Assembly: GCA_965214035.1 (NCBI GenBank)
Contig: OZ243932.1
Coordinates: 1,857,260 to 1,921,259 of the forward strand
Direction: 5' to 3'
Length of the DNA: 64,000 nt
Origin: Gammaproteobacteria bacterium
GTDB lineage: Bacteria; Pseudomonadota; Gammaproteobacteria; JAJDYQ01
In this document: positions 1 to 64,000 of the stretch, one piece after another
Numbering within the stretch: the stretch's first letter is position 1
How the letters are laid out: each line of letters opens with the position of its first letter
Notes under the pieces: model-generated
What the model was told of the DNA's origin: nothing
The model's database searches: none
Seen by the model: the letters and a program-made list of their open reading frames with translations, nothing else
Made by a program: the position numbers and the translations under genes

Positions 1-2
1 GG

Positions 3-182
3 AATCATAATTTAAAAACAATCATTAAAAATGAAGGCGTCTCCTATGCTGAAGAAAATTTCAAGCTATCATTACTCGAATATCGACCAATGAAAACAGG
101 CGACAACGAAATTATAAATCGTGAAAAATACTGGAAAGAGGTTCTACTTTCTCAAGGCTGCTATGGTTACAACATAAATTGA
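3..182 (+). CDS. C-terminal fragment of a possible GIY-YIG-like nuclease (5' partial at window edge)
   Basis: Open frame from window start ending TGA at 180-182; tail ...REKYWKEVLLSQGCYGYNIN resembles GIY-YIG C-terminal motif; weak. Confidence 0.25.
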   Translation, partial: NHNLKTIIKNEGVSYAEENFKLSLLEYRPMKTGDNEIINREKYWKEVLLSQGCYGYNIN

Positions 183-580
183 AGTGGTTTCAAGTGGCGA
201 AGAGTATTCAAAATTTTGTACCAGAGAATTGCATATTATAGATCGACATATTCATCGGGTCTTCCTTAAAAATGGATAGCTAGCTGGGAAAGCGTGAGGT
301 TCCAGTTTTGTACTGGATGCGTCCACAGTCCCGAAATCTTAGGTGTGGCAATCCCCCTGTTTTCAGCTAAACTCAGGAGCATGGTTCAGCCCACTACAAC
401 CAGCGTACGTCAAACTCCTGTGCCTAGGCGATGAATTCAAACCGATCATGTATCATCCAAACACAGCGCAACGTTCGATTGTAACACTCAATTTAGATAG
501 TTGATGCACAATGCTATTTGCCCATAATCAAGGCTTTTTATCCCTCAACCATGAATAACCCGGAATAGCACAAAACAGAA

Positions 581-1210
581 ATGACAATCATTGATTTTGC
601 TTCACCAGAGTTTTCGCTGTTTTTTATAGCAGCCCTGGTTTTAGCTTTTACGCCTGGCGCCAGCATTACCTATGTTGTTGCCAGAACAGCGGCGGAAGGA
701 AAAGAGGCCGGCATAAACTCGGCTTTTGGAACAGCTACTGGCGGCCTGGTGCATGTGGTCGCGGCAGCTCTCGGCTTATCTGTAATTATCTCTGAATCGG
801 CATTCCTTTTTAGTGTCATCCGCTATGCTGGTGCCTGTTATCTCATCTACCTTGGCATACGTCTTTTTCTGGCTCATCAATCATTGAGAGTTTCAGAAAA
901 TCTACAACCTGCCGGAAAATTAAAATTATTCTGGCAGGGGTTTACGGTTGAGGCACTCAATGTAAAAACAGCGCTGTTTTTTCTGGCTTTTATCCCCCAA
1001 TTCGTTAATACCGAACACTCCGTCGTTCAGCAATTTATTATCTATGGTGTCATTTGTGTGGTGCTCAATGGGACTGCCGATTTAATAGCTGTCCTTGGCG
1101 CTCGTGTTTTATTAAACAAGCTAAACTCAGCAAGGTTTGTCAGCTTTACATCAGGTTCCGTACTGATTGGTCTCGGACTGTTTGTGGCAGTCAATGATGT
1201 GAAGCGCTAA
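581..1210 (+). CDS. LysE/RhtB family amino-acid exporter
   Basis: 209 aa, multiple TM helices, N-terminal LysE-type motif (FTPGASITYVV). Confidence 0.75.
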   Translation: MTIIDFASPEFSLFFIAALVLAFTPGASITYVVARTAAEGKEAGINSAFGTATGGLVHVVAAALGLSVIISESAFLFSVIRYAGACYLIYLGIRLFLAHQSLRVSENLQPAGKLKLFWQGFTVEALNVKTALFFLAFIPQFVNTEHSVVQQFIIYGVICVVLNGTADLIAVLGARVLLNKLNSARFVSFTSGSVLIGLGLFVAVNDVKR

Positions 1211-1465
1211 CAAACGCATTCACAGGATTCACTTCCTTCAATCGCCCCTTGTGAAGAAATGGCTAAATATAATGACATACTTGTTGAGGAGGCACCAAAG
1301 ATACAGGGAGAAGCACCAGAGCATGTCAAGAAGTTAAAAGCAGCTAACAAGGTGCTGTCACCAGGTATAAACTCCATTGCTCTCCACTGCTTATAGTGAT
1401 CTGACCATTAGGATTAAGGCAATACCATTAATTTTTTATTTTGAGCCGCACGCTGGAAATATATT

Positions 1466-2023
1466 ATGAATGAACAAGTTCTTCCGGATAATTTACCCAT
1501 ACCAGAGGACGATGGTGCCTGTGATCATCTTGAAGGAATGTGCCTTCCCTCGCTTTCGCTTGAGACAACCGAGGGTCCTGTTGTTCTGGCAAAACTGTCA
1601 GGGACAACCGTAGTTTACATCTATCCCAGATCCTCAGTCGATAGCGTTGACCCGGAGGGTTGGGATGCCATTCCAGGAGCACGGGGCTGTTCCCCCCAGG
1701 GTTGTGCTTTCCGCGATCACAAGTCCGAACTTTTAGCCCTTGGTGCCAGTGTATTTGGACTTGCCACCCAGGATATAACGTATCTGAAAAGCGAAGTGGC
1801 AAGGCTACATCTACCGTTTCCACTGATTAGTGACAGCGATCTCCAGCTCAAAGAGACATTAAATCTTCCACTACTGGAAATACAGATGAATGGCGTGAGT
1901 TTCTATAAACGTGCAACGCTCATCATTCGAGAAGGTCGCATTGTTAAGGTTTTTTACCCTGTATTTCCGCCTGATAAAAATGCTGAAAACGTCATTGCCT
2001 GGTTAGAGAAAAACCCGCCCTGA
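1466..2023 (+). CDS. redoxin/peroxiredoxin (AhpC-TSA family) thiol peroxidase
   Basis: 185 aa; thioredoxin-fold motifs, Cys pair GCSPQGC. Confidence 0.6.
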   Translation: MNEQVLPDNLPIPEDDGACDHLEGMCLPSLSLETTEGPVVLAKLSGTTVVYIYPRSSVDSVDPEGWDAIPGARGCSPQGCAFRDHKSELLALGASVFGLATQDITYLKSEVARLHLPFPLISDSDLQLKETLNLPLLEIQMNGVSFYKRATLIIREGRIVKVFYPVFPPDKNAENVIAWLEKNPP

Positions 2024-2247
2024 GCTCCTTGAGAGATGACCCGGCAGACTGTCTGGCAGCAGGTCATCAGGCCTCCAAACGCAATCAGCTTATCTCCATA
2101 ACCAGGAGAAATGTAAAAAATAAAATACGATGTAAGAGCGTCGGTTAAAGAAGGTATATTGTGCAGTTTATAGCGGATACATACTCAACATTGATGCCTC
2201 TTCATGGCCACAGCCCGATACCTATACCTCCCTGATAGGCCCGCAGG

Positions 2248-4161
2248 CTATTCAACGATAATGCGACCGGATTCTCCGGCATTGCTGAGTTCTGAAAGCA
2301 TTTTATTGAGGCGCTCAACAAAGGCATAGGGATCACCAAGCTCACCGCCTTCCGCCAATACTGCCTGTTCAAATAACAGGCGTATCCAGTCGGCAAAACG
2401 ATCATCATCTTTTTCGTTATTTAACCTTTTCACCAGAGCATGATCGACATTGATCTCAAGGGTCGGCTTACCTGAAGGCATATCATGACCGGCTGTCTTC
2501 AGTATCTTCTGCATGTGCATGCTCATATCATAGGCACCCTGAACAATGCAGGAAGGTGCATCGGTTAAACGGCTGGAAACCTTGACTTCATTAACATCAT
2601 CACCGAGCACTTCTTTCATGCGTTCCACCAGCCCTTTATGTTGCTCCTCAACTTTCTCCTGGGCCTGCTTTTCTTCTTTACCGGCAAGGTCGCCCAGATC
2701 AAGTTCTGTACTGGTGGCAGACTGGAAGTGCTTACCATCGAACTCGCTGATATGCGACATCATCCATTCATCAACACGTTCATACATCAGCAGCACCTCA
2801 ATACCCTTCTCACGAAATATACCCAGTGCCGGATTATTTTTCGCAGCATTGAAGTTTTCCGCTGCAACATAATAAATTTTATCTTGTTTTTCCTGCATAC
2901 GCTCGACGTATTCATCAAGCGTAACTGTCGGTACCGAGTTATCCTCATGGGTGGAACTGAATCGCAACAGCCTCAGAATTTGATCGCGATTCTTGAAATC
3001 TTCAACAGGCCCTTCTTTCAGGACATGGCCAAAATTTTTCCAGAACTCGGCATATTCCTGAGGTTTTTTCTTGGCCATCCTTTCCAGCATACCAAGAATT
3101 TTTTTAACCGAGGCGGCACGAATTGTGCCAATGAGTTTGTTACCTTGCAAAATTTCACGCGATACATTTAATGGCAGATCATCGGAATCAACAAGACCTC
3201 TGACAAAACGCAGCCATGTCGGCATCAAATGTTCAGCATCATCCATGATGAATACACGCTTGACATAGAGCTTGATGCCATGGCGTTTATCCCGCTCCAT
3301 CAGGTCAAAGGGAGCTCGTTTCGGAATATAAAACAGGCTGATATAGGATTGTTTACCCTCAACATGATTATGAATCCAATCCTGAGGATCTTCAAAATCA
3401 TGTGCGATATGCTTGTAAAACTCCTTGTATTCTTCCTTGCTGATGTCTTTTTTCTGCAAGGTCCAGAGTGCTGAGGCTTTGTTGACGGTTTGCCATTCGC
3501 CCTTGTTATCACCCTCGCTGGCCTTCATTTCAATTGGAAAGCCGATATGGTCCGAGTAGGTTTTTACGATGTTACGAATGCGAAACTCTTCCAGAAATTC
3601 CTTGGCGGCCTCTTTGTTCAAATGTAACGTGATTTCCGTGCCGCGTGTGTCTTTGGTGGTTTCTTCCAATGTGTAACTGCCCTGCCCATCTGATTCCCAG
3701 ATGACAGCCTGGTCAACCGATTCGCCTGCGGCACGACTGATAACTGTCACCTTATCTGCCACGATAAATGAAGAATAGAAACCCACGCCAAACTGACCGA
3801 TCATCTGTGAGTCTTTGGCCTGATCTCCGGTGAGGCTATGAAAAAATTCTTTTGTACCCGATTTGGCAATAGTCCCCAGATGTTCAATAATCTGCTCAGC
3901 GTTCATGCCAATACCGTTATCTGTAATCGTCAGTTTCTTTTTATTAAAATCAATACGAATTTTCAGATCAGGGTCGCCACCCAGCAAAGAATCATCGGAA
4001 AGAGCCTGAAAGCGCAGCTTGTCACAGGCATCCGAGGCGTTTGATATCAATTCCCGCAGAAAGATTTCCTGATTTGAATAAAGTGAGTGAACCATCAGCT
4101 TGAGCAGCTGGGTCACCTCAGCCTGAAATTCATGGGTCTTTTTTTCAGTAGTGGCGCTCAT
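2248..4161 (-). CDS. htpG: molecular chaperone HtpG (Hsp90)
   Basis: 637 aa; N-terminal ATPase motifs (LYSNQEIFLRELISNASDA, DNGIGM), full-length Hsp90 architecture. Confidence 0.95.
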   Translation of the reverse strand: MSATTEKKTHEFQAEVTQLLKLMVHSLYSNQEIFLRELISNASDACDKLRFQALSDDSLLGGDPDLKIRIDFNKKKLTITDNGIGMNAEQIIEHLGTIAKSGTKEFFHSLTGDQAKDSQMIGQFGVGFYSSFIVADKVTVISRAAGESVDQAVIWESDGQGSYTLEETTKDTRGTEITLHLNKEAAKEFLEEFRIRNIVKTYSDHIGFPIEMKASEGDNKGEWQTVNKASALWTLQKKDISKEEYKEFYKHIAHDFEDPQDWIHNHVEGKQSYISLFYIPKRAPFDLMERDKRHGIKLYVKRVFIMDDAEHLMPTWLRFVRGLVDSDDLPLNVSREILQGNKLIGTIRAASVKKILGMLERMAKKKPQEYAEFWKNFGHVLKEGPVEDFKNRDQILRLLRFSSTHEDNSVPTVTLDEYVERMQEKQDKIYYVAAENFNAAKNNPALGIFREKGIEVLLMYERVDEWMMSHISEFDGKHFQSATSTELDLGDLAGKEEKQAQEKVEEQHKGLVERMKEVLGDDVNEVKVSSRLTDAPSCIVQGAYDMSMHMQKILKTAGHDMPSGKPTLEINVDHALVKRLNNEKDDDRFADWIRLLFEQAVLAEGGELGDPYAFVERLNKMLSELSNAGESGRIIVE

Positions 4162-4225
4162 TTATCATCCTTCAATCCGTTCGTGAAAAAATATGGGCGC
4201 ATATATGGGAATATACTTGGGCTTT

Positions 4226-4699
4226 TCAAGAGATGCGGGCATTTTCATGCGTGAGCAACCAGCGTTTTCGGCGCAGTGCTTCGCCTTGCGTGTGTCCAGC
4301 GTACCCACCGAGACCTGAGGTGGATACAACACGATGGCAGGGGATAATGAGGATAAGCGGATTCCAGCGGCAGGCATTGCCTACCGCTCTGGCACCTGTA
4401 TTCAAATGAGCTGCCAACTCCCCATAACGCTGAGTCTCACCTGCCTTGATTTCACGTAATGCATCCCAGACAGCGCACTGAAAAGCAGTACCCTGTACAT
4501 TCAACGGCAAGTCAAAACGAAAGGCAGGGTCTGTAAAATAAGCCCTTAGCTGACGAATAACTTCCCGTGACAGGGCATCCCGTGGTTTCCTTGGCGATAC
4601 AGCCTTGCGCAGAAAGTCCACACCGGTTAATTTTTCCTGTTTAACGACAATTCCAATGGTCGTAACAGGCGAACCAAAAATGGCCGAGTATTCAGTCAT
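4226..4699 (-). CDS. ogt: methylated-DNA-protein-cysteine methyltransferase
   Basis: 157 aa; active-site PCHRVV motif. Confidence 0.85.
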   Translation of the reverse strand: MTEYSAIFGSPVTTIGIVVKQEKLTGVDFLRKAVSPRKPRDALSREVIRQLRAYFTDPAFRFDLPLNVQGTAFQCAVWDALREIKAGETQRYGELAAHLNTGARAVGNACRWNPLILIIPCHRVVSTSGLGGYAGHTQGEALRRKRWLLTHENARIS

Positions 4700-4735
4700 A
4701 TGCCGACCAATAGTGACCGGTGCTCGCTGCTGCCA

Positions 4736-5098
4736 TCACTTGTTGGTCACTTTCTTCAGCTTTTCCTTAATTCGCGCCGCCTTGCCTGTACGCTGACGCA
4801 GATAATAGAGCTTGGCCCGGCGCACATCGCCGCGACGCTTGACCCTGATCGCTGCGATTGCGGGGCTATGTGCCTGAAACACACGCTCTACACCTTCGCC
4901 ATGAGAAATCTTGCGAACTGTAAATGATGTATTCAGTCCACGGTTTCTTTTGGCGATAACCACCCCCTCATAAGCCTGAAGACGTTCGCGGTCACCTTCC
5001 TTTACACGCACATCAACGACTACTGTATCACCCGGGCCAAAAGCGGGGATGTCAGACTTCATTTGCTCGGCTTCGAGCTGTTGGATAATGTTACTCAT
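4736..5098 (-). CDS. rplS: 50S ribosomal protein L19
   Basis: Conserved L19 sequence; likely start at MSNIIQQ (6 codons inside track ORF). Confidence 0.9.
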
Positions 5099-5130
5099 TG
5101 TTGCATACCGTTGCATCCATTAAAGCATGT

Positions 5131-5865
5131 TTAATTTTGCTCATGAATAAACTCATTCAAGAGCAATCGTTCTTCGCCTGTTAAGGGCCTGTTTTCCAAC
5201 AGATCCGGCCGGCGCAGCCAAGTTCTTCCCAGCGACTGTTTAAGGCGCCAGCGTTCGATATGTTGATGGTGACCACTCATCAGCACTTCGGGTGTCGCCA
5301 TCTCTCTCCAGATTTCTGGTCGGGTATAGTGAGGGCAATCCAGCAATCCACTCATAAAGGAGTCTCTCTGCGCGGACTGACCGTCACCCAACACCCCCGG
5401 AATCAGCCGGCTTATGCCATCAATTACGGCCATGGCGGCAATTTCGCCACCACTCAGCACAAAATCACCCAGCGACCACTCCTCATCGGCCTGACTTTCC
5501 AGAAAACGTTCATCGATACCTTCATATCTGCCGCACAGCAAAATCAGATCATCTTTCTGCTCACCGAGCAATGACTGGGTGATCGGCTTTCCCTGCGGCG
5601 ACAGATAGATTAACCGCAAATTTCCTCTATTCAGCCTGATCCGATTCAGCGTCCTGATCAACGGCTCCGCCATCATCACCATGCCGGGACCACCACCAAA
5701 AGGCCGATCATCGACAGTGCGATGAGCATTGACTGCATCATCACGCGGTGTCCAGCAATCAACGTTTACCAAACCCTTTTTTATTGCCCTGCCGATAATG
5801 CCATAGGAGCAGGCATCCCGAATCATTTCCGGAAACAGTGTTATGACATTAAAGCATCGAACCAC
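5131..5865 (-). CDS. trmD: tRNA (guanine37-N1)-methyltransferase
   Basis: 244 aa; TrmD SPOUT motifs; rpsP-rimM-trmD-rplS operon order. Confidence 0.9.
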   Translation of the reverse strand: MVRCFNVITLFPEMIRDACSYGIIGRAIKKGLVNVDCWTPRDDAVNAHRTVDDRPFGGGPGMVMMAEPLIRTLNRIRLNRGNLRLIYLSPQGKPITQSLLGEQKDDLILLCGRYEGIDERFLESQADEEWSLGDFVLSGGEIAAMAVIDGISRLIPGVLGDGQSAQRDSFMSGLLDCPHYTRPEIWREMATPEVLMSGHHQHIERWRLKQSLGRTWLRRPDLLENRPLTGEERLLLNEFIHEQN

Positions 5866-5880
5866 TGTTTATAACCAACT

Positions 5881-6399
5881 CTAAAAATCAGGATCCCAAT
5901 CAACAGTAATCATACCGTCATCCAGATTCACATGCCGCACTACCTGCTTCTGAACATACGGGATTAGCCTTTGTCGGTCACCTTCAACCACAAGCACATC
6001 ATTAGACCCTGTTTCAAACAGATGATCAACCACACCAAGCCGAATCCCGGCACAGGTGCATACAGTCAGGCCAATCAGGTCCGACCAGTAAAATTCATTT
6101 TCAGCGGTTTCAGGCAGTTGTTCTCTCAGTATCGTCACCTGCCAGCCAATCAGGTCAAGCGCCTGCTCCCGGGTTTCACAATCTTCCAGACTGATAACAA
6201 GCCCTTTACCGCACCTTTGTCGTCCTCTGGCCGGCTTTCTGATCTCCCAGCGATTGCCCGACCCCAACCACCAGGGCGTGTAGTTAAGTATGTTTTCAGG
6301 AGGTCTCGTATAGGAAAAGACCTTAAGCTGTCCACGAACCCCAAATACCCCGATTATCCTGCCGACTACTATCCGGCCCGCAGAGTCAGGTTCTGCCAT
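5881..6399 (-). CDS. rimM: 16S rRNA processing protein RimM
   Basis: 172 aa; position between rpsP and trmD; RimM PRC-barrel-like sequence. Confidence 0.85.
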   Translation of the reverse strand: MAEPDSAGRIVVGRIIGVFGVRGQLKVFSYTRPPENILNYTPWWLGSGNRWEIRKPARGRQRCGKGLVISLEDCETREQALDLIGWQVTILREQLPETAENEFYWSDLIGLTVCTCAGIRLGVVDHLFETGSNDVLVVEGDRQRLIPYVQKQVVRHVNLDDGMITVDWDPDF

Positions 6400-6406
6400 G
6401 GAAATG

Positions 6407-6661
6407 TCAGGCTGCAGGCATTTTAGCCTGCTTCTTCACCAGAGATGCCACACGGTCAGACAATTTTGCGCCACGGGATTTCCAATGGTCAATACGGTCC
6501 ATCTTCAGCTCCAGACGCTTATCCTGCCCGTTGGCAATCGGATTGAAAAAGCCCAGACGTTCAATATAACGACCATCGCGCTTATTGCGGTTATCCGTTA
6601 CCACCACATGATAAAAAGGACGCCGCTTGGCCCCACCGCGGGCCAGTCGTATCACTACCAT
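6407..6661 (-). CDS. rpsP: 30S ribosomal protein S16
   Basis: 84 aa; [18 protein letters not shown]-terminus typical of S16. Confidence 0.9.
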
Positions 6662-7046
6662 TTCACGCTCTTCTAAAATTAGTATTCAAGGAAGCCCCGG
6701 ACGATCTCGGCCCGGGGCAGGAGGCACACTATACGGATTTAATCGGAAAAATAAAGCCCGAAATTACGCGATTCAAGACGGCAACAGACTTTCTCACAAC
6801 CGATCTGATCCGCACCCGCAATCTCATCATGGCACTTTCCAGTATCCAGGGCAAATCACGTGAAAAGCTTTTTTCGCCCCCTCGTCCAGGCTCGGTTAAA
6901 AAGGGAAAGCACCAAAATGGATGAGGGAAGACAACAAATAACATGACCACCCAGATGGAGTGATCCCACCTCAAACCCCTTGATAGCAACAAATATTCTA
7001 CTTTTACTCGCCCCTTCTGACAGGGAAGCTCATGGAAACTTTTGTC

Positions 7047-8162
7047 TCAATTCGCAAGCAGCGCAGTATAAACTGCGTTATATCCGGCTATCATTTTCCC
7101 GGCTGTAAATAATGTCTCGAACCGTTTGCGTGCCTGCTTTCCGAAGGCCTCGGCCAGCTCAGGTTCAGCGACGAGCCTGTTCATACAACAAGCAAGTGCG
7201 ACCGGGTCATCCGGTCGGCACACCAGCCCTGTTTCATTATCAATATTGACAAAACTGGTACCCGTACCAATTTCACAGGATATGAGAGGCAAGCCAAACA
7301 TGGCTCCCTCAATCAAAGTGACGCCAAAGGCCTCAGAACGCAAATGAGACGGGAAGACGACAGCGAATGCCTTATCGTAATACCGAAGTTTTTCCTCATG
7401 CGATAATCGCCCTGGGAAGCTGACATTTCGCAAACCAAGCTTTTCGACCTGGTCCTTAACTTCACGCTCAAGAGGTCCGCTACCGATCATGACGATATGG
7501 GCCGAAACATCACATGCGGCTTTAACCAGAACATGCAGGCCCTTGTAATATCGAAATTCACCGACAAAGAGAAAATAAGGCTGCTCTAGTGGCACCTCCC
7601 TTCTTCCATCTGTGCGCAAGGGTTTTAACCGATCCGGCGAATTTTGATCAGGCATACCGAGCGGCACGACATCCACTTTCTCCCTGAAGGTGTCCAGCAC
7701 CGGACTGGTTGCAAGATAGTTTGGTGAGGTCGCAACAAGACGATCCGCCTTCCTAAAAAAAAGCCTCATCAGCGGCCAGTAAAGAAAACGTAACCATTTC
7801 TGGTGAACGATATCGGAATGATAAGTCACCACAATCGGAGCATCACAGCCCGACAACAGTACACATAAATCCGCAAATGGATAGGGGAAATGGACATGGA
7901 CCACATCAGATTGGCGTGCCTTTCTAATCACCTCCATCAGAAATCCAACAGAAAAAGGATTTCGGCCGATAGAAAGCAACTGCTTTGCCATGGTGACCGT
8001 GTATCCGTTGAAACTGATCTGATTTGCCCGTTGCTCGGTAGTAGCAATAACCTCAACATCGTGCCCCAAGGCGGCCTGCCCCTGTGCCAGGCTATCAATG
8101 ACAGTTTCGATGCCACCACAATAATCAGGTGCCGCACGTTTGAAAATATGGAGAATCTTCAA
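7047..8162 (-). CDS. glycosyltransferase family 4 (GT1 fold)
   Basis: 371 aa; GT4 N- and C-domain pattern (E..G motif region FGLPLIS, EAMFGLP). Confidence 0.7.
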   Translation of the reverse strand: MKILHIFKRAAPDYCGGIETVIDSLAQGQAALGHDVEVIATTEQRANQISFNGYTVTMAKQLLSIGRNPFSVGFLMEVIRKARQSDVVHVHFPYPFADLCVLLSGCDAPIVVTYHSDIVHQKWLRFLYWPLMRLFFRKADRLVATSPNYLATSPVLDTFREKVDVVPLGMPDQNSPDRLKPLRTDGRREVPLEQPYFLFVGEFRYYKGLHVLVKAACDVSAHIVMIGSGPLEREVKDQVEKLGLRNVSFPGRLSHEEKLRYYDKAFAVVFPSHLRSEAFGVTLIEGAMFGLPLISCEIGTGTSFVNIDNETGLVCRPDDPVALACCMNRLVAEPELAEAFGKQARKRFETLFTAGKMIAGYNAVYTALLAN

Positions 8163-8400
8163 AATCTGTTGAACTATGATATAATACAGGCTTGGTACTG
8201 CCGATACCCAGAGTCATACCGGGATAGCCGGCTACATCGAAAAGACAATAACAAGCAAAACACTCTCATGGCTTGTTGCGCCCAACAACCCGTTCCCGGA
8301 TCTCTGGGTATAACATTGAAGCAAGGGACAGCAAGGCAATCATCAGCACCCTACATACCTGAATATCAAAACCAGCATCGACAATCCTGCCGCGACAAAA

Positions 8401-9489
8401 TCACCCTTGCCCGAACATTTTCATAATGCGGGAAACCATCTTGCTTACTGCCTCGTCATCATGCGCACAAACTGTTATATGCCCTGTCTTTCTGCCGGGT
8501 CGCGGCTGTTTCTGGTAGTGGTGATAATGGGCACCTGACAGCTTGAGCACATCAGGCAAAGCCGGATATTCACCTATGATATTACACATGGCGCAGGGCG
8601 CAAGCGCAGACGTATCGCCGAGCGGCAGATCGCATATCGCCCTCAGATGATTTTCAAACTGGCTGCATACCGCACCATCAATGGACCAGTGACCGGAGTT
8701 ATGGACACGCGGTGCAAACTCATTAGCCAGTAACTCTCCGTTATAATCAAAAAATTCGAGGCCGAGGACGCCCACATAATCCAGATCTTCCATTAGCCGA
8801 TGTGTATAGTCTTCCGCCTTGGCCTGCAGGGGGTCATTCCGGCGCACCACCGAAGCAATCAAAATACCATGATGGTGATGGTTTTCAGTAACAGGATAAA
8901 AGCGCACTTCCCCACCATGGCTGCGCACTGCAATCACGGAAATCTCTCGATCAAACTGCATCATGGCCTCAGCGATCAGATCGTTATTACCGAGCTCCAG
9001 CCAAGCGGCCCGAACATCTTCTACTGTATGGACACGCGCCTGCCCACGACCATCGTAACCCTGATAACGAGTCTTCACGATCAAGGGTGCCCGATTATCA
9101 TGCAGAGCATCCAGCAGTTCCTGTTCGCACCCGATGACATAATACTCCGGTACAGCGATACCCAATTTTTCCAGATATTGCTTTTCCGTGAGCCGGTCCT
9201 GCGCGGTCAATATGGACACAGCGGGTGGAGAAATACGCTCGGCGGGAATGGCATCCAGCGTAAACTGAGAGATGTTTTCATTCTCAAAAGTCACAATATC
9301 GACACTATCGACAAACCTCCCAAGGCGTTGGATATCATGAAACCCACCACAAACATGCTCTCCCAACACATTGGCACAACCGTCGGGATTAGGGCTGTAA
9401 AAGGCAAAATCCAGACCGAGTGGCCTACCGGCCAGAGCCAACATACGAGCCAGCTGACCATTGCCCAGAATACCGATTCTCATGGTCAC
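8401..9489 (-). CDS. purK: N5-carboxyaminoimidazole ribonucleotide synthase
   Basis: 362 aa; ATP-grasp; directly downstream of purE. Confidence 0.9.
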   Translation of the reverse strand: MTMRIGILGNGQLARMLALAGRPLGLDFAFYSPNPDGCANVLGEHVCGGFHDIQRLGRFVDSVDIVTFENENISQFTLDAIPAERISPPAVSILTAQDRLTEKQYLEKLGIAVPEYYVIGCEQELLDALHDNRAPLIVKTRYQGYDGRGQARVHTVEDVRAAWLELGNNDLIAEAMMQFDREISVIAVRSHGGEVRFYPVTENHHHHGILIASVVRRNDPLQAKAEDYTHRLMEDLDYVGVLGLEFFDYNGELLANEFAPRVHNSGHWSIDGAVCSQFENHLRAICDLPLGDTSALAPCAMCNIIGEYPALPDVLKLSGAHYHHYQKQPRPGRKTGHITVCAHDDEAVSKMVSRIMKMFGQG

Positions 9490-9494
9490 GCCGC

Positions 9495-9994
9495 TCAGGC
9501 AGAAGGATTCAAACGAGGGTCAGGATCGGCCAGAATCTTATCTGACTGCTGCCGACGGAACGCCATCAGGTTTTCACGAATATCTGGATATTTATTAGCC
9601 AACAGGGCAGTAGCCAACAAAGCGGCGTTACATGCCCCGGCCTGACCGATAGCCACACAACCCACCGGGATACCGGCCGGCATTTGCACGATAGATAGCA
9701 GCGAATCCAGGCCATTCAGGGCATCTGACTTAACAGGCACACCCAATACCGGCAGACAGGTCTTAGCGGCCACCATGCCAGGCAAATGAGCAGCACCGCC
9801 AGCGCCGGCAATAATAACTTCCAGACCACGATCAACAGCCGCAGCCGCATAATCAAACAGCTGATCAGGCGTGCGGTGAGCTGAAATTACCCTGATCTCG
9901 TGAGGAACATCCAGTAGCGACAGAATGTCCGCCGTGTGCTGCATGGTATCCCAGTCAGAGCGCGAACCCATGATAACACCTGCCAATGCCTTCA
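9495..9994 (-). CDS. purE: N5-CAIR mutase
   Basis: PurE motif GSRSDW; start chosen at [10 protein letters not shown] preceded by GGAGGA RBS (track ORF begins 23 codons upstream). Confidence 0.9.
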
Positions 9995-10222
9995 TACCGT
10001 TTCCTCCATGGCCTGAACTCGTATTTCGCGAACTAATCCCAGAAAAGCTTTGTATTATAACCACAACGATGGATCACGGCTATGCCCGACAAGACAGGTC
10101 AGCCGAACACTACGGTAATCAGCGGCAAAATACCTTGCCTCAACCATGCACACGGCGTATAAACGAACTTACCCACAGTTTGCCTGTCATTAGGGATAAT
10201 CCGATTCACATATATTAAAGCC

Positions 10223-10798
10223 ATGAACAACACAAAGACAATTTCCATAATAGGGGCAACTATTCTGATTGCAGCCCTGTTTACAGCCAGCCCAGCCATA
10301 GCGGAGGACGATACAGCCGCAGCAGCGGGCGCAACCTCGATCATGACCAGCCACAAAGACTACCAAAAGCCGACAGAAGCCGAACTGAGGAAAACCCTGA
10401 CACCGCTGCAATACGATGTCACACAAAACGAAGCCACCGAGCGACCCTACCAGAATGAGTACTGGGATAACAAAAAAGAAGGTATCTATGTCGATATCGT
10501 CTCCGGCGAACCCCTGTTTAGCTCAACCGACAAATACAAATCCGGTACCGGCTGGCCCAGCTTCACTCGCCCGATCAAGGAAAACGCTCTGACCACACAC
10601 GAAGACAGAAAGCTCTTTATGGTTCGCACAGAGCTGAAAAGTGCGATAGCTCAATCGCATCTGGGCCACGTATTCACAGATGGCCCCCGGCCGACCGGCC
10701 TGCGCTACTGCATCAACTCGGCATCTCTGCGCTTCGTACCCAAAGAAAACCTGATGAGTGAAGGGTATGCCGAATTTCTGGGCCTGTTTGAAAAATAG
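10223..10798 (+). CDS. msrB: peptide-methionine (R)-S-oxide reductase MsrB, secreted
   Basis: 191 aa; signal peptide; SelR motifs GTGWPSF and RYCINSA. Confidence 0.85.
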
Positions 10799-10810
10799 GT
10801 GGCGGCTGGC

Positions 10811-11686
10811 TTAACGACAGATACGTAGTGACAAATCAACCGCCGCGACATTCTTCGTGATACTGCCGGACGATAGATAATTGACCCCTGTTTCCGCCAC
10901 CGCCGCGACATTATCCGACGTGATGCCCCCCGAAGCCTCCAGCTGACAACGACCTCGATTGAAGCGGCAAGCGGCTTTCAGTTGCTCGACAGAAAAATTA
11001 TCCAGCAGAATTCGGTCCGGTTCAGCCGCCACAGCCTGCTTGAACTCGTTCATATTCTCAACTTCCACCTCGACAAACATCCCGGGAAATCGCCCACGGG
11101 CAGCAAGCACGGCCCCACGAACCGACCCGACCGCCGCGATATGATTTTCCTTGATTAAAATGGCATCAAACAGTCCCATGCGATGATTCGACCCCCCTCC
11201 GCAGCGCACAGCATACTTCTGAGCACTGCGCAGGCCGGGAATGGTTTTGCGGGTATCGAGCACGACACAGCCAGTATGCGAGATCGCCCTGACACAGTGG
11301 CGGGTTGCAGTAGCGGTAGCTGACAACAACTGCACAAAATTCAAGGCAGTACGCTCACCGGACAGCAAGCCGGAAACCGACCCATGAATCGAGCACAACA
11401 CATCATTTACCGAGATGGCGGCACCATCGTGATATTGCCAGCTCACCACAATGTCAGGATCAAGCTGCCGGAAAACCTCATCAAACCAGACCGTACCGCA
11501 CAAAACCGCATCCTGTCGACAAACCACACGGGCCTCAGCAGAGCTGGTCTTGAGCAAAGCAGCCGTTTTATCACCATCGCCGACATCCTCGCGCAGCGCA
11601 GCACGGACGACCGAAACAATATCGTGAGGCAGGGCAGCGTGAAAATCAACAGCATCCGGCGGACTTGACATAAAAATGGACCTCAA
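10811..11686 (-). CDS. nadC: nicotinate-nucleotide pyrophosphorylase (quinolinate PRTase)
   Basis: 291 aa; QPRTase family conservation. Confidence 0.85.
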   Translation of the reverse strand: MRSIFMSSPPDAVDFHAALPHDIVSVVRAALREDVGDGDKTAALLKTSSAEARVVCRQDAVLCGTVWFDEVFRQLDPDIVVSWQYHDGAAISVNDVLCSIHGSVSGLLSGERTALNFVQLLSATATATRHCVRAISHTGCVVLDTRKTIPGLRSAQKYAVRCGGGSNHRMGLFDAILIKENHIAAVGSVRGAVLAARGRFPGMFVEVEVENMNEFKQAVAAEPDRILLDNFSVEQLKAACRFNRGRCQLEASGGITSDNVAAVAETGVNYLSSGSITKNVAAVDLSLRICR

Positions 11687-11919
11687 AAAATCGAATGGTC
11701 CGGTATATTACAACGATTAACAAGATACCATTGACCGACTGATCTGATTGACCAAAAAACCATCTGCCACATCCTGTTATTGAGCAGACCGGCGGAATAA
11801 TGTTATGCTTTCGGGGCCTGTCAAGCCCAGCCTAACCGCTCGCATTTGAGGTCAGGAATCAATACACTGTACTGCCATCACCCACAGGTACTTTTTAGCG
11901 TAAGAACTGAGGAAATCCC

Positions 11920-12243
11920 ATGACATTCGTTGTCCTAGAAGACTGCATTATGTGCAAACACACAGATTGCGTCGAGGTCTGCCCTGTGGACTGCTTCCAT
12001 GAAGGCCCTAATTTTCTGGTCATTGATCCAGATGAGTGTATTGATTGTACGTTGTGTGAACCGGAGTGCCCTGTCGATGCCATTGTTTCGGAAGATGACC
12101 TGCCACCGGAGCAAGAGCATTTTCTTAAGCTCAATGCAGAATTATCCCAAGTATGGCCGGTTATCAACCAAATGAAGGAATCCCTGCCAAATGCAGAGGA
12201 TTGGCAGGGCAAGCCTGATAAATTGAAGCTGCTGGAACGGTAG
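11920..12243 (+). CDS. fdxA: 4Fe-4S ferredoxin (FdxA type)
   Basis: 107 aa; two Cys clusters CxxxCVEVCP and [12 protein letters not shown]. Confidence 0.8.
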
Positions 12244-12260
12244 CCATTGCAGGTAGTGTA

Positions 12261-13124
12261 ATGGTTGATTCATCCTGCATCTTTGAGGGAACTGTCGAGA
12301 ATTTCCAACAACTGGTCATCGAAGGTTCAAATAAACGCCCCGTCCTCGTTGACTTCTGGGCGGCATGGTGTGGCCCCTGTCAGATGCTGCTGCCTGTTGT
12401 GACCGGGCTTGCCGAGGAGTATCAGAGTAAATTTCATCTGGTCAAGGTGAATTCCGATGAGCAACAGGAGCTCGCTGCTCAGTTTGGAGTTCGCAGCCTG
12501 CCCACTTTAAAGCTCTTTTGCGATGGCAAGATCGTCGAAGACATCATGGGATTACAGCCGGAAACCGTTTTACGGGAGTTACTCGATCCGTATATTGAAC
12601 GGGAGTCTGATCAGATGGTGCAGGAGGCCATGTTGCTGGCCGAGCAGAATAATTTCGAGCAGGCAAAAGACCTGCTGGCACAAGCCATGCAGGATGACCC
12701 TGAAAACAAGCGTGTGCCACTGGCTCTGGCACGATTGGCCATGATGACGAGGCACCATGCAGAGGCAGAGAAAATAATTCTGGAGTTACCTCACGACCAG
12801 CGCGACAGTGATGAAGTAAAAGAGCTCAGGGCCAAAATTCAATTTACTGCCATCGTGCAGGATTGCCCGAAACCAGATGAACTGGAACGGAAGATTGCGA
12901 CAGATCCGAACGATTTTGAAAGCCGTTATCAGCTCTCTGCCTGGCGGGTACTTGAGGGCAATTATGAGGCCGCTCTGCAACAACTGCTTGAAATTATAAA
13001 AAATGATCAAAGCTGGAATGAAGAGGCTGGACGCAAAGGCATGTTGACTGTTTTTGATTTGCTCGGCAGTGAGGATGAGCTGGTCGCCCGCTATCGCCGT
13101 CAGATGTTCAATCTTCTCCACTAA
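12261..13124 (+). CDS. thioredoxin-domain plus TPR co-chaperone (YbbN/CnoX-like)
   Basis: 287 aa; WCGPC thioredoxin motif followed by TPR-like C-terminus. Confidence 0.7.
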   Translation: MVDSSCIFEGTVENFQQLVIEGSNKRPVLVDFWAAWCGPCQMLLPVVTGLAEEYQSKFHLVKVNSDEQQELAAQFGVRSLPTLKLFCDGKIVEDIMGLQPETVLRELLDPYIERESDQMVQEAMLLAEQNNFEQAKDLLAQAMQDDPENKRVPLALARLAMMTRHHAEAEKIILELPHDQRDSDEVKELRAKIQFTAIVQDCPKPDELERKIATDPNDFESRYQLSAWRVLEGNYEAALQQLLEIIKNDQSWNEEAGRKGMLTVFDLLGSEDELVARYRRQMFNLLH

Positions 13125-13152
13125 AAAGACTATTCCAAATAATTCGGATTTT

Positions 13153-15075
13153 ATGGTCATACAAAAGCTGACATTTATTTTTATCGTTCTGGCACCACTT
13201 GTTACACCGATTGGCTATAACGGTGCGATGATGCCTGACTTGTACCGCGGAGCTTATTTCCAAATCGGCATTTTATTTTTAGTAGCACTGTGGTTTTTTC
13301 AGCAGATCAATCTGAAAAAAAGACAAATTATCCGCAGCCATGTTGAGATACCGATTCTGCTTTTTCTGGCATGGGCAACGCTCAGTTTATTATGGGTTGA
13401 CGATTATTTTGAGGCGTTCAAATTATTGACTATATGGTGGTGTGCAGGGCTGCTTTATTTTCTGGTCACTCAGACATTCAGAGATCGACGGTCAATTGAA
13501 ACACTATCAATGGGTATTATCATATCAGGATTTCTTGTCTCATTGCTGGGAGTGAGCCAGCATTTATTTGACCTGGATTGGATAGCACAAACAGTTAAAC
13601 CGGCCGCCACTTTCGGCAATAAAAATATGGCGGTGCATTTTCTGGTCATGGTGATCCCCTTGAGCATCGGCTTATTATTGCATGTCCGGCAGAAAAATCA
13701 ACAAATGATTATCGCTGCCTGCCTGCTTCCAATGATGCTGTTTCTGTTTTATGCAAATAGCCGGGCAGGCCTTTTAGCTCTGTTAGCGGAGATAGCTTTA
13801 TTCGCTTTATTTATACTAAAAAACAGAAAGAACAGACTGCGTAGTACACACTATATTGTCGTTATCGCCGCTATTCTTATTCCTTTTCTCATCGCAGGTT
13901 TTAGTTATCGGTCTATTGAATTCTCTGATCGTTTTAGCCAAGTATATAAGAAGCTATCAAAGGATTATCGATATGCAAATCCACGTGTCTCCATGTGGAT
14001 GAATACTCTGGCAATGGCTAAAGATAATCCTGCTCTGGGGGTTGGTGCGGGCAACTGGCGTATTCATTATCCTCATTATCTGGACAGCGCTGTACGGGAT
14101 AGATCTGTGAACGAAGCCCGCATGCATCAACATGCCCATAATGACTGGCTGGAAATTCTTTCGAGCCTTGGTATTGTTGGTATTGTCCTGCTGATTTGGA
14201 TTATGTTTATGATAGGGCGGCCTGTTTATCGTCACTTGAGCCGTCATCAGGATTTTTTGGTATTAGGGCTACTGGCAGGCTTGGTGGGTCTATTAGTTGA
14301 CGGTTTTTTTACCTTTCCTTTGAAATTGGCTATAGCCCCTATTATGCTGGCTGTTTTTATTGCATTGCTGGCCGCACTGACTCAATCCGATCAAAACAAA
14401 CAGATGCTTCCGTTACCGTTACCATTAGCCGTTGTTGCAATGTCACTTTTTCTACTATCAGGTGTCTGGAGCATGGTGAAGAACGGTCAGCACTTGAAAG
14501 CGCAGGTTCATTACAGTAATTCTCTAGTGTATCAAAGAGATGGTTTATATAATCGCGCAAAAATAGAATCTGTTAAATCGGTTAACTTGAACCCTGGTCA
14601 GGCATTGTATCGTTTTACTTTGTCAGCCGTATTACTCAGACTAAAAGAATATAATGATGCAATCAGACATGGTTCATTAATTCTGGAGAAAAGGCCATAT
14701 CATTTTCCAACGATCGCTGTTATGGCACAGGCTTTTTTGGCAGCCCAAAGGCAGGATGAGGCGCTGGAGTATCTGGAGCGTTTAGCGGGAATCATGAAAA
14801 CACACAAACTGGCACAACGCTGGCTGCCTGTTTTATATGCCCAGAAAACAAAAGAGCAGATCACTCGGCAGGATTATCTGTCGCTTGAGCAGACCTACAG
14901 AAAATGGGCGGATATTACTCCAACTGCCAATATCTATCAGAATTTAGCTGTTATTTTATACAACCATCTGAATCGCCGGGAAGAGGGAGTTAAGTATTTT
15001 CAGAAAGCGCTAAACCTTGACCCCAATCTACCTCAGGCAGAACGCGTAAGAGCATTAATTCAGCGCCATAAGTAA
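13153..15075 (+). CDS. O-antigen ligase (Wzy_C)-like polytopic membrane protein with C-terminal TPR repeats
   Basis: About 640 aa from MVIQKLTF; >10 TM helices, Wzy_C-like loop (HAHNDWLEIL), TPR tail. Confidence 0.6.
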   Translation: MVIQKLTFIFIVLAPLVTPIGYNGAMMPDLYRGAYFQIGILFLVALWFFQQINLKKRQIIRSHVEIPILLFLAWATLSLLWVDDYFEAFKLLTIWWCAGLLYFLVTQTFRDRRSIETLSMGIIISGFLVSLLGVSQHLFDLDWIAQTVKPAATFGNKNMAVHFLVMVIPLSIGLLLHVRQKNQQMIIAACLLPMMLFLFYANSRAGLLALLAEIALFALFILKNRKNRLRSTHYIVVIAAILIPFLIAGFSYRSIEFSDRFSQVYKKLSKDYRYANPRVSMWMNTLAMAKDNPALGVGAGNWRIHYPHYLDSAVRDRSVNEARMHQHAHNDWLEILSSLGIVGIVLLIWIMFMIGRPVYRHLSRHQDFLVLGLLAGLVGLLVDGFFTFPLKLAIAPIMLAVFIALLAALTQSDQNKQMLPLPLPLAVVAMSLFLLSGVWSMVKNGQHLKAQVHYSNSLVYQRDGLYNRAKIESVKSVNLNPGQALYRFTLSAVLLRLKEYNDAIRHGSLILEKRPYHFPTIAVMAQAFLAAQRQDEALEYLERLAGIMKTHKLAQRWLPVLYAQKTKEQITRQDYLSLEQTYRKWADITPTANIYQNLAVILYNHLNRREEGVKYFQKALNLDPNLPQAERVRALIQRHK

Positions 15076-15162
15076 AACAGTAATAAACTGATTTCTGCCA
15101 GCAGAATCCAGGGATACAGACTGGTCAACGTCAGAGCCTTGCACCATGAACCTTCGCCATGG

Positions 15163-17055
15163 CTACTGGCTATTATCATTTATTAATTTTCGCATGATTT
15201 CCGCTTGATGAATATCAGGATTAAGCTCAAGAGCAATTTTCAAATGTTTGATCGCTTCTCTGGGCTGTTTCAAGTTATTAAGATATAAAACGCCGATATT
15301 TTTATGGGCTTTAGCCCAGTCAGGGTAAATTTTCAAGCTGCTTAAATATGTTTTTTCAGCACTTTCATAGTCGCCGTGTGCAATATATGCCTGAGCAAAA
15401 AAAGACATTGTATTAATATTATAGGGTGCCAGACTCAATGCCTGATTAAAATATCTTATTGCCTCCCGGGTCTGGCCCAGATGCATTTTTGCCTGACCGA
15501 TGTAAGCTGATATGCGTGTTCTATCGGGATTCAATCTATAAGACTGAAGGGCGACCTTGTGTAACTGCGGCCAATTCCTTTTGCGCTCCAGAACCTCTGC
15601 CTGAAAATACAAGTCCTCAGCTTTGATATGTCGGAGATTATTGTAAAAATAATAGATGCTGAAAACAAAACCAATGATACCAATAAGCATCGTTAGTTTT
15701 TTAGGCAATCTATAAAAGCCATCAGTTTTTATATTTTTATCTTCCCTGACAGCTTGATTGTCGGCAAATACAATAATGGCCAAATAAACCATAATGATTA
15801 CAGGTGGCAAATACATCGACAATGGAAAGCTAAACCCGGCATTTATTGAAAATCCAGTTAATGCCAGAATTAAAGACAGCGTTAAATAGTGCATCGCATG
15901 ATTTGGGTTTTTCAAAATAGGCCACATCTTTTTAATAATCCAAAAAGCCACTATAAGAAGCACTGAAAAACCAACAACTCCCAGCTCGCTTAATATGGTT
16001 AAATAGTCATTATGGGCGTTCTTGGTCTGACTTTCTTCTGTAAATGTATACCCCTCGGCTACACGATTATGATAAAGCGGATAGTAAATATCCCAGTTAG
16101 CCAGCCCTGTTCCTGATATTGGCCTGTCATAAATCATGGCCAGTGTATTTTGCCACGCATTGACTCTGAGAATGATACTTCCTCCTCTTTCTTCAAGTAT
16201 AGACTCCGTGAATTTATCTCTATTGTTGTATATAAAAAAGGCACTCAAAACTATCAATATTCCGAACACCACTGACAGGCTATGCTTTATTTTGGGGTCT
16301 TTTGAGACAAATCGTGTGGCCTGAAAGACGAGCAGCACGAGTATTTGCATTGAGAATGCCAGTATTCCAGCCCGTGTTTGGGTGAAATACAAATAAGTTA
16401 TCATTATAGATAAGCCAATTAAATACAATACCTGATCAGCTGTTTTCCGCGAGTCTATGGCAAGCCCTAATGCAAGTGGCAATGATAAAACTATGAAATG
16501 TATGGCCATATTTTTATTACCAAAAAAAGAAGCGGGTTTTCTGGCCTGTCGAATAGCTGTAAAATCAAATAGTTCCTGTAAAATGCCAACAAAAGCTACT
16601 ACTACGCCACTTATGAAAATTGACAACAAAAGCTTTGTTACATCTTGTTTATCCTGCAGCGTGTTTAGCACCAGAATAAATATAAAAAAAGCCATTAAAT
16701 ATTGCATCCATAAGATCATTGCATTATGTATATTATGCGCCCAGCTTATTGATATTAACGCCCAGATCAGAAATATAATACCCAGGTAATTAATAGGCGT
16801 TTTGATGATATGGCAATGCCCTTGAGAGCCATTATTTATGAAATAGAGACTCAGCAACAAAATAACGAAGGGACTGGATAGCAGGTACTTAAACAAATGC
16901 GGTTCCAGCAACAGGCCATCTTTCAGGGGTGCCAGCAATGGCAACAAAAATAGCCCTGCTGCCAGAATATTGATAAATGCTTTTCTAGTCATTTGCACTT
17001 CCGGGCTTATGCAGATAACGGGAACTGGCAATAGTATTCCACCGAGGTTGCTCAC
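15163..17055 (-). CDS. O-antigen ligase (Wzy_C)-like polytopic membrane protein with C-terminal TPR repeats (paralog, convergent)
   Basis: 630 aa; same architecture (NAHNDYLTIL loop, TPR tail); start may be at MTRKAF (16992). Confidence 0.6.
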   Translation of the reverse strand: MSNLGGILLPVPVICISPEVQMTRKAFINILAAGLFLLPLLAPLKDGLLLEPHLFKYLLSSPFVILLLSLYFINNGSQGHCHIIKTPINYLGIIFLIWALISISWAHNIHNAMILWMQYLMAFFIFILVLNTLQDKQDVTKLLLSIFISGVVVAFVGILQELFDFTAIRQARKPASFFGNKNMAIHFIVLSLPLALGLAIDSRKTADQVLYLIGLSIMITYLYFTQTRAGILAFSMQILVLLVFQATRFVSKDPKIKHSLSVVFGILIVLSAFFIYNNRDKFTESILEERGGSIILRVNAWQNTLAMIYDRPISGTGLANWDIYYPLYHNRVAEGYTFTEESQTKNAHNDYLTILSELGVVGFSVLLIVAFWIIKKMWPILKNPNHAMHYLTLSLILALTGFSINAGFSFPLSMYLPPVIIMVYLAIIVFADNQAVREDKNIKTDGFYRLPKKLTMLIGIIGFVFSIYYFYNNLRHIKAEDLYFQAEVLERKRNWPQLHKVALQSYRLNPDRTRISAYIGQAKMHLGQTREAIRYFNQALSLAPYNINTMSFFAQAYIAHGDYESAEKTYLSSLKIYPDWAKAHKNIGVLYLNNLKQPREAIKHLKIALELNPDIHQAEIMRKLINDNSQ

Positions 17056-17116
17056 TCAATACCATCATGGAGGAACGCAGGTGATGGCGGCACGATGGCA
17101 GTAGGGCTTGTTTTTG

Positions 17117-18481
17117 TCAGGCCTCAATACCGTCCGCACCCAATTCGGCATCTTCAGCTATGCGCGCTACTGTTCCTGTGGGATGCTTGTACCAACCCGG
17201 ATCCTTGTAGCTTGACAGCTTTTCTCTGACCTTGAATATGGTGAACAATCCACCCATTGTACCTTTACCATATTGCAGTGGCACACCTGCCATGGGGCGG
17301 GAATTTTCCGGCATATCCATCTGCATGAATGCCATGTCATACATGCCTTTTTCTCCCATGGGCATGTAGCCACCACCGATGACATTATTAATCTGCGATG
17401 TAAGACCAGCAATATCCATATCAATCATATTGGTCAGGCCATGCCCCATCTGGGTCATGGTATGATGAGTCATGTGGCAATGAGCAATCCAGTCTCCTGG
17501 CGCATCCGCGATAAACTCAATTTCGCGTGTCTGCCCTACCGCGACCAGCACCGAGGTTTCTGGCCATTGTGCGGATGCCGGAATACGCTCCCCGTCGGTA
17601 GCTGTTACCTTAAAGCGGTAACCATGAATGTGGAACGGATGGTGATCCATTGCCGACAGATTACCGATGCGCACGCGCACGCGCTGATTTTGTTTGATAA
17701 CCAGCGGTTCGGTGCCCGGAAACGACCGCCCATTCAGAGTTAGAACATTGAAATCAGTCATTTCATTCGGGTCAATTTTTCGTGTCCCGACTTCCAGTTT
17801 GTACTCATTCATCAACAGCACGAAGTCGCGGTCAACCTGATCGTCGGGCCCGGGATAACGTGGATGGACAATGAACATACCGGTGAGTCCCATGGCCTCC
17901 TGTGTCATGGTGTCGTAGTGTGCATGGTACATGAATGTGCCGAACTGGCGCAGCGTCCACTCATAGCGGAAGGTCTGACCGGGCTTTATAACCGGCTGGG
18001 TAACACCGGCCACGCCATCCATGCCGTTAGGTAAAAACAAGCCGTGCCAGTGTATCGTTGTGGGCACCTCCAGGTTATTGGTGACATAGATGCGGATGTG
18101 TTCACCTTCAACTGCCTCTATAACCGAGCTATTGATGCGACCATTATAGCCCCACATGTCCGCTTCCAGTCCCGGAGTGAACTCATGGGCAACCCTGCCA
18201 ACGGTAATATGAAACACCTTGACACCATTAACTATCCTGAATGGCATGGCTTCCCCATTGGGAACGATGACCGGGCGATAATGCTCACCCGGCAAACCCG
18301 GGGCCAGTGGTCTTGTATCCAACGGACCACCGCTGTATGACTTTTCCCAGCGTTTATAAACCACATCATCATCAATCAGGCTGGAAGCTATCGCAGGCTG
18401 ATTACCTGCGGTGGTGCCAGCCAGTGCTGCACCAGCCAGCGTTGTACCTTTGGTCAACAGACCTCGTCGTGTTATCTTCAT
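17117..18481 (-). CDS. multicopper oxidase (CopA/CueO-like), Tat-exported
   Basis: Twin-arginine signal MKITRRGLL; copper-binding HxH motifs (HWHG, HCHMTHH). Confidence 0.85.
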   Translation of the reverse strand: MKITRRGLLTKGTTLAGAALAGTTAGNQPAIASSLIDDDVVYKRWEKSYSGGPLDTRPLAPGLPGEHYRPVIVPNGEAMPFRIVNGVKVFHITVGRVAHEFTPGLEADMWGYNGRINSSVIEAVEGEHIRIYVTNNLEVPTTIHWHGLFLPNGMDGVAGVTQPVIKPGQTFRYEWTLRQFGTFMYHAHYDTMTQEAMGLTGMFIVHPRYPGPDDQVDRDFVLLMNEYKLEVGTRKIDPNEMTDFNVLTLNGRSFPGTEPLVIKQNQRVRVRIGNLSAMDHHPFHIHGYRFKVTATDGERIPASAQWPETSVLVAVGQTREIEFIADAPGDWIAHCHMTHHTMTQMGHGLTNMIDMDIAGLTSQINNVIGGGYMPMGEKGMYDMAFMQMDMPENSRPMAGVPLQYGKGTMGGLFTIFKVREKLSSYKDPGWYKHPTGTVARIAEDAELGADGIEA

Positions 18482-18482
18482 A

Positions 18483-19925
18483 TTAATGTCCTCCTTCATC
18501 AGCGCCGACCATGTCAATGGCTGCTGGGCCGGTCATATTTACCATTGTGACAGATCGACCGGCTAACAGTGTTTCCAGATCAGCTCTTGCCACCCAGTAG
18601 TCGCTTAACGCATTTACAAATCGCTGATAGCCATCTATCTGTTTTTCATGGGCCCTTAACAACCTGAATACATCAATCTGCATGGCATTATAGTTCAGTA
18701 ATGCAAAGTCTTTGATACGACGATTGAGCGGCAGGATAGTATCGACATATTGCTCAACCATCTCTCGGCTGAAACGCAGACGGTCCACCAGTAATCGTGC
18801 ATTGCTGCGTATGGAAGCCTTCTTGGCCGCATAAGTGGTCATGATCTGTTGTATCTGCGCCTCTGCACGGGCACGTCTGGCAAAGCCCGGATCGAAGACC
18901 GGCACTTTGAATTCAACAATCGGCCCGTCTTTCCAGTGACCGCTGTCTTCGCGATCCCAAGCATAGCCGAGTTCCAGATCATTGACTATAGACTCAATGT
19001 TTTCCACGCCGGCCTGATCAGCAATAGCCTGTATGTTATGCCTGAGCATGGCCAGATCGAGATTGCTATCGACTATGCGCTGCTCAATATCGGCCAGCTC
19101 AATGGCCTTAACAGGCAAGGGATTCAGACCACCCTCGATAACCCATCGGGCCTGGTCGCCGATCGTGCCCATCAGCTGGTCCAGCTTCTCACGACTGATA
19201 CGCGTCGCCATCTGTGCTTCGGCAAGAGCGAGATCGGCCTCGCTGTTCTGTAATTGAAAGCTGTCAAAAGTACCCTTATTGATATTGCCGATTCTGTGTA
19301 ATCGGGTTGCGGTTTCCAGTGCGGCCGCTGCCGATGCTCTGAATTCCTCAAACACACTCTCTATCTGCTGTGCCGTTTGTACAGCATAGAAAGCCTTGCG
19401 TGTTGCGGCAGCATGATCGAGTATGCTCGTAATAATCTGCTGTTTAGTAACCTCGTATTGTTGTGCAGCCACTTTCTTCCTCAATGGAATAAGCAAAATA
19501 TCAAGGAATGCAAAACGTAATTCTATATCCAGCGCACCACCTGATTCGCCACTCTCACGCGGCTTTAAGCGGGTCAGTTCCAGCACCGGGTTCTTCAACA
19601 GGCCCGCCTGTGCCAGATCAGCTTGAGATATGCCCAAGTCAGCATATTTCGCTTGCAGAGACTGATTGTTTAACAGAGCGATCTGAGTGGCCGACTTCGC
19701 AGTCAGCGGTTGTGCCAGCATTTTACTCACAGATTCTTTTACCCGGACATCTTCGACTCCTCCGGCATCCCAGTGCACATGGACGCCGAGCCGTTGTTTG
19801 ATATCAGCTGAAACCTCACCAAAGCCCTGTTGGGGATTGATGACGGCACAGCCGACCGCCAGCAGGCTGAGTGCTATAGGCAAAATAAATTTTTTGATGG
19901 GCATCTTTATCTCCTGACTAGACAT
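18483..19925 (-). CDS. TolC-family outer membrane efflux protein (CusC-like)
   Basis: 480 aa; lipoprotein-like signal with Cys; OEP repeats; adjacent to MCO. Confidence 0.8.
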   Translation of the reverse strand: MSSQEIKMPIKKFILPIALSLLAVGCAVINPQQGFGEVSADIKQRLGVHVHWDAGGVEDVRVKESVSKMLAQPLTAKSATQIALLNNQSLQAKYADLGISQADLAQAGLLKNPVLELTRLKPRESGESGGALDIELRFAFLDILLIPLRKKVAAQQYEVTKQQIITSILDHAAATRKAFYAVQTAQQIESVFEEFRASAAAALETATRLHRIGNINKGTFDSFQLQNSEADLALAEAQMATRISREKLDQLMGTIGDQARWVIEGGLNPLPVKAIELADIEQRIVDSNLDLAMLRHNIQAIADQAGVENIESIVNDLELGYAWDREDSGHWKDGPIVEFKVPVFDPGFARRARAEAQIQQIMTTYAAKKASIRSNARLLVDRLRFSREMVEQYVDTILPLNRRIKDFALLNYNAMQIDVFRLLRAHEKQIDGYQRFVNALSDYWVARADLETLLAGRSVTMVNMTGPAAIDMVGADEGGH

Positions 19926-19982
19926 TCAATACCAGCTCCCTCCGGGGGCTGGCCAATACCGGAACCAGACCGGCAGATTAAA

Positions 19983-20345
19983 TCAGGAAATACGAGGAGG
20001 TTTGAACAGGCTCTTGTGTGGTATGGACTTTATAGCTTCATGCCTTGTCTGAGGCTGTGGATATATGGCATGTTGCAGAGGGATGGCAACTTCATCAAAA
20101 GAGGCCATGGATACAAAGCAGTGCGTACAGCTATACGGTGAAACCGGTGTGCCATCACAACAATCATGGGTATTTCCTGCCTGTCGGCTTTGCTCATAAA
20201 GAATGGCTTTGGAGCGCTTATGACAGGGAGATTGGTTCGCCTCTGTATCCGCAGAGACAGCAAAAGCCAGTCCCGGCAGGGGCAGCAATAATACGGCTAC
20301 AGCCGTCAGGTACAATAATACTCTGGGCAATCGTGGGTTAGTCAT
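19983..20345 (-). CDS. small secreted Cys/His-rich protein (possible metal-binding)
   Basis: 120 aa from MTNPRLPRV; signal peptide ...GLAFA; mature part contains CH, HDCCDG and CTHC. Confidence 0.4.
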   Translation of the reverse strand: MTNPRLPRVLLYLTAVAVLLLPLPGLAFAVSADTEANQSPCHKRSKAILYEQSRQAGNTHDCCDGTPVSPYSCTHCFVSMASFDEVAIPLQHAIYPQPQTRHEAIKSIPHKSLFKPPRIS

Positions 20346-20423
20346 GATGAAACTTAAGATGAACCCGGAGACAAAAAGTTCAGAACTATATGAGTCTGGA
20401 AACTTCCAGCACCAGGAGTTGAA

Positions 20424-20500
20424 TGGTGGCCCCTCCAGGACTTGAACCTGGGACCAATCGATTATGAGTCGACTGCTCTGACCAGCTGAGCTAAGGGGCC
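20424..20500 (-). tRNA. ileX: tRNA-Ile2 (anticodon CAU, lysidine type) with encoded CCA
   Basis: Cloverleaf GGCCCCTTAGCTCAG...GTCGACTCATAATCGAT...GGTTCAAGTCC...GGGGCCACCA; close to E. coli ileX; immediately downstream of rpoD. Confidence 0.85.
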
Positions 20501-20550
20501 GGATAATCGTACATGCCACTCTAAAAGCACATGCCTTATCGGCCAGACCT

Positions 20551-22401
20551 CTATCCGGACTCCAGAAAGCTGCGCAGTTGTCCCGAGCGACTTGGATGAC
20601 GCAACTTGCGAAGCGCCTTGGCTTCGATCTGGCGGATACGCTCACGCGTAACATCGAACTGCTTGCCGACCTCTTCCAGCGTATGGTCGGTATTCATGCC
20701 AATACCGAAGCGCATACGCAATACCTTGGCTTCACGCGGAGTAAGGCCGGCGAGGATTTTCTGGGTTGCCTCTCCAAGATTTTCCGAAGTAGCCGAATCA
20801 ACCGGCGCGACTGTGTTGGCATCTTCAATGAAGTCACCGAGGTACGAGTCTTCATCGTCACCGACAGGAGTTTCCATGGAAACCGGTTCCTTGGCAATTT
20901 TGAGGACTTTGCGGATTTTATCTTCTGGCATGTCCATATATTTAGCCAGTTCTTCGGGTTTCGCATCGCGCCCCATCTCCTGCAATACTCGGCGTGAGAT
21001 ACGATTAAGCTTGTTAATGGTTTCAATCATGTGAACGGGGATGCGGATGGTACGAGCCTGATCAGCAATTGAGCGGGTTATAGCTTGACGAATCCACCAT
21101 GTCGCATAAGTTGAGAATTTATAACCACGACGATATTCAAACTTATCAACGGCCTTCATCAGACCGATGTTACCCTCCTGGATCAAGTCAAGAAACTGCA
21201 GTCCGCGATTAGTGTATTTTTTGGCGATGGATATAACCAAACGCAGATTAGCCTCGCACATCTCTTTTTTGGCACGGCGGGCCTTGGCCTCGCCAACAGA
21301 TAAACGGCGGCTGATATCCTTGATTTCCCGTACCGGTAGGCCGGCAGCCGTTTGCAATCTCAGTATTTTGTTTTGCAGGTAGATAATATCGTCCCTCAGA
21401 TGGACCATCGCTTCCGAAAAATTCTGGCCACGCCTTATCTGACGATCAACCCACATAAGATCGGTTTCGCTGCCGGGGAAACTGATAATAAATTCCTTGC
21501 GAGGCATGCCGGCATTCTTGACGCAGATGGTCATGACTTCACGCTCATAGCGGCGAATCATACGAACATCCTCACGCAGGTCGTTGATAAGCCGCTCCAT
21601 CAGACGGGGTGACAGCTTGAATTGAATGAACTGGTCACCGACCATGCTGCGCCATTTTATTGTGGCTTTATGGTCACAGCCTCGTCTCCTGATTGAGTCC
21701 ATGGCTTTGGCATGTGCTTTTGTCAGTTTGGTAAAGCGGGACTTGATCTCTTTAGGATCCGGTCCCGTAGGGCCGTTATTCCCTTTGGATTTACTACCGG
21801 CAGTGTTACCGGTTCTTTGAGCCGGTCTGGCAATTTCATCCGGCTCTTCACGATCAATAAAGCCGGCCAGAATATTGGTCAATTTGGCTTCTTCTCGGGT
21901 ATACAGCTCATACTGATCGAGAACGGTTCGGATGGTACGCGGATATTGGGCCAGAGTCTGCTGAACCTGTACGAGCCCTTCTTCAATTCGCTTGGCAATA
22001 GCGATCTCACCTTCACGAGTGAGGAGATCGGCTGTTCCCATTTCACGCATGTACATGCGCACAGGGTCTGTAGTGCGACCAAACTCACTGTCCAGTGTGG
22101 TTAATGTGGCTGCGGCCTCTTCAGCAGCATCGTCGTCGGTAATGTTCTCTTTGGTCAGCTCGATTACTTCGGCATCCGGGGTGTTCTCATATACGGTAAT
22201 GCCCATATCATTGATAACGCTGATAATGTCTTCGATCTGATCCGGATCGACGATACCGTCGGGGAGATGATCATTAACCTCCGCATAAGTCAGAAATCCC
22301 TTTTCCTTGCCCTTTGCAATCAGGTTTTTAATATCAGATTGCGGAGACTGTGGTTGCTGATGTTCTTCAATCACTGTGTATTCCCTTGTTGCGGTCTTCA
22401 T
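20551..22401 (-). CDS. rpoD: RNA polymerase sigma factor RpoD (sigma70)
   Basis: 616 aa; regions 1.1-4.2 conserved. Confidence 0.95.
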
Positions 22402-22550
22402 CTACGAAGACAGTCAAAGAAAAGCCTGCAAGCGAATTAACTCGGGCTAAAATAGTAGCGAGTCTCTTGCTCGGCAAACGAAACCAATAATTATAGCAGA
22501 TCTTTTTGAGACTTTCCAGTTATATGCACATTTTTACTAAAAATTTTCTA

Positions 22551-24278
22551 CTATCCCTTGGCATCTTTTCTGATAATACTCTTCTCTTGTGCGGTAAGAG
22601 GGCACCCTTGTATCATTTTTTTAATAATCTGGTCCCGATGCAGGGGAGCATATTTGCCGAGTTTACAGAAATTATCCTTGAATTCCGTCTCCAGCCGATG
22701 CTCCTCAAGCTTAACCGGGCGTTGGGCCAATTTAGCGAGATGTTGGCCATATTCGCTATTACGCCAGTGCTCGAGGATAACGCCCGGATGGATATCGGAT
22801 TTATCTTTCAGAAAATCGAGCAATTCGGCCAATAAGGCTGCCCCCGGCACATTGTATCCGGCAAGACCGTCTATGTTATGTGCCAACTGCGCCAAAGAAG
22901 GTTGCTGTAGCAGTAATGTGATGAGAAGGCGCACCGAGGGGTCTTCTTTGCGGATAATGGGGCTGCCGGGGTTTCCGGCCGTGGGCTGCTGAACCAGCGT
23001 GGTAATTTCAACCAGTCGTTCGACTGACAGCTCAGTACGCTTCGACAGCTCGTCGAGCATGAGATCATAAAATACCCCACCTGGTAGCTTTTGCAGCAGA
23101 GGTTGAGCCTGCTTCACCAGTTGCGCACGGCCATCAGGCGTGGATGAATTGATGCTGGCATCCAGATGGGCGAAGAAATACTCCGAAAGTGTCTGGGCCT
23201 CGCCGGTCAGTCGTTCAAATACATCCCTTCCGTGCTGCCGGATCATGCTATCCGGGTCCTCACCATCCGGCAGAAACAGAAATCGTACCATGCGACCATC
23301 ACGCATAACCGGCAGGGTGTTTTCCAGTGCGCGCCAGGCAGCGTCACGACCGGCGCGGTCACCGTCAAAGCAAAAGATGATTGCCGGTGCTATCTTGAAC
23401 AGTTTTTTCAAATGTTCGGCAGTAATGGCCGTGCCCATGGTGGCGACAACATTTCGCATACCATTTTGTGCCATGGCGATAACATCTATATAACCTTCAA
23501 CAATATAAAAACTTTCCAGCTTTCTGACCGCTTTACGTGCTTCATAGAGACCATAGAGTTCTCTGCTTTTATGGAAAAGAGGGGTCTCCGGTGAATTGAG
23601 GTATTTGGCAGGACTGCTGTCGGGCTTTGTGATACGGCCCCCGAAGCCAATGGTTCGGCCCCGTTGGTCCCGAATGGGAAACATCAGTCGCTCACGGAAG
23701 CGGTCATGCGTATCTCCGTTATCCCATCGGGTCAGCATGCCACTCTTTAGCAGTTCAGCGTGTTTGTCTTTCCCCAAAACAGGCGTGAGATTGTTCCAGC
23801 CAGATGGCGCATAACCGAGACCGTATTCAGCGGCAGTCTCGCCATTGAGGCCACGACTTTTCAGATAATCAATGGCGGCCTGGCTATATTTAAGTTGCTG
23901 ACAGTAATAAGCCGTGACCTGCTCCAATAGCTCATACAGGTCTGCATTGGACTGCCTTGTAGGGGTTCCTTGCTCACGAGGCACCTCCATACCCTGCTGG
24001 GAAGCCAGTGATTCTACGGCCTCAACGAAGTCCATGCGACCGTATTCCATCAGAAAGGTTAAGGCAGTACCGTGAGCACCGCACCCAAAGCAATAGTAAA
24101 ACTGTTTTACAGGGCTTACGGTAAAGGAAGGTGTCTTCTCATTATGGAAGGGGCAGCATGCGCTGTAATCGCGGCCTGTTTTTTTCAGGGGGACATGGGC
24201 ATCAATGACTTCGATGATATCAACGCGATTGATAAGATCATCAATAAAAAGCTGTGGAATCAGACCGGCCATTAGCAC
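22551..24278 (-). CDS. dnaG: DNA primase
   Basis: 575 aa; zinc ribbon CPFHNEKTPSF, TOPRIM EGYIDV...DGD. Confidence 0.95.
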   Translation of the reverse strand: MLMAGLIPQLFIDDLINRVDIIEVIDAHVPLKKTGRDYSACCPFHNEKTPSFTVSPVKQFYYCFGCGAHGTALTFLMEYGRMDFVEAVESLASQQGMEVPREQGTPTRQSNADLYELLEQVTAYYCQQLKYSQAAIDYLKSRGLNGETAAEYGLGYAPSGWNNLTPVLGKDKHAELLKSGMLTRWDNGDTHDRFRERLMFPIRDQRGRTIGFGGRITKPDSSPAKYLNSPETPLFHKSRELYGLYEARKAVRKLESFYIVEGYIDVIAMAQNGMRNVVATMGTAITAEHLKKLFKIAPAIIFCFDGDRAGRDAAWRALENTLPVMRDGRMVRFLFLPDGEDPDSMIRQHGRDVFERLTGEAQTLSEYFFAHLDASINSSTPDGRAQLVKQAQPLLQKLPGGVFYDLMLDELSKRTELSVERLVEITTLVQQPTAGNPGSPIIRKEDPSVRLLITLLLQQPSLAQLAHNIDGLAGYNVPGAALLAELLDFLKDKSDIHPGVILEHWRNSEYGQHLAKLAQRPVKLEEHRLETEFKDNFCKLGKYAPLHRDQIIKKMIQGCPLTAQEKSIIRKDAKG

Positions 24279-24351
24279 ATTTTAGCAGCCAATCGGGCAG
24301 GCATCACAAGAAGCAGCAAATGCGAACAGGTGCGCAGACGAGCGGGAGGAG

Positions 24352-24795
24352 TTAGCCCAGCTTTACTTTAACCCTGTCACTGACCGTGCTCATATCGGCA
24401 CGACCATGTAGCTGGTTCTTCAGTTTGCCCATGACTTTGCCCATATCTTTTATGGAAGCAGCGCCGATATCAATGATGGCCTGATCAATTATGGCATTGA
24501 TCTCCTCGTCTCCGAGCTGCTCAGGCAGATAGGCCTGAATGATTTCGATCTCAGCCTGCTCTTTTTCAGCCAGCTCAGGGCGGTTACCCCTGATGTATTG
24601 CTCAATTGAGTCCTTGCGCTGCTTGAGCATTCTGGTCAACACCATAATGGCATCAGCATCATTTAGCTTCCGGCGCTCATCAACCTCAACCTGCTTGAGC
24701 GCAGACAGGATCAGGCGCAATACTCCAGTCTTCTCTCTATCTCTGGCACGCATCGCCTCTTTGACATCATTATTAATGCTGTCTTGCAGGTTCAT
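24352..24795 (-). CDS. GatB/YqeY domain protein
   Basis: Start at MNLQDSINNDVKEAMRARD; conserved rpsU-yqeY neighborhood. Confidence 0.8.
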   Translation of the reverse strand: MNLQDSINNDVKEAMRARDREKTGVLRLILSALKQVEVDERRKLNDADAIMVLTRMLKQRKDSIEQYIRGNRPELAEKEQAEIEIIQAYLPEQLGDEEINAIIDQAIIDIGAASIKDMGKVMGKLKNQLHGRADMSTVSDRVKVKLG

Positions 24796-24865
24796 GGTCA
24801 ACTCATATTGGATACAGGAGATATCCCGGGGAAACGCCTGATACCGGGATGGTGATAATACGTGT

Positions 24866-25081
24866 TTAATACAGGCGGCGGCGCACCATACGTTCACGCC
24901 AGATTTTCTTTATATGGCGTTTTACCGCAGCAGCCTTTTTGCGTTTGCGAACCTGGGTTGGCTTTTCATAAAATTCGCGGCGCCGAACCTCGGCCAGAAT
25001 GCCGGCTTTTTCACAGGAACGTTTGAAACGACGCATTGCGATGTCAAAAGGTTCGTTTTCTTTGATTTTTACAGTTGGCAT
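24866..25081 (-). CDS. rpsU: 30S ribosomal protein S21
   Basis: 71 aa [21 protein letters not shown]... Confidence 0.95.
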
Positions 25082-25192
25082 TGATGCCTCATCTACAGTA
25101 ACCTAAATTTTTAAGGGGCGCACGATTATACAGATGGATAATGGCTAATGCAAAGAAAAAACCGTGCCCGAACAAAGCCTGAGGAAACTTCA

Positions 25193-26206
25193 ATGAAGGT
25201 GCTCGGGATTGAAACCTCCTGTGACGAGACCGGGGTTGCTGTTTATGATACCGAAGCCGGCCTGCTGGGACACTGTCTATACAGCCAGGCAATCCTGCAT
25301 AAGGAATACGGTGGTGTGGTGCCTGAACTGGCTTCGCGTGATCATATTCGAAAACTGACCCCGTTGATCCGTGAAGTGCTGGACAGATCCGGTCTGCAGC
25401 TGGCTGATCTGGGCGGCATTGCCTTTACCCGCGGGCCAGGGCTGATAGGGGCCTTGCTGACGGGAACTTCGCTTGGGTGTTCTCTGGCATTAGCGCTCGG
25501 CATTCCGGCAATCGGTGTTCACCACATGGAAGGACACCTTCTCGCACCAATGCTGGAGGAGAAACCACCGTCATTTCCATTTGTTGCCTTACTGGTCTCC
25601 GGTGGACATACGCAGCTCATGTCGGTGCAGGCTGTTGGCCGGTATGAAATTCTGGGGCAGTCTGTTGACGATGCAGTGGGCGAGTCTTTTGACAAAACAG
25701 CCAATTTACTTGACCTGGGTTATCCGGGCGGTCCGGCACTGGCGAAGCTGGCCGAGCAAGGTGACCTGAATCGATTTACCTTCCCGCGCCCAATGACTGA
25801 CCGTCCTGGTCTGGATTTCAGCTTCAGCGGACTGAAAACCTTTGCCATGAACACCCTGAAAAACAACGGCGATGAACCAGAGATAAAGGAAAATATTGCT
25901 GCCGCTTTTCAGCAGGCTGTGGTGGAAACGCTTGTGATTAAATGTCGGCGTGCACTCCGGCAAACCGGTTTTCAGACCCTGGTCGTCGCAGGAGGAGTGG
26001 GGGCCAACAAATGCCTGCGAAAGCTCCTTCAGATAGAAATGGAGAAAGTGGACGCACAGGTGTTTTTCCCCTCCATGGAATTCTGCACCGACAACGGTGC
26101 CATGATTGCCTATGCCGGTGCACTTCGGCTGGCTGTCGGGCAACGGGATAAAGCGGAACTTGCAGGCAGACCACGCTGGCCAATGGAGGAACTACCGGCT
26201 TTATAA
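25193..26206 (+). CDS. tsaD: tRNA N6-adenosine threonylcarbamoyltransferase
   Basis: Start [17 protein letters not shown] with GAGGAA RBS; Kae1/Gcp family motifs. Confidence 0.9.
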
Positions 26207-26293
26207 ACAATATCGGCGTAATTGCCCGGCCCTACCCAAGCCAGAAGAGGACTTTTCCGCAGGGCGGGATATTAACCCTGTTATCTACATCTT

Positions 26294-26899
26294 TCAGTGC
26301 TTCACTGTCCTGTTTTCGGCTTTATCCGAAGTGGTAATCCTGCCCTCTCTACCACCGATCAGATTCCGTATATTGCTGCGATGACGCCAGCAAAGCACCA
26401 TCGACATGCCGGCAAGGATCAGGGTTAATACTTCATCATGGTAAAAAAACCAGCTATAGACAGGTGCCAGAATCGCCATGGCGATTGAGGAGACAGAAGA
26501 TATTTTAAACACACCAGCAGCAAGCAGCCATGTGACAGCGGCAGCCAGCCCCAGCATCCAACCGATACCAAAAAGGGCACCGAGCATTGTTGCTACGCCT
26601 TTGCCGCCCTTAAATCTGAAAAATACCGGATACAAGTGCCCCAGAAATGCGGACAATGCAGCGAAGCCAGTGGTTAGTGGCGGCATTTCGAAGACCCGAC
26701 ACAGCAACACGGGAAGCAGTCCCTTCAGCATATCGGCGATCAGTGTGATTGCAGCGGCCTTTCTGCCTCCGATACGCAGCACATTGGTGGCACCCGGATT
26801 GTGCGATCCCTGCCGCCCCGGATTGGGCAATCCCATCAATCGGCAGACGATAATGGCGCTGCATATTGAACCTGACAGATAGGCACCAAGGATAAACAT
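26294..26899 (-). CDS. plsY: glycerol-3-phosphate acyltransferase PlsY
   Basis: Motif GSHNPGATNVLR; approx start at MFILGAYLSGS. Confidence 0.85.
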   Translation of the reverse strand: MFILGAYLSGSICSAIIVCRLMGLPNPGRQGSHNPGATNVLRIGGRKAAAITLIADMLKGLLPVLLCRVFEMPPLTTGFAALSAFLGHLYPVFFRFKGGKGVATMLGALFGIGWMLGLAAAVTWLLAAGVFKISSVSSIAMAILAPVYSWFFYHDEVLTLILAGMSMVLCWRHRSNIRNLIGGREGRITTSDKAENRTVKH

Positions 26900-27030
26900 G
26901 CCCTGTATGAATATAAGATCGTTCGCCACTATCGATAATGAACAGAAGATTTCCGGGCGCAGCATTGTACATTACAATATATGAGTACCGGCAGGCAATT
27001 TATGGTGTTACGCGAATAAAGCGTGAAATT

Positions 27031-27384
27031 ATGGACAAGATTTTTATTAACGACCTGAGAATCGACACCCTGATTGGGGTTTATGAATGGGAACGCCGTA
27101 TCCGTCAGACCATAATTCTGGATATTGAAATGAGTGTCGATGTGCATAAGGCCGCTGCCGGTGACAATATTGAAGATACGCTCAATTACAAGTCGGTCTG
27201 TAAGCGTCTGACAGAGTTTGTGCAAACAAGCGAATATCATCTTGTTGAGACCCTGATTGAAGAATGCGCCAGACTGATTATGGAGGAATTTTCCGTACCC
27301 TGGGTACGCATCAGGCTCAATAAAACCGGTGCCCTTCGCGGCGCACGCGATGTCGGTATTATTATCGAACGCGGTCATGCCTGA
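27031..27384 (+). CDS. folB: dihydroneopterin aldolase
   Basis: Start MDKIFINDLRIDTLIGVYEWER; FolB family. Confidence 0.85.
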   Translation: MDKIFINDLRIDTLIGVYEWERRIRQTIILDIEMSVDVHKAAAGDNIEDTLNYKSVCKRLTEFVQTSEYHLVETLIEECARLIMEEFSVPWVRIRLNKTGALRGARDVGIIIERGHA

Positions 27385-27874
27385 AGTTTTTGCCAGTCTG
27401 GGAAGCAACCGTGACCGGGAGCACAACATTATTTCTGCGGTTGCAGCGATTGGTCACTGTTTTGGCCCGCTGACCTGTTCAACGGTCTATCAGAACAAGG
27501 CGGTCGGGTTTGAAGGCGACGACTTTCTAAACATGGTGCTGTCTCTGCAAACCGAAATCAGCCCGATGGAGGTTCAAAAAAATTTTCGTCAGATCGAAGC
27601 TGCTCATGGTCGCACCCGTCAGGAAAAAAAATTTGCCCCCCGAACCCTGGATATCGACCTGATTCTTTATGGGGATCTGGTAATTAACGAAGGGCGACTG
27701 AGGCTGCCTCATGAAAATATTCTTGAATATGCGTTCGTATTGTGGCCCCTGACTGAAATAGCACCGGGATTGTTGCACCCCCACAAACAGCAAAGCTACC
27801 GGCAAATATGGCGTGAATACCAGAGAGGCCATGAGCTGCGCCCGGCAGATTTAACTCTGCCGGATACAAATTAA
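27377..27874 (+). CDS. folK: 2-amino-4-hydroxy-6-hydroxymethyldihydropteridine pyrophosphokinase
   Basis: Start MPEVFASLGSNRD overlapping folB stop; HPPK family. Confidence 0.85.
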   Translation: MPEVFASLGSNRDREHNIISAVAAIGHCFGPLTCSTVYQNKAVGFEGDDFLNMVLSLQTEISPMEVQKNFRQIEAAHGRTRQEKKFAPRTLDIDLILYGDLVINEGRLRLPHENILEYAFVLWPLTEIAPGLLHPHKQQSYRQIWREYQRGHELRPADLTLPDTN

Positions 27875-28033
27875 CTCAATTCACTATGATATTTGCCAGA
27901 AATGCAGTACACTTTAATGTACTGTATGAGAAACAATTGAACAGGACTTTTAGGTTTGAACGACAGCAACTACAGTATCCTGGCGACAGGGTGCAAGGCA
28001 GTCTCCGATCATTGGCAGGGAGGTGATTAACGA

Positions 28034-29047
28034 ATGGCCAGAAAAAAAACAACCGGTGTCTCTGGAGGCGTCTCCCGCGGCCAGATGCCACATTCTTTGG
28101 TTTGGTATATTCGTTTTCGCGAAAAAGGTTCGAATGCTGAAATTGCAAAGAGATACTTTACCAGCGCCGGCAGGATTGGTGACATCAGGCGCAATACAAC
28201 CTTTAAGGACATTACTGAAGACACCACATTTTCCGAAAATGAGCTTGACAGGGCCCGTGACCATATTAAAAGGAACTTCACGAAAAACAGCGCAGGGGCC
28301 ACCTTGCGAGATGCGGCTTACTCTTTGGCAAGGCTTGACGAGATCAGGGCGGGGACGACAAGTTCTCGCAAGGTCCGTAGAGGCACAAAATCCAGCAGCA
28401 AATCCGCGCACAGCTCATCCACAGTAACCGGCAGGCAATCAGCAAACAAGGATAGTGCCGCCGTTATAGCCACAGGTGAACAAAAAACAGACAAGCGACA
28501 AAAGGTATCTGAAAAACTGAAAAGCATGGGAGTCATGCCGGATGCCGATGCTCCGGCACCTGCTGTACCAGCAGAGAAAAATCCGCTTAACATCAGGGCT
28601 GAATTTATTTTTGTTGCTTTGGCTGTCGTGTTTTTGGTCGCGTTTCTGGTATTTTTTGGTGGCGATGACATCTCCCGACAAACAGATGATGCGACCACTG
28701 TCGATGTAGCAGCAACTGCTGATAATATCGGACAGGCAAGCAGCAGGATTTCCGATTCACCGTTGCCTCCGGCTGCCATGCCGTCCACCACAGGAGAGGA
28801 GACCACCCGCTCCATGATGTCGTCCGATAAGAAACATTCGTCTGTTGCCGGCATGACTGAGGGAACAGGAGTTATTTCTACATCGCGGCGGGGTTCCATG
28901 TCTCCCGTGGCTGGCGAAGGTGGGCAGTTCCCCACGGACTCCGGCAATACCGCCAGTGATTCCGGTCAGCGTTCAGAACCTCGGACACCTCCATCGTCGG
29001 AAAAACTGCTTCCGGCGCCGGTCTGGCGCTGGGGCCAGATACCGTAA
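28034..29047 (+). CDS. hypothetical protein, one TM segment, Ser/Thr/Ala-rich low-complexity regions
   Basis: 337 aa ORF; no recognisable catalytic motifs; TM helix FIFVALAVVFLVAFLVFF. Confidence 0.4.
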   Translation: MARKKTTGVSGGVSRGQMPHSLVWYIRFREKGSNAEIAKRYFTSAGRIGDIRRNTTFKDITEDTTFSENELDRARDHIKRNFTKNSAGATLRDAAYSLARLDEIRAGTTSSRKVRRGTKSSSKSAHSSSTVTGRQSANKDSAAVIATGEQKTDKRQKVSEKLKSMGVMPDADAPAPAVPAEKNPLNIRAEFIFVALAVVFLVAFLVFFGGDDISRQTDDATTVDVAATADNIGQASSRISDSPLPPAAMPSTTGEETTRSMMSSDKKHSSVAGMTEGTGVISTSRRGSMSPVAGEGGQFPTDSGNTASDSGQRSEPRTPPSSEKLLPAPVWRWGQIP

Positions 29048-29075
29048 AAAGCGGTATTGTTGTTTTCCAGAACAC

Positions 29076-29831
29076 CTATATATTCAGCAGCCTTCCTCCA
29101 TCAACCGGCAGTATATGCCCGGTGACATAGGCAGCATCGCGAAACAAAAACAGGACAGCAGCGGCGATATCTTCTGGTTGCCCGGATCGTTTGAGCGGGA
29201 TGCGGCCAAGTATATCGGCCTGCATCTCCTCGCTCTGCCCGCTTTCCGGCCAGAGTATTGCGCCAGGGGCCACTCCATTGACTCTGATATCCGGGGCAAG
29301 CTCACGTGCCAGACTTTTGGTTAAAGCCAGCAAGCCGGATTTGGCAATGCTGTAAACGATGTGATTTTTCATTGGTCGCTCAGCATGGATATCAATGATA
29401 TTAATGATACTACCCTGATGAACGGATAGCGGCCCTGCTGCTGCCTGAGACAAAAACAGAGGTGCCTTCAGATTACTGGTCAGCAGAATATCCCAGTCTT
29501 TTTCCGTTATACTGCCAATCGGTGTCGGATAAAATGCAGATGCGTTATTGACCAGCAAATCCAGCCGGCCAAAGTGTTTGACACATGAATCGACCAAGCC
29601 GGCAAGCGCACTGGTTTCCAGCAAATCGGCCTGCATGAGCTGCACTGAATTTGCCCGGATGCCGTTAAGTTCATCGGCAAGCGATTCGGCACTCACCGCG
29701 GAAGATCGATAATGCAGGCAGAGCCTCATGCCAACCTGATGGAGAGTACGCACAATGCCGGCACCGATTCGCCTTGAGGCACCCGTAACGAGAGCGACTT
29801 TGCCTTCCATGTCCTGCGGGGTTGAGTTCAT
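29076..29831 (-). CDS. short-chain dehydrogenase/reductase, FolM/pteridine-reductase-like
   Basis: 251 aa; TGASRRIG Rossmann motif and YSIAK catalytic motif; adjacent to folBK. Confidence 0.7.
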   Translation of the reverse strand: MNSTPQDMEGKVALVTGASRRIGAGIVRTLHQVGMRLCLHYRSSAVSAESLADELNGIRANSVQLMQADLLETSALAGLVDSCVKHFGRLDLLVNNASAFYPTPIGSITEKDWDILLTSNLKAPLFLSQAAAGPLSVHQGSIINIIDIHAERPMKNHIVYSIAKSGLLALTKSLARELAPDIRVNGVAPGAILWPESGQSEEMQADILGRIPLKRSGQPEDIAAAVLFLFRDAAYVTGHILPVDGGRLLNI

Positions 29832-29875
29832 CTGCGTAAAATGGCCGAGTAAAAATGCGACTATACTGATATTCC

Positions 29876-31075
29876 ATGGCTTTTTTTAGCACTTATTTGA
29901 ATCGGCTTCCCGAACCGGATACCGAAGCCAGTCGGCATGGCGACCGGGTGTTTGCTTCGCTTGAGCAAAAGATTGACAGTGCCGGCGGTTTCATCAGCTT
30001 TGCCGAGTATATGCAGCATGTGCTTCATGCGCCGGGCCTGGGCTATTACAGCACCGGCAGAGAAAAACTGGGTTCGGCGGGTGATTTTATTACAGCACCG
30101 ACGATTAGCCCGCTGTTTGGCCAGACGCTGGGGCAGCACTTCCTTTCCGCATTACCGGACAAAGGTTCTATCCTGGAGTTGGGCGCAGGTCTGGGAACAA
30201 TGGCGGCCGATATCCTGCTACACCTTCAAAAACACCGGGCATTACCTGATGCCTATTTTATCCTTGAGCCATCTGCCGACCTGCAGGTTCGTCAAAAGCA
30301 ATATCTTGCACAACACCTGCCCCCCGGTATTGTGGACAGGGTTGACTGGCTGGACCACCTTCCCGACGAACACAGCTTTACCGGAATCATAATTGCCAAT
30401 GAGGTCATGGATGCCATGCCGGTGGAGCATTTCCAGATTCAAGGAAGCTCAATCCACCAGTTGGGTATTGGTATGGAGGCATCACGACTCCACTGGAAAT
30501 CCCGCGCTGCCCCCACAGAGCTGGCGGCACGCATTGAAGCTGACCTGCCACTGGCGGTTACAGACTATCCGGATGGCTATAAATCGGAGATCAATCTGCT
30601 GCTGCCTGACTGGATAAAGGCATTGTCCTCCAGCCTTGCCAGAGGTGGGCTATTGCTGATTGATTATGGCTACGAACGTGAAATGTACTACCGACCCGAC
30701 CGGACACGAGGCAGCCTGAGGGCCTATTACCGGCACCATGATGTGGATGATGTATTGCTGTACCCAGGATTGGCGGATGTGACTGCCTGGGTTAATTTCA
30801 CAGCCGTAGCCGAATCGGCATTTGCAGCCGGACTGCGGGTATCAGGCTATACCACCCAGGCAAATTTTCTGCTTGAGAACGGCCTGCTGGACTTGATGCA
30901 ACCGGAGGTCGCCAACGATGACGGGCAAATTGACCCCGGCTATCTGGCTTCGGCTGAGGCCGTTAAAATACTGCTTGAACCAGCAGAAATGGGAGAAACG
31001 ATAAAGGTTATATGCCTGACCAGAAACAGCGAACCGGGCCCGGGATTCGAACATGACATGCGTCATAATCTTTAA
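29876..31075 (+). CDS. class I SAM-dependent methyltransferase, MidA/COG1565 (DUF185) family
   Basis: 399 aa; FITAPTISPLFG and LELGAGLGTMAADIL motifs. Confidence 0.7.
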   Translation: MAFFSTYLNRLPEPDTEASRHGDRVFASLEQKIDSAGGFISFAEYMQHVLHAPGLGYYSTGREKLGSAGDFITAPTISPLFGQTLGQHFLSALPDKGSILELGAGLGTMAADILLHLQKHRALPDAYFILEPSADLQVRQKQYLAQHLPPGIVDRVDWLDHLPDEHSFTGIIIANEVMDAMPVEHFQIQGSSIHQLGIGMEASRLHWKSRAAPTELAARIEADLPLAVTDYPDGYKSEINLLLPDWIKALSSSLARGGLLLIDYGYEREMYYRPDRTRGSLRAYYRHHDVDDVLLYPGLADVTAWVNFTAVAESAFAAGLRVSGYTTQANFLLENGLLDLMQPEVANDDGQIDPGYLASAEAVKILLEPAEMGETIKVICLTRNSEPGPGFEHDMRHNL

Positions 31076-31162
31076 GTATCGTGGTTATACTCCCATCTCG
31101 TTATTCCTTAATATCACAACAAGAATACTCATCATCCCTGCTAAAAAATAAAATTTCGATCC

Positions 31163-31549
31163 TCACTTTAAAACAATGTAATCAAACTGCATATCGATAT
31201 CGGGAAAATATCTTTGTAGCTTATTAATAACAAAATCGTGATCCTCGGGGTCTAGTAGAGAAGGGCAAAACGACACATCTTTATATTTACTACTCCAAAT
31301 GGACTGCGCCTTCTGTAAATTTTGGTCTAATGCCCTGGTGATTTCCAAACCGATTTGGCGCCGGTCATCAATTAAAATGTAATCTGGAGATTCTGATTTT
31401 TTTATTTCAATATTGTTTGTCTCAATATTCAAGTGCTGAGAGCAATTCTTAATAAACAGCTCTCTCAAATGTTCTTCAATTTTGTCTATTGCATAATAGT
31501 CCGCGCAATAAAAGCCTTTAATTCTATAGCCTGTAAGCTGATATGGCAT
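31163..31549 (-). CDS. hypothetical protein (terminal integron cassette ORF)
   Basis: 128 aa ORF between candidate attC sites; AT-rich. Confidence 0.4.
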   Translation of the reverse strand: MPYQLTGYRIKGFYCADYYAIDKIEEHLRELFIKNCSQHLNIETNNIEIKKSESPDYILIDDRRQIGLEITRALDQNLQKAQSIWSSKYKDVSFCPSLLDPEDHDFVINKLQRYFPDIDMQFDYIVLK

Positions 31550-31574
31550 TCACCACAACCATATTTCTTATTTT

Positions 31575-31680
31575 TATGCCTGCCTTTAGTCTCTTTTACG
31601 CTAACGAACTGCATAAGTAGCGTGGGCCTTGCCACATCCATGTCGAACGCACTGTCAGCGGAACCTTTGCGCAATACGCT
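31575..31680. other. candidate attC site (R-box-like GCGCAAC ... GTTAGCG with short terminal pairing)
   Basis: Box pattern only; internal pairing weak. Confidence 0.3.
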
Positions 31681-32645
31681 CAAACCAGTGTTGCGCTCTT
31701 GAAGGCTCCCATCGGTGCGATTGAATCGAGCGCTTGCAGAATCTCAAGGCTCAATGGCATATCAAGAGAGGTAAGATTTTCCTCGATACGAGAAATTTTG
31801 CGACTCCCTGGAATCGGAATAATATCTTCGCCCTGTGCAATTAACCATGCAAGAGCCAGTTGCGCTGGTGTCATGCCCAGCTCCGAAGCAATGTTTTTGA
31901 TGCCTTCGAGGCGCTCCAGATTGCTGCTGAAATTCTCACCCTGCATTTTGGGGTTGTGATTACGAAAGTCGTTAGCGCCAAGCTCCTTAATGGTGCCGGT
32001 TAGAAAGCCGGCACCGAGTGGCGACCAACACACAAGTACAGCTCCAATACTCCTGACAGCAGGTAAAATGTCGGCCTCAGCCTCACGGCGAAACAGTGAG
32101 TACTCATATTGAACTGCTGAAACAGGATGCACCCGATTTGCCTCAAGGATTTCATTTGCTTTCACATTAGAAAGACCGATTGCCTTCACCTTGCCCTCTC
32201 GGACCGCTTTCGCCATTGCCGAGACCGTCTCTTCAAACGGTGTTTCAGGGTCCAGGTAATGGGCGTAAAGCAGATCAATTCGTTCGATCCCAAGGCGTTT
32301 GAGACTATTGTCAATCGCACGCTTCACGTAATCCTTCCTGCCGTTTATTGTCAAGGGAAACCCCTAACCGGTGTCTAGTCGGCTCCCCGATTGACCTTCC
32401 TCGAATACGATTCCAAATTTGGTTGCAACAAAAGCACTTTTCCCTGCTTGCTTAATAGCCTGCCGGATCAGTTCCTCGTTGTGACCTGCACCATAGGCAT
32501 CGGCTGAATCGATCATCATATTTTGATCGATCACATGCACCAGAGTTTCTACAGCCACATGGTTATCACTCCGACCATAGTAATCCTCCAGCACCATTGC
32601 ACCATAACCGATTTGTTTCACTGGCTGTGAGTTGACACTGAACAT
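31680..32645 (-). pseudogene. aldo/keto reductase, frameshifted (integron cassette)
   Basis: N-terminal 93 aa (32364..32645) and C-terminal 224 aa (31680..32354) of one AKR in different frames; junction near 32355-32365. Confidence 0.75.
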
Positions 32646-32692
32646 GATGACTCCCTGTTATTGATAATCTCGATTTTCTCGACTCATGTTAA

Positions 32693-32766
32693 AACTAACG
32701 ACCAGACTCACCAGCAGCAATGGAGTTCAGCAGAGTTGCCGTCTGATGCAGTACCTTATTGTATGC
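32693..32766. other. attC-like cassette boundary repeat (family member X)
   Basis: About 75 percent identical to the repeat at 35582-35653; begins AACTAACGACCAG; lies between REase stop and AKR start. Confidence 0.5.
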
Positions 32767-32776
32767 TTTTTTTGTT

Positions 32777-33736
32777 TCACAGCTTGATTAACCAGTCGCA
32801 TAATGAAACAACTTGCTCTTCATTTGTTAAGTTTGCTCCATTTGAAAGAGTGCCATCATTTAATTGCTGATATATCTCTTTCGCCATAGCATTTTCAATC
32901 GCCGCACCAACAAAAAATGTTTCAGGCTTACAGCCTTCCACAGAAAATGCTGCTCTAATCCTATGCAGTGCCGAGTTTGCGGTTTTCCAGTGCTCGTCTG
33001 CTCCCGCAGGATCAATTTCACCCTTTAGTTCTCCCAAAGCAAGATATTTCTCTGGATTATAGTATGCTGAATCCTTATTTCCACCGAAAATAATTTCATC
33101 AGGCGAGCAGTCAAACAGACAAAGATCCACATTCTTTTCAACCGTTGTTACAGTTAAATTGTAAATCAGAGTGTGTTTCTTTTTATTAGTGACCCAGTGC
33201 AGGCCTTTAACCTGCTTCTCAATTTCAGGCTCAGAGCTGGAGGACACCCATTTCCTTTTATTTGAATCAAGGTATTCAAAACTTGTTCCGCTTATGGAAC
33301 AGGTGGACACGAAAATTCTTGCAAATCTCCATTCACCTAATGATCCAGCCAGATTTCTCATGCTGCCGCCCAATGAATCACCTCTGGTAAGCAAGAAACG
33401 ATAAACCAGCTCATCAATAAATGACTGACCAGAAGGTTCCAGAAAATTTTCGATTAAACCCTTTATTGCCTCTTGTTTATCCTCTTCTCGCAAATGGTTT
33501 TTCGCCTTGTCAGAAATCCCTGATGCTGTAAGTAATGAATTTTTGATTTCACGTACTTTTAACAAATCTTTTGGCATTTTTGCTTGTGACGCATAAATCT
33601 TGAGTGCCTTGGCTTCTTCAATAAACGGAGTTGCTTTCCTGTTCTTTTCTAATGCTAACGAAATAAACCCTGCCCGTGTTTCCTCATAAGGAGTTATCAG
33701 GCTTTTATATGATTTTAAGTGGCTGTTAAATGGCAT
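32777..33736 (-). CDS. putative type II restriction endonuclease (partner of adjacent methyltransferase)
   Basis: 319 aa; 4-bp spacing from the MTase gene, same strand; no recognisable family motif. Confidence 0.5.
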   Translation of the reverse strand: MPFNSHLKSYKSLITPYEETRAGFISLALEKNRKATPFIEEAKALKIYASQAKMPKDLLKVREIKNSLLTASGISDKAKNHLREEDKQEAIKGLIENFLEPSGQSFIDELVYRFLLTRGDSLGGSMRNLAGSLGEWRFARIFVSTCSISGTSFEYLDSNKRKWVSSSSEPEIEKQVKGLHWVTNKKKHTLIYNLTVTTVEKNVDLCLFDCSPDEIIFGGNKDSAYYNPEKYLALGELKGEIDPAGADEHWKTANSALHRIRAAFSVEGCKPETFFVGAAIENAMAKEIYQQLNDGTLSNGANLTNEEQVVSLCDWLIKL

Positions 33737-33739
33737 TTA

Positions 33740-35071
33740 TTACCCCTTTTTCCATACATACACACACTTCCTTAAAGAGGCCCGCCCATGCCTGCCCATT
33801 TGTTGAGAACTATTGCCTTTACCTTGAGGCAGGACAAGGATATTGACTACTTGAAAATCGATTGTTTCAGCTATTTTTGAAAGCATTGTATCCACAGATA
33901 TTGCTGCACCAGCATATCGAACATTGTCATTGACCATAAACATTAAGCCGCCACTGTTTAAAACTCGATAGCATTCCTGGATGATATAACCCATTTCATA
34001 GAAATAACCTCTGACCATACGAGCGATTCCACTATTATTAAGTTCTTTTTGGCCCTTCTTATAGTCTAAATAATTCAATATCTTCTGCAATAAAGGCAAA
34101 TTGTCACAAATGTCTATGGCTGTCTGCCAATTATGGTTAAAACAGATAAGCTCCTTTGATTTATTTTCTACCGTGCAACTTAACATTGCCTGTCGCAAGC
34201 CAAACAACTCATTTTCATTGATTCCCAGTATGGCATGTTCAAGCGCATAGGTGCGTGTATAGTCGTAACGATTACAGTAAGGAGGAGAGGTCATTATTCC
34301 TGAATAAGCACAATCTTTTAAGGTCGGCAGAATATCCAAACATGAACCTTTTGATAAATTAATTTCTCCGGCTCTTATATTCCTCCGCAAATCTGAGAAC
34401 AGATCCTCTTTGCCACTACCATGATCCATATCATTTTTTATTTCATTCAGCTTTTTTAGAATAGCCTCATCGAATGAAGAAATCCGTCTTTTATCAAAAG
34501 CGTTTTTACTATTCTTGCGCTCGGCTCTGTAATCCCATCGAAGATACTGCCCGTCTTTTCTTGTATAGCCAATGGACTCAAGCACACATAACAGAGCAAA
34601 TAGTAATATATCCTTTATTTTGAGGAGTTCATGTTCCAGTTCGTTTAGATATCGGCCTATTTTTTCATGTGTCTCTGAAGAATATGCTCCATCAGTGATG
34701 CGAAGTACTTCAAAATTTTTAATTTCGCCTTTAGTACTCCAGGGTTTCTGAAGCAGCCATTTTTCTAATCCATCAATAATATTTTGTTTATTCGCACCTC
34801 TGGCAAGGATATTTGCACTGATGATTTTTTGCCCAACGGGTAAGACCTCAATTCCCTCGGAGTCATAGCCCAATGAGGAAGATGCGAATAAGGCCGTACC
34901 TGCACCGGCGAAAGGATCAAGTATCTTACCGTGAATGACATGATATCTACAAAAAAGATATTCCACCAAATCTGCGGAAAAAGCCTCTTTATATTTATAC
35001 CACCTATAGTATGTGCGGGCTTTATTGGCCTGAAAACTAACCAGCTTTCTGGTCAGAGCATCATCAACCAC
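33740..35071 (-). CDS. DNA methyltransferase (N6-adenine or N4-cytosine, alpha-type motif order)
   Basis: 443 aa; motif I DPFAGAGT about 200 aa before motif IV SPPY. Confidence 0.8.
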   Translation of the reverse strand: MVDDALTRKLVSFQANKARTYYRWYKYKEAFSADLVEYLFCRYHVIHGKILDPFAGAGTALFASSSLGYDSEGIEVLPVGQKIISANILARGANKQNIIDGLEKWLLQKPWSTKGEIKNFEVLRITDGAYSSETHEKIGRYLNELEHELLKIKDILLFALLCVLESIGYTRKDGQYLRWDYRAERKNSKNAFDKRRISSFDEAILKKLNEIKNDMDHGSGKEDLFSDLRRNIRAGEINLSKGSCLDILPTLKDCAYSGIMTSPPYCNRYDYTRTYALEHAILGINENELFGLRQAMLSCTVENKSKELICFNHNWQTAIDICDNLPLLQKILNYLDYKKGQKELNNSGIARMVRGYFYEMGYIIQECYRVLNSGGLMFMVNDNVRYAGAAISVDTMLSKIAETIDFQVVNILVLPQGKGNSSQQMGRHGRASLRKCVYVWKKG

Positions 35072-35251
35072 AAAGGCATCAGAGAAATATTGAGTTAATA
35101 AACTGTCCAGCTCGTCTATTTCCCTTAAAAAATTTTCATCTCTTGAAACTTGGGCCTTATGATTTTTTTCTTCGATTAATTCGATTTGTATTTTGCAAAC
35201 ATCCCTTTCGAGTTAAGATTTATGTGCTCCGGCGCAGAGTTATTTGGCCTG

Positions 35252-35566
35252 TTATGTGCTGACACTAAACCAGAATTCAATTTCATCCGTTTCAACCTCA
35301 AACCGTGCGGCATGCTCTACATTGTCAGGTACGTGATACCATTGACCCACACCTATACGTTGAGTTTCATCATTCATTGTAAGTATCAGCTCGCCTTTTG
35401 TGATGACACCATGATTCTCTGTATCATGTGTATGAGGCGGGATTTCTGTTCCCGCTGGATAAGATGCAAAAAGCACATCACTATCTTTGGCTTCCAGTTT
35501 ATATGCGTCAAAACGACCATCATATAGCGGAAGTTGTTTTATTTTGTCAGGGTAATTTCCAGACAT
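35252..35566 (-). CDS. cupin domain protein (integron cassette)
   Basis: 104 aa; cupin motifs PPHTHDTENHGVITKG and WYHVPDNVEH; AAGGAG RBS. Confidence 0.75.
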   Translation of the reverse strand: MSGNYPDKIKQLPLYDGRFDAYKLEAKDSDVLFASYPAGTEIPPHTHDTENHGVITKGELILTMNDETQRIGVGQWYHVPDNVEHAARFEVETDEIEFWFSVST

Positions 35567-35581
35567 TCTTTTCTCCTTATG

Positions 35582-35653
35582 AAATAACGACCAGGCCCAC
35601 TAGCATCAATGGAGCACAGCGCAACTGCCGTCCGGTACAGCGCATTGTTAGAG
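35582..35653. other. attC-like cassette boundary repeat (family member Y; R boxes AAATAAC / GTTAGAG)
   Basis: Homologous to 32693-32766; cassette-strand R'' CTCTAAC exactly complements GTTAGAG formed with first bases of upstream cassette. Confidence 0.5.
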
Positions 35654-36126
35654 CTGACTCGATGACATACAGAATTTTAGCCCATGTTCTCCTCCGATAC
35701 GCCCAGAGAGTAAAACGAGTAATTCTCTGACAGGCTGCTGCATCAATCCAACGCCCCGTTTTGAATTCGATGGCGACCCGATGCCCTTTATTTCTCTATT
35801 CCCAAAGCCGATTGAATTTCGAGGCATCTCGTTTGTAGTTCGGATACCAATGCGGGACGAATTTGATTTCGATGACACTGAGGATAGTGCTGTCTTTGCA
35901 AAGGACAAGGTCAGACTTTAACTCGTAGCCTCCCCGTTGATTGAGGAGCAAACCTGATTCGACGAAGGGCTTAACGTCGGGCAGCTGATCACGTATGGCC
36001 CGGTATAGGCAGGCTTGCAGACATCGCTCAGAGTTTATGAAATCTATTGGTAATCTCCCTCCACTTTCTTCCAGGCCGTGTGCAGCTTTGAATAGTTCAT
36101 GGCATGGACCCCATAGCTCTAACTAT

Positions 36127-36182
36127 TAAACCCAGCGGCGGTGTAACCATCTTCTAGAGCTCCGGGTTATGTGCCAGGATTA
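36127..36182. other. short attC site (R boxes CTCTAAC / GTTATGT on + strand)
   Basis: Cassette-strand R'' ACATAAC exactly complements GTTATGT reconstituted with first 6 nt of its cassette; shares CGCCGCTGGG with attC at 37303-37401. Confidence 0.5.
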
Positions 36183-36783
36183 GCCTCGATCCAGGTGTAC
36201 CTGCGGCCATCCCTCAGTTCCTTCCATCGTATGACGTACTTGCCTTCAATCACTACCTCCTGATCCTTCGCTCCAGTTGGTTTTACGATCTTTCCATGCA
36301 ACGGTTCGCCACCTCGAAAGTACTTATAGATTCCGTTAGCACTTCCGGAATGGAAAGGACGCTGTTCAACGACCGCAAGGAAGAGGCAGCTTGAGAAGCC
36401 CGCCACCTTGAGCTCTTCCAAGAACGCGATGTCTTTGCAAAAACTGAACATCTGCTCCGAGCACTGACCTGCTCTCGGATACTTGAGCTCAACCGCCAAC
36501 CGTAGCTGATTCCGAGGCGTGTCAAAGCACGTAACATCAATCTCTCTTTTCACAAACGACGGGTGTGAAAACCGAAAATAGGACACATTCCTTTCGAACT
36601 GAACCAGCTTTGCCACATTTTTTCTCGAAGAAATATTCCGAATTCGTGCTGAAGACTGAATTCGTTGTAGATTTCGATATGGCCATCGTTCAGTCGCTGG
36701 GCGAACTCCCCGATCAGTGCTTCAGGCTTTACGGAGGCCGTCATCATGGTTGGGCGAGGCAGTGGTAGCACATAACGCTTCAT
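36167..36783 (-). pseudogene. hypothetical protein, frameshifted (integron cassette)
   Basis: Two adjacent minus-strand ORFs (36550..36783 and 36167..36616) overlap in different frames. Confidence 0.45.
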
Positions 36784-36834
36784 TCAGGTGCGCCGCAGGG
36801 TTCCGCAGGCATCACCTGGAATGACTTGTTATGC
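36770..36834. other. integron attC site
   Basis: ACATAAC-GC-TTCATTCAGGTG...CACCTGGAATGAC-TT-GTTATGC; imperfect palindrome with one extrahelical base, unpaired spacers, R''/R' boxes. Confidence 0.8.
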
Positions 36835-37281
36835 GTCTGGGACTTTTTGGGTGTAATGATCGAATGCTGTAATTTTTGTATAGCCTTCTGCCTCGTAGAG
36901 ACTTTTGGCTTTTAAGTTGTCAACTGCTGTTGCCAACTTAACTGTTGTGGCTTTTGTAGATTTTGCGTAGCTTTGAACATGCTGAAGTAATGATTTTGCT
37001 ATGCCCTGCTTTCTTGAATTTTCAGTTACGTACAGATCGTTGAGCAACCAAATACTTCTCATTGCCACTGAAGAAAATGAAGGATAAAGCTGTACGAACC
37101 CTAATGTTTCATTTGCTTCTGATTGAGCAAGAAAAATAACTGAGTCATTTTTAGTCAGTCTCTGCTCAATAAATTTGTGAGCTTTTTCTAAGTCAGACTC
37201 TTGCCCATTAAACTGACGATATAAATCGAAGAGATATGAAACGCTATTTATTTCTTCTTTTGTCGCTTCGATGATTTTCAT
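36829..37281 (-). CDS. GNAT family N-acetyltransferase (integron cassette)
   Basis: 150 aa; acetyl-CoA binding motif RKQGIAKSLL; flanked by attC sites. Confidence 0.85.
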   Translation of the reverse strand: MKIIEATKEEINSVSYLFDLYRQFNGQESDLEKAHKFIEQRLTKNDSVIFLAQSEANETLGFVQLYPSFSSVAMRSIWLLNDLYVTENSRKQGIAKSLLQHVQSYAKSTKATTVKLATAVDNLKAKSLYEAEGYTKITAFDHYTQKVPDA

Positions 37282-37302
37282 AGAACTTTCAATTTTCTTG
37301 AC

Positions 37303-37401
37303 GCATAACGCGGTGCTAAGCGGCGCCCAGCGGCGAAGCCGCGGTTTGGGCGTCCGGCGGAGGGCCGTAGGCCCGGAGCAAACTTGAGCACCTTGTTATG
37401 T
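37303..37401. other. integron attC site
   Basis: GCATAAC-GC-GGTGCT-AAGC...GCTTGAGCACC-TT-GTTATGT; GC-rich imperfect central palindrome; extrahelical base on minus-strand 5' arm. Confidence 0.85.
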
Positions 37402-37408
37402 GACGTAT

Positions 37409-38672
37409 TCAATCGATTGGCACCACGAGAATACCAAGCGTACCACAAAACAAACCCAAGATGTAGAGTGCCAACCACCAGCGAGAATTGAATTTCTCCC
37501 AAGAGTTCTTCCCTTTCCATGATTGAATCTCCCATCCTGCGCGACCGATCACTCCCCAAGCTACCATAAGAATAACTTTTCTTGATAGTACGAACTCTAG
37601 AATATTATTGTCTGGAGCCTTCATGAAAAATTTTGAAGTTGAGGATGATAGTTCATTTAGCTTAAGCGGCTTATCACTGTTGCTATTTAGAAGTATAGAC
37701 TTTCTTAAATCTAATCGAGTACTTATTAAACTACTGTGAGTTGCGATAATTATTTGATTTTGATGGGACTCTGATATTTTTGAAATAAGCCTTTTCATGT
37801 TGCTGTGGCTCAGATGATTTTCAGGTTCCTCTAAAAGGAGGGTATCTAACGTATTATTTTCAGCGTTACGATTCAGAGCGAATTCAGTTTTTATGAAGCA
37901 CTGCTGCCCTTGTCCTTTAGCATCTATCGGAATATCACCTTGAGTCAGAGTGATGTCAGCTTCCAGATTGTATTTTGACCCTGAGCGTATGGCCAGCTCG
38001 TAACTGCCTAATCCAGCATTAATATCTTTGAGTTTATTCTCTTTGAATTGTATTTTTTGTAACCGATATTCGTTGCTCAGGCTTACTCTATTTGCATGAT
38101 CTACAATGGAATCATAGACTGTTCTTATGTATTCGTTGTTTGCATGCTCGCTATTAATTTTTGAGCTATCTATTGTTAGACACCTAAGGAATCGGCGATA
38201 ACCGGAATATGTCTCACCATTAAAAGTAATGAATTTAACAATATAAAATTCAAATGGAAAATTTCCGTTATCTAATGCTAAGACCTGATTAATTTCATTG
38301 ATTAGCTCTTCATTAGGAATGACAAATCATATGCAGCCCGCTAGCATTGATATTTTTCGAATTGTGTTTTCCGTAAATATCGGGATTTGTTTCATCACTC
38401 AAATAAGCTTCGACATGAACTTCAGGTAAGTTCTCAAAAGTCTTTTCACCCGCTGAAAATTCAGTTATCGATCCCTTATTAAGAATGGACTCAATACCTG
38501 TAGTCTCAACTTTATGCCTGCTTCCGCTGGAAAGCAGTTCGATTGCTTGTAATATTGAGCTTTTGCCGGCTTCATTATCTCCAATGATAGTATTAATCTT
38601 CGAATCAAATTCGACTTCAAATTCTTTGAATCTTTTATAGTTAATGAGCTTTAGTTGTTTTATGTGTTGCAT
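37409..38672 (-). pseudogene. AAA/ABC-type ATPase (AAA_21 / OLD-like ATPase domain), frameshifted
   Basis: Walker A GDNEAGKSS (38672..38313), then one open frame to 37409 carrying Walker B LLLEEPENHL and H-loop QIIIATHS; single frameshift near 38313-38330. Confidence 0.7.
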
Positions 38673-38730
38673 GCTTTCCTTTTCCAGTTCTGTGGAAATG
38701 CTAGTAGATTAAGTTGAGCGTATAACGTCG

Positions 38731-38815
38731 GAATAACCTGCAGCTCACAGCGCATTTTGGAGATGTGAAAATACCAACACATTGGAAAAGTGCGCTGTGA
38801 GCTGTCAGGTTAATT
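38731..38815. other. integron attC site
   Basis: GAATAAC-CTGCAGCTCACAGCGCA...TGCGCTGTGAGCTGTCAGG-TTAATT; 18-bp stem with one extrahelical A. Confidence 0.8.
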
Positions 38816-38839
38816 CCCTGGTTAGGCAGCGCCCCTACG

Positions 38840-39651
38840 CTATAGATGCAATCTTCCATCAAACACAATCACTGCTTCTCCACGAATCATTAACTGGTCC
38901 CCAGCCAACTCTAAGCTCATTGAGCCTGTGCGTTTCGACGATTGGAAGGACTCTAGTTTGGTCCTCCCTAGACGGATAGACCAGTACTTAGCAAGGAAGG
39001 TGTGAGTGCCCCCAGTTACAGGGTCTTCTTCAGTGCCACTCCAAGGCCAGAAATATCGGGAATGGAAATCGAATCCGTCTGCGCTAGAGCGCGCAGTAAC
39101 TAATACGCCATTGATCGAATCATGGGACGCTAGGAGCGCCGCGAAATCAGGGCTGAGGCTCGCGAGTAGTTTCGTGTCGTCGATTTCAAGGAGAAGGATG
39201 CGTGTCTCTTCATTGTAAACCGCATTGCTGACACTATCGATTCCCAACGCTGCGAGTAATGGCCCTGGCACGTCGCATGGGTGCGTATCGTAAACAGGAA
39301 ACTCCATTTCAATCTTATTCGCGCGTTTAGTCGCGACCAGACGGAGCCCTTGAGTATTAACGAATGTTGTTTCCTCTACTCCGAATTCAGTAAACACGAT
39401 TTTCGCGCGATGCCAAGGTGGCATGGCCGCATAGCGGAATTTCCATTTTCGGAGAGAAGTACCGAATTGAGTACTCGCCCGTGCCGTTCAGTTCTGTAAT
39501 GAAGGCGGTTTCCGAAAGCATTTTGCTGCGTACCGTGTATCTCAGAAGTCCCAGAAGTTGATTTACGATGTCTAGGAAACCACCAGGCAAAAAATGCCAC
39601 TACTACTCCAAGAGCTGCAATTATCAATCCCGCAACTTCGATACTCATCAC
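38840..39651 (-). pseudogene. PhzF-family (phenazine biosynthesis-like) protein, frameshifted (first cassette)
   Basis: PhzF motifs split over three frames (LSETAFITE...LCGHATLAS in 39590..39387; PVTGGTHTFLAKYW in 39424..38840). Confidence 0.7.
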
Positions 39652-39654
39652 TTA

Positions 39655-39820
39655 GCCGCTAACTATTAATAGACATCCTAATCTATCACAAAATGCGGAT
39701 AAATGATACGGCTTTTCGCTATAATTATTTTAGCATTAAAATATATTGATACTATTGATTTAATGACGCTTTTTGTTTTATCAAATATTTGATGTTGCCT
39801 GAATTCTGGAAAACAAGAAA
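39655..39820. promoter_or_regulatory. candidate attI / Pint-Pc region upstream of intI remnant
   Basis: AT-rich 165 bp between first cassette and intI start; junction motif CTAACTATTAA (39659-39669). Confidence 0.35.
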
Positions 39821-40190
39821 ATGAAATCTCCCTTTTTGAACCTGACTCAAGAGCGCTTACGGCGATTGAACTACTCTCTCAGAACCGAAGAAAACTATTT
39901 AAGCTGGATTAAGCGCTATATCCTGTTTCATGGCAAACGCCATCCCACTGAGCTGGGCAAGACAAAAATGGAAGTATTTTTAACGAATCTGGCCGTTCAG
40001 AGAAAAGTGTCTGCTTCAATGCAAAGTCGGCATTGATATTTATGTATAAGCAAGTGCTGGATATGAAATCACCTTGGGTTGATGGCATGGTGCGAACCAA
40101 ACAGAAAAATAAAACCCGGTGATGTTCTCCCACCATGCTCAGATAGTGCGAGTTGTCCAATTTGATTATCTTGTAGGGCGCACCAGATAC
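39821..40190 (+). pseudogene. intI: integron integrase IntI, N-terminal fragment with frameshifts
   Basis: RLRRLNYSLRTEENYLSWIKRYILFHGKRHP...VFLTNLAVQRKVSAS aligns with IntI1 residues about 20-80; continuation (ALIFMYKQVLDMKSPW; PVMFSHHAQIVR) in other frames. Confidence 0.75.
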
Positions 40191-40561
40191 CAACTGACTA
40201 AAACCAGACCGCCAAAACCCGTATATAACACCATGAAAACCCATTCTGGAGCGTTGTAGTAAAGTAAGCTTTGCAACCAATGCTGTATAAACGAACCTGA
40301 ATATGTTTCTAACTGAGCTTCTTCCCTCAGGGCCATTTCCCAAATGGTTAAAGGACAAATGGCCCCAACCCATGATTGGATAACCACTATGGTAATAGCG
40401 ACCAGATGAGTTATTCGAAAAGCCCGATTTCTTATCCAGCACCATTTGAGGGCATATCCAAGATAAATTGCAACAAGCCCGAACACTACAAAAAAAACAA
40501 ATAGTACATGTATAATTAAAATGGCATCAGCCAGAAATATTAACAGCAATTCTTTCGGCAT
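40166..40561 (-). CDS. DUF2784-like small membrane protein
   Basis: 131 aa, 4 TM helices; 3' end overlaps intI N-fragment convergently. Confidence 0.5.
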   Translation of the reverse strand: MPKELLLIFLADAILIIHVLFVFFVVFGLVAIYLGYALKWCWIRNRAFRITHLVAITIVVIQSWVGAICPLTIWEMALREEAQLETYSGSFIQHWLQSLLYYNAPEWVFMVLYTGFGGLVLVSWYLVRPTR

Positions 40562-40753
40562 ACTTTTTTCACTTGGCGCCAGTAATAATCAGATCTAAAT
40601 CGGAGGTGATTTTCACGCAATCATACCGCAGGCATGCACACAATGGTGCGCTGAATTTGGAGTTTGCGTTGATCACATTGTGCAGAAGATACAATTGCAA
40701 TATCGTTTGGCTTAACGGTCGTTACCTACTCCTTACTTGATAGTTACCTGAGA

Positions 40754-40846
40754 ACATAACGATTGCGGCAACCGGCGCAGCCCACTGTCTGTCCCGCATA
40801 GCGTCAACCCTCGTTTCCCGGCGTCAGGCTCATTGCGTTGTTAGGG
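40754..40846. other. attC-like repeat (R boxes ACATAAC / GTTAGGG) downstream of GmrSD operon
   Basis: Same box pattern and partial homology (CTAACAA.GC, AGTGGGC) to repeats at 32693 and 35582; no strong internal palindrome. Confidence 0.4.
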
Positions 40847-41284
40847 CGCACGGCCCGAGTGCAGTATTTTCCATTGGAGATAACTTTTCAGTTGTGACGC
40901 CAACTTCTCGGGAAAACACTCCAGAATCTCAATCCACGACAACTGCTTGATGATGACATTAGTCTCAAGTTGCCAGTCCTCATCCCCGAAGACATTGGCC
41001 GAGCGACCAGCACCCAGTACGATAAAGTTGTTCACCCTCGGCATGGCCCGTCGCGCTTGAGTCTCACAATACCTTACTCGAAGATCTAGCTGGCTACGAT
41101 TTCCGGCGACACCCTGACCTGTGTTTAGCTTCGAGTTCCACTTCGCCTCGCCGAGAAGAAGCGTGGTGTCTGAACGAAGCGCGAAGTCGATCTCTGGCCC
41201 GCCACTTGACTCAGGCTTCTCAGGGTGAGGAAGTCTGCGCCAAAGCCAACAAACTGGGGCATCGGTAACTGTTGCTACGCCCAC
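40841..41284 (-). CDS. PD-(D/E)xK nuclease core (C-terminal half of split HsdR-N-like nuclease)
   Basis: 147 aa; IDFALRSD...LLGEAKW matches D-(x)n-E-x-K; in frame with upstream ORF, separated by a single TAA. Confidence 0.5.
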   Translation of the reverse strand: MGVATVTDAPVCWLWRRLPHPEKPESSGGPEIDFALRSDTTLLLGEAKWNSKLNTGQGVAGNRSQLDLRVRYCETQARRAMPRVNNFIVLGAGRSANVFGDEDWQLETNVIIKQLSWIEILECFPEKLASQLKSYLQWKILHSGRAP

Positions 41285-41806
41285 TTATTCGAGGATGCGA
41301 TTAAAGACGCTTAGCCGTGTGCTGGCGGGCGCATAGGCAAGACTCCCAAATACGCTCCATGTCACAGCGTCCTCGCTGTTCAGAGACTGTAGGTCCGTGT
41401 AGTGGCCCAATCCCGACGTTGCGGCCTCGGAGTCTTTCCCGGTACAACCCTCGAATTTGCTGCTCGCGTAGTATTTCTGGAGAAGCTCTGGCGTAGGCCA
41501 AGGAGAACATGTTCTGACCATGCTGTCGTCCGGGTGTGTAGTGACCAGCACACCGCCTCTGCTTTCAGCTAGAGAGATAGTCCTATCTTCGAGCCAAGGG
41601 TTGATGACATTGAGCCGCTCGCGCAGCACCGGCAGCATCACGACCTCGGTGAGGCTCTCCCGATGGGTGTCAGCCGGGGTCTGCTTCATACCCATCAGGT
41701 CGATGATCTCCCAACCCAAGCTCGCAAGCTGGTCGAGCAGCGGCTTCTCGACGTGGTTGCGCTCGTCAAGCTTAATCTGCTTCGGCGTTTTGCCTGGGGA
41801 GATCAT
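41285..41806 (-). CDS. HsdR-N-terminal-like domain protein (N-terminal half of split nuclease)
   Basis: 173 aa; EKPLLDQLASLGWEII...ESLTEVVMLPVLRERLNVINPWL resembles type I HsdR N-terminal helix. Confidence 0.5.
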   Translation of the reverse strand: MISPGKTPKQIKLDERNHVEKPLLDQLASLGWEIIDLMGMKQTPADTHRESLTEVVMLPVLRERLNVINPWLEDRTISLAESRGGVLVTTHPDDSMVRTCSPWPTPELLQKYYASSKFEGCTGKDSEAATSGLGHYTDLQSLNSEDAVTWSVFGSLAYAPASTRLSVFNRILE

Positions 41807-43920
41807 TCTGAAGCTTCTCCATTGGGCTTTTCGCCGTCGACTGTTCCAATAAACAGTAGTTTCTCCCGTGCCTTGTCATCGGCGAAATGAATGTTCCAAC
41901 GCTTCTCCATGAATTTCAGCAACTGAATGCCTCGCTCGCGAATTTCATCGGGGCCCCAATCCTTGTAATTAGAGACTTCGATTTCAGAGTGCGAACCATC
42001 TGCATAGCCGTTGCGGATCTTGCTGCCATCGCGATTGTACTTGGGCTTTTTCTTTTCAGCGAAGGCGTTGTTCTGTAGCGAAGAGTTGATCGCGGAAGAG
42101 AGGAGCAAAAGGTTCCCGAGGCTATTGCGGTACGCCTCCCGCTCTCGTTCGCGAATACCTTTGAAAGCTGGCTTCCAAGCCGCCGTCTCGGACTGCGGGC
42201 AAATGTGCTCGATGGATATCTTGTCCTTCGGCGACTTGAGCAAATCTGCCCAGTCAACCTTCTTGTCGCGACTCTTGGACAGCAACCCCAACTCGTACTC
42301 GTAGAGGAAATACCGCAAGCCGGGCCAGTCGTAGTAGCCCTGACCGTTCTCGAATTTCTTCTGAAGCAACAGATAGAAGTCATCATTCGCAAAATGGCCC
42401 TCATCCGTGAAAGTAAAGCTCATCCGGTCACGCAGTCGCTCCTTCAGTTCCGCCAAATCCATGTCGCCACGGTCGATCGCGCGTACCGCGTTGCTGAACT
42501 CCGAGCTGCGATAATTCGAACGGGTTTGGGTCAGCCGGAACACGACGAAGATAAACCGTTCGATCTCCTTGAATGTACCGATACGCTGAACGCGATCATT
42601 GCATTTCTTCAGAATCGCCATCAGCAACGGGCGAAAGTACGCCATGCCCAGCCGATTCAGACGTTGAATCCATTCAATTTCTTCCCGGGTCAAATCGCCG
42701 GACATTTCGGGGTAAAACGTGCAGAACCAGTGAACCGAAGACGCCTTGAGGCTCTTGACGTAGTCGCGAATCTCTTTCGGCCGCAACTCAGCGGCCATCA
42801 TCGGGTCGCTGCTTTCCACCTCGTCCAGTCCGTTCTCGTCGTCCGCTTCCAGGTCCGCGTCAGATGTCTGCTCCTCGGCTTCCTCCAGTTCAACCAGTTG
42901 AACGATCTTGCGATGAACGCGCTGCGGTGTGAACTGCTCCTCCAGCAGAAACTTGATGTAATCTCGCCCCGTCTGCCGAGAGTACTTGAAATACATCATC
43001 CAGTGGCCCCGCAGAAAGTCGTCGTCGTTCAGCGGCTTCGACTTGTTACGCCCCAACTGGAAGTAAACCTCCTTCCAAGCTTTGTTGATTAAGTCACGGA
43101 GATCGCTGCGCTCCGCGGGGTCCAGTTCCGCATCGGTATAGAGGGTCGTCAGGTAGATCAAACGATTCTTGAGCAATTCCAGATCTGAAAGCGTCTTGCC
43201 GCGGTTGTTCATCGTCTCGAAGGCGACGAAAACGTCGAACTCATCCTTGATGATGTACTCGTTAAACAGGAACCGTTTGGTCAGCATGCGGTACATACCT
43301 TGAAGCCCTGAGAGTCCTTCTTTTTCGTGCCAAGCTCGTAGTTGCTCTTTGAAGTAGTGTTTCCCATTGCTGAGATTGAGCGTATAGAACGTCTCGAACA
43401 CCGTGCCACCGCCCTCTTCGCCCAGAATTCGGTACCGCATGTACTGGTCACTGGGGTTGTCAACCGTGTAGCCGAACTTGTACGTCCGAAAGGCTTCCCC
43501 GGCCGGTTTCACCTCGAACAGAAACTTTCTTTCGACGGCCGCGATGCTGAGCGTATCGGTCAGGCAGATCGCGTCATCCACCTGACCCTTGTTTTCAGGC
43601 AAGCTGCGAAGCAACTCGATGAAGGCTTGCAGAAACAGCGTGAACGTCGTCAGCCGCTGCTGACCGTCGACGATGTGGTACACCTTGTACGAATGGTCAT
43701 CAACCAGCCAAAATTCCTTGTCATCCTGCTGAATGTCGGCGGATGGAATCTCCTTCAGAGTCAGCACACCGGTATAGTGGGAGCGACCGTCGGGCAGGTT
43801 GATGAGATCCTCCCAGAAGGCGTCCAGCTGCTCGCGTCCCCAGGCGTAACCACGCTGGTAGTCGGGAATTCGGAACAGCCTCTCCTTGAAGAGGCTATCG
43901 AGTGGTTTGGGTTCGTCCAT
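41803..43920 (-). CDS. GmrSD-like DUF262 (ParB/Srx-like NTPase) + DUF1524 (His-Me finger nuclease) protein
   Basis: 705 aa; DGQQR motif (IVDGQQRLTTF) N-terminal; HIEHICPQS...N HNH-like motif C-terminal; GC-rich by eye. Confidence 0.8.
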   Translation of the reverse strand: MDEPKPLDSLFKERLFRIPDYQRGYAWGREQLDAFWEDLINLPDGRSHYTGVLTLKEIPSADIQQDDKEFWLVDDHSYKVYHIVDGQQRLTTFTLFLQAFIELLRSLPENKGQVDDAICLTDTLSIAAVERKFLFEVKPAGEAFRTYKFGYTVDNPSDQYMRYRILGEEGGGTVFETFYTLNLSNGKHYFKEQLRAWHEKEGLSGLQGMYRMLTKRFLFNEYIIKDEFDVFVAFETMNNRGKTLSDLELLKNRLIYLTTLYTDAELDPAERSDLRDLINKAWKEVYFQLGRNKSKPLNDDDFLRGHWMMYFKYSRQTGRDYIKFLLEEQFTPQRVHRKIVQLVELEEAEEQTSDADLEADDENGLDEVESSDPMMAAELRPKEIRDYVKSLKASSVHWFCTFYPEMSGDLTREEIEWIQRLNRLGMAYFRPLLMAILKKCNDRVQRIGTFKEIERFIFVVFRLTQTRSNYRSSEFSNAVRAIDRGDMDLAELKERLRDRMSFTFTDEGHFANDDFYLLLQKKFENGQGYYDWPGLRYFLYEYELGLLSKSRDKKVDWADLLKSPKDKISIEHICPQSETAAWKPAFKGIREREREAYRNSLGNLLLLSSAINSSLQNNAFAEKKKPKYNRDGSKIRNGYADGSHSEIEVSNYKDWGPDEIRERGIQLLKFMEKRWNIHFADDKAREKLLFIGTVDGEKPNGEASE

Positions 43921-43986
43921 CGCGATACTCGTTGATTAATTATGGGAATTATATGGGAATTATATACTTGACTCCCTAGTGTCTCG

Positions 43987-44649
43987 TCATATTTCTTGTG
44001 TTGGATATAGTCGTTTTAGTTTGATGCGCGCGTCTTCAGTTGTGAACTGCCAATCCACCTGAGTCTGCAGGCGGTCCCGTGAGGCTTGCCAGGCAGCGAC
44101 CTCACGTGCGAGTATGTCCATACGGTCGATACGCCGATTCAGGCATTGGCGGTTCATGACATTGAGTTCGATTTCAGCCACATTCAGCCAACTACCGTGC
44201 TTTGGGGTGTACACGAACTCGAATCGGTCCCATAGTGCTTTGGCTTGTGCCGGTGGGTAGGCTTCATAGAATGCACCGGGGCGGTGGGTATTGAGATTGT
44301 CCATGACCAAGGTGATGCGGGTGGCATCCCGATAGCGTGCGGCGATGTCGGAGAGGAACTGCGCCCAATCGGTTCGGGTTCTACGTTCGGTTACTTGGGT
44401 CATCCGCTTGCCAGCCAAAGGTTCGGTGGCCATGAAGACATTACAGGTTCCACAACGCTGGTATTCGTAGTCGTATCGGGCTGGCTGTCCTGGACTCATG
44501 GCAACCGGCGTACGAGTCTCCCGAATCAGTTGGCGCGGTGTCTCGTCCATGCATACTACCGGGAAAGCGGCATCGTAGGGACGCCGGTAAACATCCAGCA
44601 CCTTTTCCATCGCGGCGACGAACTCGGCGTTGCCTTGTGGCGGAATCAC
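43987..44649 (-). CDS. IS630-family transposase, DDE catalytic part (orfB)
   Basis: 220 aa; DDE motifs (VVCMDE, VMDNLNTH, SWLNVAE). Confidence 0.85.
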   Translation of the reverse strand: MIPPQGNAEFVAAMEKVLDVYRRPYDAAFPVVCMDETPRQLIRETRTPVAMSPGQPARYDYEYQRCGTCNVFMATEPLAGKRMTQVTERRTRTDWAQFLSDIAARYRDATRITLVMDNLNTHRPGAFYEAYPPAQAKALWDRFEFVYTPKHGSWLNVAEIELNVMNRQCLNRRIDRMDILAREVAAWQASRDRLQTQVDWQFTTEDARIKLKRLYPTQEI

Positions 44650-45122
44650 CCATCCGACCCGCGGCCATGGTTTGAGTTCGTTTTTTTTAGAACCCGTCGC
44701 ACGGTTTCATGGGACACCGAATCAATGTAACCCAGTTCCACAACCCGGTCGGCCAAGAGCCGCAACGACCATTGCGCGTAACCCGCCGGAGCTTCATCAC
44801 AGGCCAAAGCCACCAGACGCGCCTCGAATTCGCCGTCGGCCTTACGAATATAGGTGAGCCTGCGCCCTTGGCGGCCTCCTAGCGCCGCATCCAGACCTTC
44901 CTCCACAAACCGCTTCTTCACTCGATCCACCTTGCGCATGCTGATGCGTAGTATGTCCGAGATGGCTTCCCCAGTGGAATGCCGATCATTGAAAACACCT
45001 TCATCGCAGTTGAGCAGGATCAACGCATTAATCACCTTTTGGGACCGATGCGAACCCTTGTTCGTGATACCTGTCAATTCATCTCGCTCCGCTTCGTCCA
45101 ACGTCACCCTATAGCGTTTCAT
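44646..45122 (-). CDS. IS630-family transposase, N-terminal HTH part (orfA), joined to orfB by frameshift
   Basis: 158 aa; HTH domains; A8 slippery run (coding strand) at 44684-44691 at the orfA/orfB overlap. Confidence 0.8.
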   Translation of the reverse strand: MKRYRVTLDEAERDELTGITNKGSHRSQKVINALILLNCDEGVFNDRHSTGEAISDILRISMRKVDRVKKRFVEEGLDAALGGRQGRRLTYIRKADGEFEARLVALACDEAPAGYAQWSLRLLADRVVELGYIDSVSHETVRRVLKKTNSNHGRGSDG

Positions 45123-45206
45123 ACATTCAACCTCGTCTTAAACAGAAAACAAGGAATCTATCATATTATATGCGACATATCATGTATGACGAGACACTAG
45201 TCTCCA

Positions 45207-46068
45207 TTAATTAAAGCACGAAGATTGGTTGCCAAGTGGTTTAAATCGAAGATGTAAATGCTTGCGGCCAGCATGATGCCAGACACCGTACAGCCCTCGG
45301 CGCAACAGTGCCCAGACGCTTTCGATGCTGTTCGTATGGATATCGTTCGCACCGACATACTCCCCGGCACTGTGCTTGACGTGTCCATGCTCGTATCCGG
45401 CCAGTCCTTGATAGGCGGTCGCTTCCTCCGTGTAGACCGATGATCCCTTCTTGACGTGTTGCTTGATGGTGCCCTGTAGCGTCTCCTTCTTGGTATCCCC
45501 TACTGGCATCGCCACGGTGCGTCCAGTCGCCCGTTCTCGCAACCCTACGACCGCTTGCTTACCGACCGCTCCCCGACCTTCATGTAACTTTTTCCATTCG
45601 TGTTTGTTCTTTTCCTTACCGCCGATATAAACCTCATCGACTTCGACTTCACCGGACAGCATCCCGCCATCACTGCCATCACCACAGGCCTCACGGATAC
45701 GCACCTGCATAAACCAAGCGGTCTTTTGTGTCACTCCAATCTGCTTTGATAATTGCAGACTGGATATCCCCTTGCGTTCCGTGACCGTCATGTAGATCGC
45801 GTAAATCCACTTGTGTAGGGGAACGGATGACCGCTCAAAGATCGTTCCGGTACGCACCGTAAATTCCTCGTTGCAGTCTTTGCATCGGTAGTACCCCAAC
45901 CGCTTTCCCTACCTGGCGTAGATGTTGCCAAAGCAACCGCAATGAGCACAAACGGGCGTACCTTTCCAGCGCTGTTGCTCAATGTAGCATCTGGCTGATT
46001 CAGCATTGGGAAACTGCTCAAACAGTTCGACCAGGGAAATTGTGATATTATCTTTCATTGTGCTTTCC
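45207..46068 (-). pseudogene. IS1595-family transposase with in-frame TAG
   Basis: N-terminal zinc ribbon MKDNITIS...CAHCGCFGNIYAR then in-frame TAG (about 45900) then GKRLGYYRCKDCNEEF...DDE region to 45207. Confidence 0.7.
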
Positions 46069-46129
46069 TATTGACATGACCCATTTTATAACGCAACAGC
46101 TAGGGAGTCAAGTATATAATTCCCAAAAG

Positions 46130-46520
46130 TTATTGGTTATGCGCAAAGCAGAGTTTGAAGAGGATTTGGCCGCCGGGTTAGTGGGGTTTTTATGCCCGAT
46201 GCTTTGATGCGCAAATATCCAGATGCACAACGTGAGTGGATTTGGCAATATGTTTTTTCCTCGCCAAAATTATCACAAGACCCAAGAACAGGAATAGTCA
46301 GGCGCCATCATATTTATGAGCAATCTATTGGACGAGCGATTAAACAGACAGCACGTGATGGACAAATAGCAAAAAGAGTGAGTGCTCACACCTTCAGGCA
46401 TTCGTTTGCCACGCATCTGCTTGAGGCAGGCTATGACATTCGTACCATTCAAGATTTATTGGGGCATAAACATGTAGAAACCACAATGATTTATACCCAT
46501 GTGCTCAAATCGGGGGGACA
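46130..46520 (+). pseudogene. intI: integron integrase IntI, C-terminal fragment (5'-truncated at IS1595 end)
   Basis: [25 protein letters not shown]...[16 protein letters not shown]...[45 protein letters not shown] matches IntI C-terminus including IntI-specific insert and catalytic Y; frameshift near 46180; no stop. Confidence 0.8.
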
Positions 46521-46596
46521 GGGGGGCAGTCGCCTTTGGATGTATTGTAATACTATCCTGACAAGCGAGGCTTTATTAAAATCCTGTCACTATCTT

Positions 46597-47307
46597 TCAG
46601 CGCACCACAACCACCGAGTCAGAAAGCAACGGCTGTATGATTTCAAGTACATCTTCTTTGGTGACCTCAGTGCGGAAAGTTTTGATGATCCTCTGATTCC
46701 GGTCAATGACAACGGTGTAGGGCAGGGTTGTCAGTTGGTTGCCATACTCCTGCATGATGGTCAGCCCTTCCAGTTCAGCAAGCAGGATCGGGTATTCCAC
46801 GCCGATTTCGTCAACAAAATCCTGTACGGGTTCGGCCTGATCAATGGCTACTCCGATAATCTCAAACGGCTCGCCTTCGAGTTGTTCGCGCAGCTCAATA
46901 AAATCCGGCATTTCCTTGCGGCACGGAGGGCACCAGATTGCCCAGAAGTTGAGCAGGATAATGTTGCCGTCCCATTCGCTCAGGCTGCGTCTGTCGCCTT
47001 CAAGACTGTTTAAGCTGAAATCGGGTCTGATTTCAGGTATGCCAACCTGCCGCTCTGTCTGTATCGGGGTGCTTTTATCGCCTTGCAGCCATTGTGCAGC
47101 CAGCACTCCCGCGACCATGGATATCAGGGCAACAGTACCATAGAGCAGTGCCGTCTTGTATGACGCTTTCATGAAGATAGTGACCCGCCACAACCGCGTC
47201 AGAGCTTCATCCAAAAGCATCGGTGTGTACTGTTTTATAGTTGAGGTGGCACTGTGACAGCATGTATCATTATGTACCTGTGCCCAAAATCCCCAAGACA
47301 GCCTCAA
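46597..47307 (-). CDS. TlpA/ResA-like thiol:disulfide oxidoreductase, membrane anchored
   Basis: 236 aa; N-terminal [13 protein letters not shown] thioredoxin motif. Confidence 0.75.
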
Positions 47308-47492
47308 GAACTTTTCTGACAGGAACCGATTTGCGAACAGTTCTTGTGGGAGGGCAAATAGTGCTTAATACGATCCCGGCTTTCACCTGTCAGCTTATTT
47401 ATGCAAGCAACGATACACTACTCTGAAAATAATTTGATTTTCAGATAGGTTCAATCAGATGTCAGGGCGATTACCGCACCTGACGGCGGCAA

Positions 47493-48281
47493 TCAACCGC
47501 CGGCATCCTCGCCAATCGGCTGCACTGTATTGTTGGATCTCGGTGTTGATACCTTTCGAAGATCGCGTATATGGTAGTTCGTTCCCTTTCTCTCCAGTTC
47601 GAACAAACCTACTGCACGGACCAGATCACTCAGCTTCGCGAAACCGTAGTTTCTCGGGTCGAAGTCAGCAGCAGTCCTGTTGACGTAACTGCCAACACGA
47701 GCCAAGGCAGTCCAGCCACTATCGTCGCACTCTGCGTCTATCGCAGCACGCAGTAGATTCACTAACCTGGCGTCGCCTCGCAGCTCATTCGATGTCCGTG
47801 AATGCACCCCCTGTTCTTCCCCTTGAGCTGCAAAATTAGCGAACACTTCAGTATATGTGAATCTGTCGCACGCAGCCACGAAGGGGCGCGGCGTCTTACG
47901 CTCGCCGAATCCGTAAACCTTAAGTCCTGACTCTCGAATCCGCGCAGCGAGGCGAGTGAAGTCACTATCGCTCGAGACCAGGCAGAATCCACTGAACACT
48001 CCTGCATACAGAAGATCCATTGCATCGATGATCAGTGCACTATCGGTGGCGTTCTTTCCGGTGGTATAGGCGAATTGTTGTATAGGCTGGATTGAATGCT
48101 CTAGCAGAACTGACTTCCACTGAGTGAGACCAGGAGTGGTCCAATCCCCATAAATTCGCTTTACACTAGCAATACCAAGCTTCGCAATTTCTGTGAGGAG
48201 TCCCTCAACAATCGACGCACTCACATTGTCCGCGTCTATGAGCACTGCAAGGGGATGATTGTCGCTATTGTCAGGCTGCAT
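47493..48281 (-). CDS. NYN (LabA-like) domain protein with C-terminal OST-HTH-like region
   Basis: 262 aa; AVLIDADN and SSDSDF NYN motifs. Confidence 0.7.
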   Translation of the reverse strand: MQPDNSDNHPLAVLIDADNVSASIVEGLLTEIAKLGIASVKRIYGDWTTPGLTQWKSVLLEHSIQPIQQFAYTTGKNATDSALIIDAMDLLYAGVFSGFCLVSSDSDFTRLAARIRESGLKVYGFGERKTPRPFVAACDRFTYTEVFANFAAQGEEQGVHSRTSNELRGDARLVNLLRAAIDAECDDSGWTALARVGSYVNRTAADFDPRNYGFAKLSDLVRAVGLFELERKGTNYHIRDLRKVSTPRSNNTVQPIGEDAGG

Positions 48282-48400
48282 ATCTATACGAGATATCTAG
48301 CGATCAAACTCAGCCGGATGCGGAAAATTGGGAGTGATAGAGAAAAAATTTTTCCCCGAATAATCAGTTACGTGATTCACCATATATCTAACACCTCTGT

Positions 48401-48721
48401 TCAGCGGCGCAGCTTTACTGCGTCGGGCTGCATGCGCTTGTTAGTGGTCACATCTTGTAAGCTCCCAGACACATACTTGTGCAAAATGCTGGACACCAAT
48501 GTTTGATACGGGATACCCTCTATTAATGCACGCTTTTGAATGGCGTCCAGATCACGGCTCGAAATGCGGATATTTATCCGTTTATCTTTTTTAAAGGTAT
48601 GTGTTGCCATTTCCTGAATCTTCTTCCTGCGTGCGGATGTTAGTTTCGACTTAAACTCACCGGCCTCATAAGCCTTTAAAAGTTTCTTTTCATCTTTATC
48701 CAGTTTCACTTTACTCATCAC
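48401..48721 (-). CDS. brnA: BrnA-type antitoxin
   Basis: 106 aa; overlaps brnT by 11 bp; RHH-like C-terminal region. Confidence 0.6.
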   Translation of the reverse strand: MMSKVKLDKDEKKLLKAYEAGEFKSKLTSARRKKIQEMATHTFKKDKRINIRISSRDLDAIQKRALIEGIPYQTLVSSILHKYVSGSLQDVTTNKRMQPDAVKLRR

Positions 48722-48992
48722 TCTCCCCCAGATACTGTCTGGTTGCTTTTCGGCTTGGGATAATGGTTTTCAAAAAAATACCTTCCCTGGATTCCACGTA
48801 TGGTACCAAATAGACATAGCCTTCAATGGCTACGACATACATCCTTTGGTGCCCATAAACCTCCTGATTAGGAGGTTCAACATCATCCAGCAAGCTATCC
48901 GACTGAAGATGGAAAATAACTTCCTCAAAAGAGACTCCTCTTTCTTCAATGAGCTGCTTGTTTTTCTCCAGATCCCAATCGTATTGCTTCAT
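48711..48992 (-). CDS. brnT: BrnT-type toxin (DUF497)
   Basis: 93 aa; MKQYDWDLEKNKQLIEERGVSFEEV N-terminus typical of BrnT. Confidence 0.7.
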   Translation of the reverse strand: MKQYDWDLEKNKQLIEERGVSFEEVIFHLQSDSLLDDVEPPNQEVYGHQRMYVVAIEGYVYLVPYVESREGIFLKTIIPSRKATRQYLGESDE

Positions 48993-49392
48993 GGAATGTG
49001 AGTATAGCAGAATGTGAGCCTTTTGGCATCATTTTCAAGTGACCGCTAAGGCCGCCAATAGAGGTCGAAAAATCAGAGCGAAGCGGCGGTATTACGATCC
49101 CTCTAGGGGCCTTACTATACGCTTTAATCAACATGCATTGCTGTTTCTGCATATTCCTTTTTTGGCATCAGGCGTGCCATTTGATTCCCAAGGTAGTTGT
49201 GACATATAGTGCCTAAATCAGGTGCGCCGCGGGCGTCACCCGGATTTACTTGTCAGGTATGTGTTTGTGGTCGATCTGAACTTGCTTTATTTTATAAATA
49301 AACTCTGGCTTGTTAACATAAGCCATAGCTCTATCCCATAAAGGATTTGTACGGTCATAAAGATTCTTCGCAAGTGCCTTTATTTCGGTAGC

Positions 49393-50693
49393 GTTCATAA
49401 TTTTGTGTCATTGACTTAAACTGATATGAACTGATTTGATTAAGGAGATGATAGATGAAAACCCACATTGGCTTTGATATGGAAGCGGCTATCAAGGATT
49501 TGCGCGAAGGCAAAGACCTCGGTGGCAAGGATGGCATTTTTACCCCGCTCATCAAGCAATTAACCGAGGCCGCCATGCAGGCCGAGCTGGAAGAACACCT
49601 GGCAGCCGAGGCGGCTCCGAACCGTAAAAACGGCAGCAGCACAAAAACCATGAAAACCCCGACCGGGGAGTTTGAGCTGAAAACCCCGCGTGACCGAGCC
49701 AGCACCTTTGAACCCCGGATGGTCAAAAAGCACCAAACCCACCTGACTGATGAACTCCAGCGCAAGGTGATGGGCCTGTTTGCACTGGGCAACAGCTATC
49801 AGGATATCCGCACTCACATTGCCGATATGTACGACATCTCGCTGTCCAACGGGACGATCAGCACGGTCACCGACAAGCTGTTACCCGAGTTACAGGCTTG
49901 GCGTGAGCGCGACCTCGAAGCCGTCTATCCGATTGTCTGGCTGGATGCTATCCATTACAAAATCAAGGAAAATGGCCGTTATCTGAACAAGGCAGTTTAC
50001 ACCATTTTGGGACTGAACATGGAGGGCAAGAAAGAACTCCTGGGTCTGTATCTGTCCGACTCCGAAGGTGCCCACCATTGGCTGAGCGTGCTGACCGACC
50101 TGCATAACCGAGGGGTCAAGGACATCCTGATCGTCTGTGTGGATGGACTCAAGGGCTTCCCTGAGGCCATTCACAGCATTTATCCTGACACCGAGATACA
50201 ACATTGCGTCATCCATCAAATCCGCCATTCCATGAAGTATGTGGCCTCGAAAAATCAATCCGCGTTTATGGCAGACCTCAAATGTGTTTACAAGGCCGCA
50301 ACCCTCAATGCCGCCGAGATCGCCCTGGATGAGTTGGAGGACAAATGGGGAGACAAGTATCCCCTGGTCATCCAGTCCTGGCACCGCAAGTGGCCCACGC
50401 TATCGGCCTACTTCAAGTACCCCGATTATGTGCGCACCGCGATTTACACCACCAATGCGGTAGAAGCCGTCCATCGACAGTTCCGCAAACTGACCAAAAC
50501 CAAAGGGGGCTTTGCCAATGAAAGCAGCTTGCTCAAGTTGCTCTATGCCGGCATACTCAAGGCCTCGGAGCGCTGGACACATCCGGTACAAAATTGGAAC
50601 TTGACGCTCTCGCAATTAACCCTTCACTTTGAGGGGCGACTCGACGATTACATTGCTTTGTAAATGTAAATGGCTGACACAGAATTTTGAACA
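49393..50693. mobile_element. IS256-family insertion sequence
   Basis: Terminal IRs GTTCATAATTTTGTGTCA (49393-49410) and rc-match TGACACAGAATTTTGAAC (50676-50693); 1.3 kb; single transposase. Confidence 0.8.
49455..50663 (+). CDS. IS256-family transposase
   Basis: 402 aa; MULE/IS256 DDE conservation (VWLDAIHYK, CVDGLKGF, IQHCVIHQIRHS). Confidence 0.9.
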   Translation: MKTHIGFDMEAAIKDLREGKDLGGKDGIFTPLIKQLTEAAMQAELEEHLAAEAAPNRKNGSSTKTMKTPTGEFELKTPRDRASTFEPRMVKKHQTHLTDELQRKVMGLFALGNSYQDIRTHIADMYDISLSNGTISTVTDKLLPELQAWRERDLEAVYPIVWLDAIHYKIKENGRYLNKAVYTILGLNMEGKKELLGLYLSDSEGAHHWLSVLTDLHNRGVKDILIVCVDGLKGFPEAIHSIYPDTEIQHCVIHQIRHSMKYVASKNQSAFMADLKCVYKAATLNAAEIALDELEDKWGDKYPLVIQSWHRKWPTLSAYFKYPDYVRTAIYTTNAVEAVHRQFRKLTKTKGGFANESSLLKLLYAGILKASERWTHPVQNWNLTLSQLTLHFEGRLDDYIAL

Positions 50694-51563
50694 CCCTCGG
50701 AATTTCATGTCGTGCGACATTCTGCGGCATTCCAATAAACTGTATATCAAACTTCAATGAAGGCTCAACCATTGACCGAGCACTGTGAAGCCGGAAAGAT
50801 AATTGCCAGCCACCCTCAAAAGTAACCAGTAGCGTGCTATTTGAGCTTGGCTTTCGCCGTATTTGTTCAATCCGGCTCGGCATCTTCCATCTCTTGCCCC
50901 ATTTCAGGGTTCCATTGATGTTCACGCTTGTAATGCTGGCACGGTCCGGAAAGCAGACAACCTTGTAATAGTCTTTTGTCCCAACCAAGTACTGGAAGAA
51001 TGGACTGATGAATTGCTTTGCGTAGTCCTCGCATAATCGCCGTAGCTCATCCTCAAAGGCGGCCAGTATGGGCAGGCAGCAGTACCTACCTTGTCTGGTA
51101 TATCGCGAAAATACTGCCCTTGCCTGCCCCTTAAATCCTCGAATACAGGCCTTACTTTCTGCCAGTAGACACTGCTGCATGGATGGTTTCCCCAGTCCTT
51201 GCCAAAGTCGATGCTATCCGATAGCTGTGAGTGCTTTACCCCTTGATGGTTGTGTTTGGCTGAAATGCCTATAGAACCATCTGGCTCCAGGTAAATAACA
51301 ATATCCCGAACATCTCCGGATTTCCCTTGAAAGTCATCCTGCAAGGCAATACGCGATATATGACTAAACTGATCATCGTGGCACAACAAAAAGATTGAGA
51401 CTTCATCTGCTGCCTTGTCAAAGCTTTTCCTTTCTGGCAAATCTTCGTAGTGAATCTTTGTTTGGAAATACGCTTTGTTTTGAACAATGTCGGCGTTCGT
51501 ATGCCTGCTTATCTCTCTGGCAAGCGCGTGCTCAAACGCCTTGCCGTTCCGAACCTGTTTCAA
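50694..51563 (-). pseudogene. putative restriction endonuclease (PD-(D/E)xK), frameshifted and 3'-truncated by IS256
   Basis: Two overlapping frames (51563..50922 and 51180..50557), second reads through into IS256 end; DVRDIVIYLEPDG...SAKHNH PD-ExK-like motif. Confidence 0.5.
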
Positions 51564-51949
51564 GACACCTTCACATAATCTTTTGACATAATCAGCACTT
51601 CCTTGCTGGACTTGTCGTTACTCATTCCGTAAGTCCATTCAGGCTCAATGATTTCATAGCCTTCATATAACTGCCTGACTCTCTGACAGTCATTATATGA
51701 CAACAACCAACCATCGCGCTCTTTAAGCAAGTCGGCAAGCCCTGTATGATTAAAGTCTGTATGTTGATCTCCACGGTTCCCGTATAATGAACCGCCGTTC
51801 ATGTACGGGGGGTCAAGATACATAAAATCGTCTCGATGCTTGCGTATAGAATCGTGGAAGCCTGCCATTTCTACCCGAAAGTTACCGACTTTGAATTTAC
51901 CTAGCTTCTCAATACAACTATCCGTAAATCGCGGATGACCAAGTGACAT
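51560..51949 (-). pseudogene. Dam-like N6-adenine DNA methyltransferase, C-terminal fragment only
   Basis: 129 aa; motif IV DPPY at residue 46; motif I region absent; in-frame stop 19 codons upstream. Confidence 0.65.
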
Positions 51950-52217
51950 TCCACCGGATAAAGAAACGGACCCGGCAGATAGTCTTTCACTTTTTGATAT
52001 ATGAATGACACCTTAAAAAAGCTGGCTTCACTTGTCATGGCAGAACATGAGATCAGTAACAAAGCAAAGCTATCTGAGTTAGTGCAGGAAAGATTTCAGC
52101 TTACAAAGGATTATTCAATTTATTAAAGCTAATAAAGCGAAAAAATTTCTGGAAAGAATCATCAATCTGTAGCAGGCCAGAATTGAAAATAGAAAATGGC
52201 AAAAAATATAAAACCAG

Positions 52218-53852
52218 CTATGGCCCCTTAAAGTATGTAATCGGGAAGCGCCAATCACGGCCAAAGGCCTTATCCGTGATTTTTATACCGGGCGGAGCCT
52301 GCCGCCGTTTATATTCATTGAGATCAACTCTTCGCACAATATCCCGAACCAGTGCAGGCGGATGGCCTGCATCAATAATTGAAGAGATGCTTTCATGCTC
52401 CTCGATATACCGCTTCAAAATATCATCGAGGATATCATACTCAGGCAGTGTATCCTGATCCGCCTGGCCTGGTGCCAATTCTGCTGAAGGCGCTCTATCA
52501 ATAACCCGGCCTAGTATAACATTTGATACTTTGTTACGATATTTCGCCAGACGATATACAGTCGTTTTATAAACATCTTTCAGAGGTGCATAGCCACCGG
52601 CCATATCTCCATAAAGTGTCGTATAACCTACAGCCATTTCACTTTTGTTGCCGGTAGTCAATAGCAGCCTTCCTTTTTTATTTGAAATCGCCATAAGTAT
52701 CGCCCCCCTGATTCTCGCCTGTATGTTTTCTTCGGTAGCATCTTTATCTTCATCCGCAAAAACCCCGCCCAATACCTGTTCAAACTCATTAAATATGCCA
52801 TCTATCGGCATTACATTATAATTCACTCCAAGGTTCGCGGCTTCCTCTTCAGCATCCTCCATACTCATATCCGATGTATATAGATATGGCATCATTACTG
52901 TACTGACCCTGTCCGCACCCAGGGCATCCACGGCGATGGCCAGCGTTAGAGCAGAGTCTATGCCCCCTGACAGGCCAAGCACCACCCCTGAAAATCCATT
53001 TTTTCTGACATACTCCGATACACCATAAACCAGAGCATCGTAAATCAACCGGTCATTCTCTGGCATGTATTCAATGCACCCGTTCAGTACAAGACCGGTA
53101 TCAGTCTGCCTGAGCGATACAAGCTGTCTGCTCTCGCTGAATACTTTAGAGCAGGCACACACATGACCACTGCCATCTACTGCTATTGAGCCGCCATCAA
53201 AAACCAGCTCATCCTGCCCACCAACCTGATTAACATATATCAATGGTATTTGACATTCACTGACTCTGGCATTGAGTACGCCGAGACGTTGAGCATGTTT
53301 CTCTGCATGAAATGGTGAGGCGTTTATATTAATGATAATATCAGCCTGCTTGGCTGCTGCCTTTGCAACCGGCTGAGGAGACCAAATATCTTCACAGACA
53401 GTAATCCCGCCCTTGATACCGGGGAACAGTTCCACAACCAGAGTATCGTCTCCCGCAGAGAAATAGCGATTCTCATCAAAAACCCCATAGTTGGGCAAAC
53501 ACTGCTTATACGCGACTCCGATCTTCCGGGTATCACGAATAACTATCGCCGCATTATAGATTAAGCCACTGATACACACCGGTGAACCGATAATGGCTGT
53601 TATATCGCGACAGCATAATGCAATTTCCTGAACCGCTCGTTCACAACGAGGAACAAAATCTGACCTGTAAAGCAGATCTTCAGGGGGATAGCCGCTTATA
53701 ATCAGCTCGCTGAATACAATAATATCGGCATGACGGTCTGTGCGAGCATGCTCGATAGCCTTGGACACCAGATTTTTATTTCCATTGATATCACCAACCA
53801 ATGGATTTAACTGGGCCATCATCAGGAGACAGTCCTGCTTCTGTACGGCCAT
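52218..53852 (-). CDS. nadE: glutamine-dependent NAD+ synthetase
   Basis: 544 aa; CN-hydrolase domain plus NAD synthetase PP-loop SGGIDS. Confidence 0.9.
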   Translation of the reverse strand: MAVQKQDCLLMMAQLNPLVGDINGNKNLVSKAIEHARTDRHADIIVFSELIISGYPPEDLLYRSDFVPRCERAVQEIALCCRDITAIIGSPVCISGLIYNAAIVIRDTRKIGVAYKQCLPNYGVFDENRYFSAGDDTLVVELFPGIKGGITVCEDIWSPQPVAKAAAKQADIIININASPFHAEKHAQRLGVLNARVSECQIPLIYVNQVGGQDELVFDGGSIAVDGSGHVCACSKVFSESRQLVSLRQTDTGLVLNGCIEYMPENDRLIYDALVYGVSEYVRKNGFSGVVLGLSGGIDSALTLAIAVDALGADRVSTVMMPYLYTSDMSMEDAEEEAANLGVNYNVMPIDGIFNEFEQVLGGVFADEDKDATEENIQARIRGAILMAISNKKGRLLLTTGNKSEMAVGYTTLYGDMAGGYAPLKDVYKTTVYRLAKYRNKVSNVILGRVIDRAPSAELAPGQADQDTLPEYDILDDILKRYIEEHESISSIIDAGHPPALVRDIVRRVDLNEYKRRQAPPGIKITDKAFGRDWRFPITYFKGP

Positions 53853-53876
53853 TAGAAAATCAAGCCTGAACGGCCA

Positions 53877-54746
53877 TCATGCCATCAGATTTTGCAGGGC
53901 ATTTCCAATTTCCGCAGGAGAGCGAGTTGTTGCTACTCCCGCTCTCTCCAATGCTGCGAACTTATCATCGGCAGTCCCCTTTCCACCCGAGATAATCGCC
54001 CCTGCATGTCCCATACGCTTACCGGGAGGGGCCGTGACTCCTGCAATATAGGCAACGACAGGTTTACTGACCTCAGATTGAATATATTCGGCTGCCTCTT
54101 CTTCAGCCGTTCCGCCGATCTCTCCAACCATGACAATGCCCTCAGTCTGTTTATCCTCATTAAACAGCCTGAGACAATCAATAAAGTTCATACCCTGAAT
54201 CGGGTCTCCACCAATACCGATACAGGTAGATTGCCCCTGACCAGTCAGGGTCGTTTGATACACGGCTTCATAGGTCAGGGTGCCGGAGCGCGAAACGATC
54301 CCGATCTTTCCCTTGCGGTGAATGGCTCCCGGCATAATACCGATCTTGCATTCGCCCGGAGTAATAATGCCCGGACAGTTTGGGCCGATCAGTGAAGCTC
54401 CGCTGCCGCCCAGCACGCTTTTTACTTTCAGCATATCGAGCACCGGTATCCCTTCGGTAATGCAGACAATGATTTTTATGCCGGCATCGGCAGCCTCCAG
54501 GATCGCATCGGCAGCAAAGCCGGCAGGCACGTAGATGACACTGGCATCGGCACCGGTCTCACGCACGCCTTCCAGCACGGTGTCAAAGATCGGCAGCCCC
54601 AAATGAATCTGACCAGCCTTGCCAGGCGTAATACCACCGACCATCCGGGTACCATAGGCAATCGCATGTTCGGAGTGAAATGTTCCCTGCCTACCGGTAA
54701 AGCCCTGACAGAGCACTTTGGTATCGCTGTTTACCAGCACACTCAT
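53877..54746 (-). CDS. sucD: succinyl-CoA synthetase alpha subunit
   Basis: 289 aa; CoA-binding and active-site His loop (GHAGAII). Confidence 0.95.
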
Positions 54747-55915
54747 GGCTTGCCTCCCGCCCGGGCAACCACTTTCCGGGCAGCATCTGTAAGCCCGTCG
54801 GCAGCGATAATATCGAAATCACATTCTTCCAGCATTTTACGCCCCTGTTCAACATTCGTGCCTTCCAGCCGCACAACAATCGGTACCGCCACCTGGACCT
54901 GATCCATCGCCTCGATAATTCCCTCGGCGATCAAATCACAGCGGACGATACCGCCAAAAATATTCACCAATATGGCCTCGACATTGGGATTGGACAGGAT
55001 CAGCCTGAAGGCTTCGCTGACTTTCTCTGCCGTAGTACCACCACCGACATCAAGAAAATTGGCCGGCTCTCCACCATGCAGCTTGATCAAGTCCATGGTG
55101 GCCATGGCCAATCCAGCACCGTTCACCATACAGGCAATATTTCCATCCAGCGAAATATAATTCAGCTCATGTCGGCGAGCGATGCGCTCGCGCTCATCCT
55201 CCTGACTCTCGTCCCGAAGCGCTACCAGAGCGGGGTGACGATACAGTGCATTACCATCAAGGTTAATTTTGGCATCCAGCGCGACCAGATCACCACCGGC
55301 AGTCACCACCAAAGGATTTATTTCAACCAGCGAGGCATCATTATCGATAAAGAGCTGATACAGTGCGCTCACTATCTGTACAAATTGTCCGACCTGAGCG
55401 CCGCTCAATCCCAGCGAGAAAGCCAGAGTACGGCCCTGATATGGCATTAATCCCGACTGGGGTTCGATATGCGCAGTATGAATTTTCTCCGGCGTAGCCA
55501 CAGCGACTTCCTCGATATTCATACCTCCCGCTGCTGAGCACATAACAACAACCCTGCGCTGTGCGCGATCAACCAGAAGTCCCAGATAAAGCTCCCGAAC
55601 AATATCCAGTGTCTGCTCTATAAGTACCCGATTAACAGGCAAGCCATTTGTATCGGTCTGCGGAGTCACCAGCCGGGAACCGATTAGATTGCCCACATAT
55701 TGACGCAGCTCACCAGGGTCATGCAGAACCTTTACTCCACCACCCTTGCCTCTTCCCCCGGCATGTATCTGGGCTTTGACCACACAGGCACCGGATGATG
55801 CCACGGATACAACCGCCTCATCCAAATCAGCGACATCTTCGATCATCCGGCCTTCCGGCACAGGAATTTCATATTTCCGGAATAATGCCTTGGACTGATA
55901 TTCATGCAGATTCAT
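54743..55915 (-). CDS. sucC: succinyl-CoA synthetase beta subunit
   Basis: 390 aa; [10 protein letters not shown]-terminus, ATP-grasp. Confidence 0.95.
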
Positions 55916-56310
55916 GGTTCCATCCTATTCTGGTATGCGTACTTAAAATACTCGCTCATTGCAGGCGACATGTCCAGCCGTAAAAGCCGCCGATGTGCGC
56001 AGATTATTTACAGACGGCACCAAAATCACAGCAACCGGAGTTTCCACACAGCCCGATAGCCGATAATATTGGTACCATACTTGCTTTTTATTTCGATACC
56101 ACAGAGTTAAATTATGGAAACAGTATATATGAATAACGGCAGCATACTCAGCCGCCCACTGATCATGTCTGCTGAACATGATCAGACAGAAAACGATGTT
56201 TGTTGTGGCGATGCCCTCTGTATTGCCTTATGGTCATGTCAGCACAATGCTCAACAGGATCCGGGGGGCTCTCAACGCTTCAATATGCAAACAGAACCCC
56301 TTCTTCGGTA

Positions 56311-57930
56311 ATGGGCACTTTAGCTGCCATATCTACCCCTGACAGCCCTGATAAGCCGTGGCGGGCGCTACATCTGTTCAACCTCTATCGGCTGATCATC
56401 GCCGGCGTTATTGCCATTATTTTTCATGCGAGTGAGGGCAATACCATTTTTGGCCAGCAGCTGCCCCGCCTGTTTGGCCATGCCATTATCATATGGCTGG
56501 CCATCATACTGCTGAGCGGATTCTCCAGCCGGCTCAGAGCACCACATTTTCATCTACAGGCATACGGCCTCATCATTACCGATATCGCCTTTATCAGCAT
56601 GTTGATGTATGCCAGCGGAGGAATTGCCAGCGGCTTTGGTGTCCTGCTGCTGGTCACTATCGCAGCCAGCGGCATTCTGTCAAGCCGCCATATTCCCTTT
56701 GCCTTTGCTGCCGCGGCCACGCTGGCAATATTTGCCGTGCAGTTCATAAAAGGTTTCCGGATGTTTGTCAGCGGGGAACCGCCGGAACTTGAATATGCAC
56801 AAAACGGCCTGCTCGGTGCAGCCTTGTTCGCTGTTGCATTACTCTCTCATCTGCTTGCGCAGAGAGTAAGGGTCTCGGAGATTCTTGCGGAGCAAAGGCG
56901 GGAGGAATTAACGGATCTGGCCACAATTAACGAACTGACCATCCAGCAAATGGAAACCGGCGTCGTTGTTGTCGATCCCCATAATATTATCCGGCTGTGC
57001 AACTCGGCAGCGCAGGATATGCTCGGGCGCGGTAGTGATGTTGTTTCTCACCCGCTTAACTTTATTGCGCCAAAGCTGTATGAGCAGCTGATGCGATGGC
57101 GACAGGGCACACAGGATATGCCCAAGCCATTCAGAAATACGCCAGAAGGCAAAGAGTTGCTGCCTCATTTTCGAAGTCTGGAAGCAAGGTCAAATCTCTC
57201 AATACTTATATTCCTTGATGATACATCGATGCTGTCGTATCAAGCCCAGCAATCCCGATTGGCCTCATTGGGCCAGCTGACCGCCAGTATCGCCCATGAA
57301 ATCAGAAATCCTCTCAGTGCAATCAGCCATGCCGGCCAGCTCCTGGGCGAAGTCAATACACTGGATGCGGCAGACCGTCGCCTGATTGAGATCATTCAAA
57401 ATCAGTCGGAACGGCTGGACACGATTATCAAGAGCATTCTGTCTCTTTCCCGAAAAAAAGAGTTCAGCCCCGAAAAACTGGAACTTACCGACTGGATACA
57501 TCAGTTTATCACCAGTGCCATTAACGAAAGAGGCATCGCCACCGAATCAATTCAACTCGAATGCCCGAAAACACCCCTCTATATTCATGCTGACCCGCTC
57601 CATCTGAATCAGATAATGTATAATGTGACCGAGAACGGAATACGGCATTCACAAATGCAAAATTCTGATACACTATTGAAAATCGTGTGCGGCCCCGGCG
57701 GTAATGACAAAACCGTGGAAATCAACATTATTGATTATGGTAGCGGCATCCTGGAAAAATACCGGGAAAAATTATTTGAACCCTTTTTTACCACACTTCC
57801 ACGGGGCACCGGCCTGGGGCTTTATATCGCCCGTGAGCTCAGCCAGATCAACCATGCGCATCTGCAATACATCGCTGACTCAAATTACGGTGCACACTTC
57901 AAAATCAGCTTCAGCCGAGTGCAGGAATAA
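56311..57930 (+). CDS. pilS: sensor histidine kinase PilS-like
   Basis: N-terminal 6-TM domain starting LFNLYRLII, HisKA H-box SIAHEIRNPL, HATPase G-boxes; start uncertain (track ORF begins 56200). Confidence 0.8.
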   Translation: MGTLAAISTPDSPDKPWRALHLFNLYRLIIAGVIAIIFHASEGNTIFGQQLPRLFGHAIIIWLAIILLSGFSSRLRAPHFHLQAYGLIITDIAFISMLMYASGGIASGFGVLLLVTIAASGILSSRHIPFAFAAAATLAIFAVQFIKGFRMFVSGEPPELEYAQNGLLGAALFAVALLSHLLAQRVRVSEILAEQRREELTDLATINELTIQQMETGVVVVDPHNIIRLCNSAAQDMLGRGSDVVSHPLNFIAPKLYEQLMRWRQGTQDMPKPFRNTPEGKELLPHFRSLEARSNLSILIFLDDTSMLSYQAQQSRLASLGQLTASIAHEIRNPLSAISHAGQLLGEVNTLDAADRRLIEIIQNQSERLDTIIKSILSLSRKKEFSPEKLELTDWIHQFITSAINERGIATESIQLECPKTPLYIHADPLHLNQIMYNVTENGIRHSQMQNSDTLLKIVCGPGGNDKTVEINIIDYGSGILEKYREKLFEPFFTTLPRGTGLGLYIARELSQINHAHLQYIADSNYGAHFKISFSRVQE

Positions 57931-59306
57931 TGCCACACCGCGCTCTGATTCTTGACGATGAGGCCGATATACTCGAACTCATTGACCTTACATTCTCGCG
58001 CATGGATATCCAGTGCACACTGGCTGAGACCCTGGCTGAGGCCTATAACTTTCTGGACAAGAATGAATATGATCTGTGTATCACGGACATGAGGCTACCG
58101 GACGGAAGCGGCATGGAACTACTGCACAGACTCCAGAAAAGCTATCCGGAATTACCGGTTGCTGTTATTACCGCATTTGGCAGTGCTGATCTTGCAGTGG
58201 AAAGCCTGAAAGCAGGCGCATTTGATTTTATTTCCAAACCTCTGGATCTGGTGAGACTGCGCAAACTCGCCACCAATACGCTTAAGCTGAAAAACGAGCG
58301 TCTGGAAACTACCTCAACCGACAGGCTTCTTCTGGGCGAATCACAGGCCATCAAGCATGTCAAGAAAATGATTCGCAAACTCTCCAGAAGCGAAGCGCCT
58401 GTTCACATCAGTGGCGAATCGGGTACTGGCAAAGAACTGGTAGCTCGGTCCATTCATCAACTCGGCCCAAGAGCGGAAGGCCCCTTTATCCCCGTTAACT
58501 GCGGTGCCATACCTGGAGAACTGATGGAAAGCGAATTTTTCGGCCATAAAAAGGGTAGCTTTACCGGTGCAACCCAGAATAAACAGGGTCTTTTTCATGC
58601 CGCCCAGGGAGGGACGCTGTTTCTGGATGAGGTTGCCGAGCTTCCTCCTCCAATGCAGGTCAAACTGCTGCGTGCCATACAGGAAAGGGCGATACGACGA
58701 GTGGGAGAGCATGACGAGCAACCGATGGATGTCAGGATACTCAGTGCCACTAATAAAGACCTTGCCGCCCTGGTGAAAAAGCAGGAATTCAGAGACGACC
58801 TGTACTACAGGCTGAATGTGATCAACCTGCCCATACCGCCTCTTCGAGAGCGGCATGGTGACATTCCATTATTAACCCGCCATTTCATAGGTCGCCTGAA
58901 AAACAGTCATGGAACGGATATCGAGATCACTGAACCGGCAACCCAAAAGCTGGAGGAATATCATTACCCTGGCAACATCAGGGAGCTGGAAAATATACTG
59001 GAGGGTGCCACCGCCATCTGCGAGGATTATACGATTCAGGCCCATGACCTCAACTTAACTTCCCCCCCACCCCAGACCCAGACTACCGACATGCCGGCAA
59101 AAGCCGATGACAGGCCGGAACGCCCAGTGCAGATAACAGCACGCGGCGAACAGGCACTGTCCGATTATCTGGAACAAATTGAACGATCCGAAATCACTTC
59201 AGTGCTGGAGCAAACACAATGGAATCGAGGCAGAGCAGCCCGAATATTAAAAATAACACAGCGCCAACTGAGGTATCGCATGACCAAACTGGGCATTCAA
59301 GGCTGA
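57930..59306 (+). CDS. pilR: sigma54-dependent response regulator PilR-like (NtrC family)
   Basis: 458 aa; receiver (DMRLPDG), AAA+ sigma54 domain ([14 protein letters not shown]-like [15 protein letters not shown]), C-terminal Fis HTH. Confidence 0.9.
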
Positions 59307-59337
59307 CAAAATCTGTCGCATCAGGACAGATTCTGTC
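59305..59337. promoter_or_regulatory. inverted repeat GACAAAATCTGTC-N7-GACAGATTCTGTC, candidate PilR enhancer
   Basis: Near-perfect palindrome directly after pilR stop, about 170 bp upstream of sigma54 promoter. Confidence 0.5.
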
Positions 59338-59476
59338 AATTCAATAAATAATATATACCCGCCAATTAACTCCTGGTTATCCATGAGGGGAAACGGCGTG
59401 GCCATCTGTTTCCAGACTACCATAGTGCAGAACGCCTTGGTACTGATACAGGATTCAGATGGATCGGTATAGAAAA

Positions 59477-59492
59477 TGGCACGCCACTTGCT
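59477..59492 (+). promoter_or_regulatory. sigma54 promoter TGGCAC-N5-TTGC
   Basis: TGGCACGCCACTTGC with 12-nt GG-to-GC spacing, about 65 bp upstream of pilin ATG. Confidence 0.7.
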
Positions 59493-59557
59493 TGCGATTA
59501 AGATAGCATACTGCTACTTGTTTACAACCTTTTATTATTGACTTTAGGGAGTCTGAA

Positions 59558-59980
59558 ATGAAAAAGATACAATCCGGTTTTACACTGATCGAAGTCATGA
59601 TCGTAGTAACGATCATTGCTATTCTCGCCGCTGTTGCGCTGCCTGCTTACCAGAACTACACCAAACGGTCCCATGTGTCCGAAGGGCTTTCTCTGGCCAG
59701 TGGCGTAAAGGCCTCAGTTGCTGAACACTATGCTGCCAGAGGCAGCTGGCCTGCAGATAGCACAGCCGCCAATATTCCGGGAAATATTGACGGTGAAGCA
59801 GTAACTCAGGTCTATGTATCCAATGGCATAGTCGTGGTCGAGTTCAACCAGAGCGTAGAGGCTGGTAAAAACATTGAATTATCACCTTATGCCGACACCG
59901 GTTCCATTAAGTGGGCATGCAGATCTGCCAATACTGATGGTGTCAGCACATTATACCTTCCCGAGCGCTGCCGTACCTGA
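59558..59980 (+). CDS. pilE: type IVa major pilin (copy 1)
   Basis: [16 protein letters not shown] prepilin leader; C-terminal Cys pair; GGAG RBS. Confidence 0.9.
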
Positions 59981-60002
59981 GTCTCATCCAGCCAAAAATA
60001 TG

Positions 60003-60031
60003 AAGGGGCTTCTTTAACGGAGCCCCTTTTC
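60003..60031 (+). terminator. intrinsic terminator after pilin 1
   Basis: GGGGCT-loop-AGCCCC followed by TTTT. Confidence 0.5.
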
Positions 60032-60367
60032 AGGGTGTGCAACAAAACTCTGCCACAGCATTCTGCAGCTGTAATATCTGCTGCACCTATTGGTCCTTTC
60101 ATACACAATAACCTATCAGGTTACTCCAGAAAGATTGCTCCTGCTTGATGATTTTTCAAAGTCAGGGACACTCGAAAAATACGATAACATCATAAAGCTG
60201 TGAGCTGTTTGCTTCTGATAGTGTCCCGGCAACCTGCCGAATAGCATGTCATCTTGAGATACTCCACGACCCAATCAGATACCAGGATAGACAAAATCTG
60301 TCACATAGCCCGCCAAACGACCTGCTGCCATAAAATATGGCATGACAAATCCAGACTATTCAGAATC

Positions 60368-60400
60368 GACAAAATCTGTCGCATTGGAACAGATTTTGTC
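60368..60400. promoter_or_regulatory. inverted repeat GACAAAATCTGTC-N6-GAACAGATTTTGTC, candidate PilR enhancer (half-site also at 60290-60302)
   Basis: Palindrome about 150 bp upstream of sigma54 promoter of pilin 2. Confidence 0.5.
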
Positions 60401-60542
60401 GGTTCAAACAAAAAAAGAGATTTCCCCCACCAAACATAGCCAGACTATTAATGATAGCATCACACAGTCATATATTCGCCGGCCGGCTATGACACCGAAT
60501 TATCGCCCATGATATGAAACCCAGAGCAGTTCGCATAAAAAG

Positions 60543-60558
60543 TGGCGCACTAATTGCT
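60543..60558 (+). promoter_or_regulatory. sigma54 promoter TGGCGC-N5-TTGC
   Basis: TGGCGCACTAATTGC, correct spacing, about 65 bp upstream of ATG. Confidence 0.7.
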
Positions 60559-60621
60559 TCGCTTCATATGACTTATTACTACTTACCATTTTTTATTAAC
60601 CTAGATTTGAAGGAGCCTGCA

Positions 60622-61053
60622 ATGAAAAAAGTACAATCCGGTTTTACACTGATCGAAGTCATGATCGTGGTAACGATCATTGCCATTCTTGCCGCTGTTG
60701 CGCTGCCCGCTTACCAGAACTACACCAAGCGATCTCATGTGTCTGAAGGACTTTCTCTGGCCAGCGGTTTGAAAGCCTCAATGTCTGAATACTACTCTGC
60801 CAAGGGTACCTGGCCGGCAAATAACCCTCAAGCAGGTGCTGCAATCAGTACTGATGTTGACGGTAGTGCAGTAAGAGAAGTTTATACGTATAATGGCGTT
60901 ATAACCATCGTTTTCAATGAAAAAGTGGACAACGGCAAGATCATTGAGCTATCAGCCGTTGCCGATGACGGTTCCATTGAGTGGGTGTGCAGGTCTGGCA
61001 CTGGCAGCAACCCGATCAACGAAGCATATCTTCCAGCGCGCTGCCGCACCTGA
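60622..61053 (+). CDS. type IVa major pilin (copy 2)
   Basis: [16 protein letters not shown] leader; variable central region; C-terminal Cys pair. Confidence 0.9.
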
Positions 61054-61075
61054 ATCTCACCTTTTTGCAAATATA

Positions 61076-61107
61076 AAAAGGGCTTCTTTCACAGAAGCCC
61101 TTTTTTT
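61076..61107 (+). terminator. intrinsic terminator after pilin 2
   Basis: AAGGGCTTCT-loop-AGAAGCCCTT then T7. Confidence 0.55.
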
Positions 61108-61268
61108 GATTATGCGTGATAACTTCAGGTCACAATGTGCTTGTCAGGCATAATATTTACCGTGCTTATCTTGTTATGCACAATAATCCACCATGTCACT
61201 TTAAGCAGACCGATTCTTAATGAAGAATTATCACTCCCGGATCTGACATGCAGAACACCTGAAAAAAA

Positions 61269-61284
61269 TGGCGCATTAATTGCT
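61269..61284 (+). promoter_or_regulatory. sigma54 promoter TGGCGC-N5-TTGC
   Basis: TGGCGCATTAATTGC. Confidence 0.7.
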
Positions 61285-61340
61285 TTACACTCCACAGGTT
61301 GTCAATACCTTGCTTTAATTTACTTCAGAGGGTGTCTGAA

Positions 61341-64000: not shown

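Follow-up and report, generated by a model that had tools for sequence, protein, structure and literature searches.

The segment between a MidA-like methyltransferase gene and nadE on the 2.5-Mb chromosome of an uncultured gammaproteobacterium, about 31.1-52.2 kb of the 64-kb DNA analyzed here (the window), is very likely the eroded remnant of a chromosomal integron. Its assignment to a known kind of element, the chromosomal integron with an intI pseudogene or the CALIN, is well supported, and it is an ordinary example of that kind. The first-pass annotation of a decayed chromosomal integron array with defence-type cargo beside an intI remnant is borne out by the match of profile TIGR02249 to both intI pieces, an attI junction found in relatives, attC sites recovered by model, a cassette that recurs elsewhere and the same core flanks. 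The array had been confined to 31076-39820, next to an intI remnant at 39821; the remnant is genuine, but cassettes with attC reach about 49.3 kb. Because cassettes (redoxin, NYN and BrnA/BrnT) go on beyond intI, to be followed by RM and IS debris, we draw the limits of the island as above. On the left the array does adjoin the core MidA-like gene, which ends at 31075 (ORF list); on the right lies nadE (52218-53852).

Integron integrases insert circular, mostly promoterless cassettes at attI, with strand exchange at G|TT involving the folded bottom strand of the cassette attC; therefore the newest cassettes adjoin attI and all share a single orientation. Here, IntI would have placed the cassettes at attI, all in minus-strand orientation.

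attC sites and cassette boundaries

We searched the whole window, with filters off, using a covariance model (R1) of 12 class-1 integron attC sites, which is independent of the window because its training sites come only from class-1 integrons of plasmids, alongside a lineage model (R2). Six R1 matches had E <= 0.11, all on the minus strand, as had been proposed for the cassettes, and all in 32.7-48.4 kb; neither model gave a match with E < 1 outside 32.7-49.3 kb on either strand of the 64 kb. The three attC sites listed at first are genuine, since this class-1-trained, structure-based search recovers all of them and each folds as a bulged hairpin; the boxes of the third, however, lie at 38720-38827 rather than 38731-38815. 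In DNA folds of the plus strand, here the bottom strand, the bulged bases of the three hairpins lie on the plus-strand 3' arm, i.e., the minus-strand 5' arm. Thus, the arm had been named correctly, and a single extrahelical base is found at two of the sites, whereas the third has two.

A convincing fold is seen in these three sites only, two well-scoring sites lack a hairpin, and four more candidates lie at or near noise level (Table 1). Weaker attC-like repeats had been traced down to about 31.1 kb: boxes are indeed present at 35582-35653 and 32693-32764, but neither folds (z about +1), the element at 36117-36172 is noise, and neither R1 nor R2 detects an attC below 32.7 kb. By eye, the 32693-32764 site is ~70% identical to that at 35582-35653. 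The tally is six solid sites, or about 10 with the weak ones, against the more than 19 used as a criterion for sedentary chromosomal integrons (SCIs); their lengths span 56-108 nt and the arms vary in sequence (mean identity 0.51). With arms so heterogeneous and sites so few, the locus falls short of two common SCI criteria.

The circularization match claimed for three cassettes holds in each of three consecutive ones: the GNAT, 36123-36775 and 35588-36122 cassettes match their own R'' at 4/4 variable positions, as against 3, 1 and 1 for the R' in situ. At 35582-35653 the cassette start TTAGAG and the R'' CTCTAAC are perfectly complementary. The cupin cassette passes as well (start TTATTT, R'' AAATAAC at 35239-35245), this R'' being all that is left of its attC, and in the NYN cassette 3/4 positions agree between the start TTAGAT and its own R''. 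The limits of the PD-(D/E)xK cassette were set from homologous cassettes with a complete attC elsewhere (start G|TTATGTGCTAC, R'' ACATAAC conserved). Neither R1 nor R2 finds an attC bounding the AKR and small-ORF units; an R'-like GTTAGCG at 31599-31605 lies at the AKR cassette edge.

Table 1. Features of the integron-derived island (positions in the window)
Feature	Position	Strand	Basis
Integron-derived island	about 31.1-52.2 kb		between MidA-like gene and nadE
Distal cassette-like unit, 128-aa ORF (31163-31549), adjoins MidA-like gene	31076-31604	-	ORF list
Aldo/keto reductase (AKR) cassette, frameshifted	31605-32698	-	ORFs 31680-32354 and 32364-32645; PF00248 positions 81-289 and 2-72 on separate ORFs
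Degenerate attC after RM cassette, boxes kept, no hairpin	32693-32764	-	R1 20.6 bits, E 0.012; fold z +1.16
Type II RM cassette: BsoBI-family REase 32777-33736, MTase 33740-35191	32777-35191	-	PF09194 477 bits; PADLOC REase_II 416, MTase_II 518-526 bits
Cupin cassette, ORF 35252-35566 intact	35239-35587	-	PF07883
Degenerate attC, boxes kept, no hairpin	35582-35653	-	R1 26.1 bits, E 6e-4; fold z +0.95
Cassette with decayed ORF (early stop, frame changes)	35588-36122	-	sequence read directly
Eroded attC of PD-(D/E)xK cassette	36117-36172	-	R2 just 12.3 bits, noise level; fold z -0.4
Cassette, 192-aa PD-(D/E)xK-fold protein of unnamed family, frameshifted	36123-36775	-	A-run A6 here vs A7 in L071
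attC of GNAT cassette, canonical	36770-36834	-	R1 37.3 bits, E 1e-6; hairpin z -4.8, one bulged G on bottom strand
GNAT acetyltransferase ORF, intact; cassette 36776-37308	36829-37281	-	PF00583
attC of ATPase cassette	37303-37401	-	R1 16.6 bits, E 0.11; hairpin -31.3 kcal/mol, z -4.0, one bulged G
GajA/OLD-like ABC ATPase pseudogene, one frameshift; cassette 37309-38725	37409-38672	-	PF13175 and related families
attC of PhzF cassette	38720-38827	-	R1 20.6 bits, E 0.012; hairpin z -9.1, two bulged bases
PhzF-like pseudogene cassette, first at attI	38828-39662	-	PF02567 positions 106-281 on ORF 38840-39424
attI and intI-cassette intergenic region	39663-39820		crossover G|TT (AA|C on plus strand) at 39661-39663
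intI pseudogene, N-terminal part, about aa 1-124	39821-40167	+	PF13495 2.5e-17; TIGR02249 87 bits, model positions 2-98; tblastn with IntI1 and P0001
DUF2784 gene, 3' end fused to intI fragment	40166-40561	-	PF10861; junction sequences
Weak attC-like element after ORF 40841-41284, supported by position alone	40754-40846	-	R1 9.9, R2 14.6 bits (E 0.48); no hairpin, z +1.3
Three-gene block: 147-aa ORF, 173-aa ORF, 705-aa GmrSD-family type IV restriction enzyme (intact)	40841-43920	-	PF03235, PF07510; PADLOC HEC-06, Orf5, SspE-like
IS1595-family element, separates intI pieces	43954-46125		26/26 terminal inverted repeats; PF12762, PF13358, HTH domains
IS630-family element nested in IS1595-family element	43976-45200		inverted repeats, transposase domains
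intI pseudogene, C-terminal part, about aa 185-320, with IntI-specific insert	46126-46550	+	TIGR02249 206 bits, model positions 180-315
Redoxin/TlpA-like gene, convergent with intI	46597-47307	-	PF08534
Weak attC-like element of NYN gene	47478-47538	-	R1 12.7, R2 13.3 bits, both noise level
NYN + OST-HTH gene 47493-48281; unit with weak attC-like element	47478-48281	-	PF01936, PF12872
attC of BrnA/BrnT cassette, absent from earlier list	48386-48446	-	R1 22.4 bits, E 0.004
BrnA/BrnT toxin-antitoxin cassette: 48401-48721 and 48711-48992	48386-48992	-	PF12441, PF04365, both just under Pfam gathering cut-offs
Truncated attC remnant	49204-49258	-	R2 17.7 bits, E 0.08; fold z -2.3
IS256-family transposase	49455-50663	+	PF00872
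HaeIII-like REase pseudogene (frameshifted) and D12-class MTase fragment, island right end	50557-51949	-	PF09556 over two ORFs; PF02086 positions 153-253 only

The split integrase gene and the cassette cargo

The profile matches identify intI, at the level of sequence, as a genuine integron integrase gene split in two. Its C-terminal part shows 60% identity to IntI1 over residues 208-322 (tblastn), and the XerC and XerD profiles reach only about 88 bits on it as against 206 for TIGR02249. The N-terminal part carries one frameshift and two stops, the C-terminal part has frameshifts at both ends, and the middle (about 62 residues including a catalytic Arg, defined with P0011) is missing. A tblastn search with IntI1 found no intact intI within the window; the local integrase is dead. 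The ~6 kb between the pieces hold the DUF2784 gene, the GmrSD block and two nested IS elements. This arrangement could have arisen by insertion of cassettes and IS elements into intI or, alternatively, by tandem duplication of a module of attI and 5' intI, as seen in the relative L052, followed by an IS-associated deletion. Copies of attI that align with the adjacent junction, ...YYTAAC|TAYTAATAGAC..., are present in L052 (four), L067 (one) and the strain L071, each with a different next cassette; in the L001 copy, the junction has lost 8 nt. The 34-nt attI motif occurs once in the window, and the attI region yielded no sigma-70 consensus (Pc-type) promoter.

To the left of attI there are nine cassette units: PhzF, GajA-like ATPase, GNAT, PD-(D/E)xK, decayed ORF, cupin, BsoBI-type RM pair, AKR and small ORF. 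That at least four cassettes are frameshifted, as the first-pass annotation held, is upheld by the PhzF, ATPase, PD-(D/E)xK and AKR genes. The PhzF-like pseudogene has at least two frame changes and has lost its N-terminus (three-frame translation). The merged ATPase product covers positions 2-381 of 532 of the PADLOC GajA profile (249 bits), with neither a TOPRIM domain nor a GajB partner. Copies of the 192-aa PD-(D/E)xK gene with 82-89% identity lie between attC sites in unrelated genomes including a Chloroflexi MAG, and its homologous cassettes keep the same boundaries in other phyla. The cassette at 35588-36122, once described as ORF-less, contains an ORF that has decayed through a stop codon and frameshifts and whose conceptual product has no Pfam match. 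Nor is the type II RM system complete, as had been claimed: the methyltransferase start codon is mutated to ATA (35189-35191), where L071 has ATG and a 483-aa M (M1I). The cupin cassette is common to L001/L069, where it is first at attI, and to L071. The AKR frameshift region, too, is shared with L071, in which a second IS256-family copy disrupts the AKR gene (blastn, junction sequence). The distal 128-aa ORF unit (31076-31604) has no Pfam or PADLOC match and no attC by R1/R2, and its left part is common to L001/L069 up to 31241.

Among the genes between and beyond the intI pieces, only an R''-like GCCCTAC is left at the DUF2784 gene, whereas in L001 this gene is still followed by an attC-like element. 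The GmrSD block has a higher GC (0.53-0.55), and its 173-aa ORF gives a sub-threshold HSDR_N match. The redoxin 5' region is homologous to an L052 cassette start, with 47214-47452 corresponding to L052 9255-9506 beside an attC at 9515-9586, and 47006-47124 matches L052 16200-16317 (both blastn).

Relatives, array history and alternative readings

The same core-gene flanks enclose the locus in L001/L069, at 94% core-DNA identity, and the locus is also present in L071 (98.7%). The arrays form a nested set, with cupin first at attI in L001, PD-(D/E)xK in L071 and PhzF in the window. Relatives with the same locus and nested arrays thus support a sedentary element, although the classical SCI criteria are only partly borne out (6-10 attC, arm identity 0.51). 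It is improbable that the island is instead a recently acquired fragment of a mobile integron or CALIN, brought in by horizontal transfer or secondary-site insertion. Such an origin could account for the heterogeneity of attC length and sequence, the short array with its abundant IS elements, an island GC that differs from the flanks, the different position of the intI remnant relative to MidA in L061 and the different flanks of the L052 array. However, a relative with no more than 94% core-DNA identity has the cupin, AKR and small-ORF cassettes in common with the window, as well as the MidA and DUF2784 flanks; three lineages show nested arrays, intI and attI are common to L052, L067 and L068 at about 72% identity, and neither tni/Tn402-like nor plasmid genes are present. 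Still further from the evidence is a generic defence island devoid of integron ancestry, its palindromes being REP/MITE-type repeats or chance hairpins. Several weaker repeats do fail to fold or score as noise, and 49.3-52.2 kb, which may be ordinary island debris, has no attC sites. Yet a model trained on unrelated class-1 sites matches nothing in the 64 kb beyond the island, whichever strand is searched, and shows a complete strand bias within it, intI and attI are adjacent, circularization passes, and the boundaries of a homologous cassette are conserved in other phyla; this reading is effectively refuted.

The sedentary, eroded integron that we favor may have a history less simple than an inactive integrase followed by neutral decay, as first suggested. 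The frameshifts and the nonsynonymous:synonymous codon differences from L071 (14:3 in R, 12:8 in M) are in keeping with that suggestion. However, L071 lacks exactly the three attI-proximal cassettes (36776-39662), cut at G|TT, even as it shares the dead intI'-DUF2784 junction with the window (998 nt, 15 differences, no gaps). The cassette difference arose after intI was disrupted and does not fit a simple picture of a dead and drifting array. Since exactly three cassettes distinguish a strain that has the same dead intI, recombination may have gone on in trans once intI was inactivated, whereby another integron integrase, in the genome or on a transient mobile element, would still gain and excise cassettes at attI. 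We consider this a less likely course, though one to be taken seriously. In its favor, the attI G|TT of L071 is joined directly to the PD-(D/E)xK cassette, the L071 genome has a second intI-derived ORF (P0010), and L052 has several attI copies with different first cassettes, the one checked passing circularization. Against this, P0010 is itself truncated and frameshifted, the window has no intact intI, and two of the three extra cassettes are pseudogenes, which fits an old array and a deletion in L071; that deletion could come from a 4-nt GTTA microhomology or inter-strain homologous exchange.

Comparison with known integrons

The attC sites share with those of class 1 (aadA1, psp, qacL and others, the training set) the R''-spacer-L'' architecture and the bulged base in the same arm, the GNAT attC starting with GCATAACAAGTCATTCCAGG vs CGCTAACAAGTCATTCAAGCC for the psp cassette; however, the variable loops are unrelated and neither resistance genes nor a Tn402 context is found here. 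A parallel in element history comes from Xanthomonas, where intI of the chromosomal integron is reported to have been inactivated in some lineages by frameshifts, stops or large deletions (Gillings et al. 2005, cited in 10.1101/2025.06.18.660453). In both, on that account, an ancestral, fixed chromosomal integron has lost intI function, the short to medium arrays hold mainly unknown genes, there are IS elements, and arrays vary among relatives. Unlike the Xanthomonas integrons as there described, which lie downstream of ilvD, the present one belongs to another host lineage and lies between MidA and nadE, some 6 kb of cassette-like genes plus nested IS elements interrupt its intI, and the intI pieces have cassettes to either side. 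Among CALINs, intI pseudogenes were found within 10 kb of 15/279 and neighboring IS at 38%, and IS-mediated disruption was proposed as one origin (Cury et al. 2016, PMC4889954). Like them, the island has at least two attC sites and no functional intI; unlike them, it retains attI and both intI halves, so that its ancestry is explicit rather than inferred. As for the split, there are two precedents: partial attI copies within arrays, known from mobile integrons as delta-attI-type cassettes (PMC12901181), for the reiteration of platform sequence, and cassette insertion outside att sites, at attG (10.1101/2022.09.11.507474), for IntI-mediated insertion at non-canonical sites, of which intI itself could be one. 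The L052 repeat unit is larger than the delta-attI cassettes as described there, comprising attI and about 120-130 intI codons in at least four copies.

Vibrio-type SCIs act as anti-phage "biobanks" (10.1101/2024.07.02.601686), and mobile integrons carry defence cassettes (10.1101/2024.07.02.601719). The island resembles these systems in the defence cargo of its cassettes, viz. RM, a streamlined GajA/OLD-type ATPase, a GmrSD-type enzyme and TA modules. In contrast to the Vibrio type, it has a dead integrase, defence genes that are mostly pseudogenes and 6-10 heterogeneous attC sites, as opposed to dozens to hundreds of species-specific repeats. Frameshifts, start-codon loss, IS insertions, deletions that are not site-specific and the loss of attC hairpins are eroding the array. 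Judged from its reading frames, the defence-type cargo would be largely non-functional, the exception being the intact GmrSD ORF.

Integrase remnants and the attI site

The island between the MidA-like methyltransferase gene and nadE carries a genuine chromosomal integron platform with cassettes that are bounded by attC sites and lie in one orientation, and it is inherited in relatives; its integrase is disrupted, and its genes and attC sites are both eroded. The first-pass annotation, which had read the region as a decayed chromosomal cassette array, was essentially right. The ORF at 39821, which it had taken for an intI remnant, is confirmed as the N-terminus of an integron integrase (PF13495; TIGR02249 at 87 bits over model positions 2-98), carries one frameshift as well as two stops, and breaks off at roughly residue 124. 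A second piece of the gene had been missed: tblastn matches IntI1 residues 208-322 at 46180-46524 (60% identity), and the rebuilt C-terminal piece (46126-46550) scores 206 bits against TIGR02249 (positions 180-315) and only 88 bits against XerD. This piece spans the IntI-specific insert, including DALxRKYP...RRHH, and TIGR02249 is the best-matching family for both pieces. By comparison with the protein P0011, the catalytic core lacks about 62 residues, and a tblastn search of the 64 kb recovered no intact intI beyond these two pseudogene pieces. These matches identify an integron integrase gene with the IntI-specific additional domain, present as a split pseudogene.

Insertion into intI might account for the split, as might a tandem duplication of a platform module and a subsequent IS-associated deletion. 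A site-specific recombination hotspot was also suspected within intI, at the codons for L-S-N (antisense GTTGGAC, which fits GTTRRRY perfectly), where several intI fragments appeared to terminate; this idea was ruled out, as the true junctions lie 4-30 nt off and differ between copies. The 'LSN*' end of two intI-derived proteins, P0001 and P0002, is a 1-nt deletion creating TGA.

The attI site was delimited by comparison with the copies in relatives. The window has a single occurrence of its motif (...YYTAAC|TAYTAATAGAC...), which aligns with copies in the related loci L052 (four), L067 and L071, each followed by a different cassette starting with TTRRRY; the copy in L001 has an 8-nt deletion at the junction. 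In the window the attI-cassette junction, ...TATTAATAG|TTAGCG, precedes the start of intI by 158 nt, and the crossover is at 39661-39663. Thus, a putative IntI target, an attI with a G|TTRRRY junction, adjoins intI. A crude scan of 39560-39900 returned no sigma-70 consensus match for a Pc-type promoter; Pc lies inside intI in many integrons.

Cassette boundaries and the extent of the island

For an attC search independent of the window we aligned 12 attC sites of class-1 cassettes (arr-3, aac(6')-Ib4, aac(6')-IIc, dfrA14, aadA2, lnu(F), dfrB1, estX, psp, cmlA1, aadA1 and qacL) from plasmids found via IntI1, and built from them the covariance model R1, in whose alignment structure (R''/R' and L''/L' with one bulge) 79% of cells are paired, as against 18-53% when the partners are slid. 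With filters off and both strands of the whole 64 kb scanned, the top six matches all fall on the minus strand (6/6). A second model trained on the lineage, R2, adds marginal sites only, bringing the total to six solid and about four marginal sites, the R-UCS-L arms of which have a mean pairwise identity of 0.51.

The three attC sites proposed by the first-pass annotation are real: this structure-based search matches each of them independently, and folded as DNA they form bulged hairpins (z -4 to -9) with the R boxes paired and the spacers unpaired. Their bulged bases lie on the plus-strand 3' arm, i.e., the L'' arm of the minus-strand top strand, which is the same arm as in class-1 sites. The arm had thus been called correctly; the further claim of a single extrahelical base holds for two sites (G in each) but fails at 38720-38827, where T and A are both bulged. 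By contrast, two of the weaker attC-like repeats, 35582-35653 and 32693-32764, retain their boxes and form no hairpin. All three listed sites escaped a strict RYYYAAC...GTTRRRY scan, as their R'' boxes have sequences such as GCATAAC and ACATAAC; a relaxed scan and then the covariance models took its place. Rfam has no attC family, and its sole match in the window is one tRNA.

The argument from circularisation is equally upheld. In three consecutive cassettes (GNAT, 36123-36775 and 35588-36122), the TTRRRY inherited from the upstream attC agrees with the cassette's own R'' at 4/4 variable positions, as opposed to only 3, 1 and 1 for the respective R' boxes in situ. The cupin cassette also fits, its start TTATTT matching its own R'' AAATAAC (35239-35245) perfectly. 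The other possibility raised was that the palindromes belong to a REP or MITE family scattered through the genome. Within the 64-kb window neither model gives a match above noise outside the island, which disposes of this alternative over that span.

Along 31-40 kb runs a series of minus-strand ORFs with a GC content of 0.38-0.48 against about 0.52 in the flanks. Since minus-strand units continue past the C-terminal intI piece up to nadE, the integron-derived island would extend over about 31.1-52.2 kb, so that the earlier limits of 31.1-39.8 kb were too short.

Features of the integron-derived island and its flanks
Feature	Position	Strand	Location	Evidence
htpG, tsaD, plsY, SDR gene, MidA			left flank	core genes
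attC boxes	32693-32764	-		R1 20.6 bits; boxes kept, no hairpin, z about +1
attC boxes	35582-35653	-		R1 26.1 bits; boxes kept, no hairpin, z about +1
attC, marginal	36117-36172			R2 marginal
attC of GNAT cassette	36770-36834	-		R1 37.3 bits, E 1e-6; hairpin z -4.8, bulged G
attC of ATPase cassette	37303-37401	-		R1 16.6 bits, E 0.11; hairpin z -4.0, bulged G
attC of PhzF cassette	38720-38827	-		R1 20.6 bits; hairpin z -9.1, bulged T and A
DUF2784	40166-40561		between intI pieces	
Weak attC-like element	40754-40846		between intI pieces	R2 marginal
147-aa ORF, 173-aa ORF, GmrSD-family enzyme			between intI pieces	173-aa ORF: sub-threshold HSDR_N match; GmrSD: intact, 705 aa
IS1595-family element	43954-46125		between intI pieces	perfect 26-nt terminal repeats
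IS630-family element	43976-45200		nested in IS1595-family element	imperfect 34-nt inverted repeats
Redoxin gene		-	right of intI C-terminal piece	5' region homologous to a cassette start in L052
NYN + OST-HTH		-	right of intI C-terminal piece	weak attC at 47478-47538, R2 marginal
BrnT/BrnA		-	right of intI C-terminal piece	solid attC
attC of BrnT/BrnA cassette	48386-48446	-		R1 22.4 bits
Truncated attC	49204-49258		right of BrnT/BrnA	R2 marginal
IS256 element			right part of island	
HaeIII-like REase and D12 MTase fragment			right end of island, before nadE	REase frameshifted
nadE, sucDC, pilSR, pilins			right flank	core genes

Elsewhere in the window, a low-GC stretch (0.38-0.43) at 13054-17055 holds two divergently oriented paralogues combining Wzy_C (O-antigen ligase-like) and TPR domains (673 and 630 aa); this stretch could represent a distinct islet for glycosylation or surface variation, and pilin genes occur in another part of the window. 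These type IV pilin genes form a tandem trio (140, 179 and 158 aa) at 59558-61775, downstream of pilS/pilR, which suggests pilin paralogue variation.

Cargo, its decay and a widespread cassette family

Pfam and PADLOC searches confirm the AKR, the BsoBI-family endonuclease (R) and its methyltransferase (M), the cupin, the GNAT, the GajA/OLD-like ATPase and PhzF. Frameshifts had been noted in several cassettes, and the PhzF, ATPase and AKR genes as well as the gene at 36123-36775 are indeed all broken: PhzF has at least two frame changes and has lost its N-terminus, the ATPase has one frameshift, the AKR gene is broken into two ORFs and the 36123-36775 gene is frameshifted. The cassette described as ORF-less turns out to hold a decayed ORF. 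The GajA-like ATPase matches only positions 2-381 of the 532 in the GajA profile, and profile searches found neither a TOPRIM domain nor a GajB with it.

What had been taken for a complete type II RM system has a full-length R ORF and an M gene that has lost its start codon, reading ATA in place of ATG (M1I relative to the strain-level variant L071). Truncation of the 5' end of M at the cassette junction was considered and ruled out, as L071 shows a plain ATG-to-ATA mutation. Comparing window 32777-35191 with L071:3794-6208, between strains about 98.7% identical, we counted 14 nonsynonymous and 3 synonymous codon differences in R and 12 and 8, respectively, in M, ratios that argue for relaxed constraint. 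The window thereby presents an open REase ORF beside a start-less MTase.

The island lacks Gabija and also a working type II RM system. The open 705-aa ORF between the intI pieces joins PF03235 (DUF262, GmrSD_N) to PF07510 (DUF1524, GmrSD_C) and is a predicted GmrSD-family enzyme, with PADLOC matches to HEC-06, Orf5 and SspE-like proteins. On the whole, the defence genes of the locus are largely dead.

For the frameshift-corrected product of the 36123-36775 gene, a 192-aa PD-(D/E)xK protein, there are 1378 homologues, among them intact proteins that are 82-89% identical. The ORF is followed by an attC of 44.2 bits in a Chloroflexi MAG (L062/L063) and has attC sites on either side in three further loci (L064-L066); all the PD-(D/E)xK cassettes compared share the start G|TTATGTGCTAC and the R'' ACATAAC, the attC of the window's own copy being eroded. 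Judged by these boundaries, the homologues are bona fide cassettes, and their neighbours in the other genomes examined include TIR, MmeI and DUF4365 genes. Outside the window, on the same 2,513,604-nt contig, the source genome encodes a paralogue of this gene (P0240) and a second, defective C-terminal intI fragment (P0010) that is 80% identical to that of the window; together they probably mark a second integron remnant elsewhere in the genome.

Related arrays and the history of the platform

The related loci allow the decay to be followed. L001/L069, from a MAG, is 94% identical in nucleotide sequence over 11 kb of core flank and has the same MidA and DUF2784 boundaries, with a much reduced locus in which attI is joined to the cupin cassette and to fragments of AKR and the small ORF, and the deletion endpoints lie away from attC boundaries. 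L071, at 98.5-99.6% identity, has the dead intI'-DUF2784 junction (intI' being the intI fragment) in common with the window; its attI-G|TT is joined straight to the PD-(D/E)xK cassette, PhzF, ATPase and GNAT (36776-39662) being exactly absent. Its PD-(D/E)xK gene is intact (201 aa; A7 as against A6 in the window), its M has ATG, and an IS256 is inserted in its AKR. The flanks and cassettes that L001/L069 shares with the window, and the cassettes, attI and dead intI that L071 shares with it, place the integron at the same chromosomal locus in the clade, as judged from a handful of genomes.

The neighbourhoods of two other relatives, L052 and L061, differ from that of the window locus. L052, a more distant relative on a 2.57-Mb contig, has an intI' about 72% identical and at least 12 attC sites; attI with the first 120-130 intI codons occurs in at least four copies (72-95% identical) inside its array, at 9800-20369, within 11 kb. 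Each copy has a different first cassette at G|TT, and the one tested passed the circularisation check. An extra attI-only copy lies at 14249. Copies a and c of the intI N-terminus differ by 7 synonymous and 6 nonsynonymous codons, too few to judge selection; as the other copies and that of the window have frameshifts or stops, the L052 fragments are treated as pseudogenes. In L061 (2.74-Mb contig), an N-terminally truncated intI (9971-10708; residues about 86-330, a 235-aa ORF) lies 3 kb upstream of the MidA orthologue, with bacA directly after MidA; no attC sites were detected near it, and this platform has lost its array.

Going by established integron biology, IntI would have catalysed the exchange at G|TT that brought the cassettes in at attI, and the nested arrays would then record an order of acquisition or loss, the first cassette being the cupin in L001, the PD-(D/E)xK in L071 and PhzF in the window. 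A bolder, and in our estimate unlikely, reading is that the arrays of this lineage, with reiterated attI-intI' modules made up of attI and the opening 120-150 codons of intI, are still remodelled by an integrase acting in trans. Were this so, the modules would provide several attI docking sites, with a different cassette captured at each, and the three-cassette difference between L071 and the window at the exact G|TT, arising after the local death of intI, would represent continued remodelling, making the locus a multi-attI, trans-serviced integron and not a fossil. In the window and in L068 there are cassettes to either side of the intI fragment, which in L068 is flanked by attC sites (4660-5260). 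The L071 difference itself might stem from an integrase in trans, from deletion via a 4-nt microhomology or from homologous exchange between the strains.

In terms of known classes, at least two attC sites with no functional intI nearby define a CALIN. The locus has the defining features of an integron; functionally, with no intact intI in the 64 kb, it is a CALIN that lies next to an intI pseudogene and to IS elements, a configuration catalogued by Cury et al. (PMC4889954). Sedentary chromosomal integrons are recognised by criteria such as an array of over 19 attC sites and/or high similarity among the attC (Cury et al. 2016, PMC4889954); the site number and arm identity found here fall short of these classical thresholds. 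A close parallel is the lineage-specific intI inactivation in Xanthomonas chromosomal integrons (10.1101/2025.06.18.660453). Defence cargo in integrons is already established (10.1101/2024.07.02.601686, 10.1101/2024.07.02.601719).

For a poorly sampled environmental gammaproteobacterium with a small genome (2.5 Mb), the locus provides a clear and well-anchored example of an eroding integron: attI is preserved along with both intI halves, the cassettes can be ordered by age from three related arrays, and the loss of attC hairpins, the loss of a start codon and the relaxed constraint on the RM genes are each directly visible against a sister strain. Two by-products, the repeated attI-intI' modules in relatives and the unnamed, widespread family of ~192-aa PD-(D/E)xK-fold cassettes, may outweigh the locus. 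It supports the recent view of defence genes in integron cassettes and indicates that, once the platform is dead, such defence cargo is mostly junk.

Follow-up and report, generated by a model that had tools for sequence, protein, structure and literature searches.

A BsoBI-type restriction-modification module, most likely in decay, in a proposed fusion of integron cassettes

We analyzed a 64,000-nucleotide stretch of a gammaproteobacterial chromosome (hereafter, the window) and found that it carries a BsoBI-type restriction-modification (RM) module. The module appears to have entered as an integron cassette and to have since been fused to a neighboring cupin gene; in this genome it is most likely decaying, with a probable loss of activity. 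The first-pass annotation of this DNA had described a complete type II system, both genes intact, in a 2.4-kb integron cassette. The cassette origin is supported by comparison with two unrelated genomes (L006 and L033). The size does not hold in the window, where the unit comprises the cupin gene and both RM genes and measures about 2.9 kb; intactness is doubtful.

The endonuclease and methyltransferase genes

Two co-directional ORFs do lie at the annotated positions, and both are on the minus strand. The first, at 35071..33740, encodes 443 aa when read from a GTG, and the second, at 33736..32777, encodes 319 aa; their spacing is indeed short, with 3 nt between the first gene (M) and the second (R) in the arrangement TAA-TAA-ATG. 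The 319-aa product of R (32777..33736, minus strand) had been said to show no detectable family motif. On the contrary, Pfam, 1dc1_A and PADLOC matches identify it as a type IIP restriction endonuclease of the AvaI/BsoBI family: PF09194 (Pfam Endonuc-BsobI) spans the whole protein (E=5e-143; 476.6 bits, the cutoff being 25), with residues 4-319 aligning to positions 2-313 of the 313 in the profile; the BsoBI structure PDB 1DC1 (1dc1_A) matches end to end with 57% identity (E=8e-114); and PADLOC REase_II matches at 3e-125. The best match to R in a scan of species-representative genomes was 79%. The presumption that this downstream ORF encodes the cognate nuclease, and not a member of a non-nuclease family, is well supported, all the more since M is its linked partner, directly 5' of R, in 80 of the 80 other genomes examined. 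Since R is a full-length AvaI/BsoBI endonuclease, the M-R pair is taken to be a type IIP system and, by homology, R presumably cuts C^YCGRG. The catalytic residues D204, E236, K238 and H249 are present in R, as are K77 and D242, which correspond to the recognition residues Lys81 and Asp246 of BsoBI (residue roles from PMC1920265); all six are invariant or nearly so among 80 homologues.

M is a DNA methyltransferase gene whose native frame of 483 codons occupies 33740..35191 on the minus strand. Its product is matched by PADLOC MTase_II PDLC03224 (5.6e-158, residues 17-482) and by Pfam N6_N4_Mtase. The two motifs noticed in the first-pass annotation are both there, DPFAGAGT (motif I) at residue 92 and SPPY (motif IV) 210 residues later, at residue 302 of 483, and neither varies among 78 homologues. 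Given SPPY and the link of M to R, we would expect M to protect the site of R, CYCGRG, presumably as N4-methylcytosine.

Proposed cassette origin and fusion, and the broken integron

Arrival of the M-R pair as an integron gene cassette is supported by the other genomes. Intact attC sites lie immediately before M and after R within the array of L006, and in L033 attC sites are found on both sides of the pair, which adjoins a full-length intI (398 bits, cutoff 265). In both, the 5' boundary of the homologous cassette falls at the G|TT crossover of the preceding attC; the RM cassette of the window has no such boundary. The attC behind R is homologous in L006 and the window, with compensatory changes. 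The paired fraction of cells is 72.7%, versus 25-44% in slid controls, and the covariation score was reached by 2 of 500 shuffles. Moreover, the homologous M-R-attC unit occurs in the attC arrays of L006, L033, L039 and L055, which represent different phyla and surround it with different neighbors.

The first-pass annotation had the pair bounded on both sides by attC-like repeats. Two direct repeats of 68 nt, 74% identical, do exist (32693-32760 and 35582-35649), but the upstream copy lies beyond the cupin gene, and the 60-nt gap between cupin and M is without an attC. The repeat behind R probably belongs to a degenerate attC, site A (32691..32764, minus strand), which is homologous to positions 9503-9576 of L006 and scores 19.8 bits (E=0.015) with an attC covariance model. 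This model was built from 21 attCs of a few genomes, and because the L006 homologue of site A is among them, the score is not fully independent. The boxes of site A read ATACAAT (R'') and GTTAGTT (R'); the AAC>AAT mutation in R'' is polarized against relatives as a change of the window. The L006 homologue is perfectly paired, with 23 pairs; site A keeps only 14 of these as Watson-Crick and 3 as G-T pairs, and it folds with a z-score of about 0. The upstream repeat falls in a second degenerate attC, site B (35581..35653, minus strand), the end of the preceding cassette. Site B is not a seed of the covariance model and scores 24.5 bits (E=0.001); an nhmmer profile of RM-associated attCs matches it with E=9e-13. 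Its R' box reads GTTATTT (35588..35582), and after the G of this box the cupin cassette begins; as a hairpin, site B folds poorly (z +1.1 to +1.8). Six covariance-model matches lie on the same strand between 32.7 and 40.8 kb.

Thermodynamic folding was dropped as an attC test, as many bona fide attCs of this lineage fold no better than shuffled sequences and a folding-based detector recovered only half of the seeds. Because of this unreliability, attC sites were called through homology, pair counting and the covariance model. Homology with the relatives L001 and L003 ends at site B; we rejected this break at the R' box as proof of an IntI crossover, since L001 and L003 have no attC at their side.

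That direct repeats flank a block containing an RM pair, and that neither folds better than shuffled sequence, would also agree with a selfish RM unit inserted with a long target duplication, the 68-nt repeats being that duplication. We consider this very improbable. The repeats share only 74% identity and enclose the cupin gene too; the covariance model scores both as attC; the one behind R has its homologue in the well-paired attC after the L006 pair; and the L033 pair sits in a complete integron.

The cupin gene itself (Cupin_2, 104 aa; 35252..35566, minus strand; Pfam Cupin_2, 6.4e-11) has homologues with 74-84% identity on 80 metagenome contigs, at least eight of which have the stop codon inside an ACATAAC box that is followed by a full attC. 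The window has the same box at 35251..35257 (minus strand), where it contains the cupin stop and, by comparison with the intact cupin attCs, is probably what remains of the R'' core box of a lost one. In the window and in three relatives (L001-L003), ACATAAC is followed by the conserved 5' leader of the RM cassette, which alignment of the regions upstream of M places at 35192..35236 (minus strand; TGCGCC...AAAGGGA, the latter a Shine-Dalgarno sequence). The covariance model finds no attC in the 60 nt between cupin and M (35192-35251), and neither a GTT box nor an attC is present between these genes in any of the four. In L006, L007, L009, L013 and L021, GTTAKGY followed by GCGCCAAAAG... stands about 50 nt 5' of the ATG of M; the window is missing this GTT crossover box. 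A short intact attC made of ACATAAC...CTTAACTC after the cupin gene was also considered and rejected: it has no complementary R' and no covariance-model match, and the intact cupin attCs differ from it. From the unfused homologues in other genomes, we infer that the cupin gene was formerly a cassette of its own that is now fused with the RM cassette; an unfused version of exactly this cupin and RM pair was not found in the genomes compared. Since the cupin attC is lost, the recombination unit would consist of three genes (cupin, M and R; about 2.9 kb). Across four genomes, conservation is limited to a single block, cupin-M-R-AKR (AKR, aldo/keto reductase). A scan of the region for promoters and terminators gave background levels (11 sites versus 9.2 expected).

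The integron that housed this unit is broken. A remnant of the integrase gene, the C-terminal third, lies at 46159..46530 on the plus strand (TIGR02249 positions 197-307 of 315). It includes the IntI-specific ALxRKYPxA...W segment; its truncation keeps the score, 174 bits, under the cutoff of 265 bits. Nested insertion sequences at 43954..46125 have taken the place of the attI region and the 5' two-thirds of intI, an IS630-like element inside an IS1595/ISXO2-like element, recognized by inverted repeats and by Pfam DDE_3, HTH_32 and DDE_Tnp_IS1595. The outer repeats are perfect over 26 nt (43954-43979 and 46100-46125), and those of the inner element lie at 43976-44009 and 45167-45200. Of the hallmarks of a sedentary chromosomal integron, the window thus has the attC array, and lacks a full-length intI and an adjacent attI. 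The RM unit is the third from the distal end of this minus-strand cassette array, which also carries a GmrSD type IV enzyme and toxin-antitoxin genes.

Sequence change in M and R

The statement that both genes are intact is contradicted by the start codon of M and by substitutions at near-invariant positions of both proteins. The native M frame opens 40 codons 5' of the annotated GTG, at the start conserved in the family (-39/-40 codons in most homologues). Its first codon, at 35191..35189, is ATG in L001, L002 and L003 and ATA in the window, and the first usable canonical start is the GTG at 35071, before which we sought and did not find a Shine-Dalgarno sequence. In addition, S208G, G235R and G445D alter M positions that are at least 95% conserved, and L001-L003 carry none of these changes; residue 235 is G in 78 of 78 sequences and R in the window. 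M could still be produced from the GTG or, inefficiently, from the ATA. In R, the active-site motif GELKGGIDPAGADEHW is not intact, the window reading GELKGEIDPAG where the family has GELKGGIDPAG. This change, G240E (at 33018), falls inside the catalytic motif, with the catalytic Lys on one side and the recognition Asp on the other; 79 of 80 homologues, and the relatives L001 and L002 as well, have G there. Two more conserved positions are altered, P197T (P in 79 of 80) and R188H (R in 78 of 80). Three or more deviations at conserved endonuclease columns occur in 21 of 81 family sequences, so the number found in R is not unusual; the argument for decay consequently turns on the severity and recency of the changes and not on how many there are.

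The R of the closest strain, L002, differs from that of the window by 15 nonsynonymous and 3 synonymous changes (dN/dS ~1.4). Such a pattern has P=1.8e-4 under an omega of 0.2 and P=0.36 under an omega of 1; judged by these substitutions, R is evolving neutrally with respect to this strain. L002 has its own R changes at invariant sites (P37R, G103D and W163L), and in the sister genome L003 R is frameshifted and split. The lost start codon, G240E and this dN/dS together make the description of the system as complete or intact doubtful.

Could the module nevertheless be fully functional, with M made from GTG 35071 or ATA and methylating CYCGRG so that the chromosome is protected, R an active nuclease against incoming DNA and the substitutions tolerated polymorphisms? 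We regard this as possible and rather doubtful. Both ORFs are uninterrupted, the stop of M is closely coupled to the start of R, an AAGGGG Shine-Dalgarno sequence lies 5' of R, and each residue named as catalytic (D/E-x-K/H) or base-recognizing (K/D) in BsoBI is kept; the R deviation count, as said, is within the family range. Furthermore, the window contains 26 CYCGRG sites where 43.6 +/- 7.2 are expected, about 0.6 of expectation, a depletion consistent with past or present restriction pressure. However, full function would have to be reconciled with an M whose first 40 residues, conserved across the family and within the PADLOC profile match, would be absent or barely translated, the GTG having no Shine-Dalgarno sequence, and which carries G235R at a strictly conserved residue. 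It would also have to be reconciled with G240E in the motif of R, with the dN/dS on recent branches and with the independent disruption of R in L003.

It is improbable that the lesions specific to the window are errors of assembly or base calling, the true genes being the L002/L001 alleles. The window branch has 25 substitutions in 3.2 kb. Fourteen (14) of them are G>A changes on a single strand, including four within 50 nt (34489-34538), and a one-strand bias of this kind can stem from systematic error or DNA damage. The changes nonetheless have no common sequence motif around them and include no indels, the dominant long-read error, and L002 and L003, which come from other samples, have independent R lesions. 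A public protein, P0001, is identical to the R of the window, though it probably derives from the same assembly.

We therefore favor decay of a once mobile module, for which the following course, with its order of events, may be proposed. A cassette of about 2.5 kb, consisting of the leader, M, R and its own attC, would have entered the gammaproteobacterial chromosome. Deletion of the cupin attC down to its first core box would then have joined cupin, M and R in one 2.9-kb unit, while the attC behind R degenerated and insertion sequences truncated the integrase. R was probably inactivated by missense changes, notably G240E, and M would later have lost its conserved ATG and gained changes at invariant residues.

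A broader and more speculative idea, to which we give rather low credence, is that the M-R pair with its own attC forms one old cassette lineage, spread by integrons across many phyla, and that the R lesions reflect the death of the RM system after immobilization. Candidate carriers of such a lineage are gammaproteobacterial sponge symbionts, Thermodesulfobacteriota, Stahlbacteria and UASB270; relic core boxes of the same proposed lineage occur in Poribacteria and cyanobacteria. In the present host lineage, the pair may have served as an addiction module and so anchored the distal end of the array. If this were true, the sister strains, with their three independent lesions of R, would show RM loss in progress, the endpoint being either an orphan methyltransferase or the disappearance of the whole system.

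With its cassette fused, its integron broken and both genes marked by decay, the RM locus is best viewed as an ordinary and probably dying defense module. It informs thinking on RM loss and reveals no new mechanism. It does add a biochemically characterized, classical restriction enzyme family to the defense systems carried by integron cassettes, and offers an example of what may follow the death of an integron: cassettes fuse where an attC is lost, other attCs degenerate, and in several sister strains selection on the nuclease is relaxed. For annotation, the lesson is that an intact RM system called at the level of ORFs overstates function here.

Comparison with known systems

In the BsoBI RM system of Geobacillus (Bacillus) stearothermophilus the R gene lies upstream of M; the order in the window is M then R. 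The R of the window shares with BsoBI 57% identity, the EXK motif, the proposed catalytic His and the equivalents of Lys81 and Asp246 (PMC1920265). It differs in having G240E where BsoBI has G244, as well as P197T and R188H; the integron-cassette context belongs to the window locus, and the likeness between the two is one of sequence. N4-cytosine methyltransferases reportedly accompany the AvaI/BsoBI family, as described by Ruan et al. in 1996, and the SPPY of M fits. In the AvaI system of Anabaena variabilis M comes before R, in agreement with the window and all 80 homologous loci. AvaI belongs to the same endonuclease family as R (names in the source records give 'AvaI/BsoBI family') and recognizes C^YCGRG (PMC1920265). 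The comparison within this group covered the Nostoc loci in our sample, which are only 54-56% identical.

Integron cassettes that carry type II systems are already on record. The PacI gene, for instance, is said to lie in a Pseudomonas alcaligenes super-integron, according to Vaisvila et al. in 2001. A full-text literature search found no paper that contains both 'BsoBI' and 'integron'. Like the documented integron-borne RM systems, the window locus is a compact two-gene defense system in a chromosomal cassette array; unlike them, its integrase is truncated, its cassette is fused and its genes are apparently decaying. Fused multi-gene cassettes that arise through loss of an internal attC have been described for class 1 integrons. 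In contrast to those, the fusion in the window is deduced from unfused homologues elsewhere, but the outcome is alike: the cupin and RM genes share a single pair of attC-like sites, with a remnant R'' box at their junction.

An AvaI/BsoBI-family gene pair

Both ORFs of the pair lie, on one strand, where the first-pass annotation had placed them, that strand being the minus strand: a methyltransferase gene (M) read from a GTG (35071..33740, 443 aa) and an ORF of 319 aa (R; 33736..32777). They join at TAA-TAA-ATG, with the AAGGGG Shine-Dalgarno of R overlapping the end of M. The motifs DPFAGAGT and SPPY were both found in M, with a spacing of 210 residues, and M matched the PADLOC type II methyltransferase model (5.6e-158) over residues 17-482 of a 483-residue frame. 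R had been described as an ORF without a detectable family motif, which is refuted by its end-to-end match to Pfam Endonuc-BsobI (E=5e-143). It also matched 1dc1_A, the BsoBI crystal-structure chain (E=8e-114, 57% identity over 313 positions), and the PADLOC type II REase model (3e-125), and its homologues number more than 5,500, several of them named at source 'AvaI/BsoBI family type II restriction endonuclease'. An M homologue lies directly 5' of R on the same strand in 80 of 80 other genomes with an R homologue (54-79% identical, many phyla). Because of the family matches and this linkage, we infer that M and R are a cognate type IIP restriction-modification (RM) system, as had been presumed for the 319-aa ORF. 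BsoBI, AvaI and NspIII cut C^YCGRG (PMC1920265); CYCGRG specificity of the pair, and N4-cytosine chemistry as judged from SPPY, are predicted by homology.

The remains of the integron

The host is an uncultured gammaproteobacterium with a source contig of about 2.5 Mb, its best named RpoD relatives (Thiogranum and Thioalkalispiraceae metagenome-assembled genomes) being 65-67% identical. Of an integron integrase there remains, at 46159-46530 on the plus strand, the C-terminal third with its IntI-specific segment (TIGR02249 positions 197-307 of 315; 174 bits vs a cutoff of 265). An IS1595-like element, with an IS630-like element nested inside it, has taken the place of the 5' part of intI and of the attI region; the terminal repeats, of 26 nt each, are perfect (43954-43979 and 46100-46125). 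Left of the remnant extends a minus-strand cassette array. It starts with a GmrSD type IV enzyme and two small ORFs, a DUF2784 gene, and PhzF and AAA_15 fragments, continues with an unknown ORF, a GNAT gene, an unknown 149-aa ORF and a cupin gene, and ends with M, R, a frameshifted aldo/keto reductase (AKR) gene and a 128-aa ORF, next to core genes.

The first unit past the disrupted attI region (40841-43920, minus strand) consists of three tightly packed ORFs with no space for an intervening attC, and an attC follows it at 40846..40753. Its 705-aa ORF is a GmrSD-family type IV restriction enzyme (PADLOC HEC-06/Orf5/SspE-like matches); the others encode 173 aa with a weak HSDR_N match and 147 aa. 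The unit has the look of a further multi-gene defence cassette, and a larger one. The cassettes at 38313-39424 (minus strand) are truncated: what remains is 194 aa from the C-terminal part of PhzF and 119 aa from the N-terminal part of an AAA_15 ATPase. The same-lineage contig L002 is without the entire 39659..36773 block, and its break at the R' box of attC 36834..36769 would fit gain or loss at the level of cassettes. A BrnT/BrnA toxin-antitoxin pair (48401-48992) lies on the right-hand side of the integrase remnant, with an NYN/LOTUS gene and an IS256-family transposase as neighbours. It is bracketed by minus-strand attC-model hits, one at 49258..49203 (19 bits, E=0.025) and one at 48446..48385 (13.4 bits). 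Cassettes on this side are at odds with a simple integron layout and may reflect a past rearrangement or a second attC cluster. An attC-like relic of the RM attC sequence type (1336-1417, plus strand, also 1205-1225; nhmmer E=1.7e-4) lies 30 kb off the array, flanked by two small ORFs.

Probable cassette origin and fusion with a cupin cassette

Comparison with other genomes indicates that the RM pair was once an integron cassette. In Ca. Spongiihabitans thiooxidans, whose M and R are 77-78% identical to those of the window, an attC ending in GGTTATGCG lies about 50 nt before M, and GCATAAC...GTTATGC stands directly behind R, with 23 of 23 base pairs Watson-Crick and more attCs beyond. Bacterium UASB270 has a full integron integrase (398 bits vs the cutoff of 265), divergent from an array in which the pair sits between attCs at about 8330-8440 and 10968-11080; in two further genomes (L039 and L055) it likewise lies within attC arrays. 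The Spongiihabitans site behind R is homologous to that of the window by nhmmer profile and alignment. Its structure gives 72.7% paired cells over ten members of this attC type, vs 25-44% with partners slid; nine pairs have changed on both sides, and the covariation score was matched by only 2 of 500 shuffles. An R''-like box, GCRYATAACAA, occurs about 10 nt past the R stop in Calothrix, Poribacteria and deltaproteobacterial loci, and GTTAKGY with a conserved leader (GCGCCAAAAG...) about 50 nt 5' of M in several other genomes.

A covariance model trained on 21 attC sites from the window array and related arrays recovered its four window seeds; its best non-seed hits were 35653..35581 (24.5 bits, E=0.001) and 32764..32691 (19.8 bits, E=0.015). 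These are the attC-like repeats (68 nt, 74% identical) that had been said to bound the pair on both sides: the downstream copy is indeed directly 3' of R, but the upstream copy precedes the cupin gene, not M. The 60 nt from the cupin stop to the M start open with ACATAAC and contain no GTT box, hairpin or attC-model hit, and all of this is true also of three related genomes (L001-L003). The RM leader is kept from TGCGCC (35236) onward, without the GTT box. Cupin homologues 74-84% identical were found on 80 marine metagenome contigs; their stop codon typically lies inside ACATAAC, and at least eight of the contigs have a complete attC after it. The cupin gene is thus a common independent cassette, and since its homologues have this arrangement and the window does not, its attC was probably deleted in the window lineage. 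Such a deletion would have fused the cupin and RM cassettes into a single unit (35587..32693) of about 2.9 kb, instead of the 2.4 kb first proposed.

The attC behind R is itself worn: R'' reads AAT in the window vs AAC in L002, 14 Watson-Crick and 3 G-T pairs of 23 are left, and shuffled sequence folds as well as it does. Upstream, from the 149-aa gene to attC B (35581..35653), a 600-nt stretch without a long ORF (35650-36166, minus strand) holds short ORF fragments (e.g. ...SVIEIKFVPHW...), perhaps what is left of a degraded gene. As attC B resembles the attC behind the BsoBI-type R gene of another genome (L038), an earlier RM-type cassette may have decayed there.

Probable decay of M and R in the window lineage

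The cupin-M-R-AKR block lies beside the same core genes in three metagenome contigs of this lineage, L001 and L003 (about 94.5% nucleotide identity to the window) and L002 (98.7%), and the cassettes further up differ; the block is therefore, from this synteny, old and vertically inherited at the distal array end. The AKR cassette is broken differently in each genome: frameshifted in the window (31680-32645, minus strand; 93 + 224 aa), interrupted in L002 (6642-7361) by an IS256-family element at about window position 32342, cut by a deletion in L003 (10983), where its interior now abuts the R'' box of the RM attC, and truncated in L001.

Both genes had been called intact, which does not hold. 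Nearly all close homologues of M start at an ATG 39-40 codons 5' of the window GTG, and the N-terminal segment (..FLxxIEELDxxLxxYF..) is conserved. This start is ATG in L001-L003 and ATA in the window, where there is no other in-frame canonical start 5' of the GTG, itself without a Shine-Dalgarno. Window M also carries S208G, G235R (G in 78/78) and G445D (G in 76/78); M of L001-L003 deviates at no column at least 95% conserved. R carries P197T (P in 79/80), R188H (R in 78/80) and G240E (G in 79/80), the last of which alters the second Gly in GELKGGIDPAG, a residue placed between catalytic Lys and recognition Asp. In L002, R has a different set of radical changes, P37R, G103D and W163L, all at invariant sites, and in L003 it is split into 191 + 117 aa. 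Between window and L002, R differs by 15 nonsynonymous and 3 synonymous changes, a dN/dS of 1.4 vs about 0.2 in deeper comparisons, which rejects omega 0.2 (P=1.8e-4) and is compatible with neutrality (P=0.36). With L001/L003 used for polarisation, 25 substitutions at 32345-35590 fall on the window branch. On the coding (minus) strand, G>A accounts for 14 of them vs 4 for C>T, and four lie within 34489-34538, mostly in GG contexts; we could not explain this strand bias, be it a mutational process, damage or an assembly artefact.

CYCGRG is depleted in the window to 0.6 of expectation (26 sites vs 43.6 +/- 7.2 in 100 dinucleotide-preserving shuffles, all 100 with at least 26). Because of this depletion, and because the three deviations at conserved R columns are within the family range and all named catalytic residues are intact, loss of R activity would be only somewhat the likelier reading. 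With 26 unprotected sites in the window alone, an active R would kill the cell if M were inadequate; this would fit R failing first, the decay of M coming after. Of the complete cassette first claimed, RM identity and cassette origin thus stand; completeness does not.

Enrichment of integron cassettes in restriction-modification and other defence genes is already known, and in the full-text library searched no paper linked BsoBI with integrons. That a textbook enzyme family appears to circulate with its own attC is of modest interest, as is the window copy as an illustration of cassette decay after an integron is immobilised. In BsoBI, AvaI and NspIII, catalysis involves an EXK motif and a proposed catalytic histidine, and Lys81 and Asp246 read the degenerate positions (PMC1920265); window R resembles BsoBI in keeping the equivalents of all of these catalytic and degenerate-base-reading residues.

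What the first reader, a model, noticed from the sequence alone, without database searches (positions are those of the whole stretch)
37409..38672. OLD/AAA_21-like ATPase cassette disabled by one frameshift
Walker A (GDNEAGKSS) is in ORF 38672..38313. A second frame, open for 900 nt without a start codon, carries Walker B (LLLEEPENHL) and the H-loop (QIIIATHS). One indel near 38313-38330 would restore a protein of about 480 aa. ATPases of this type are typical of abortive-infection and defence modules (OLD, Gabija, Septu). It occupies a single cassette between two well-formed attC sites.
Basis: partly seen in the sequence, partly recalled or inferred. Interest (0 to 1): 0.55.

Follow-up and report, generated by a model that had tools for sequence, protein, structure and literature searches.

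The report
Decayed Gabija nuclease gene remnant

Summary
The Walker A ORF is 38672..38313. A second frame is open 38326..37412 and carries Walker B and the H-loop. They are separated by a 1-nt insertion at 38320, and the unit lies between two attC sites.

Intact relatives (up to about 92% identical) are 521-aa OLD-family nucleases that match PADLOC GajA. In 66 of 69 genome loci a 345-aa GajB-like helicase gene follows directly. The pair travels as one 2,732-bp integron cassette.

In the window, homology stops at codon 368 (37568), just before the Toprim catalytic VEGDAE. The last 52 codons are the 3' half of an unrelated 109-aa membrane-protein cassette gene, which brings its own attC. No gajB exists anywhere in the window.

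So a deletion of at least 1.6 kb fused two cassettes. Repairing the indel would give a 420-aa chimera with no nuclease, not a 480-aa OLD protein. The integron itself is decaying: intI is broken, and neighbouring PhzF-like and HaeIII-like genes are frameshifted.

One oddity is unexplained. The identical insertion also occurs in a metagenomic allele on a different sequence background.

Verdict: pseudogene remnant of a known defence system, low interest.

The parts
38722..38825 (-). attC of the upstream (PhzF-like) cassette. Its GTTAT core at 38726-38722 marks the 5' boundary of the Gabija-derived cassette (crossover G38726|T38725).
   Evidence: It forms a hairpin with ATAAC/GTTAT-type ends (DNA fold -31.6 kcal/mol, z = -9.1). 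Homology with the same cassette in L001, L008, L009 and L077 starts exactly at this GTTAT, while the upstream flanks are unrelated.
38673..38725 (-). 53-nt leader of the cassette, with a purine-rich ribosome-binding region (GGAAAAGGAAAG) before the ATG.
   Evidence: It is conserved with L001 712-766 and with other copies of the cassette.
38322..38672 (-). gajA remnant, codons 1-117, original frame. Contains Walker A GDNEAGKSS at 38582-38556. As read, the frame runs on to a stop at 38315-38313.
   Evidence: tblastn against P0001 residues 1-117 gives 91% identity. Pfam AAA_15 and PADLOC GajA match.
38320..38320 (-). Single inserted A (T on the plus strand). This is the frameshift.
   Evidence: It is the only gap in a 1,160-nt alignment with L001. 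The extra base is absent from eight homologues in the local alignment, and none of the 69 genome loci has a frame break in gajA. It is not in a homopolymer run. The same insertion is present in metagenome contigs L077/L078.
37568..38321 (-). gajA remnant, codons 118-368, shifted frame. Contains the GQGQQ signature-like region (37918-37895), Walker B LLLEEPENHL (37840-37811) and H-loop QIIIATHS (37756-37733). It ends with ...RKVIL.
   Evidence: tblastn against P0001 gives 93% identity up to residue 368/369. The blastn alignment with L001 ends at AAAGTTATTCTT. The PADLOC GajA model is covered only over positions 2-381 of 532.
37567..37568 (-). Deletion junction: ...AAAGTTATTCTT | ATGGTAGCTTGG...
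   Evidence: Homology to gajA ends at 37568. Homology to the small membrane-protein gene begins at 37567.
37409..37567 (-). 52 codons plus stop (MVAWGVIGRAGWEIQSWKGK...LGILVVPID*). This is the 3' half of an unrelated small membrane-protein cassette gene, fused in frame to the gajA fragment.
   Evidence: It is 71% identical to residues 55-105 of the 109-aa protein P0121 (E = 8.9e-17). At DNA level it is 72% identical to L005/L006/L007, starting exactly at the junction.
37305..37399 (-). attC that belongs to the small membrane-protein cassette, not to the Gabija cassette.
   Evidence: It forms a hairpin (DNA fold -31.3 kcal/mol, z = -4.0). It aligns with the attC behind the P0121 gene in L005/L006 (shared GCCGGACGCC and GCCGCT blocks). 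It is unlike the conserved Gabija-cassette attC (L001 3378-3445).

Best explanation
The region is a non-functional remnant of gajA, the OLD-family ATPase-Toprim nuclease of a compact two-gene Gabija-type anti-phage system that circulates as a single 2.7-kb integron cassette.

Two lesions are shown.
1. A 1-nt insertion at 38320 breaks the frame after codon 117.
2. An internal deletion runs from gajA codon 368 into the middle of a downstream small membrane-protein cassette gene. It removed the whole Toprim nuclease domain, all of gajB, the Gabija cassette's own attC and the 5' half of the small gene. At least about 1.6 kb of Gabija cassette was lost, plus an unknown amount beyond. The result is one chimeric 'cassette' that ends in the other cassette's attC.

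Inferred steps:
- The deletion was an illegitimate (slippage or microhomology type) event rather than an integrase reaction, because both breakpoints lie inside coding sequence.
- The decay is recent relative to the divergence of the alleles.
- The locus is tolerated because the integron is itself immobilised and decaying.

Nothing here can act as a Gabija system. In Gabija the Toprim domain is the DNA-nicking effector, and both genes are required.
For: Identity of the gene:
- PADLOC GajA PDLC00102 scores E = 1.5e-75 but covers only profile positions 2-381 of 532.
- 2,657 homologues were found. Intact ones are about 521 aa and carry PF20469 OLD-like Toprim. The best is 92% identical over 88% of the query.
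- P0001 matches the same PADLOC model end to end (E = 3.8e-117). Its overlapping 345-aa neighbour matches GajB PDLC00148 end to end (E = 4.9e-57).
- A gajB homologue starts at the gajA stop in 66 of 69 genome loci. Two of the other three stop at or within about 130 nt of a contig end; the third (L065) has about 1 kb downstream and was not examined. None is found in the window.

Truncation:
- tblastn and blastn homology stops at 37568.
- PF20469 spans residues 363-426 of P0001. The invariant E370, G371, E374 and D424-N425-D426 all lie beyond the break.

Tail origin: P0121. In L005 that gene lies next to an intI fragment and has a related attC.

Cassette nature: a 2,732-bp unit has identical ends in L001 and in Shewanella, Halovibrio and Enterobacterales contigs.

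The frameshift is a real mutation:
- It is not in a homopolymer.
- The same insertion is seen in two separately assembled metagenome contigs.
- Housekeeping genes in the window are intact (RpoD, PlsY and others), while other accessory genes are broken.

Relaxed constraint: lineage-specific changes are 8 nonsynonymous to 6 synonymous in the window and 5 to 5 in L077, against 51 to 127 pooled for five intact alleles (Fisher p = 0.018).
Against: - Pairwise dN/dS between the remnant and intact alleles is still low (0.07-0.12).
- Read-level support for the insertion and the junction in this assembly could not be checked.
- The junction lies at AAAGTTATTCTT, which contains a GTTAT core-like motif. 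Some involvement of the integrase at a secondary site cannot be excluded.
- The fusion is in frame, which has a one-in-three chance expectation.
- This compact subfamily has not, to my knowledge, been tested for phage defence. 'Gabija' rests on PADLOC models, gene pairing and domain content. By sequence the B. cereus GajA structures were not reached; the nearest solved relatives are TsOLD 6P74 and the class 2 Toprim fragments 6NJV/6NK8.
Confidence: 0.9

Rival explanations
1. One reading: a complete OLD/AAA_21-like defence ATPase gene, inactivated only by one indel, which a single repair would restore.
For: Walker A, Walker B and H-loop are present, and a single 1-nt insertion separates the two frames. 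Repair gives an uninterrupted 420-codon ORF.
Against: - The repaired ORF lacks the last 153 residues of the family, including the whole Toprim nuclease domain.
- Its last 52 residues come from an unrelated membrane-protein gene.
- gajB is missing.
Confidence: 0.04
2. The frameshift is a sequencing or assembly error. The locus then encodes a real 420-aa fusion protein, a GajA ATPase and dimerisation module with a C-terminal transmembrane tail, which might have a new role such as a membrane-anchored sensor or a decoy.
For: The fusion is in frame, and the tail ends in a hydrophobic helix-like stretch (WWLALYILGLFCGTLGILVV). dN/dS of the ATPase part is low.
Against: - The extra base is not in a homopolymer.
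- The identical insertion exists in independent Illumina-type metagenome assemblies.
- The window's core genes show no such breaks.
- No other copy of this chimera was found in the metagenome scan, and the exact downstream ORF product is not in the protein collection.
- Lineage-specific changes lean nonsynonymous.
Confidence: 0.04
3. The +1 shift is programmed or tolerated (recoding, or a reversible OFF switch), because the same insertion recurs on two allelic backgrounds.
For: The identical A insertion occurs in the window and in L077/L078. L077 matches the intact L001 allele at flanking polymorphic sites -20, -17, -16, +4, +13 and +14, where the window differs. The insertion turns TC-TT CCY AATGA into the perfect inverted repeat TCATT CCY AATGA (my reading).
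Against: - None of the 69 genome loci has a frame break in gajA, and the extra base is absent from the eight homologues aligned at the site.
- The zero-frame stop context differs between the two alleles: TCC TAA in the window, TCC CAA TGA in L077.
- There is no start codon for 176 codons after the shift.
- Both frameshifted alleles show a raised nonsynonymous share.
- In the window the gene is truncated as well.
Confidence: 0.02
4. It is an ordinary ABC-transporter ATP-binding subunit.
For: There are weak matches of the Walker B / signature region to ABC-F and transporter models (E = 1.9e-5 to 1e-2).
Against: - All those scores are far below the curated cut-offs (for example 23.6 against 725 bits).
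- GajA models score E = 1e-75.
- Intact relatives carry a Toprim domain and a helicase partner, not permeases.
Confidence: 0.003

Closest known systems
Gabija (GajA, a Class 2 OLD nuclease, plus GajB, a UvrD-like SF1 helicase). Bacillus cereus VD045 is the studied example (PMC10568477, PMC10781630, PMC8136825).
   Same: The remnant's ATPase part and its intact relatives match PADLOC GajA models, and the relatives' partner matches GajB models over full length. The relatives have the same gene order, with gajB overlapping the gajA stop, and the same ABC ATPase plus Toprim architecture.
   Different: - The window copy has no Toprim domain and no gajB, and it is frameshifted.
- The intact subfamily is smaller (521 + 345 aa) than the B. 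cereus pair (about 578 + 494 aa, from my own knowledge).
- It is too distant for HMMER to reach the B. cereus GajA/GajB chains in the PDB.
- I found no experimental defence data for this subfamily.
OLD-family nucleases with solved structures: Thermus scotoductus OLD (6P74, Class 1) and the Class 2 Toprim regions of Xanthomonas and Burkholderia (6NJV, 6NK8) (PMC7049728, PMC6755086).
   Same: These are among the nearest solved relatives of the intact family by profile search: 6P74 E = 2.6e-10, 6NJV 1.3e-5, 6NK8 1.2e-4. The top hit overall, 9n69 (E = 8.6e-11), matches only the P-loop region. They share the ATPase-Toprim layout.
   Different: The window fragment keeps only the ATPase part. The intact family has Class-1-like length but the Class-2 hallmark of a downstream helicase.
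Phage-defence integron cassettes ('BRiCs'; streamlined defence systems in sedentary chromosomal integrons) (bioRxiv 10.1101/2024.07.02.601719 and 10.1101/2024.07.02.601686).
   Same: The intact relative is a one-cassette, two-gene, smaller-than-usual version of a known system, bounded by attC and found in unrelated hosts with identical ends. Those papers describe exactly this pattern.
   Different: The main text of the Darracq preprint does not mention Gabija. The window copy is a decayed cassette in an integron whose integrase gene is broken.
ATPase-only defence proteins of the same fold (Septu PtuA, PARIS AriA, AbiEii-type AAA_21).
   Same: They share the N-terminal P-loop and Walker B regions. 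Secondary PADLOC and PDB hits are AriA 1.1e-22 and PtuA about 1e-14.
   Different: These hits are far weaker than those to GajA. The ATPase-only state here results from a deletion and is not the native architecture.

Membership tests
OLD-family nuclease | N-terminal ABC-type ATPase with Walker A, Walker B and H-loop | tested here: met
   GDNEAGKSS, LLLEEPENHL and QIIIATHS are present. Pfam AAA_15 scores 82.5 bits (cut-off 32.1) and AAA_21 scores 46.1 bits (cut-off 27) on the frame-corrected sequence.
OLD-family nuclease | C-terminal Toprim nuclease domain (catalytic Glu, DxD) | tested here: not met
   There is no PF20469 hit in the window protein. Homology ends at residue 368. In P0001 PF20469 spans residues 363-426, and the invariant E370, G371, E374 and D424-N425-D426 lie beyond the break. 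tblastn finds no Toprim remnant elsewhere in the window.
Gabija system (Class 2 OLD + helicase) | GajA-type protein | tested here: inconclusive
   PADLOC GajA PDLC00102 scores E = 1.5e-75, but only profile positions 2-381 of 532 are covered. Intact relatives cover the full model.
Gabija system (Class 2 OLD + helicase) | [quoted passage not shown] | tested here: not met
   tblastn with the L001 GajB finds no hit in the 64-kb window better than E = 1. It is present at the gajA stop in 66 of 69 related genome loci.
Gabija system (Class 2 OLD + helicase) | Protection against phage infection | not testable with these tools
   This needs plaque assays with the intact cassette (for example the L001 or L008 version) and with the window allele.
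Integron gene cassette | attC recombination site at the 3' end, with inverse and direct core sites and an imperfect hairpin | tested here: met
   37399-37305 runs ATAAC...GTTAT and folds with z = -4.0. This attC is inherited from the small-gene cassette.
Integron gene cassette | 5' boundary at the G|TT of the preceding attC, with the same unit found in different contexts | tested here: met
   Homology to L001, L008, L009 and L077 begins exactly at GTTAT 38726, with unrelated upstream flanks.
Integron gene cassette | Array adjacent to a functional integron integrase gene and attI | tested here: inconclusive
   An intI N-terminal fragment lies at 39821-40036, divergent from the array, and a C-terminal fragment at 46183-46524 (PF00589). 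They are separated by about 6 kb that includes IS630- and IS1595-type transposase genes.
ABC transporter ATP-binding subunit | Best match to transporter nucleotide-binding-domain families, with permease partners | tested here: not met
   NCBIfam transporter and ABC-F hits are at E = 1.9e-5 to 1e-2 and far below cut-off. Relatives are paired with a helicase.
Programmed +1 frameshift gene | Shift conserved across homologues, with a conserved slippery or stop context | tested here: not met
   None of the 69 genome loci has a frame break in gajA. The two alleles that carry the shift have different zero-frame stop contexts.

The most novel reading that the evidence does not exclude
The identical +A at 38320, found on two different allelic backgrounds, is a sequence-templated recurrent mutation. 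On this reading it is a quasi-palindrome 'correction' that perfects TCATT-CCY-AATGA and acts as a repeat-free OFF (and possibly ON) switch for a costly Gabija cassette. That would be a form of phase variation of a defence system inside integrons.
Probability: 0.06. Interest if true: 0.5.

Novelty: new member of a known kind. Interest (0 to 1): 0.2.

Why it matters
It matters little on its own. It is one more decayed defence gene, and the family is already covered by defence-system HMM libraries.

Its value is as a worked example. An attC-to-attC unit is not necessarily one ancestral cassette: here a deletion fused two cassettes and borrowed the second one's attC. A 'single frameshift' call made from motifs alone can also miss a lost effector domain and a lost partner gene.

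Two by-products may be useful to integron and defence researchers:
- A compact two-gene Gabija-type system moves as a precise 2.7-kb cassette between Shewanella, Halovibrio and other genera.
- This cassette is repeatedly found inactivated, once by the very same base insertion.

Tried and rejected
1. I first thought the break at AAAGTTATTCTT, which contains GTTAT, was a recurrent integrase secondary-site hotspot, because two database proteins (P0010, 371 aa; P0041, 379 aa) end at the same place.
   - Rejected. The tail of P0010's contig is an Illumina adapter (AGATCGGAAGAGC).
   - P0041's gene breaks off after AAAG and is followed by foreign sequence, which I read by eye as a transposase end, about 140 nt before the contig end.
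   - The window's right-hand breakpoint lies inside a coding sequence, not at an attC.
2. I looked for the Toprim or gajB remnant elsewhere in the window by tblastn and found nothing.
3. blastn found no second copy of the tail elsewhere in the window, and no homology between the tail plus its attC and the 3' end of the Gabija cassette in L001/L002.
4. Two metagenome DNA scans, one for the junction 23-mer and one for a degenerate tail pattern, found nothing. The second should have hit L005-type sequences, so that collection evidently lacks them.
5. The source organism could not be named. Exact-sequence look-ups show only an unnamed 2,513,604-bp NCBI/ENA contig, and contig look-ups for window proteins returned nothing. 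The genome scan did not return the window's own locus.
6. My first attC regex (RYYYAAC...GTTRRRY) missed the real sites, which use ATAAC/GTTAT cores. A relaxed version found them but is too crude to use on other loci.
7. The apparent clustering of lesions in codons 105-118 (window, L077, L079) is not evidence of a hot region. Those alleles were found with a 119-aa query, which biases towards breaks there.
8. The quasi-palindrome idea is weak. The stems are only 5 bp, and the ancestral sequence already folds into another small hairpin.

Full report
**1. Observation**

On the minus strand, ORF 38672..38313 encodes 119 aa with the P-loop GDNEAGKSS at 38582-38556. A second frame is open from 38326 to 37412 (stop at 37411-37409). 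It carries LLLEEPENHL (37840-37811) and QIIIATHS (37756-37733), and its first possible start codon is only at 37798. The two frames overlap by a few bases between stops, so the shift has to lie within 38326-38316. Only the predicted size is off: joining the frames gives 420 aa, not about 480 aa.

**2. What the gene is**

The frame-corrected protein matches Pfam AAA_15 and AAA_21 above their gathering scores. It matches the PADLOC GajA model PDLC00102 much more strongly (E = 1.5e-75), but only over profile positions 2-381 of 532. NCBIfam gives nothing above any cut-off, and transporter-type models are at noise level.

A search of 5.8 billion proteins returned 2,657 relatives.
- The close ones are up to 92% identical.
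- They are almost all 521 aa and carry PF20469, the OLD-like Toprim domain.
- All align to only 88% of the query.

tblastn with the best relative, P0001, aligns residues 1-117 to 38672-38322 and residues 117-369 to 38323-37565 in another frame. It finds nothing for residues 370-521 anywhere in the 64 kb.

**3. The two lesions**

A 1,160-nt DNA alignment with the P0001 locus (L001) is 93% identical and has a single gap, an extra A at window 38320 (TGTC[A]TTCC). Eight homologues aligned at this site lack the base, and none of the 69 genome loci has a frame break in gajA.

The alignment starts exactly at the GTTAT core of the upstream attC (38726). It ends at ...AAAGTTATTCTT (37568). In P0001 the next residues are VEGDAEY, the start of the Toprim domain:
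- PF20469 spans residues 363-426.
- In a 34-sequence alignment, E370, G371, E374 and D424-N425-D426 are invariant.

All of these are missing from the window.

**4. Where the tail comes from**

The 52 codons after the break (37567-37412) were searched as a concatenation of three reading frames: the two open minus-strand frames and one plus-strand frame. The frame that continues gajA matched one protein, P0121. P0121 is 109 aa with no Pfam family. The match covers its residues 55-105 at 71% identity (E = 8.9e-17).

In three metagenome contigs P0121 is its own integron cassette:
- In L005 it lies next to an intI fragment.
- It is followed by an attC that aligns with the window's attC 37399-37305.

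DNA similarity to those contigs begins at the very first base after the junction.

So the present attC-to-attC unit is a chimera. It consists of the first 1.16 kb of a Gabija-type cassette joined in frame to the last roughly 0.26 kb of another cassette, including that cassette's attC. The deletion removed at least 1,574 nt of the Gabija cassette (L001 1871-3444), the 5' half of the small gene and anything that lay between. Both breakpoints are inside coding sequence. I therefore infer an illegitimate deletion rather than an integrase reaction. At 72% identity to the nearest small-gene relative, any microhomology cannot be read.

**5. The intact system**

In L001 and L002, P0001 is followed, with a 16-nt overlap, by a 345-aa gene. 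That gene matches PADLOC GajB PDLC00148 over its full length (E = 4.9e-57) and Pfam UvrD-helicase. P0001 itself covers the GajA model end to end (E = 3.8e-117).

A genome scan gave 69 loci from many phyla. In 66 of them a GajB homologue begins at the gajA stop. Two of the other three stop at or within about 130 nt of a contig end. The third, L065, has about 1 kb of downstream sequence and I did not examine it. The window has no GajB-like sequence.

Between L001 and contigs of Shewanella, Halovibrio and an Enterobacterales MAG, 90-92% DNA identity spans exactly L001 713-3444. That is from G|TTAT to the GCGTTA| of a conserved 68-nt attC, and the flanks are unrelated. The intact unit is thus a mobile 2,732-bp, two-gene cassette.

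Profile searches of the PDB reach:
- the Class 1 TsOLD structure (6P74, E = 2.6e-10);
- the Class 2 Toprim fragments (6NJV and 6NK8);
- PcrA and Rep for the partner (about 1e-6).

They do not reach the B. cereus GajA/GajB chains. The family is therefore a distant, compact branch. Under the published definition, Class 2 OLD means an OLD nuclease with a downstream UvrD-like helicase and is synonymous with GajA (PMC10568477), so it qualifies as Gabija-type. That review also states that each component of such systems is needed for defence. Streamlined one- or two-gene versions of known systems in integron cassettes have been described (10.1101/2024.07.02.601686; 10.1101/2024.07.02.601719).

**6. 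Is the frameshift real?**

I could not see reads. Three indirect arguments favour a real mutation.
- The extra base is not in a homopolymer.
- Core genes in the window are uninterrupted (RpoD with all sigma-70 regions, PlsY, a multicopper oxidase, an outer-membrane efflux protein), while several accessory genes are broken.
- The same insertion is present in contigs L077 (ENA) and L078 (JGI), which are separate assemblies, probably of one sample. There the shifted frame continues through a complete Toprim domain to the contig end.

**7. Selection**

Pairwise dN/dS between the remnant and intact alleles is 0.07-0.12, much like the 0.05-0.15 seen among intact alleles. Changes unique to one lineage tell a different story:
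- window: 8 nonsynonymous to 6 synonymous;
- L077: 5 to 5;
- five intact alleles pooled: 51 to 127 (Fisher p = 0.018; window alone against intact alleles p = 0.034).

This fits recent loss of constraint on alleles that were under purifying selection for most of their divergence. The numbers are small.

**8. The unexplained point**

L077 is 97% identical to the intact L001 allele and only 94% identical to the window. At the polymorphic sites nearest the insertion (-20, -17, -16, +4, +13, +14) it agrees with L001 and not with the window. The same base was therefore inserted twice independently, or it was moved by a conversion tract shorter than 20 nt.

The insertion perfects a small inverted repeat (TCATT-CCY-AATGA). 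That would suit a templated, quasi-palindrome type of mutation, but the stems are very short.

A programmed frameshift is unlikely, for four reasons:
- none of the 69 genome loci has the shift;
- the zero-frame stop contexts of the two alleles differ;
- no restart codon follows the shift;
- both alleles look relaxed.

A third inactivated allele, L079, has a 29-nt deletion a few codons upstream and keeps an intact Toprim domain and gajB. I found it with a 119-aa query, so its position carries no weight.

**9. Context**

The array lies on the minus strand below an intI N-terminal fragment (39821-40036, plus strand). That fragment runs into stops. The C-terminal part of intI reappears at 46183-46524. 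The 6 kb between them holds:
- a DUF2784 gene;
- a GmrSD-type restriction gene;
- IS630- and IS1595-type transposase genes.

The first cassette, which is PhzF-like, is split into two frames. A HaeIII-type endonuclease gene at 50557-51563 is also split. The gajA remnant is thus one of several decaying accessory genes around an immobilised integron.

**10. Verdict**

The finding is real but ordinary. The only point with some wider interest is the recurrence of the identical insertion.

Noticed in passing
window 39821-40036 (+) and 46183-46524 (+), with 40037-46180 between: The integron integrase gene is broken. An N-terminal 71-codon ORF is followed by stops. The C-terminal catalytic part (PF00589) lies 6 kb further on, inside ORF 46192-47013. 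The stretch between holds minus-strand genes: DUF2784 (40166-40561), GmrSD (41803-43920), IS630-type transposase in two ORFs (43987-45122) and IS1595-type transposase (45207-45899). It also holds attC-like hairpins at 40844-40756 and 46140-46088.
   Followed up: partly
window 38840-39590 (-): The first cassette next to attI encodes a PhzF-like protein that is also split into two frames. The N part is 39590-39387 (PF02567 positions 37-75) and the C part is 39424-38840 (positions 106-281).
   Followed up: partly
window 50557-51563 (-): A HaeIII-type restriction endonuclease gene is split into two overlapping ORFs (PF09556 positions 1-170 and 159-298), so it is another frameshifted defence gene. 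Core genes such as rpoD (20551-22401) are intact.
   Followed up: partly
window 32777-35071 (-), attC-like sites at 35651-35584 and about 32765-32695: A BsoBI-type restriction endonuclease (PF09194, E = 5e-143) and an adjacent DNA methylase lie between two similar attC-like sites. This may be a two-gene restriction-modification cassette in the same array. The aldo-keto reductase ORF at 31680-32354 matches only positions 81-289 of its 291-position Pfam model, so it may be truncated at the 5' end.
   Followed up: no
L001 713-3444; L008, L009 and L010 9947-12678; L028 about 9952-12679: A compact Gabija-type pair (521-aa GajA and 345-aa GajB) forms one 2,732-bp integron cassette with its own conserved 68-nt attC. 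It is found at 90-92% DNA identity, with identical ends, in Shewanella, Halovibrio and Enterobacterales contigs. The GajA has the length of Class 1 OLD proteins yet has the Class 2 helicase partner.
   Followed up: partly
L077 about 544 and L078 about 526 (equivalent to window 38320): The very same 1-nt insertion occurs in a metagenomic gajA allele that is otherwise full length. That allele sits on an L001-like sequence background, which implies independent recurrence or a very short conversion tract.
   Followed up: partly
L079 568/569: Another metagenomic copy of the cassette has a frameshifting 29-nt deletion in gajA codons about 106-115, with the Toprim domain and gajB intact. Inactivated copies of this cassette are therefore not rare.
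   Followed up: partly
L003 9096-9236; L004 1262-1283: Two 'short GajA' database proteins end at the same ...SxK(V) position as the window break. In L003 the gene stops after AAAG, followed by what looks by eye like the end of an IS30-type transposase gene, about 140 nt before the contig end. In L004 the tail is Illumina adapter sequence, an artefact in a public assembly.
   Followed up: partly
window 36167-36616 (-) and 36829-37281 (-): The downstream cassettes are a GNAT acetyltransferase (36829-37281, attC 36832-36772) and a 149-aa protein with no Pfam family (36167-36616).
   Followed up: no

Follow-up and report, generated by a model that had tools for sequence, protein, structure and literature searches.

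The integron integrase gene intI of a host described as an uncultured marine gammaproteobacterium lies in two pieces, 5.96 kb of DNA unrelated to the gene standing where codons 119-178 should be, which raises the question of whether one gene was broken in place or two integron remnants came to lie side by side. Within the window (the whole 64,000-nucleotide stretch that we analyzed), the platform runs from a cassette array on the minus strand through attI, at about 39.66 kb, to intI on the plus strand and a convergent TlpA gene. We lean toward reading the locus as a decayed sedentary chromosomal integron of an uncultured gammaproteobacterium near GTDB order JAJDYQ01, whose intI was broken in place by an IS-associated rearrangement.

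Both pieces carry features of IntI. The N-terminal fragment occupies 39821-40164 of the plus strand and corresponds to residues 1-118; a Pfam search assigns it the SAM-like DNA-binding domain PF13495 (E = 2.5 × 10−17), it covers positions 2-112 of TIGR02249 after frame correction, its nucleotide sequence aligns to the gene for the intact integrase P0003, and it is 70% identical to P0001, the closest intact IntI, ending at L-S-N-L (residues 115-118 of P0001). The C-terminal fragment, at 46127-46550 of the plus strand, corresponds to residues 179-319, is 89% identical to P0001 and matches TIGR02249 positions 180-315 at E = 2.8 × 10−59, versus 7 × 10−25 for XerD. It contains the additional domain that distinguishes IntI from XerC and XerD (KYP..W.WQYVF...S.DPRTG..RRHH), retains H-R-H-Y of the active-site residues along with the RHSFAT...Y end, and closes with a stop codon at 46548-46550. 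Both fragments thus belong to IntI and to no other tyrosine recombinase. They do not overlap on TIGR02249, positions 113-179 of which are absent from both; with the missing ~60 residues (119-178) the gene has lost its box I arginine and its lysine hairpin, and no single uninterrupted frame encodes all of the catalytic residues (R, K, H, R, H/W, Y). The fragments score 85 and 201 bits, each below the 265-bit TIGR02249 cut-off. Three frame changes mark the N fragment (a 10-nt deletion near 40020 and changes near 40107 and 40152), and two 1-nt deletions in homopolymer runs mark the C fragment (at ~46183-46191 and ~46521-46527). Given the loss of 60 central codons together with these five indels, this copy of intI is dead and without function.

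A first-pass annotation, made from the sequence alone, had recognized an N-terminal IntI fragment on the plus strand from 39821 and a C-terminal fragment with the IntI-specific region, and our alignment to IntI profiles places both in the same family, as it proposed. Its boundaries needed revision, however: the N fragment had been drawn to 40190 (about residue 125) with two frameshifts, the C fragment had been given as 46130-46520 (about residues 215-320), and about 90 residues had been counted as missing. We considered extending the N fragment to about 40196, on the likeness of 'LVGRTRYQL' to 'LKGRYWL', and rejected this because the bases encode the conserved C-terminus of a DUF2784 protein.

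The DNA upstream of intI is that of an integron platform, with attI at the 5′ end of the integrase gene and oppositely oriented cassettes bounded by attC hairpins. The attI region (39658-39820, minus strand) has its GTTAGC core at 39663-39658; the boundary with the cassettes falls between G39663 and T39662. Homology to the related loci L083 and L085 (~90% nucleotide identity) begins near this core, and the cassettes to its left differ wholly between genomes; this is the behavior expected of attI. Three attC hairpins on the minus strand (36770-36834, 37303-37401 and 38731-38815) have AAC...GTT ends and fold with z-scores of about −4, −5 and −7 to −11, and they separate cassettes whose Pfam matches identify a GNAT gene, a GajA-like ATPase pseudogene and a PhzF pseudogene. 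A strict attC scan returned no sites, and relaxed scans returned these three clear sites and one weak one, none of them within the split. The shared attC box pattern GTGCGCCCTAAC has three matches versus 3.4 expected by chance. A 68-nt direct repeat at 32693 and 35582 was rejected as an attC family because it does not fold, and the sole find of Rfam and tRNA scans was a tRNA-Met at 20.4 kb.

The DNA between the fragments is a patchwork and not a set of cassettes: it comprises a complete DUF2784 gene, two ORFs, a GmrSD gene and a defective IS1595 element with a later IS630. All of the intervening genes are oriented as the cassettes are. The block from ~40.8 to 46 kb has a GC content of 51-58%, and the intI fragments and DUF2784 have ~39-43%. 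The DUF2784 membrane protein gene (40166-40561, minus strand; PF10861, E = 4 × 10−30), already recognized in the first reading, is a common chromosomal gene with 80 metagenome homologues of 58-79% identity that share its C-terminus. At the left junction (40165-40174), where antisense intI meets the 3′ end of DUF2784, IntI homology stops at 40164 and the V-R-P codons run from 40175, and this junction shows neither a repeat nor an IS end nor an attC. Beyond DUF2784, a non-coding spacer (40562-40840), over which GC climbs from ~40% to ~55%, leads to two adjoining minus-strand ORFs in different frames (40841-41806; 147 aa and 173 aa). Their matches to HSDR_N (E = 1.6 × 10−4) and DUF7268 (E = 3 × 10−4) both lie below threshold, they have no match in PADLOC, and merging them as a single protein still left it under every Pfam threshold; the 173-aa ORF opens with an HsdR-like N-terminus, and the two are probably gene remnants.

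The adjacent gene (41803-43920, minus strand) encodes a GmrSD-type type IV restriction protein of 705 aa. Like GmrSD and BrxU-type enzymes, it has both defining domains in one protein, DUF262 (GmrSD_N; PF03235, E = 4 × 10−30) and DUF1524 (GmrSD_C; PF07510, E = 2 × 10−20), and PADLOC returns HEC-06, Orf5 and mREase_IV. It differs from them in being a passenger of the rearrangement, with putative activity and no demonstrated role in integron function. The same gene, at 91% nucleotide identity, is found in L086 (over window positions 43934-41719) and L087 (over window positions 43934-41816), contigs of 66% and 63% GC that share the GmrSD gene alone with the window, and it was acquired horizontally. 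In both contigs it adjoins oppositely oriented genes, one of them an IS-type transposase, and the shared boundary reads CAACGA... and not G|TTRRRY.

The insert had been described as holding a GC-rich three-gene nuclease operon and two cassette-like modules, DUF2784 and GmrSD, with a pair of attC-like boxes after each. The GC content and the GmrSD gene stand, although GmrSD is the only member identified. The boxes do not: TAGGGCGCAC at 40174-40183 consists of the V-R-P codons of the conserved DUF2784 C-terminus, and neither the spacers, the 40562-40840 stretch included (z = +0.9 for 40708-40855 and +0.85 for 40562-40700), nor positions 40050-40195 (z = −0.07) surpass shuffled sequence in folding. 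Further, a hairpin scan of 40.0-43.95 kb found nothing. Neither module ends in an attC hairpin or has a G|TTRRRY boundary; the intervening genes are therefore not demonstrated to be cassettes.

The right end of the insert is an IS1595-family element (43954-46125, minus strand) with 26/26 inverted repeats, ~951 bp long without its passenger. Its right inverted repeat ends at 46125 and abuts the C fragment, as had been noted, IntI sequence being recognizable from 46127. Domain matches (PF12762, PF12760 and NF033547) identify a DDE_Tnp_IS1595 transposase with an N-terminal zinc ribbon, whose gene (45207-46058) is interrupted by an in-frame TAG at 45909-45911. IS1595-family elements duplicate 8 bp of target upon insertion; the flanks here, gaattata and aaagttat, confirm that there is no target duplication. 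The inverted repeat occurs in only two copies in the window, and just outside the left one (43943-43953) the sequence repeats 11 bp of its outer end in direct orientation. Nested in the left inverted repeat is an IS630-family element (43979-45197, minus strand; NF033545 and PF13358, for a DDE_3 transposase with HTH domains) with inverted repeats of 79% identity over 34 nt, a TA duplication (43977-78 and 45198-99) and a transposase that spans two frames, with an A8 run near 44681. Farther right, an IS256-family element (49382-50703, plus strand), also lacking a target duplication, marks a further rearrangement breakpoint: homology to relatives ends at its end.

An IS without a target duplication is a classical outcome of IS-mediated adjacent deletion or of recombination between IS copies. 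IS1595 lacks one, and an IS-associated rearrangement is therefore involved. Like products of those processes, IS1595 and IS256 here combine good inverted repeats with the lack of a duplication; they differ in that the mechanism is inferred from a single IS1595 copy, any reciprocal product lying outside the comparison. We propose that DNA with IS1595 at its end would have arrived within intI, and that the adjoining intI codons would then have been lost through IS-associated deletion or recombination, which would account for the missing duplication. The left junction may have formed by illegitimate recombination.

Relatives without the IS speak for a break in place. In L083 and L085 (~90% nucleotide identity), window position 39946 is joined directly to 46551/46557, so that attI and intI codons 1-42 are followed by DNA past the intI stop. 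Comparison with such relatives had been suggested as a way to find an intact intI; theirs is deleted after codon 42, but the direct join shows that attI, intI and TlpA formed one ancestral locus that decayed independently, the same integrase having been lost independently in close relatives. The TlpA-family thiol:disulfide reductase gene, which lies with the last ~27 nt of dsbD at 46600-47215 (minus strand), is 100% identical to P0259 and syntenic in L083, L085 and L169, and is intI's ancestral neighbor. Upstream of TlpA, dsbD is replaced by a minus-strand stretch (47216-49381) with a 240-bp segment, an NYN-LOTUS gene, a BrnT/BrnA-like toxin-antitoxin pair and a small ORF; a weak attC-like hairpin (48386-48446) accompanies the toxin-antitoxin pair.

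Among the homologous loci compared, no relative has either inner junction of the split, and none of the 85 loci compared has a homologue of the intervening genes, NYN, the BrnT/BrnA pair, PhzF or GNAT. When genomes were scanned with P0001, none of the loci returned was syntenic at the nucleotide level (best match a Candidatus Spongiihabitans chromosome, 75%), and translated comparison found only scattered shared genes, with NadE near intI in L082 and SDR and methyltransferase genes near intI in L001.

Other observations tell against a single-gene history. The left junction, lacking an IS end, repeat or attC, has no visible mechanism, and the fragments have decayed unequally. Of the sites that do not vary among P0001-P0004, the nearest four intact IntIs, the N fragment has lost 16 of 52 and the C fragment 4 of 99; by segment, the window is altered at 1 of 25 in codons 1-42, 3 of 18 in codons 43-66, 13 of 34 in codons 67-115 and 4 of 99 in codons 179-319. 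When each is compared with every intact IntI, identity averages 14 points lower for the N fragment than for the C fragment, where the usual N-minus-C difference is −2 ± 5; codons 1-42 are no nearer P0001 than P0003 or P0004, and the C fragment is clearly nearest P0001. Such unequal decay is not what a single gene would be expected to show if it decayed evenly once inactivated.

These data leave some room for the possibility that the split gene is a chimera. The N fragment, attI and array would come from an old, dead unit and the C fragment and TlpA from a recently functional, P0001-like one, both belonging to an amplified multi-copy platform (dsbD 3′ end-TlpA-intI-attI-array) whose units exchange sequence. 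The units would have been joined by an IS1595-associated deletion plus a second deletion, or by recombination between them, with the insert as former inter-unit DNA; in a milder variant, the 3′ half would have been gene-converted by a paralogue. An intact IntI of 319 aa, P0001 (457 bits, full-length, against TIGR02249), appears to be encoded elsewhere in this genome: window ORFs are identical to proteins on a 2,513,604-bp contig, and the records place P0001 on a contig of that length too, along with four TlpA paralogues that differ at 5-8 of 191 residues. Exact-protein look-ups (window GmrSD and DUF2784; P0001, P0142 and P0143) matched no contig. The TlpA junction without dsbD recurs in L083 and L169, and the TlpA segment has therefore been copied or moved; the missing IS1595 duplication and the shared cassette orientation of the intervening genes also fit, and intragenomic duplication is a published origin of intI pseudogenes (PMC2426708). 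On this account, units may coexist as intact (P0001), deleted (the L083/L085 type) and insertion-disrupted (the window). By contrast, a single unit of L083 and L085 links the N-fragment allele directly to TlpA, the fragments do not overlap, as a single gene requires, and the intervening genes have no attC sites between them. The earlier proposal of IS-mediated insertion plus adjacent deletion, or else two juxtaposed remnants, holds as to IS association; as to its two alternatives, the single locus in L083/L085 supports the break in place, and unequal decay, the fourfold TlpA and the intact IntI support two remnants. Because the genome apparently retains the intact P0001, the claim that the integrase is dead is limited to this copy.

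An assembly artefact, with the contig joining two places through multicopy IS1595/IS630 or the frameshifts being homopolymer errors, is improbable. Three of the five indels do lie in or beside homopolymer runs (C3-4, G4T5, G6), IS630 and IS256 have several genomic copies and IS1595 has no target duplication, but the left junction lies outside repeated sequence, the 10-nt deletion is not of homopolymer type, long housekeeping genes of the window are intact, the IS1595::IS630 composite is merely 2.2 kb, and the independent contig L169 confirms the TlpA-to-NYN flank. Insertion of the DUF2784 and GmrSD modules by the integrase into a secondary site within intI is largely refuted and very improbable, since, for all their cassette-like orientation and the insertion outside att sites documented for integrases (bioRxiv 10.1101/2022.09.11.507474), the modules lack attC hairpins, the putative box is coding sequence, GmrSD elsewhere has non-cassette surroundings, and the loss of 60 target codons is not an effect of site-specific insertion.

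Inactivated intI genes have ample precedent. In published surveys, about one third of intI genes are pseudogenes and about a quarter of integrons contain IS (PMC2426708, PMC4889954). The locus resembles the intI pseudogenes of sedentary chromosomal integrons (Nemergut et al., 2008, PMC2426708; including, as far as cited there, Xanthomonas integrons) in its frameshifts and major indel, its retained attI and cassettes, a functional paralogue apparently present in the genome and differing lesions in relatives; it differs in that a ~6 kb mosaic with a restriction gene and nested IS splits the gene, and in its unequally decayed halves. It also resembles IS-rearranged integrons and CALIN elements (Cury et al., 2016, PMC4889954), with IS in or beside the integron and IS breakpoints dividing its parts, except that the breakpoint here is within intI and three clear attC sites are left. 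In IntegronFinder's terms, the array would probably be classed as a CALIN lying near an intI pseudogene.

The split intI is ordinary genome decay, and intI at 39821-46550 should be annotated as a pseudogene. Because intI pseudogenes and IS-rearranged integrons are already well documented, the locus is of limited interest, and its significance beyond annotation is small; it is a neat case of IS elements and defence genes building up in, and erasing, a chromosomal integron. The neighboring array is best treated as a small, probably passive three-attC cluster, although attI and the three attC sites could still serve the intact paralogue P0001 in trans. The hint that an integron platform and a host TlpA gene are present in several copies in a small (2.5 Mb) genome is the one point of wider interest.

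The ORF opening at 39821 (+ strand) matches both PF13495, the SAM-like N-terminal domain of phage-type integrases, and TIGR02249; once frame-corrected, this N fragment (39821-40164) covers TIGR02249 positions 2-112. The C fragment (46127-46550, + strand) fits that model's C-terminal two fifths much better than it fits XerC/XerD (frame-corrected: positions 180-315, E 2.8e-59, versus 7e-25 for XerD). Both fragments are thus IntI, as the first-pass annotation had proposed, and do not derive from different recombinase families. The N fragment aligns with residues 1-118 of P0001, a 319-aa protein that is the nearest intact relative found, and nucleotide alignment with the gene for P0003, another close intact IntI, ends IntI homology at L-S-N-L (40153-40164). 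The C fragment begins one base past an IS1595 inverted repeat, with 46127 corresponding to residue 179, and closes with a stop codon at 46548-46550. Residues are thus missing between the fragments, as had been claimed, but about 60 (119-178) rather than about 90. Those lost take in the box I arginine and the lysine hairpin; still in place on the C fragment are the IntI-specific domain and the H-R-H-Y residues of the active site.

The N fragment carries a 10-nt deletion at ~40020 and further frame changes at ~40107 and ~40152, and the C fragment lacks one nucleotide in each of two runs, G4T5 (46183-46191) and G6 (46521-46527). Sequencing error is conceivable for the three of these five indels that lie in or beside homopolymer runs, but is excluded for both the 10-nt deletion and the 6-kb interruption. 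With codons 119-178 gone and five indels, this copy of intI cannot work, in agreement with the earlier view of a dead integrase.

Two relatives are ~90% identical to the window at this locus in nucleotide sequence: L083, an ENA metagenome scaffold, and L085, from GCA_022825085.1 (assembly JAJDYQ01, an accession prefix that is also the name of the GTDB order in PMC11427306). Both align with the window from 39641/39659 to 39946 and, after a gap of 13-15 bases, from 46551/46557 onward. The left limit of this homology is at about a GTTAGC core (39663-39658, - strand), beyond which each of the three genomes has wholly different small genes, and such switching of gene content is the behavior expected of an attI site. 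To the left of attI, three hairpins with the AAC...GTT ends of attC sites (36770-36834, 37303-37401 and 38731-38815) fold far better than shuffled sequence (z about -4 to -11) and set three genes apart: GNAT, a GajA-like ATPase in fragments, and PhzF, which is truncated and frameshifted. The locus is therefore a real integron. A hairpin scan and folding found no attC hairpin at 31-36.6 kb. Within that stretch, a cupin gene and a BsoBI-type restriction-modification pair lie between the two copies of a 68-nt direct repeat (32693-32760 and 35582-35649, 74% identical), which has a further match in the relative L168 (2489-2555) and was ruled out as attC by its lack of an attC-type fold.

Further pseudogenes cluster at 31680-32645, 37409-38672, 38840-39590 and 50557-51949, comprising a split aldo-keto reductase, the GajA-like and PhzF remnants, a HaeIII-like restriction enzyme in two ORFs and a Dam methylase fragment. 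The region from 31 to 52 kb is a graveyard of defense-gene and cassette remnants with housekeeping genes on either side. Farther right, PilS/PilR-like genes (56200-59306) lie immediately upstream of type IV pilin paralogues, at least four in number and arranged in tandem (59546-64000; PF00114 plus the N-terminal methylation motif), whose 5' parts are 70-90% identical.

The DNA between the fragments is a mosaic, made up of four or more unrelated pieces. It includes a complete DUF2784 gene at 40166-40561 (- strand). We recovered 80 metagenome homologues at 58-79% identity, and the C-termini read in 13 of them all finish W(F/Y/C/D)(L/I)(V/I)(R/P/H)P plus 2-14 residues; what had been taken for an attC-like box, TAGGGCGCAC (40174-40183), is the V-R-P codons of this conserved C-terminus. 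Two ORFs at 40841-41806 gave sub-threshold hits only and no PADLOC hit. The 705-aa GmrSD protein has both GmrSD domains, and its gene alone is 91% identical in nucleotide sequence to two contigs of 63-66% GC, where it stands out as an island of 55% GC; the match spans window positions 43934-41719 in one contig (L086, 9987-12202) and 43934-41816 in the other (L087, 5699-7817), and its upstream boundary, CAACGA at 14 bp before the ATG, is shared by the two contexts. Since GmrSD is shared alone, these matches indicate a gene transferred recently and horizontally between unrelated genomes, not part of a conserved operon, unlike the three-gene nuclease operon described at first. Nor does any piece of the insert carry a mark of the cassette-like modules once assigned to it: the spacer at 40562-40840 and the stretch at 40050-40195 fold no better than shuffles (z of +0.85, +0.9 and -0.07), and a box pattern search gave matches at chance level.

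The IS1595 element (43954-46125) has perfect 26-bp inverted repeats, which have no further occurrence within the window, and a transposase with an in-frame TAG. An IS630 element (43979-45197) with a TA duplication is nested inside its left inverted repeat, and an 11-bp copy of that repeat's outer end lies immediately outside it (43943-43953). As first reported, IS1595 lacks a target duplication (gaattata and aaagttat do not match); its two flanks were therefore not contiguous originally. The same is true of an IS256-family element (49382-50703; 29-nt inverted repeats, flanks agtgccttt and ttcatgtcg without target duplication), at whose left end homology to L168 stops. At least six IS256 transposase variants are recorded on the 2.51-Mb contig of the proteins identical to window ORFs. 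The right intI junction may have been made by IS-mediated adjacent deletion or by recombination between IS copies; the left, which shows neither a repeat nor an IS end, would be a product of illegitimate recombination.

On balance we lean slightly toward one gene broken in place, because L083 and L085 tie attI and the 5' part of intI to the intI 3' flank and TlpA as one locus, and because the window fragments do not overlap. These same points count against a two-unit chimera or a converted 3' half, which we regard as possible but doubtful, although several observations argue for two origins. Among sites on which the four nearest intact IntIs (P0001-P0004) all agree, those altered in the window number 1 of 25 in codons 1-42, 3 of 18 in codons 43-66 and 13 of 34 in codons 67-115, versus 4 of 99 in codons 179-319. 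Against ~110 intact IntIs (300-345 aa), identity of the N fragment averages 14 points below that of the C fragment, versus a usual N-minus-C difference of -2 ± 5. Window ORFs are identical to proteins, including P0259 and P0260, that are recorded on a 2,513,604-bp contig; also recorded on contigs of this length are P0001, which is intact (457 bits, full-length, against TIGR02249), and three further TlpA paralogues, each with 5-8 of 191 residues different from the window's. We infer that these paralogues and P0001 share a genome with the window and that several TlpA(-intI) units are present in this genome. Finally, dsbD precedes TlpA in L084 and L085 and is lost at the window's TlpA, a junction also found in L083 and L169.

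The TlpA thiol:disulfide reductase (window 46600-47220) seems to exist in four slightly different copies (P0142, P0143, P0257 and P0259) in a 2.5-Mb genome. Such a copy number is uncommon among housekeeping genes and points to repetition of a TlpA(-intI) segment. At least two copies are called with a 16-codon N-terminal extension reading through the last dsbD codons, like the window's dsbD-less copy. A 240-bp non-coding segment (47216-47452) with an internal inverted repeat, CTGACAGG...CCTGTCAG, links the dsbD remnant to upstream genes that vary (NYN in the window and L169, MarR in L083). Unlike the window's lesion, that of intI in L083 and L085 removes codon 43 through the stop codon, identically in both, with 13-15 bp of filler (L083, 2393-2409; L085, 10621-10635); since the L085 unit has dsbD upstream of TlpA and the L083 unit does not, one identical lesion occurs in two different unit contexts. 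Elsewhere in the clade, the identical protein P0003 is encoded by two loci (L081 and L082) that lie on separate contigs of a single assembly and both have a short array, which is another duplicated integron platform.

About one third of genomic intI genes are pseudogenes, and a fifth of integron-bearing lineages have more than one intI (PMC2426708); about a quarter of complete integrons contain IS elements, which are implicated in splitting integrons (PMC4889954). The locus is a fresh instance of this known pattern of intI pseudogenes (PMC2426708) and IS-split integrons (PMC4889954). Many pseudo-integrons share their genome with a functional paralogue (PMC2426708), and P0001 may act on the attI and attC sites of the window.
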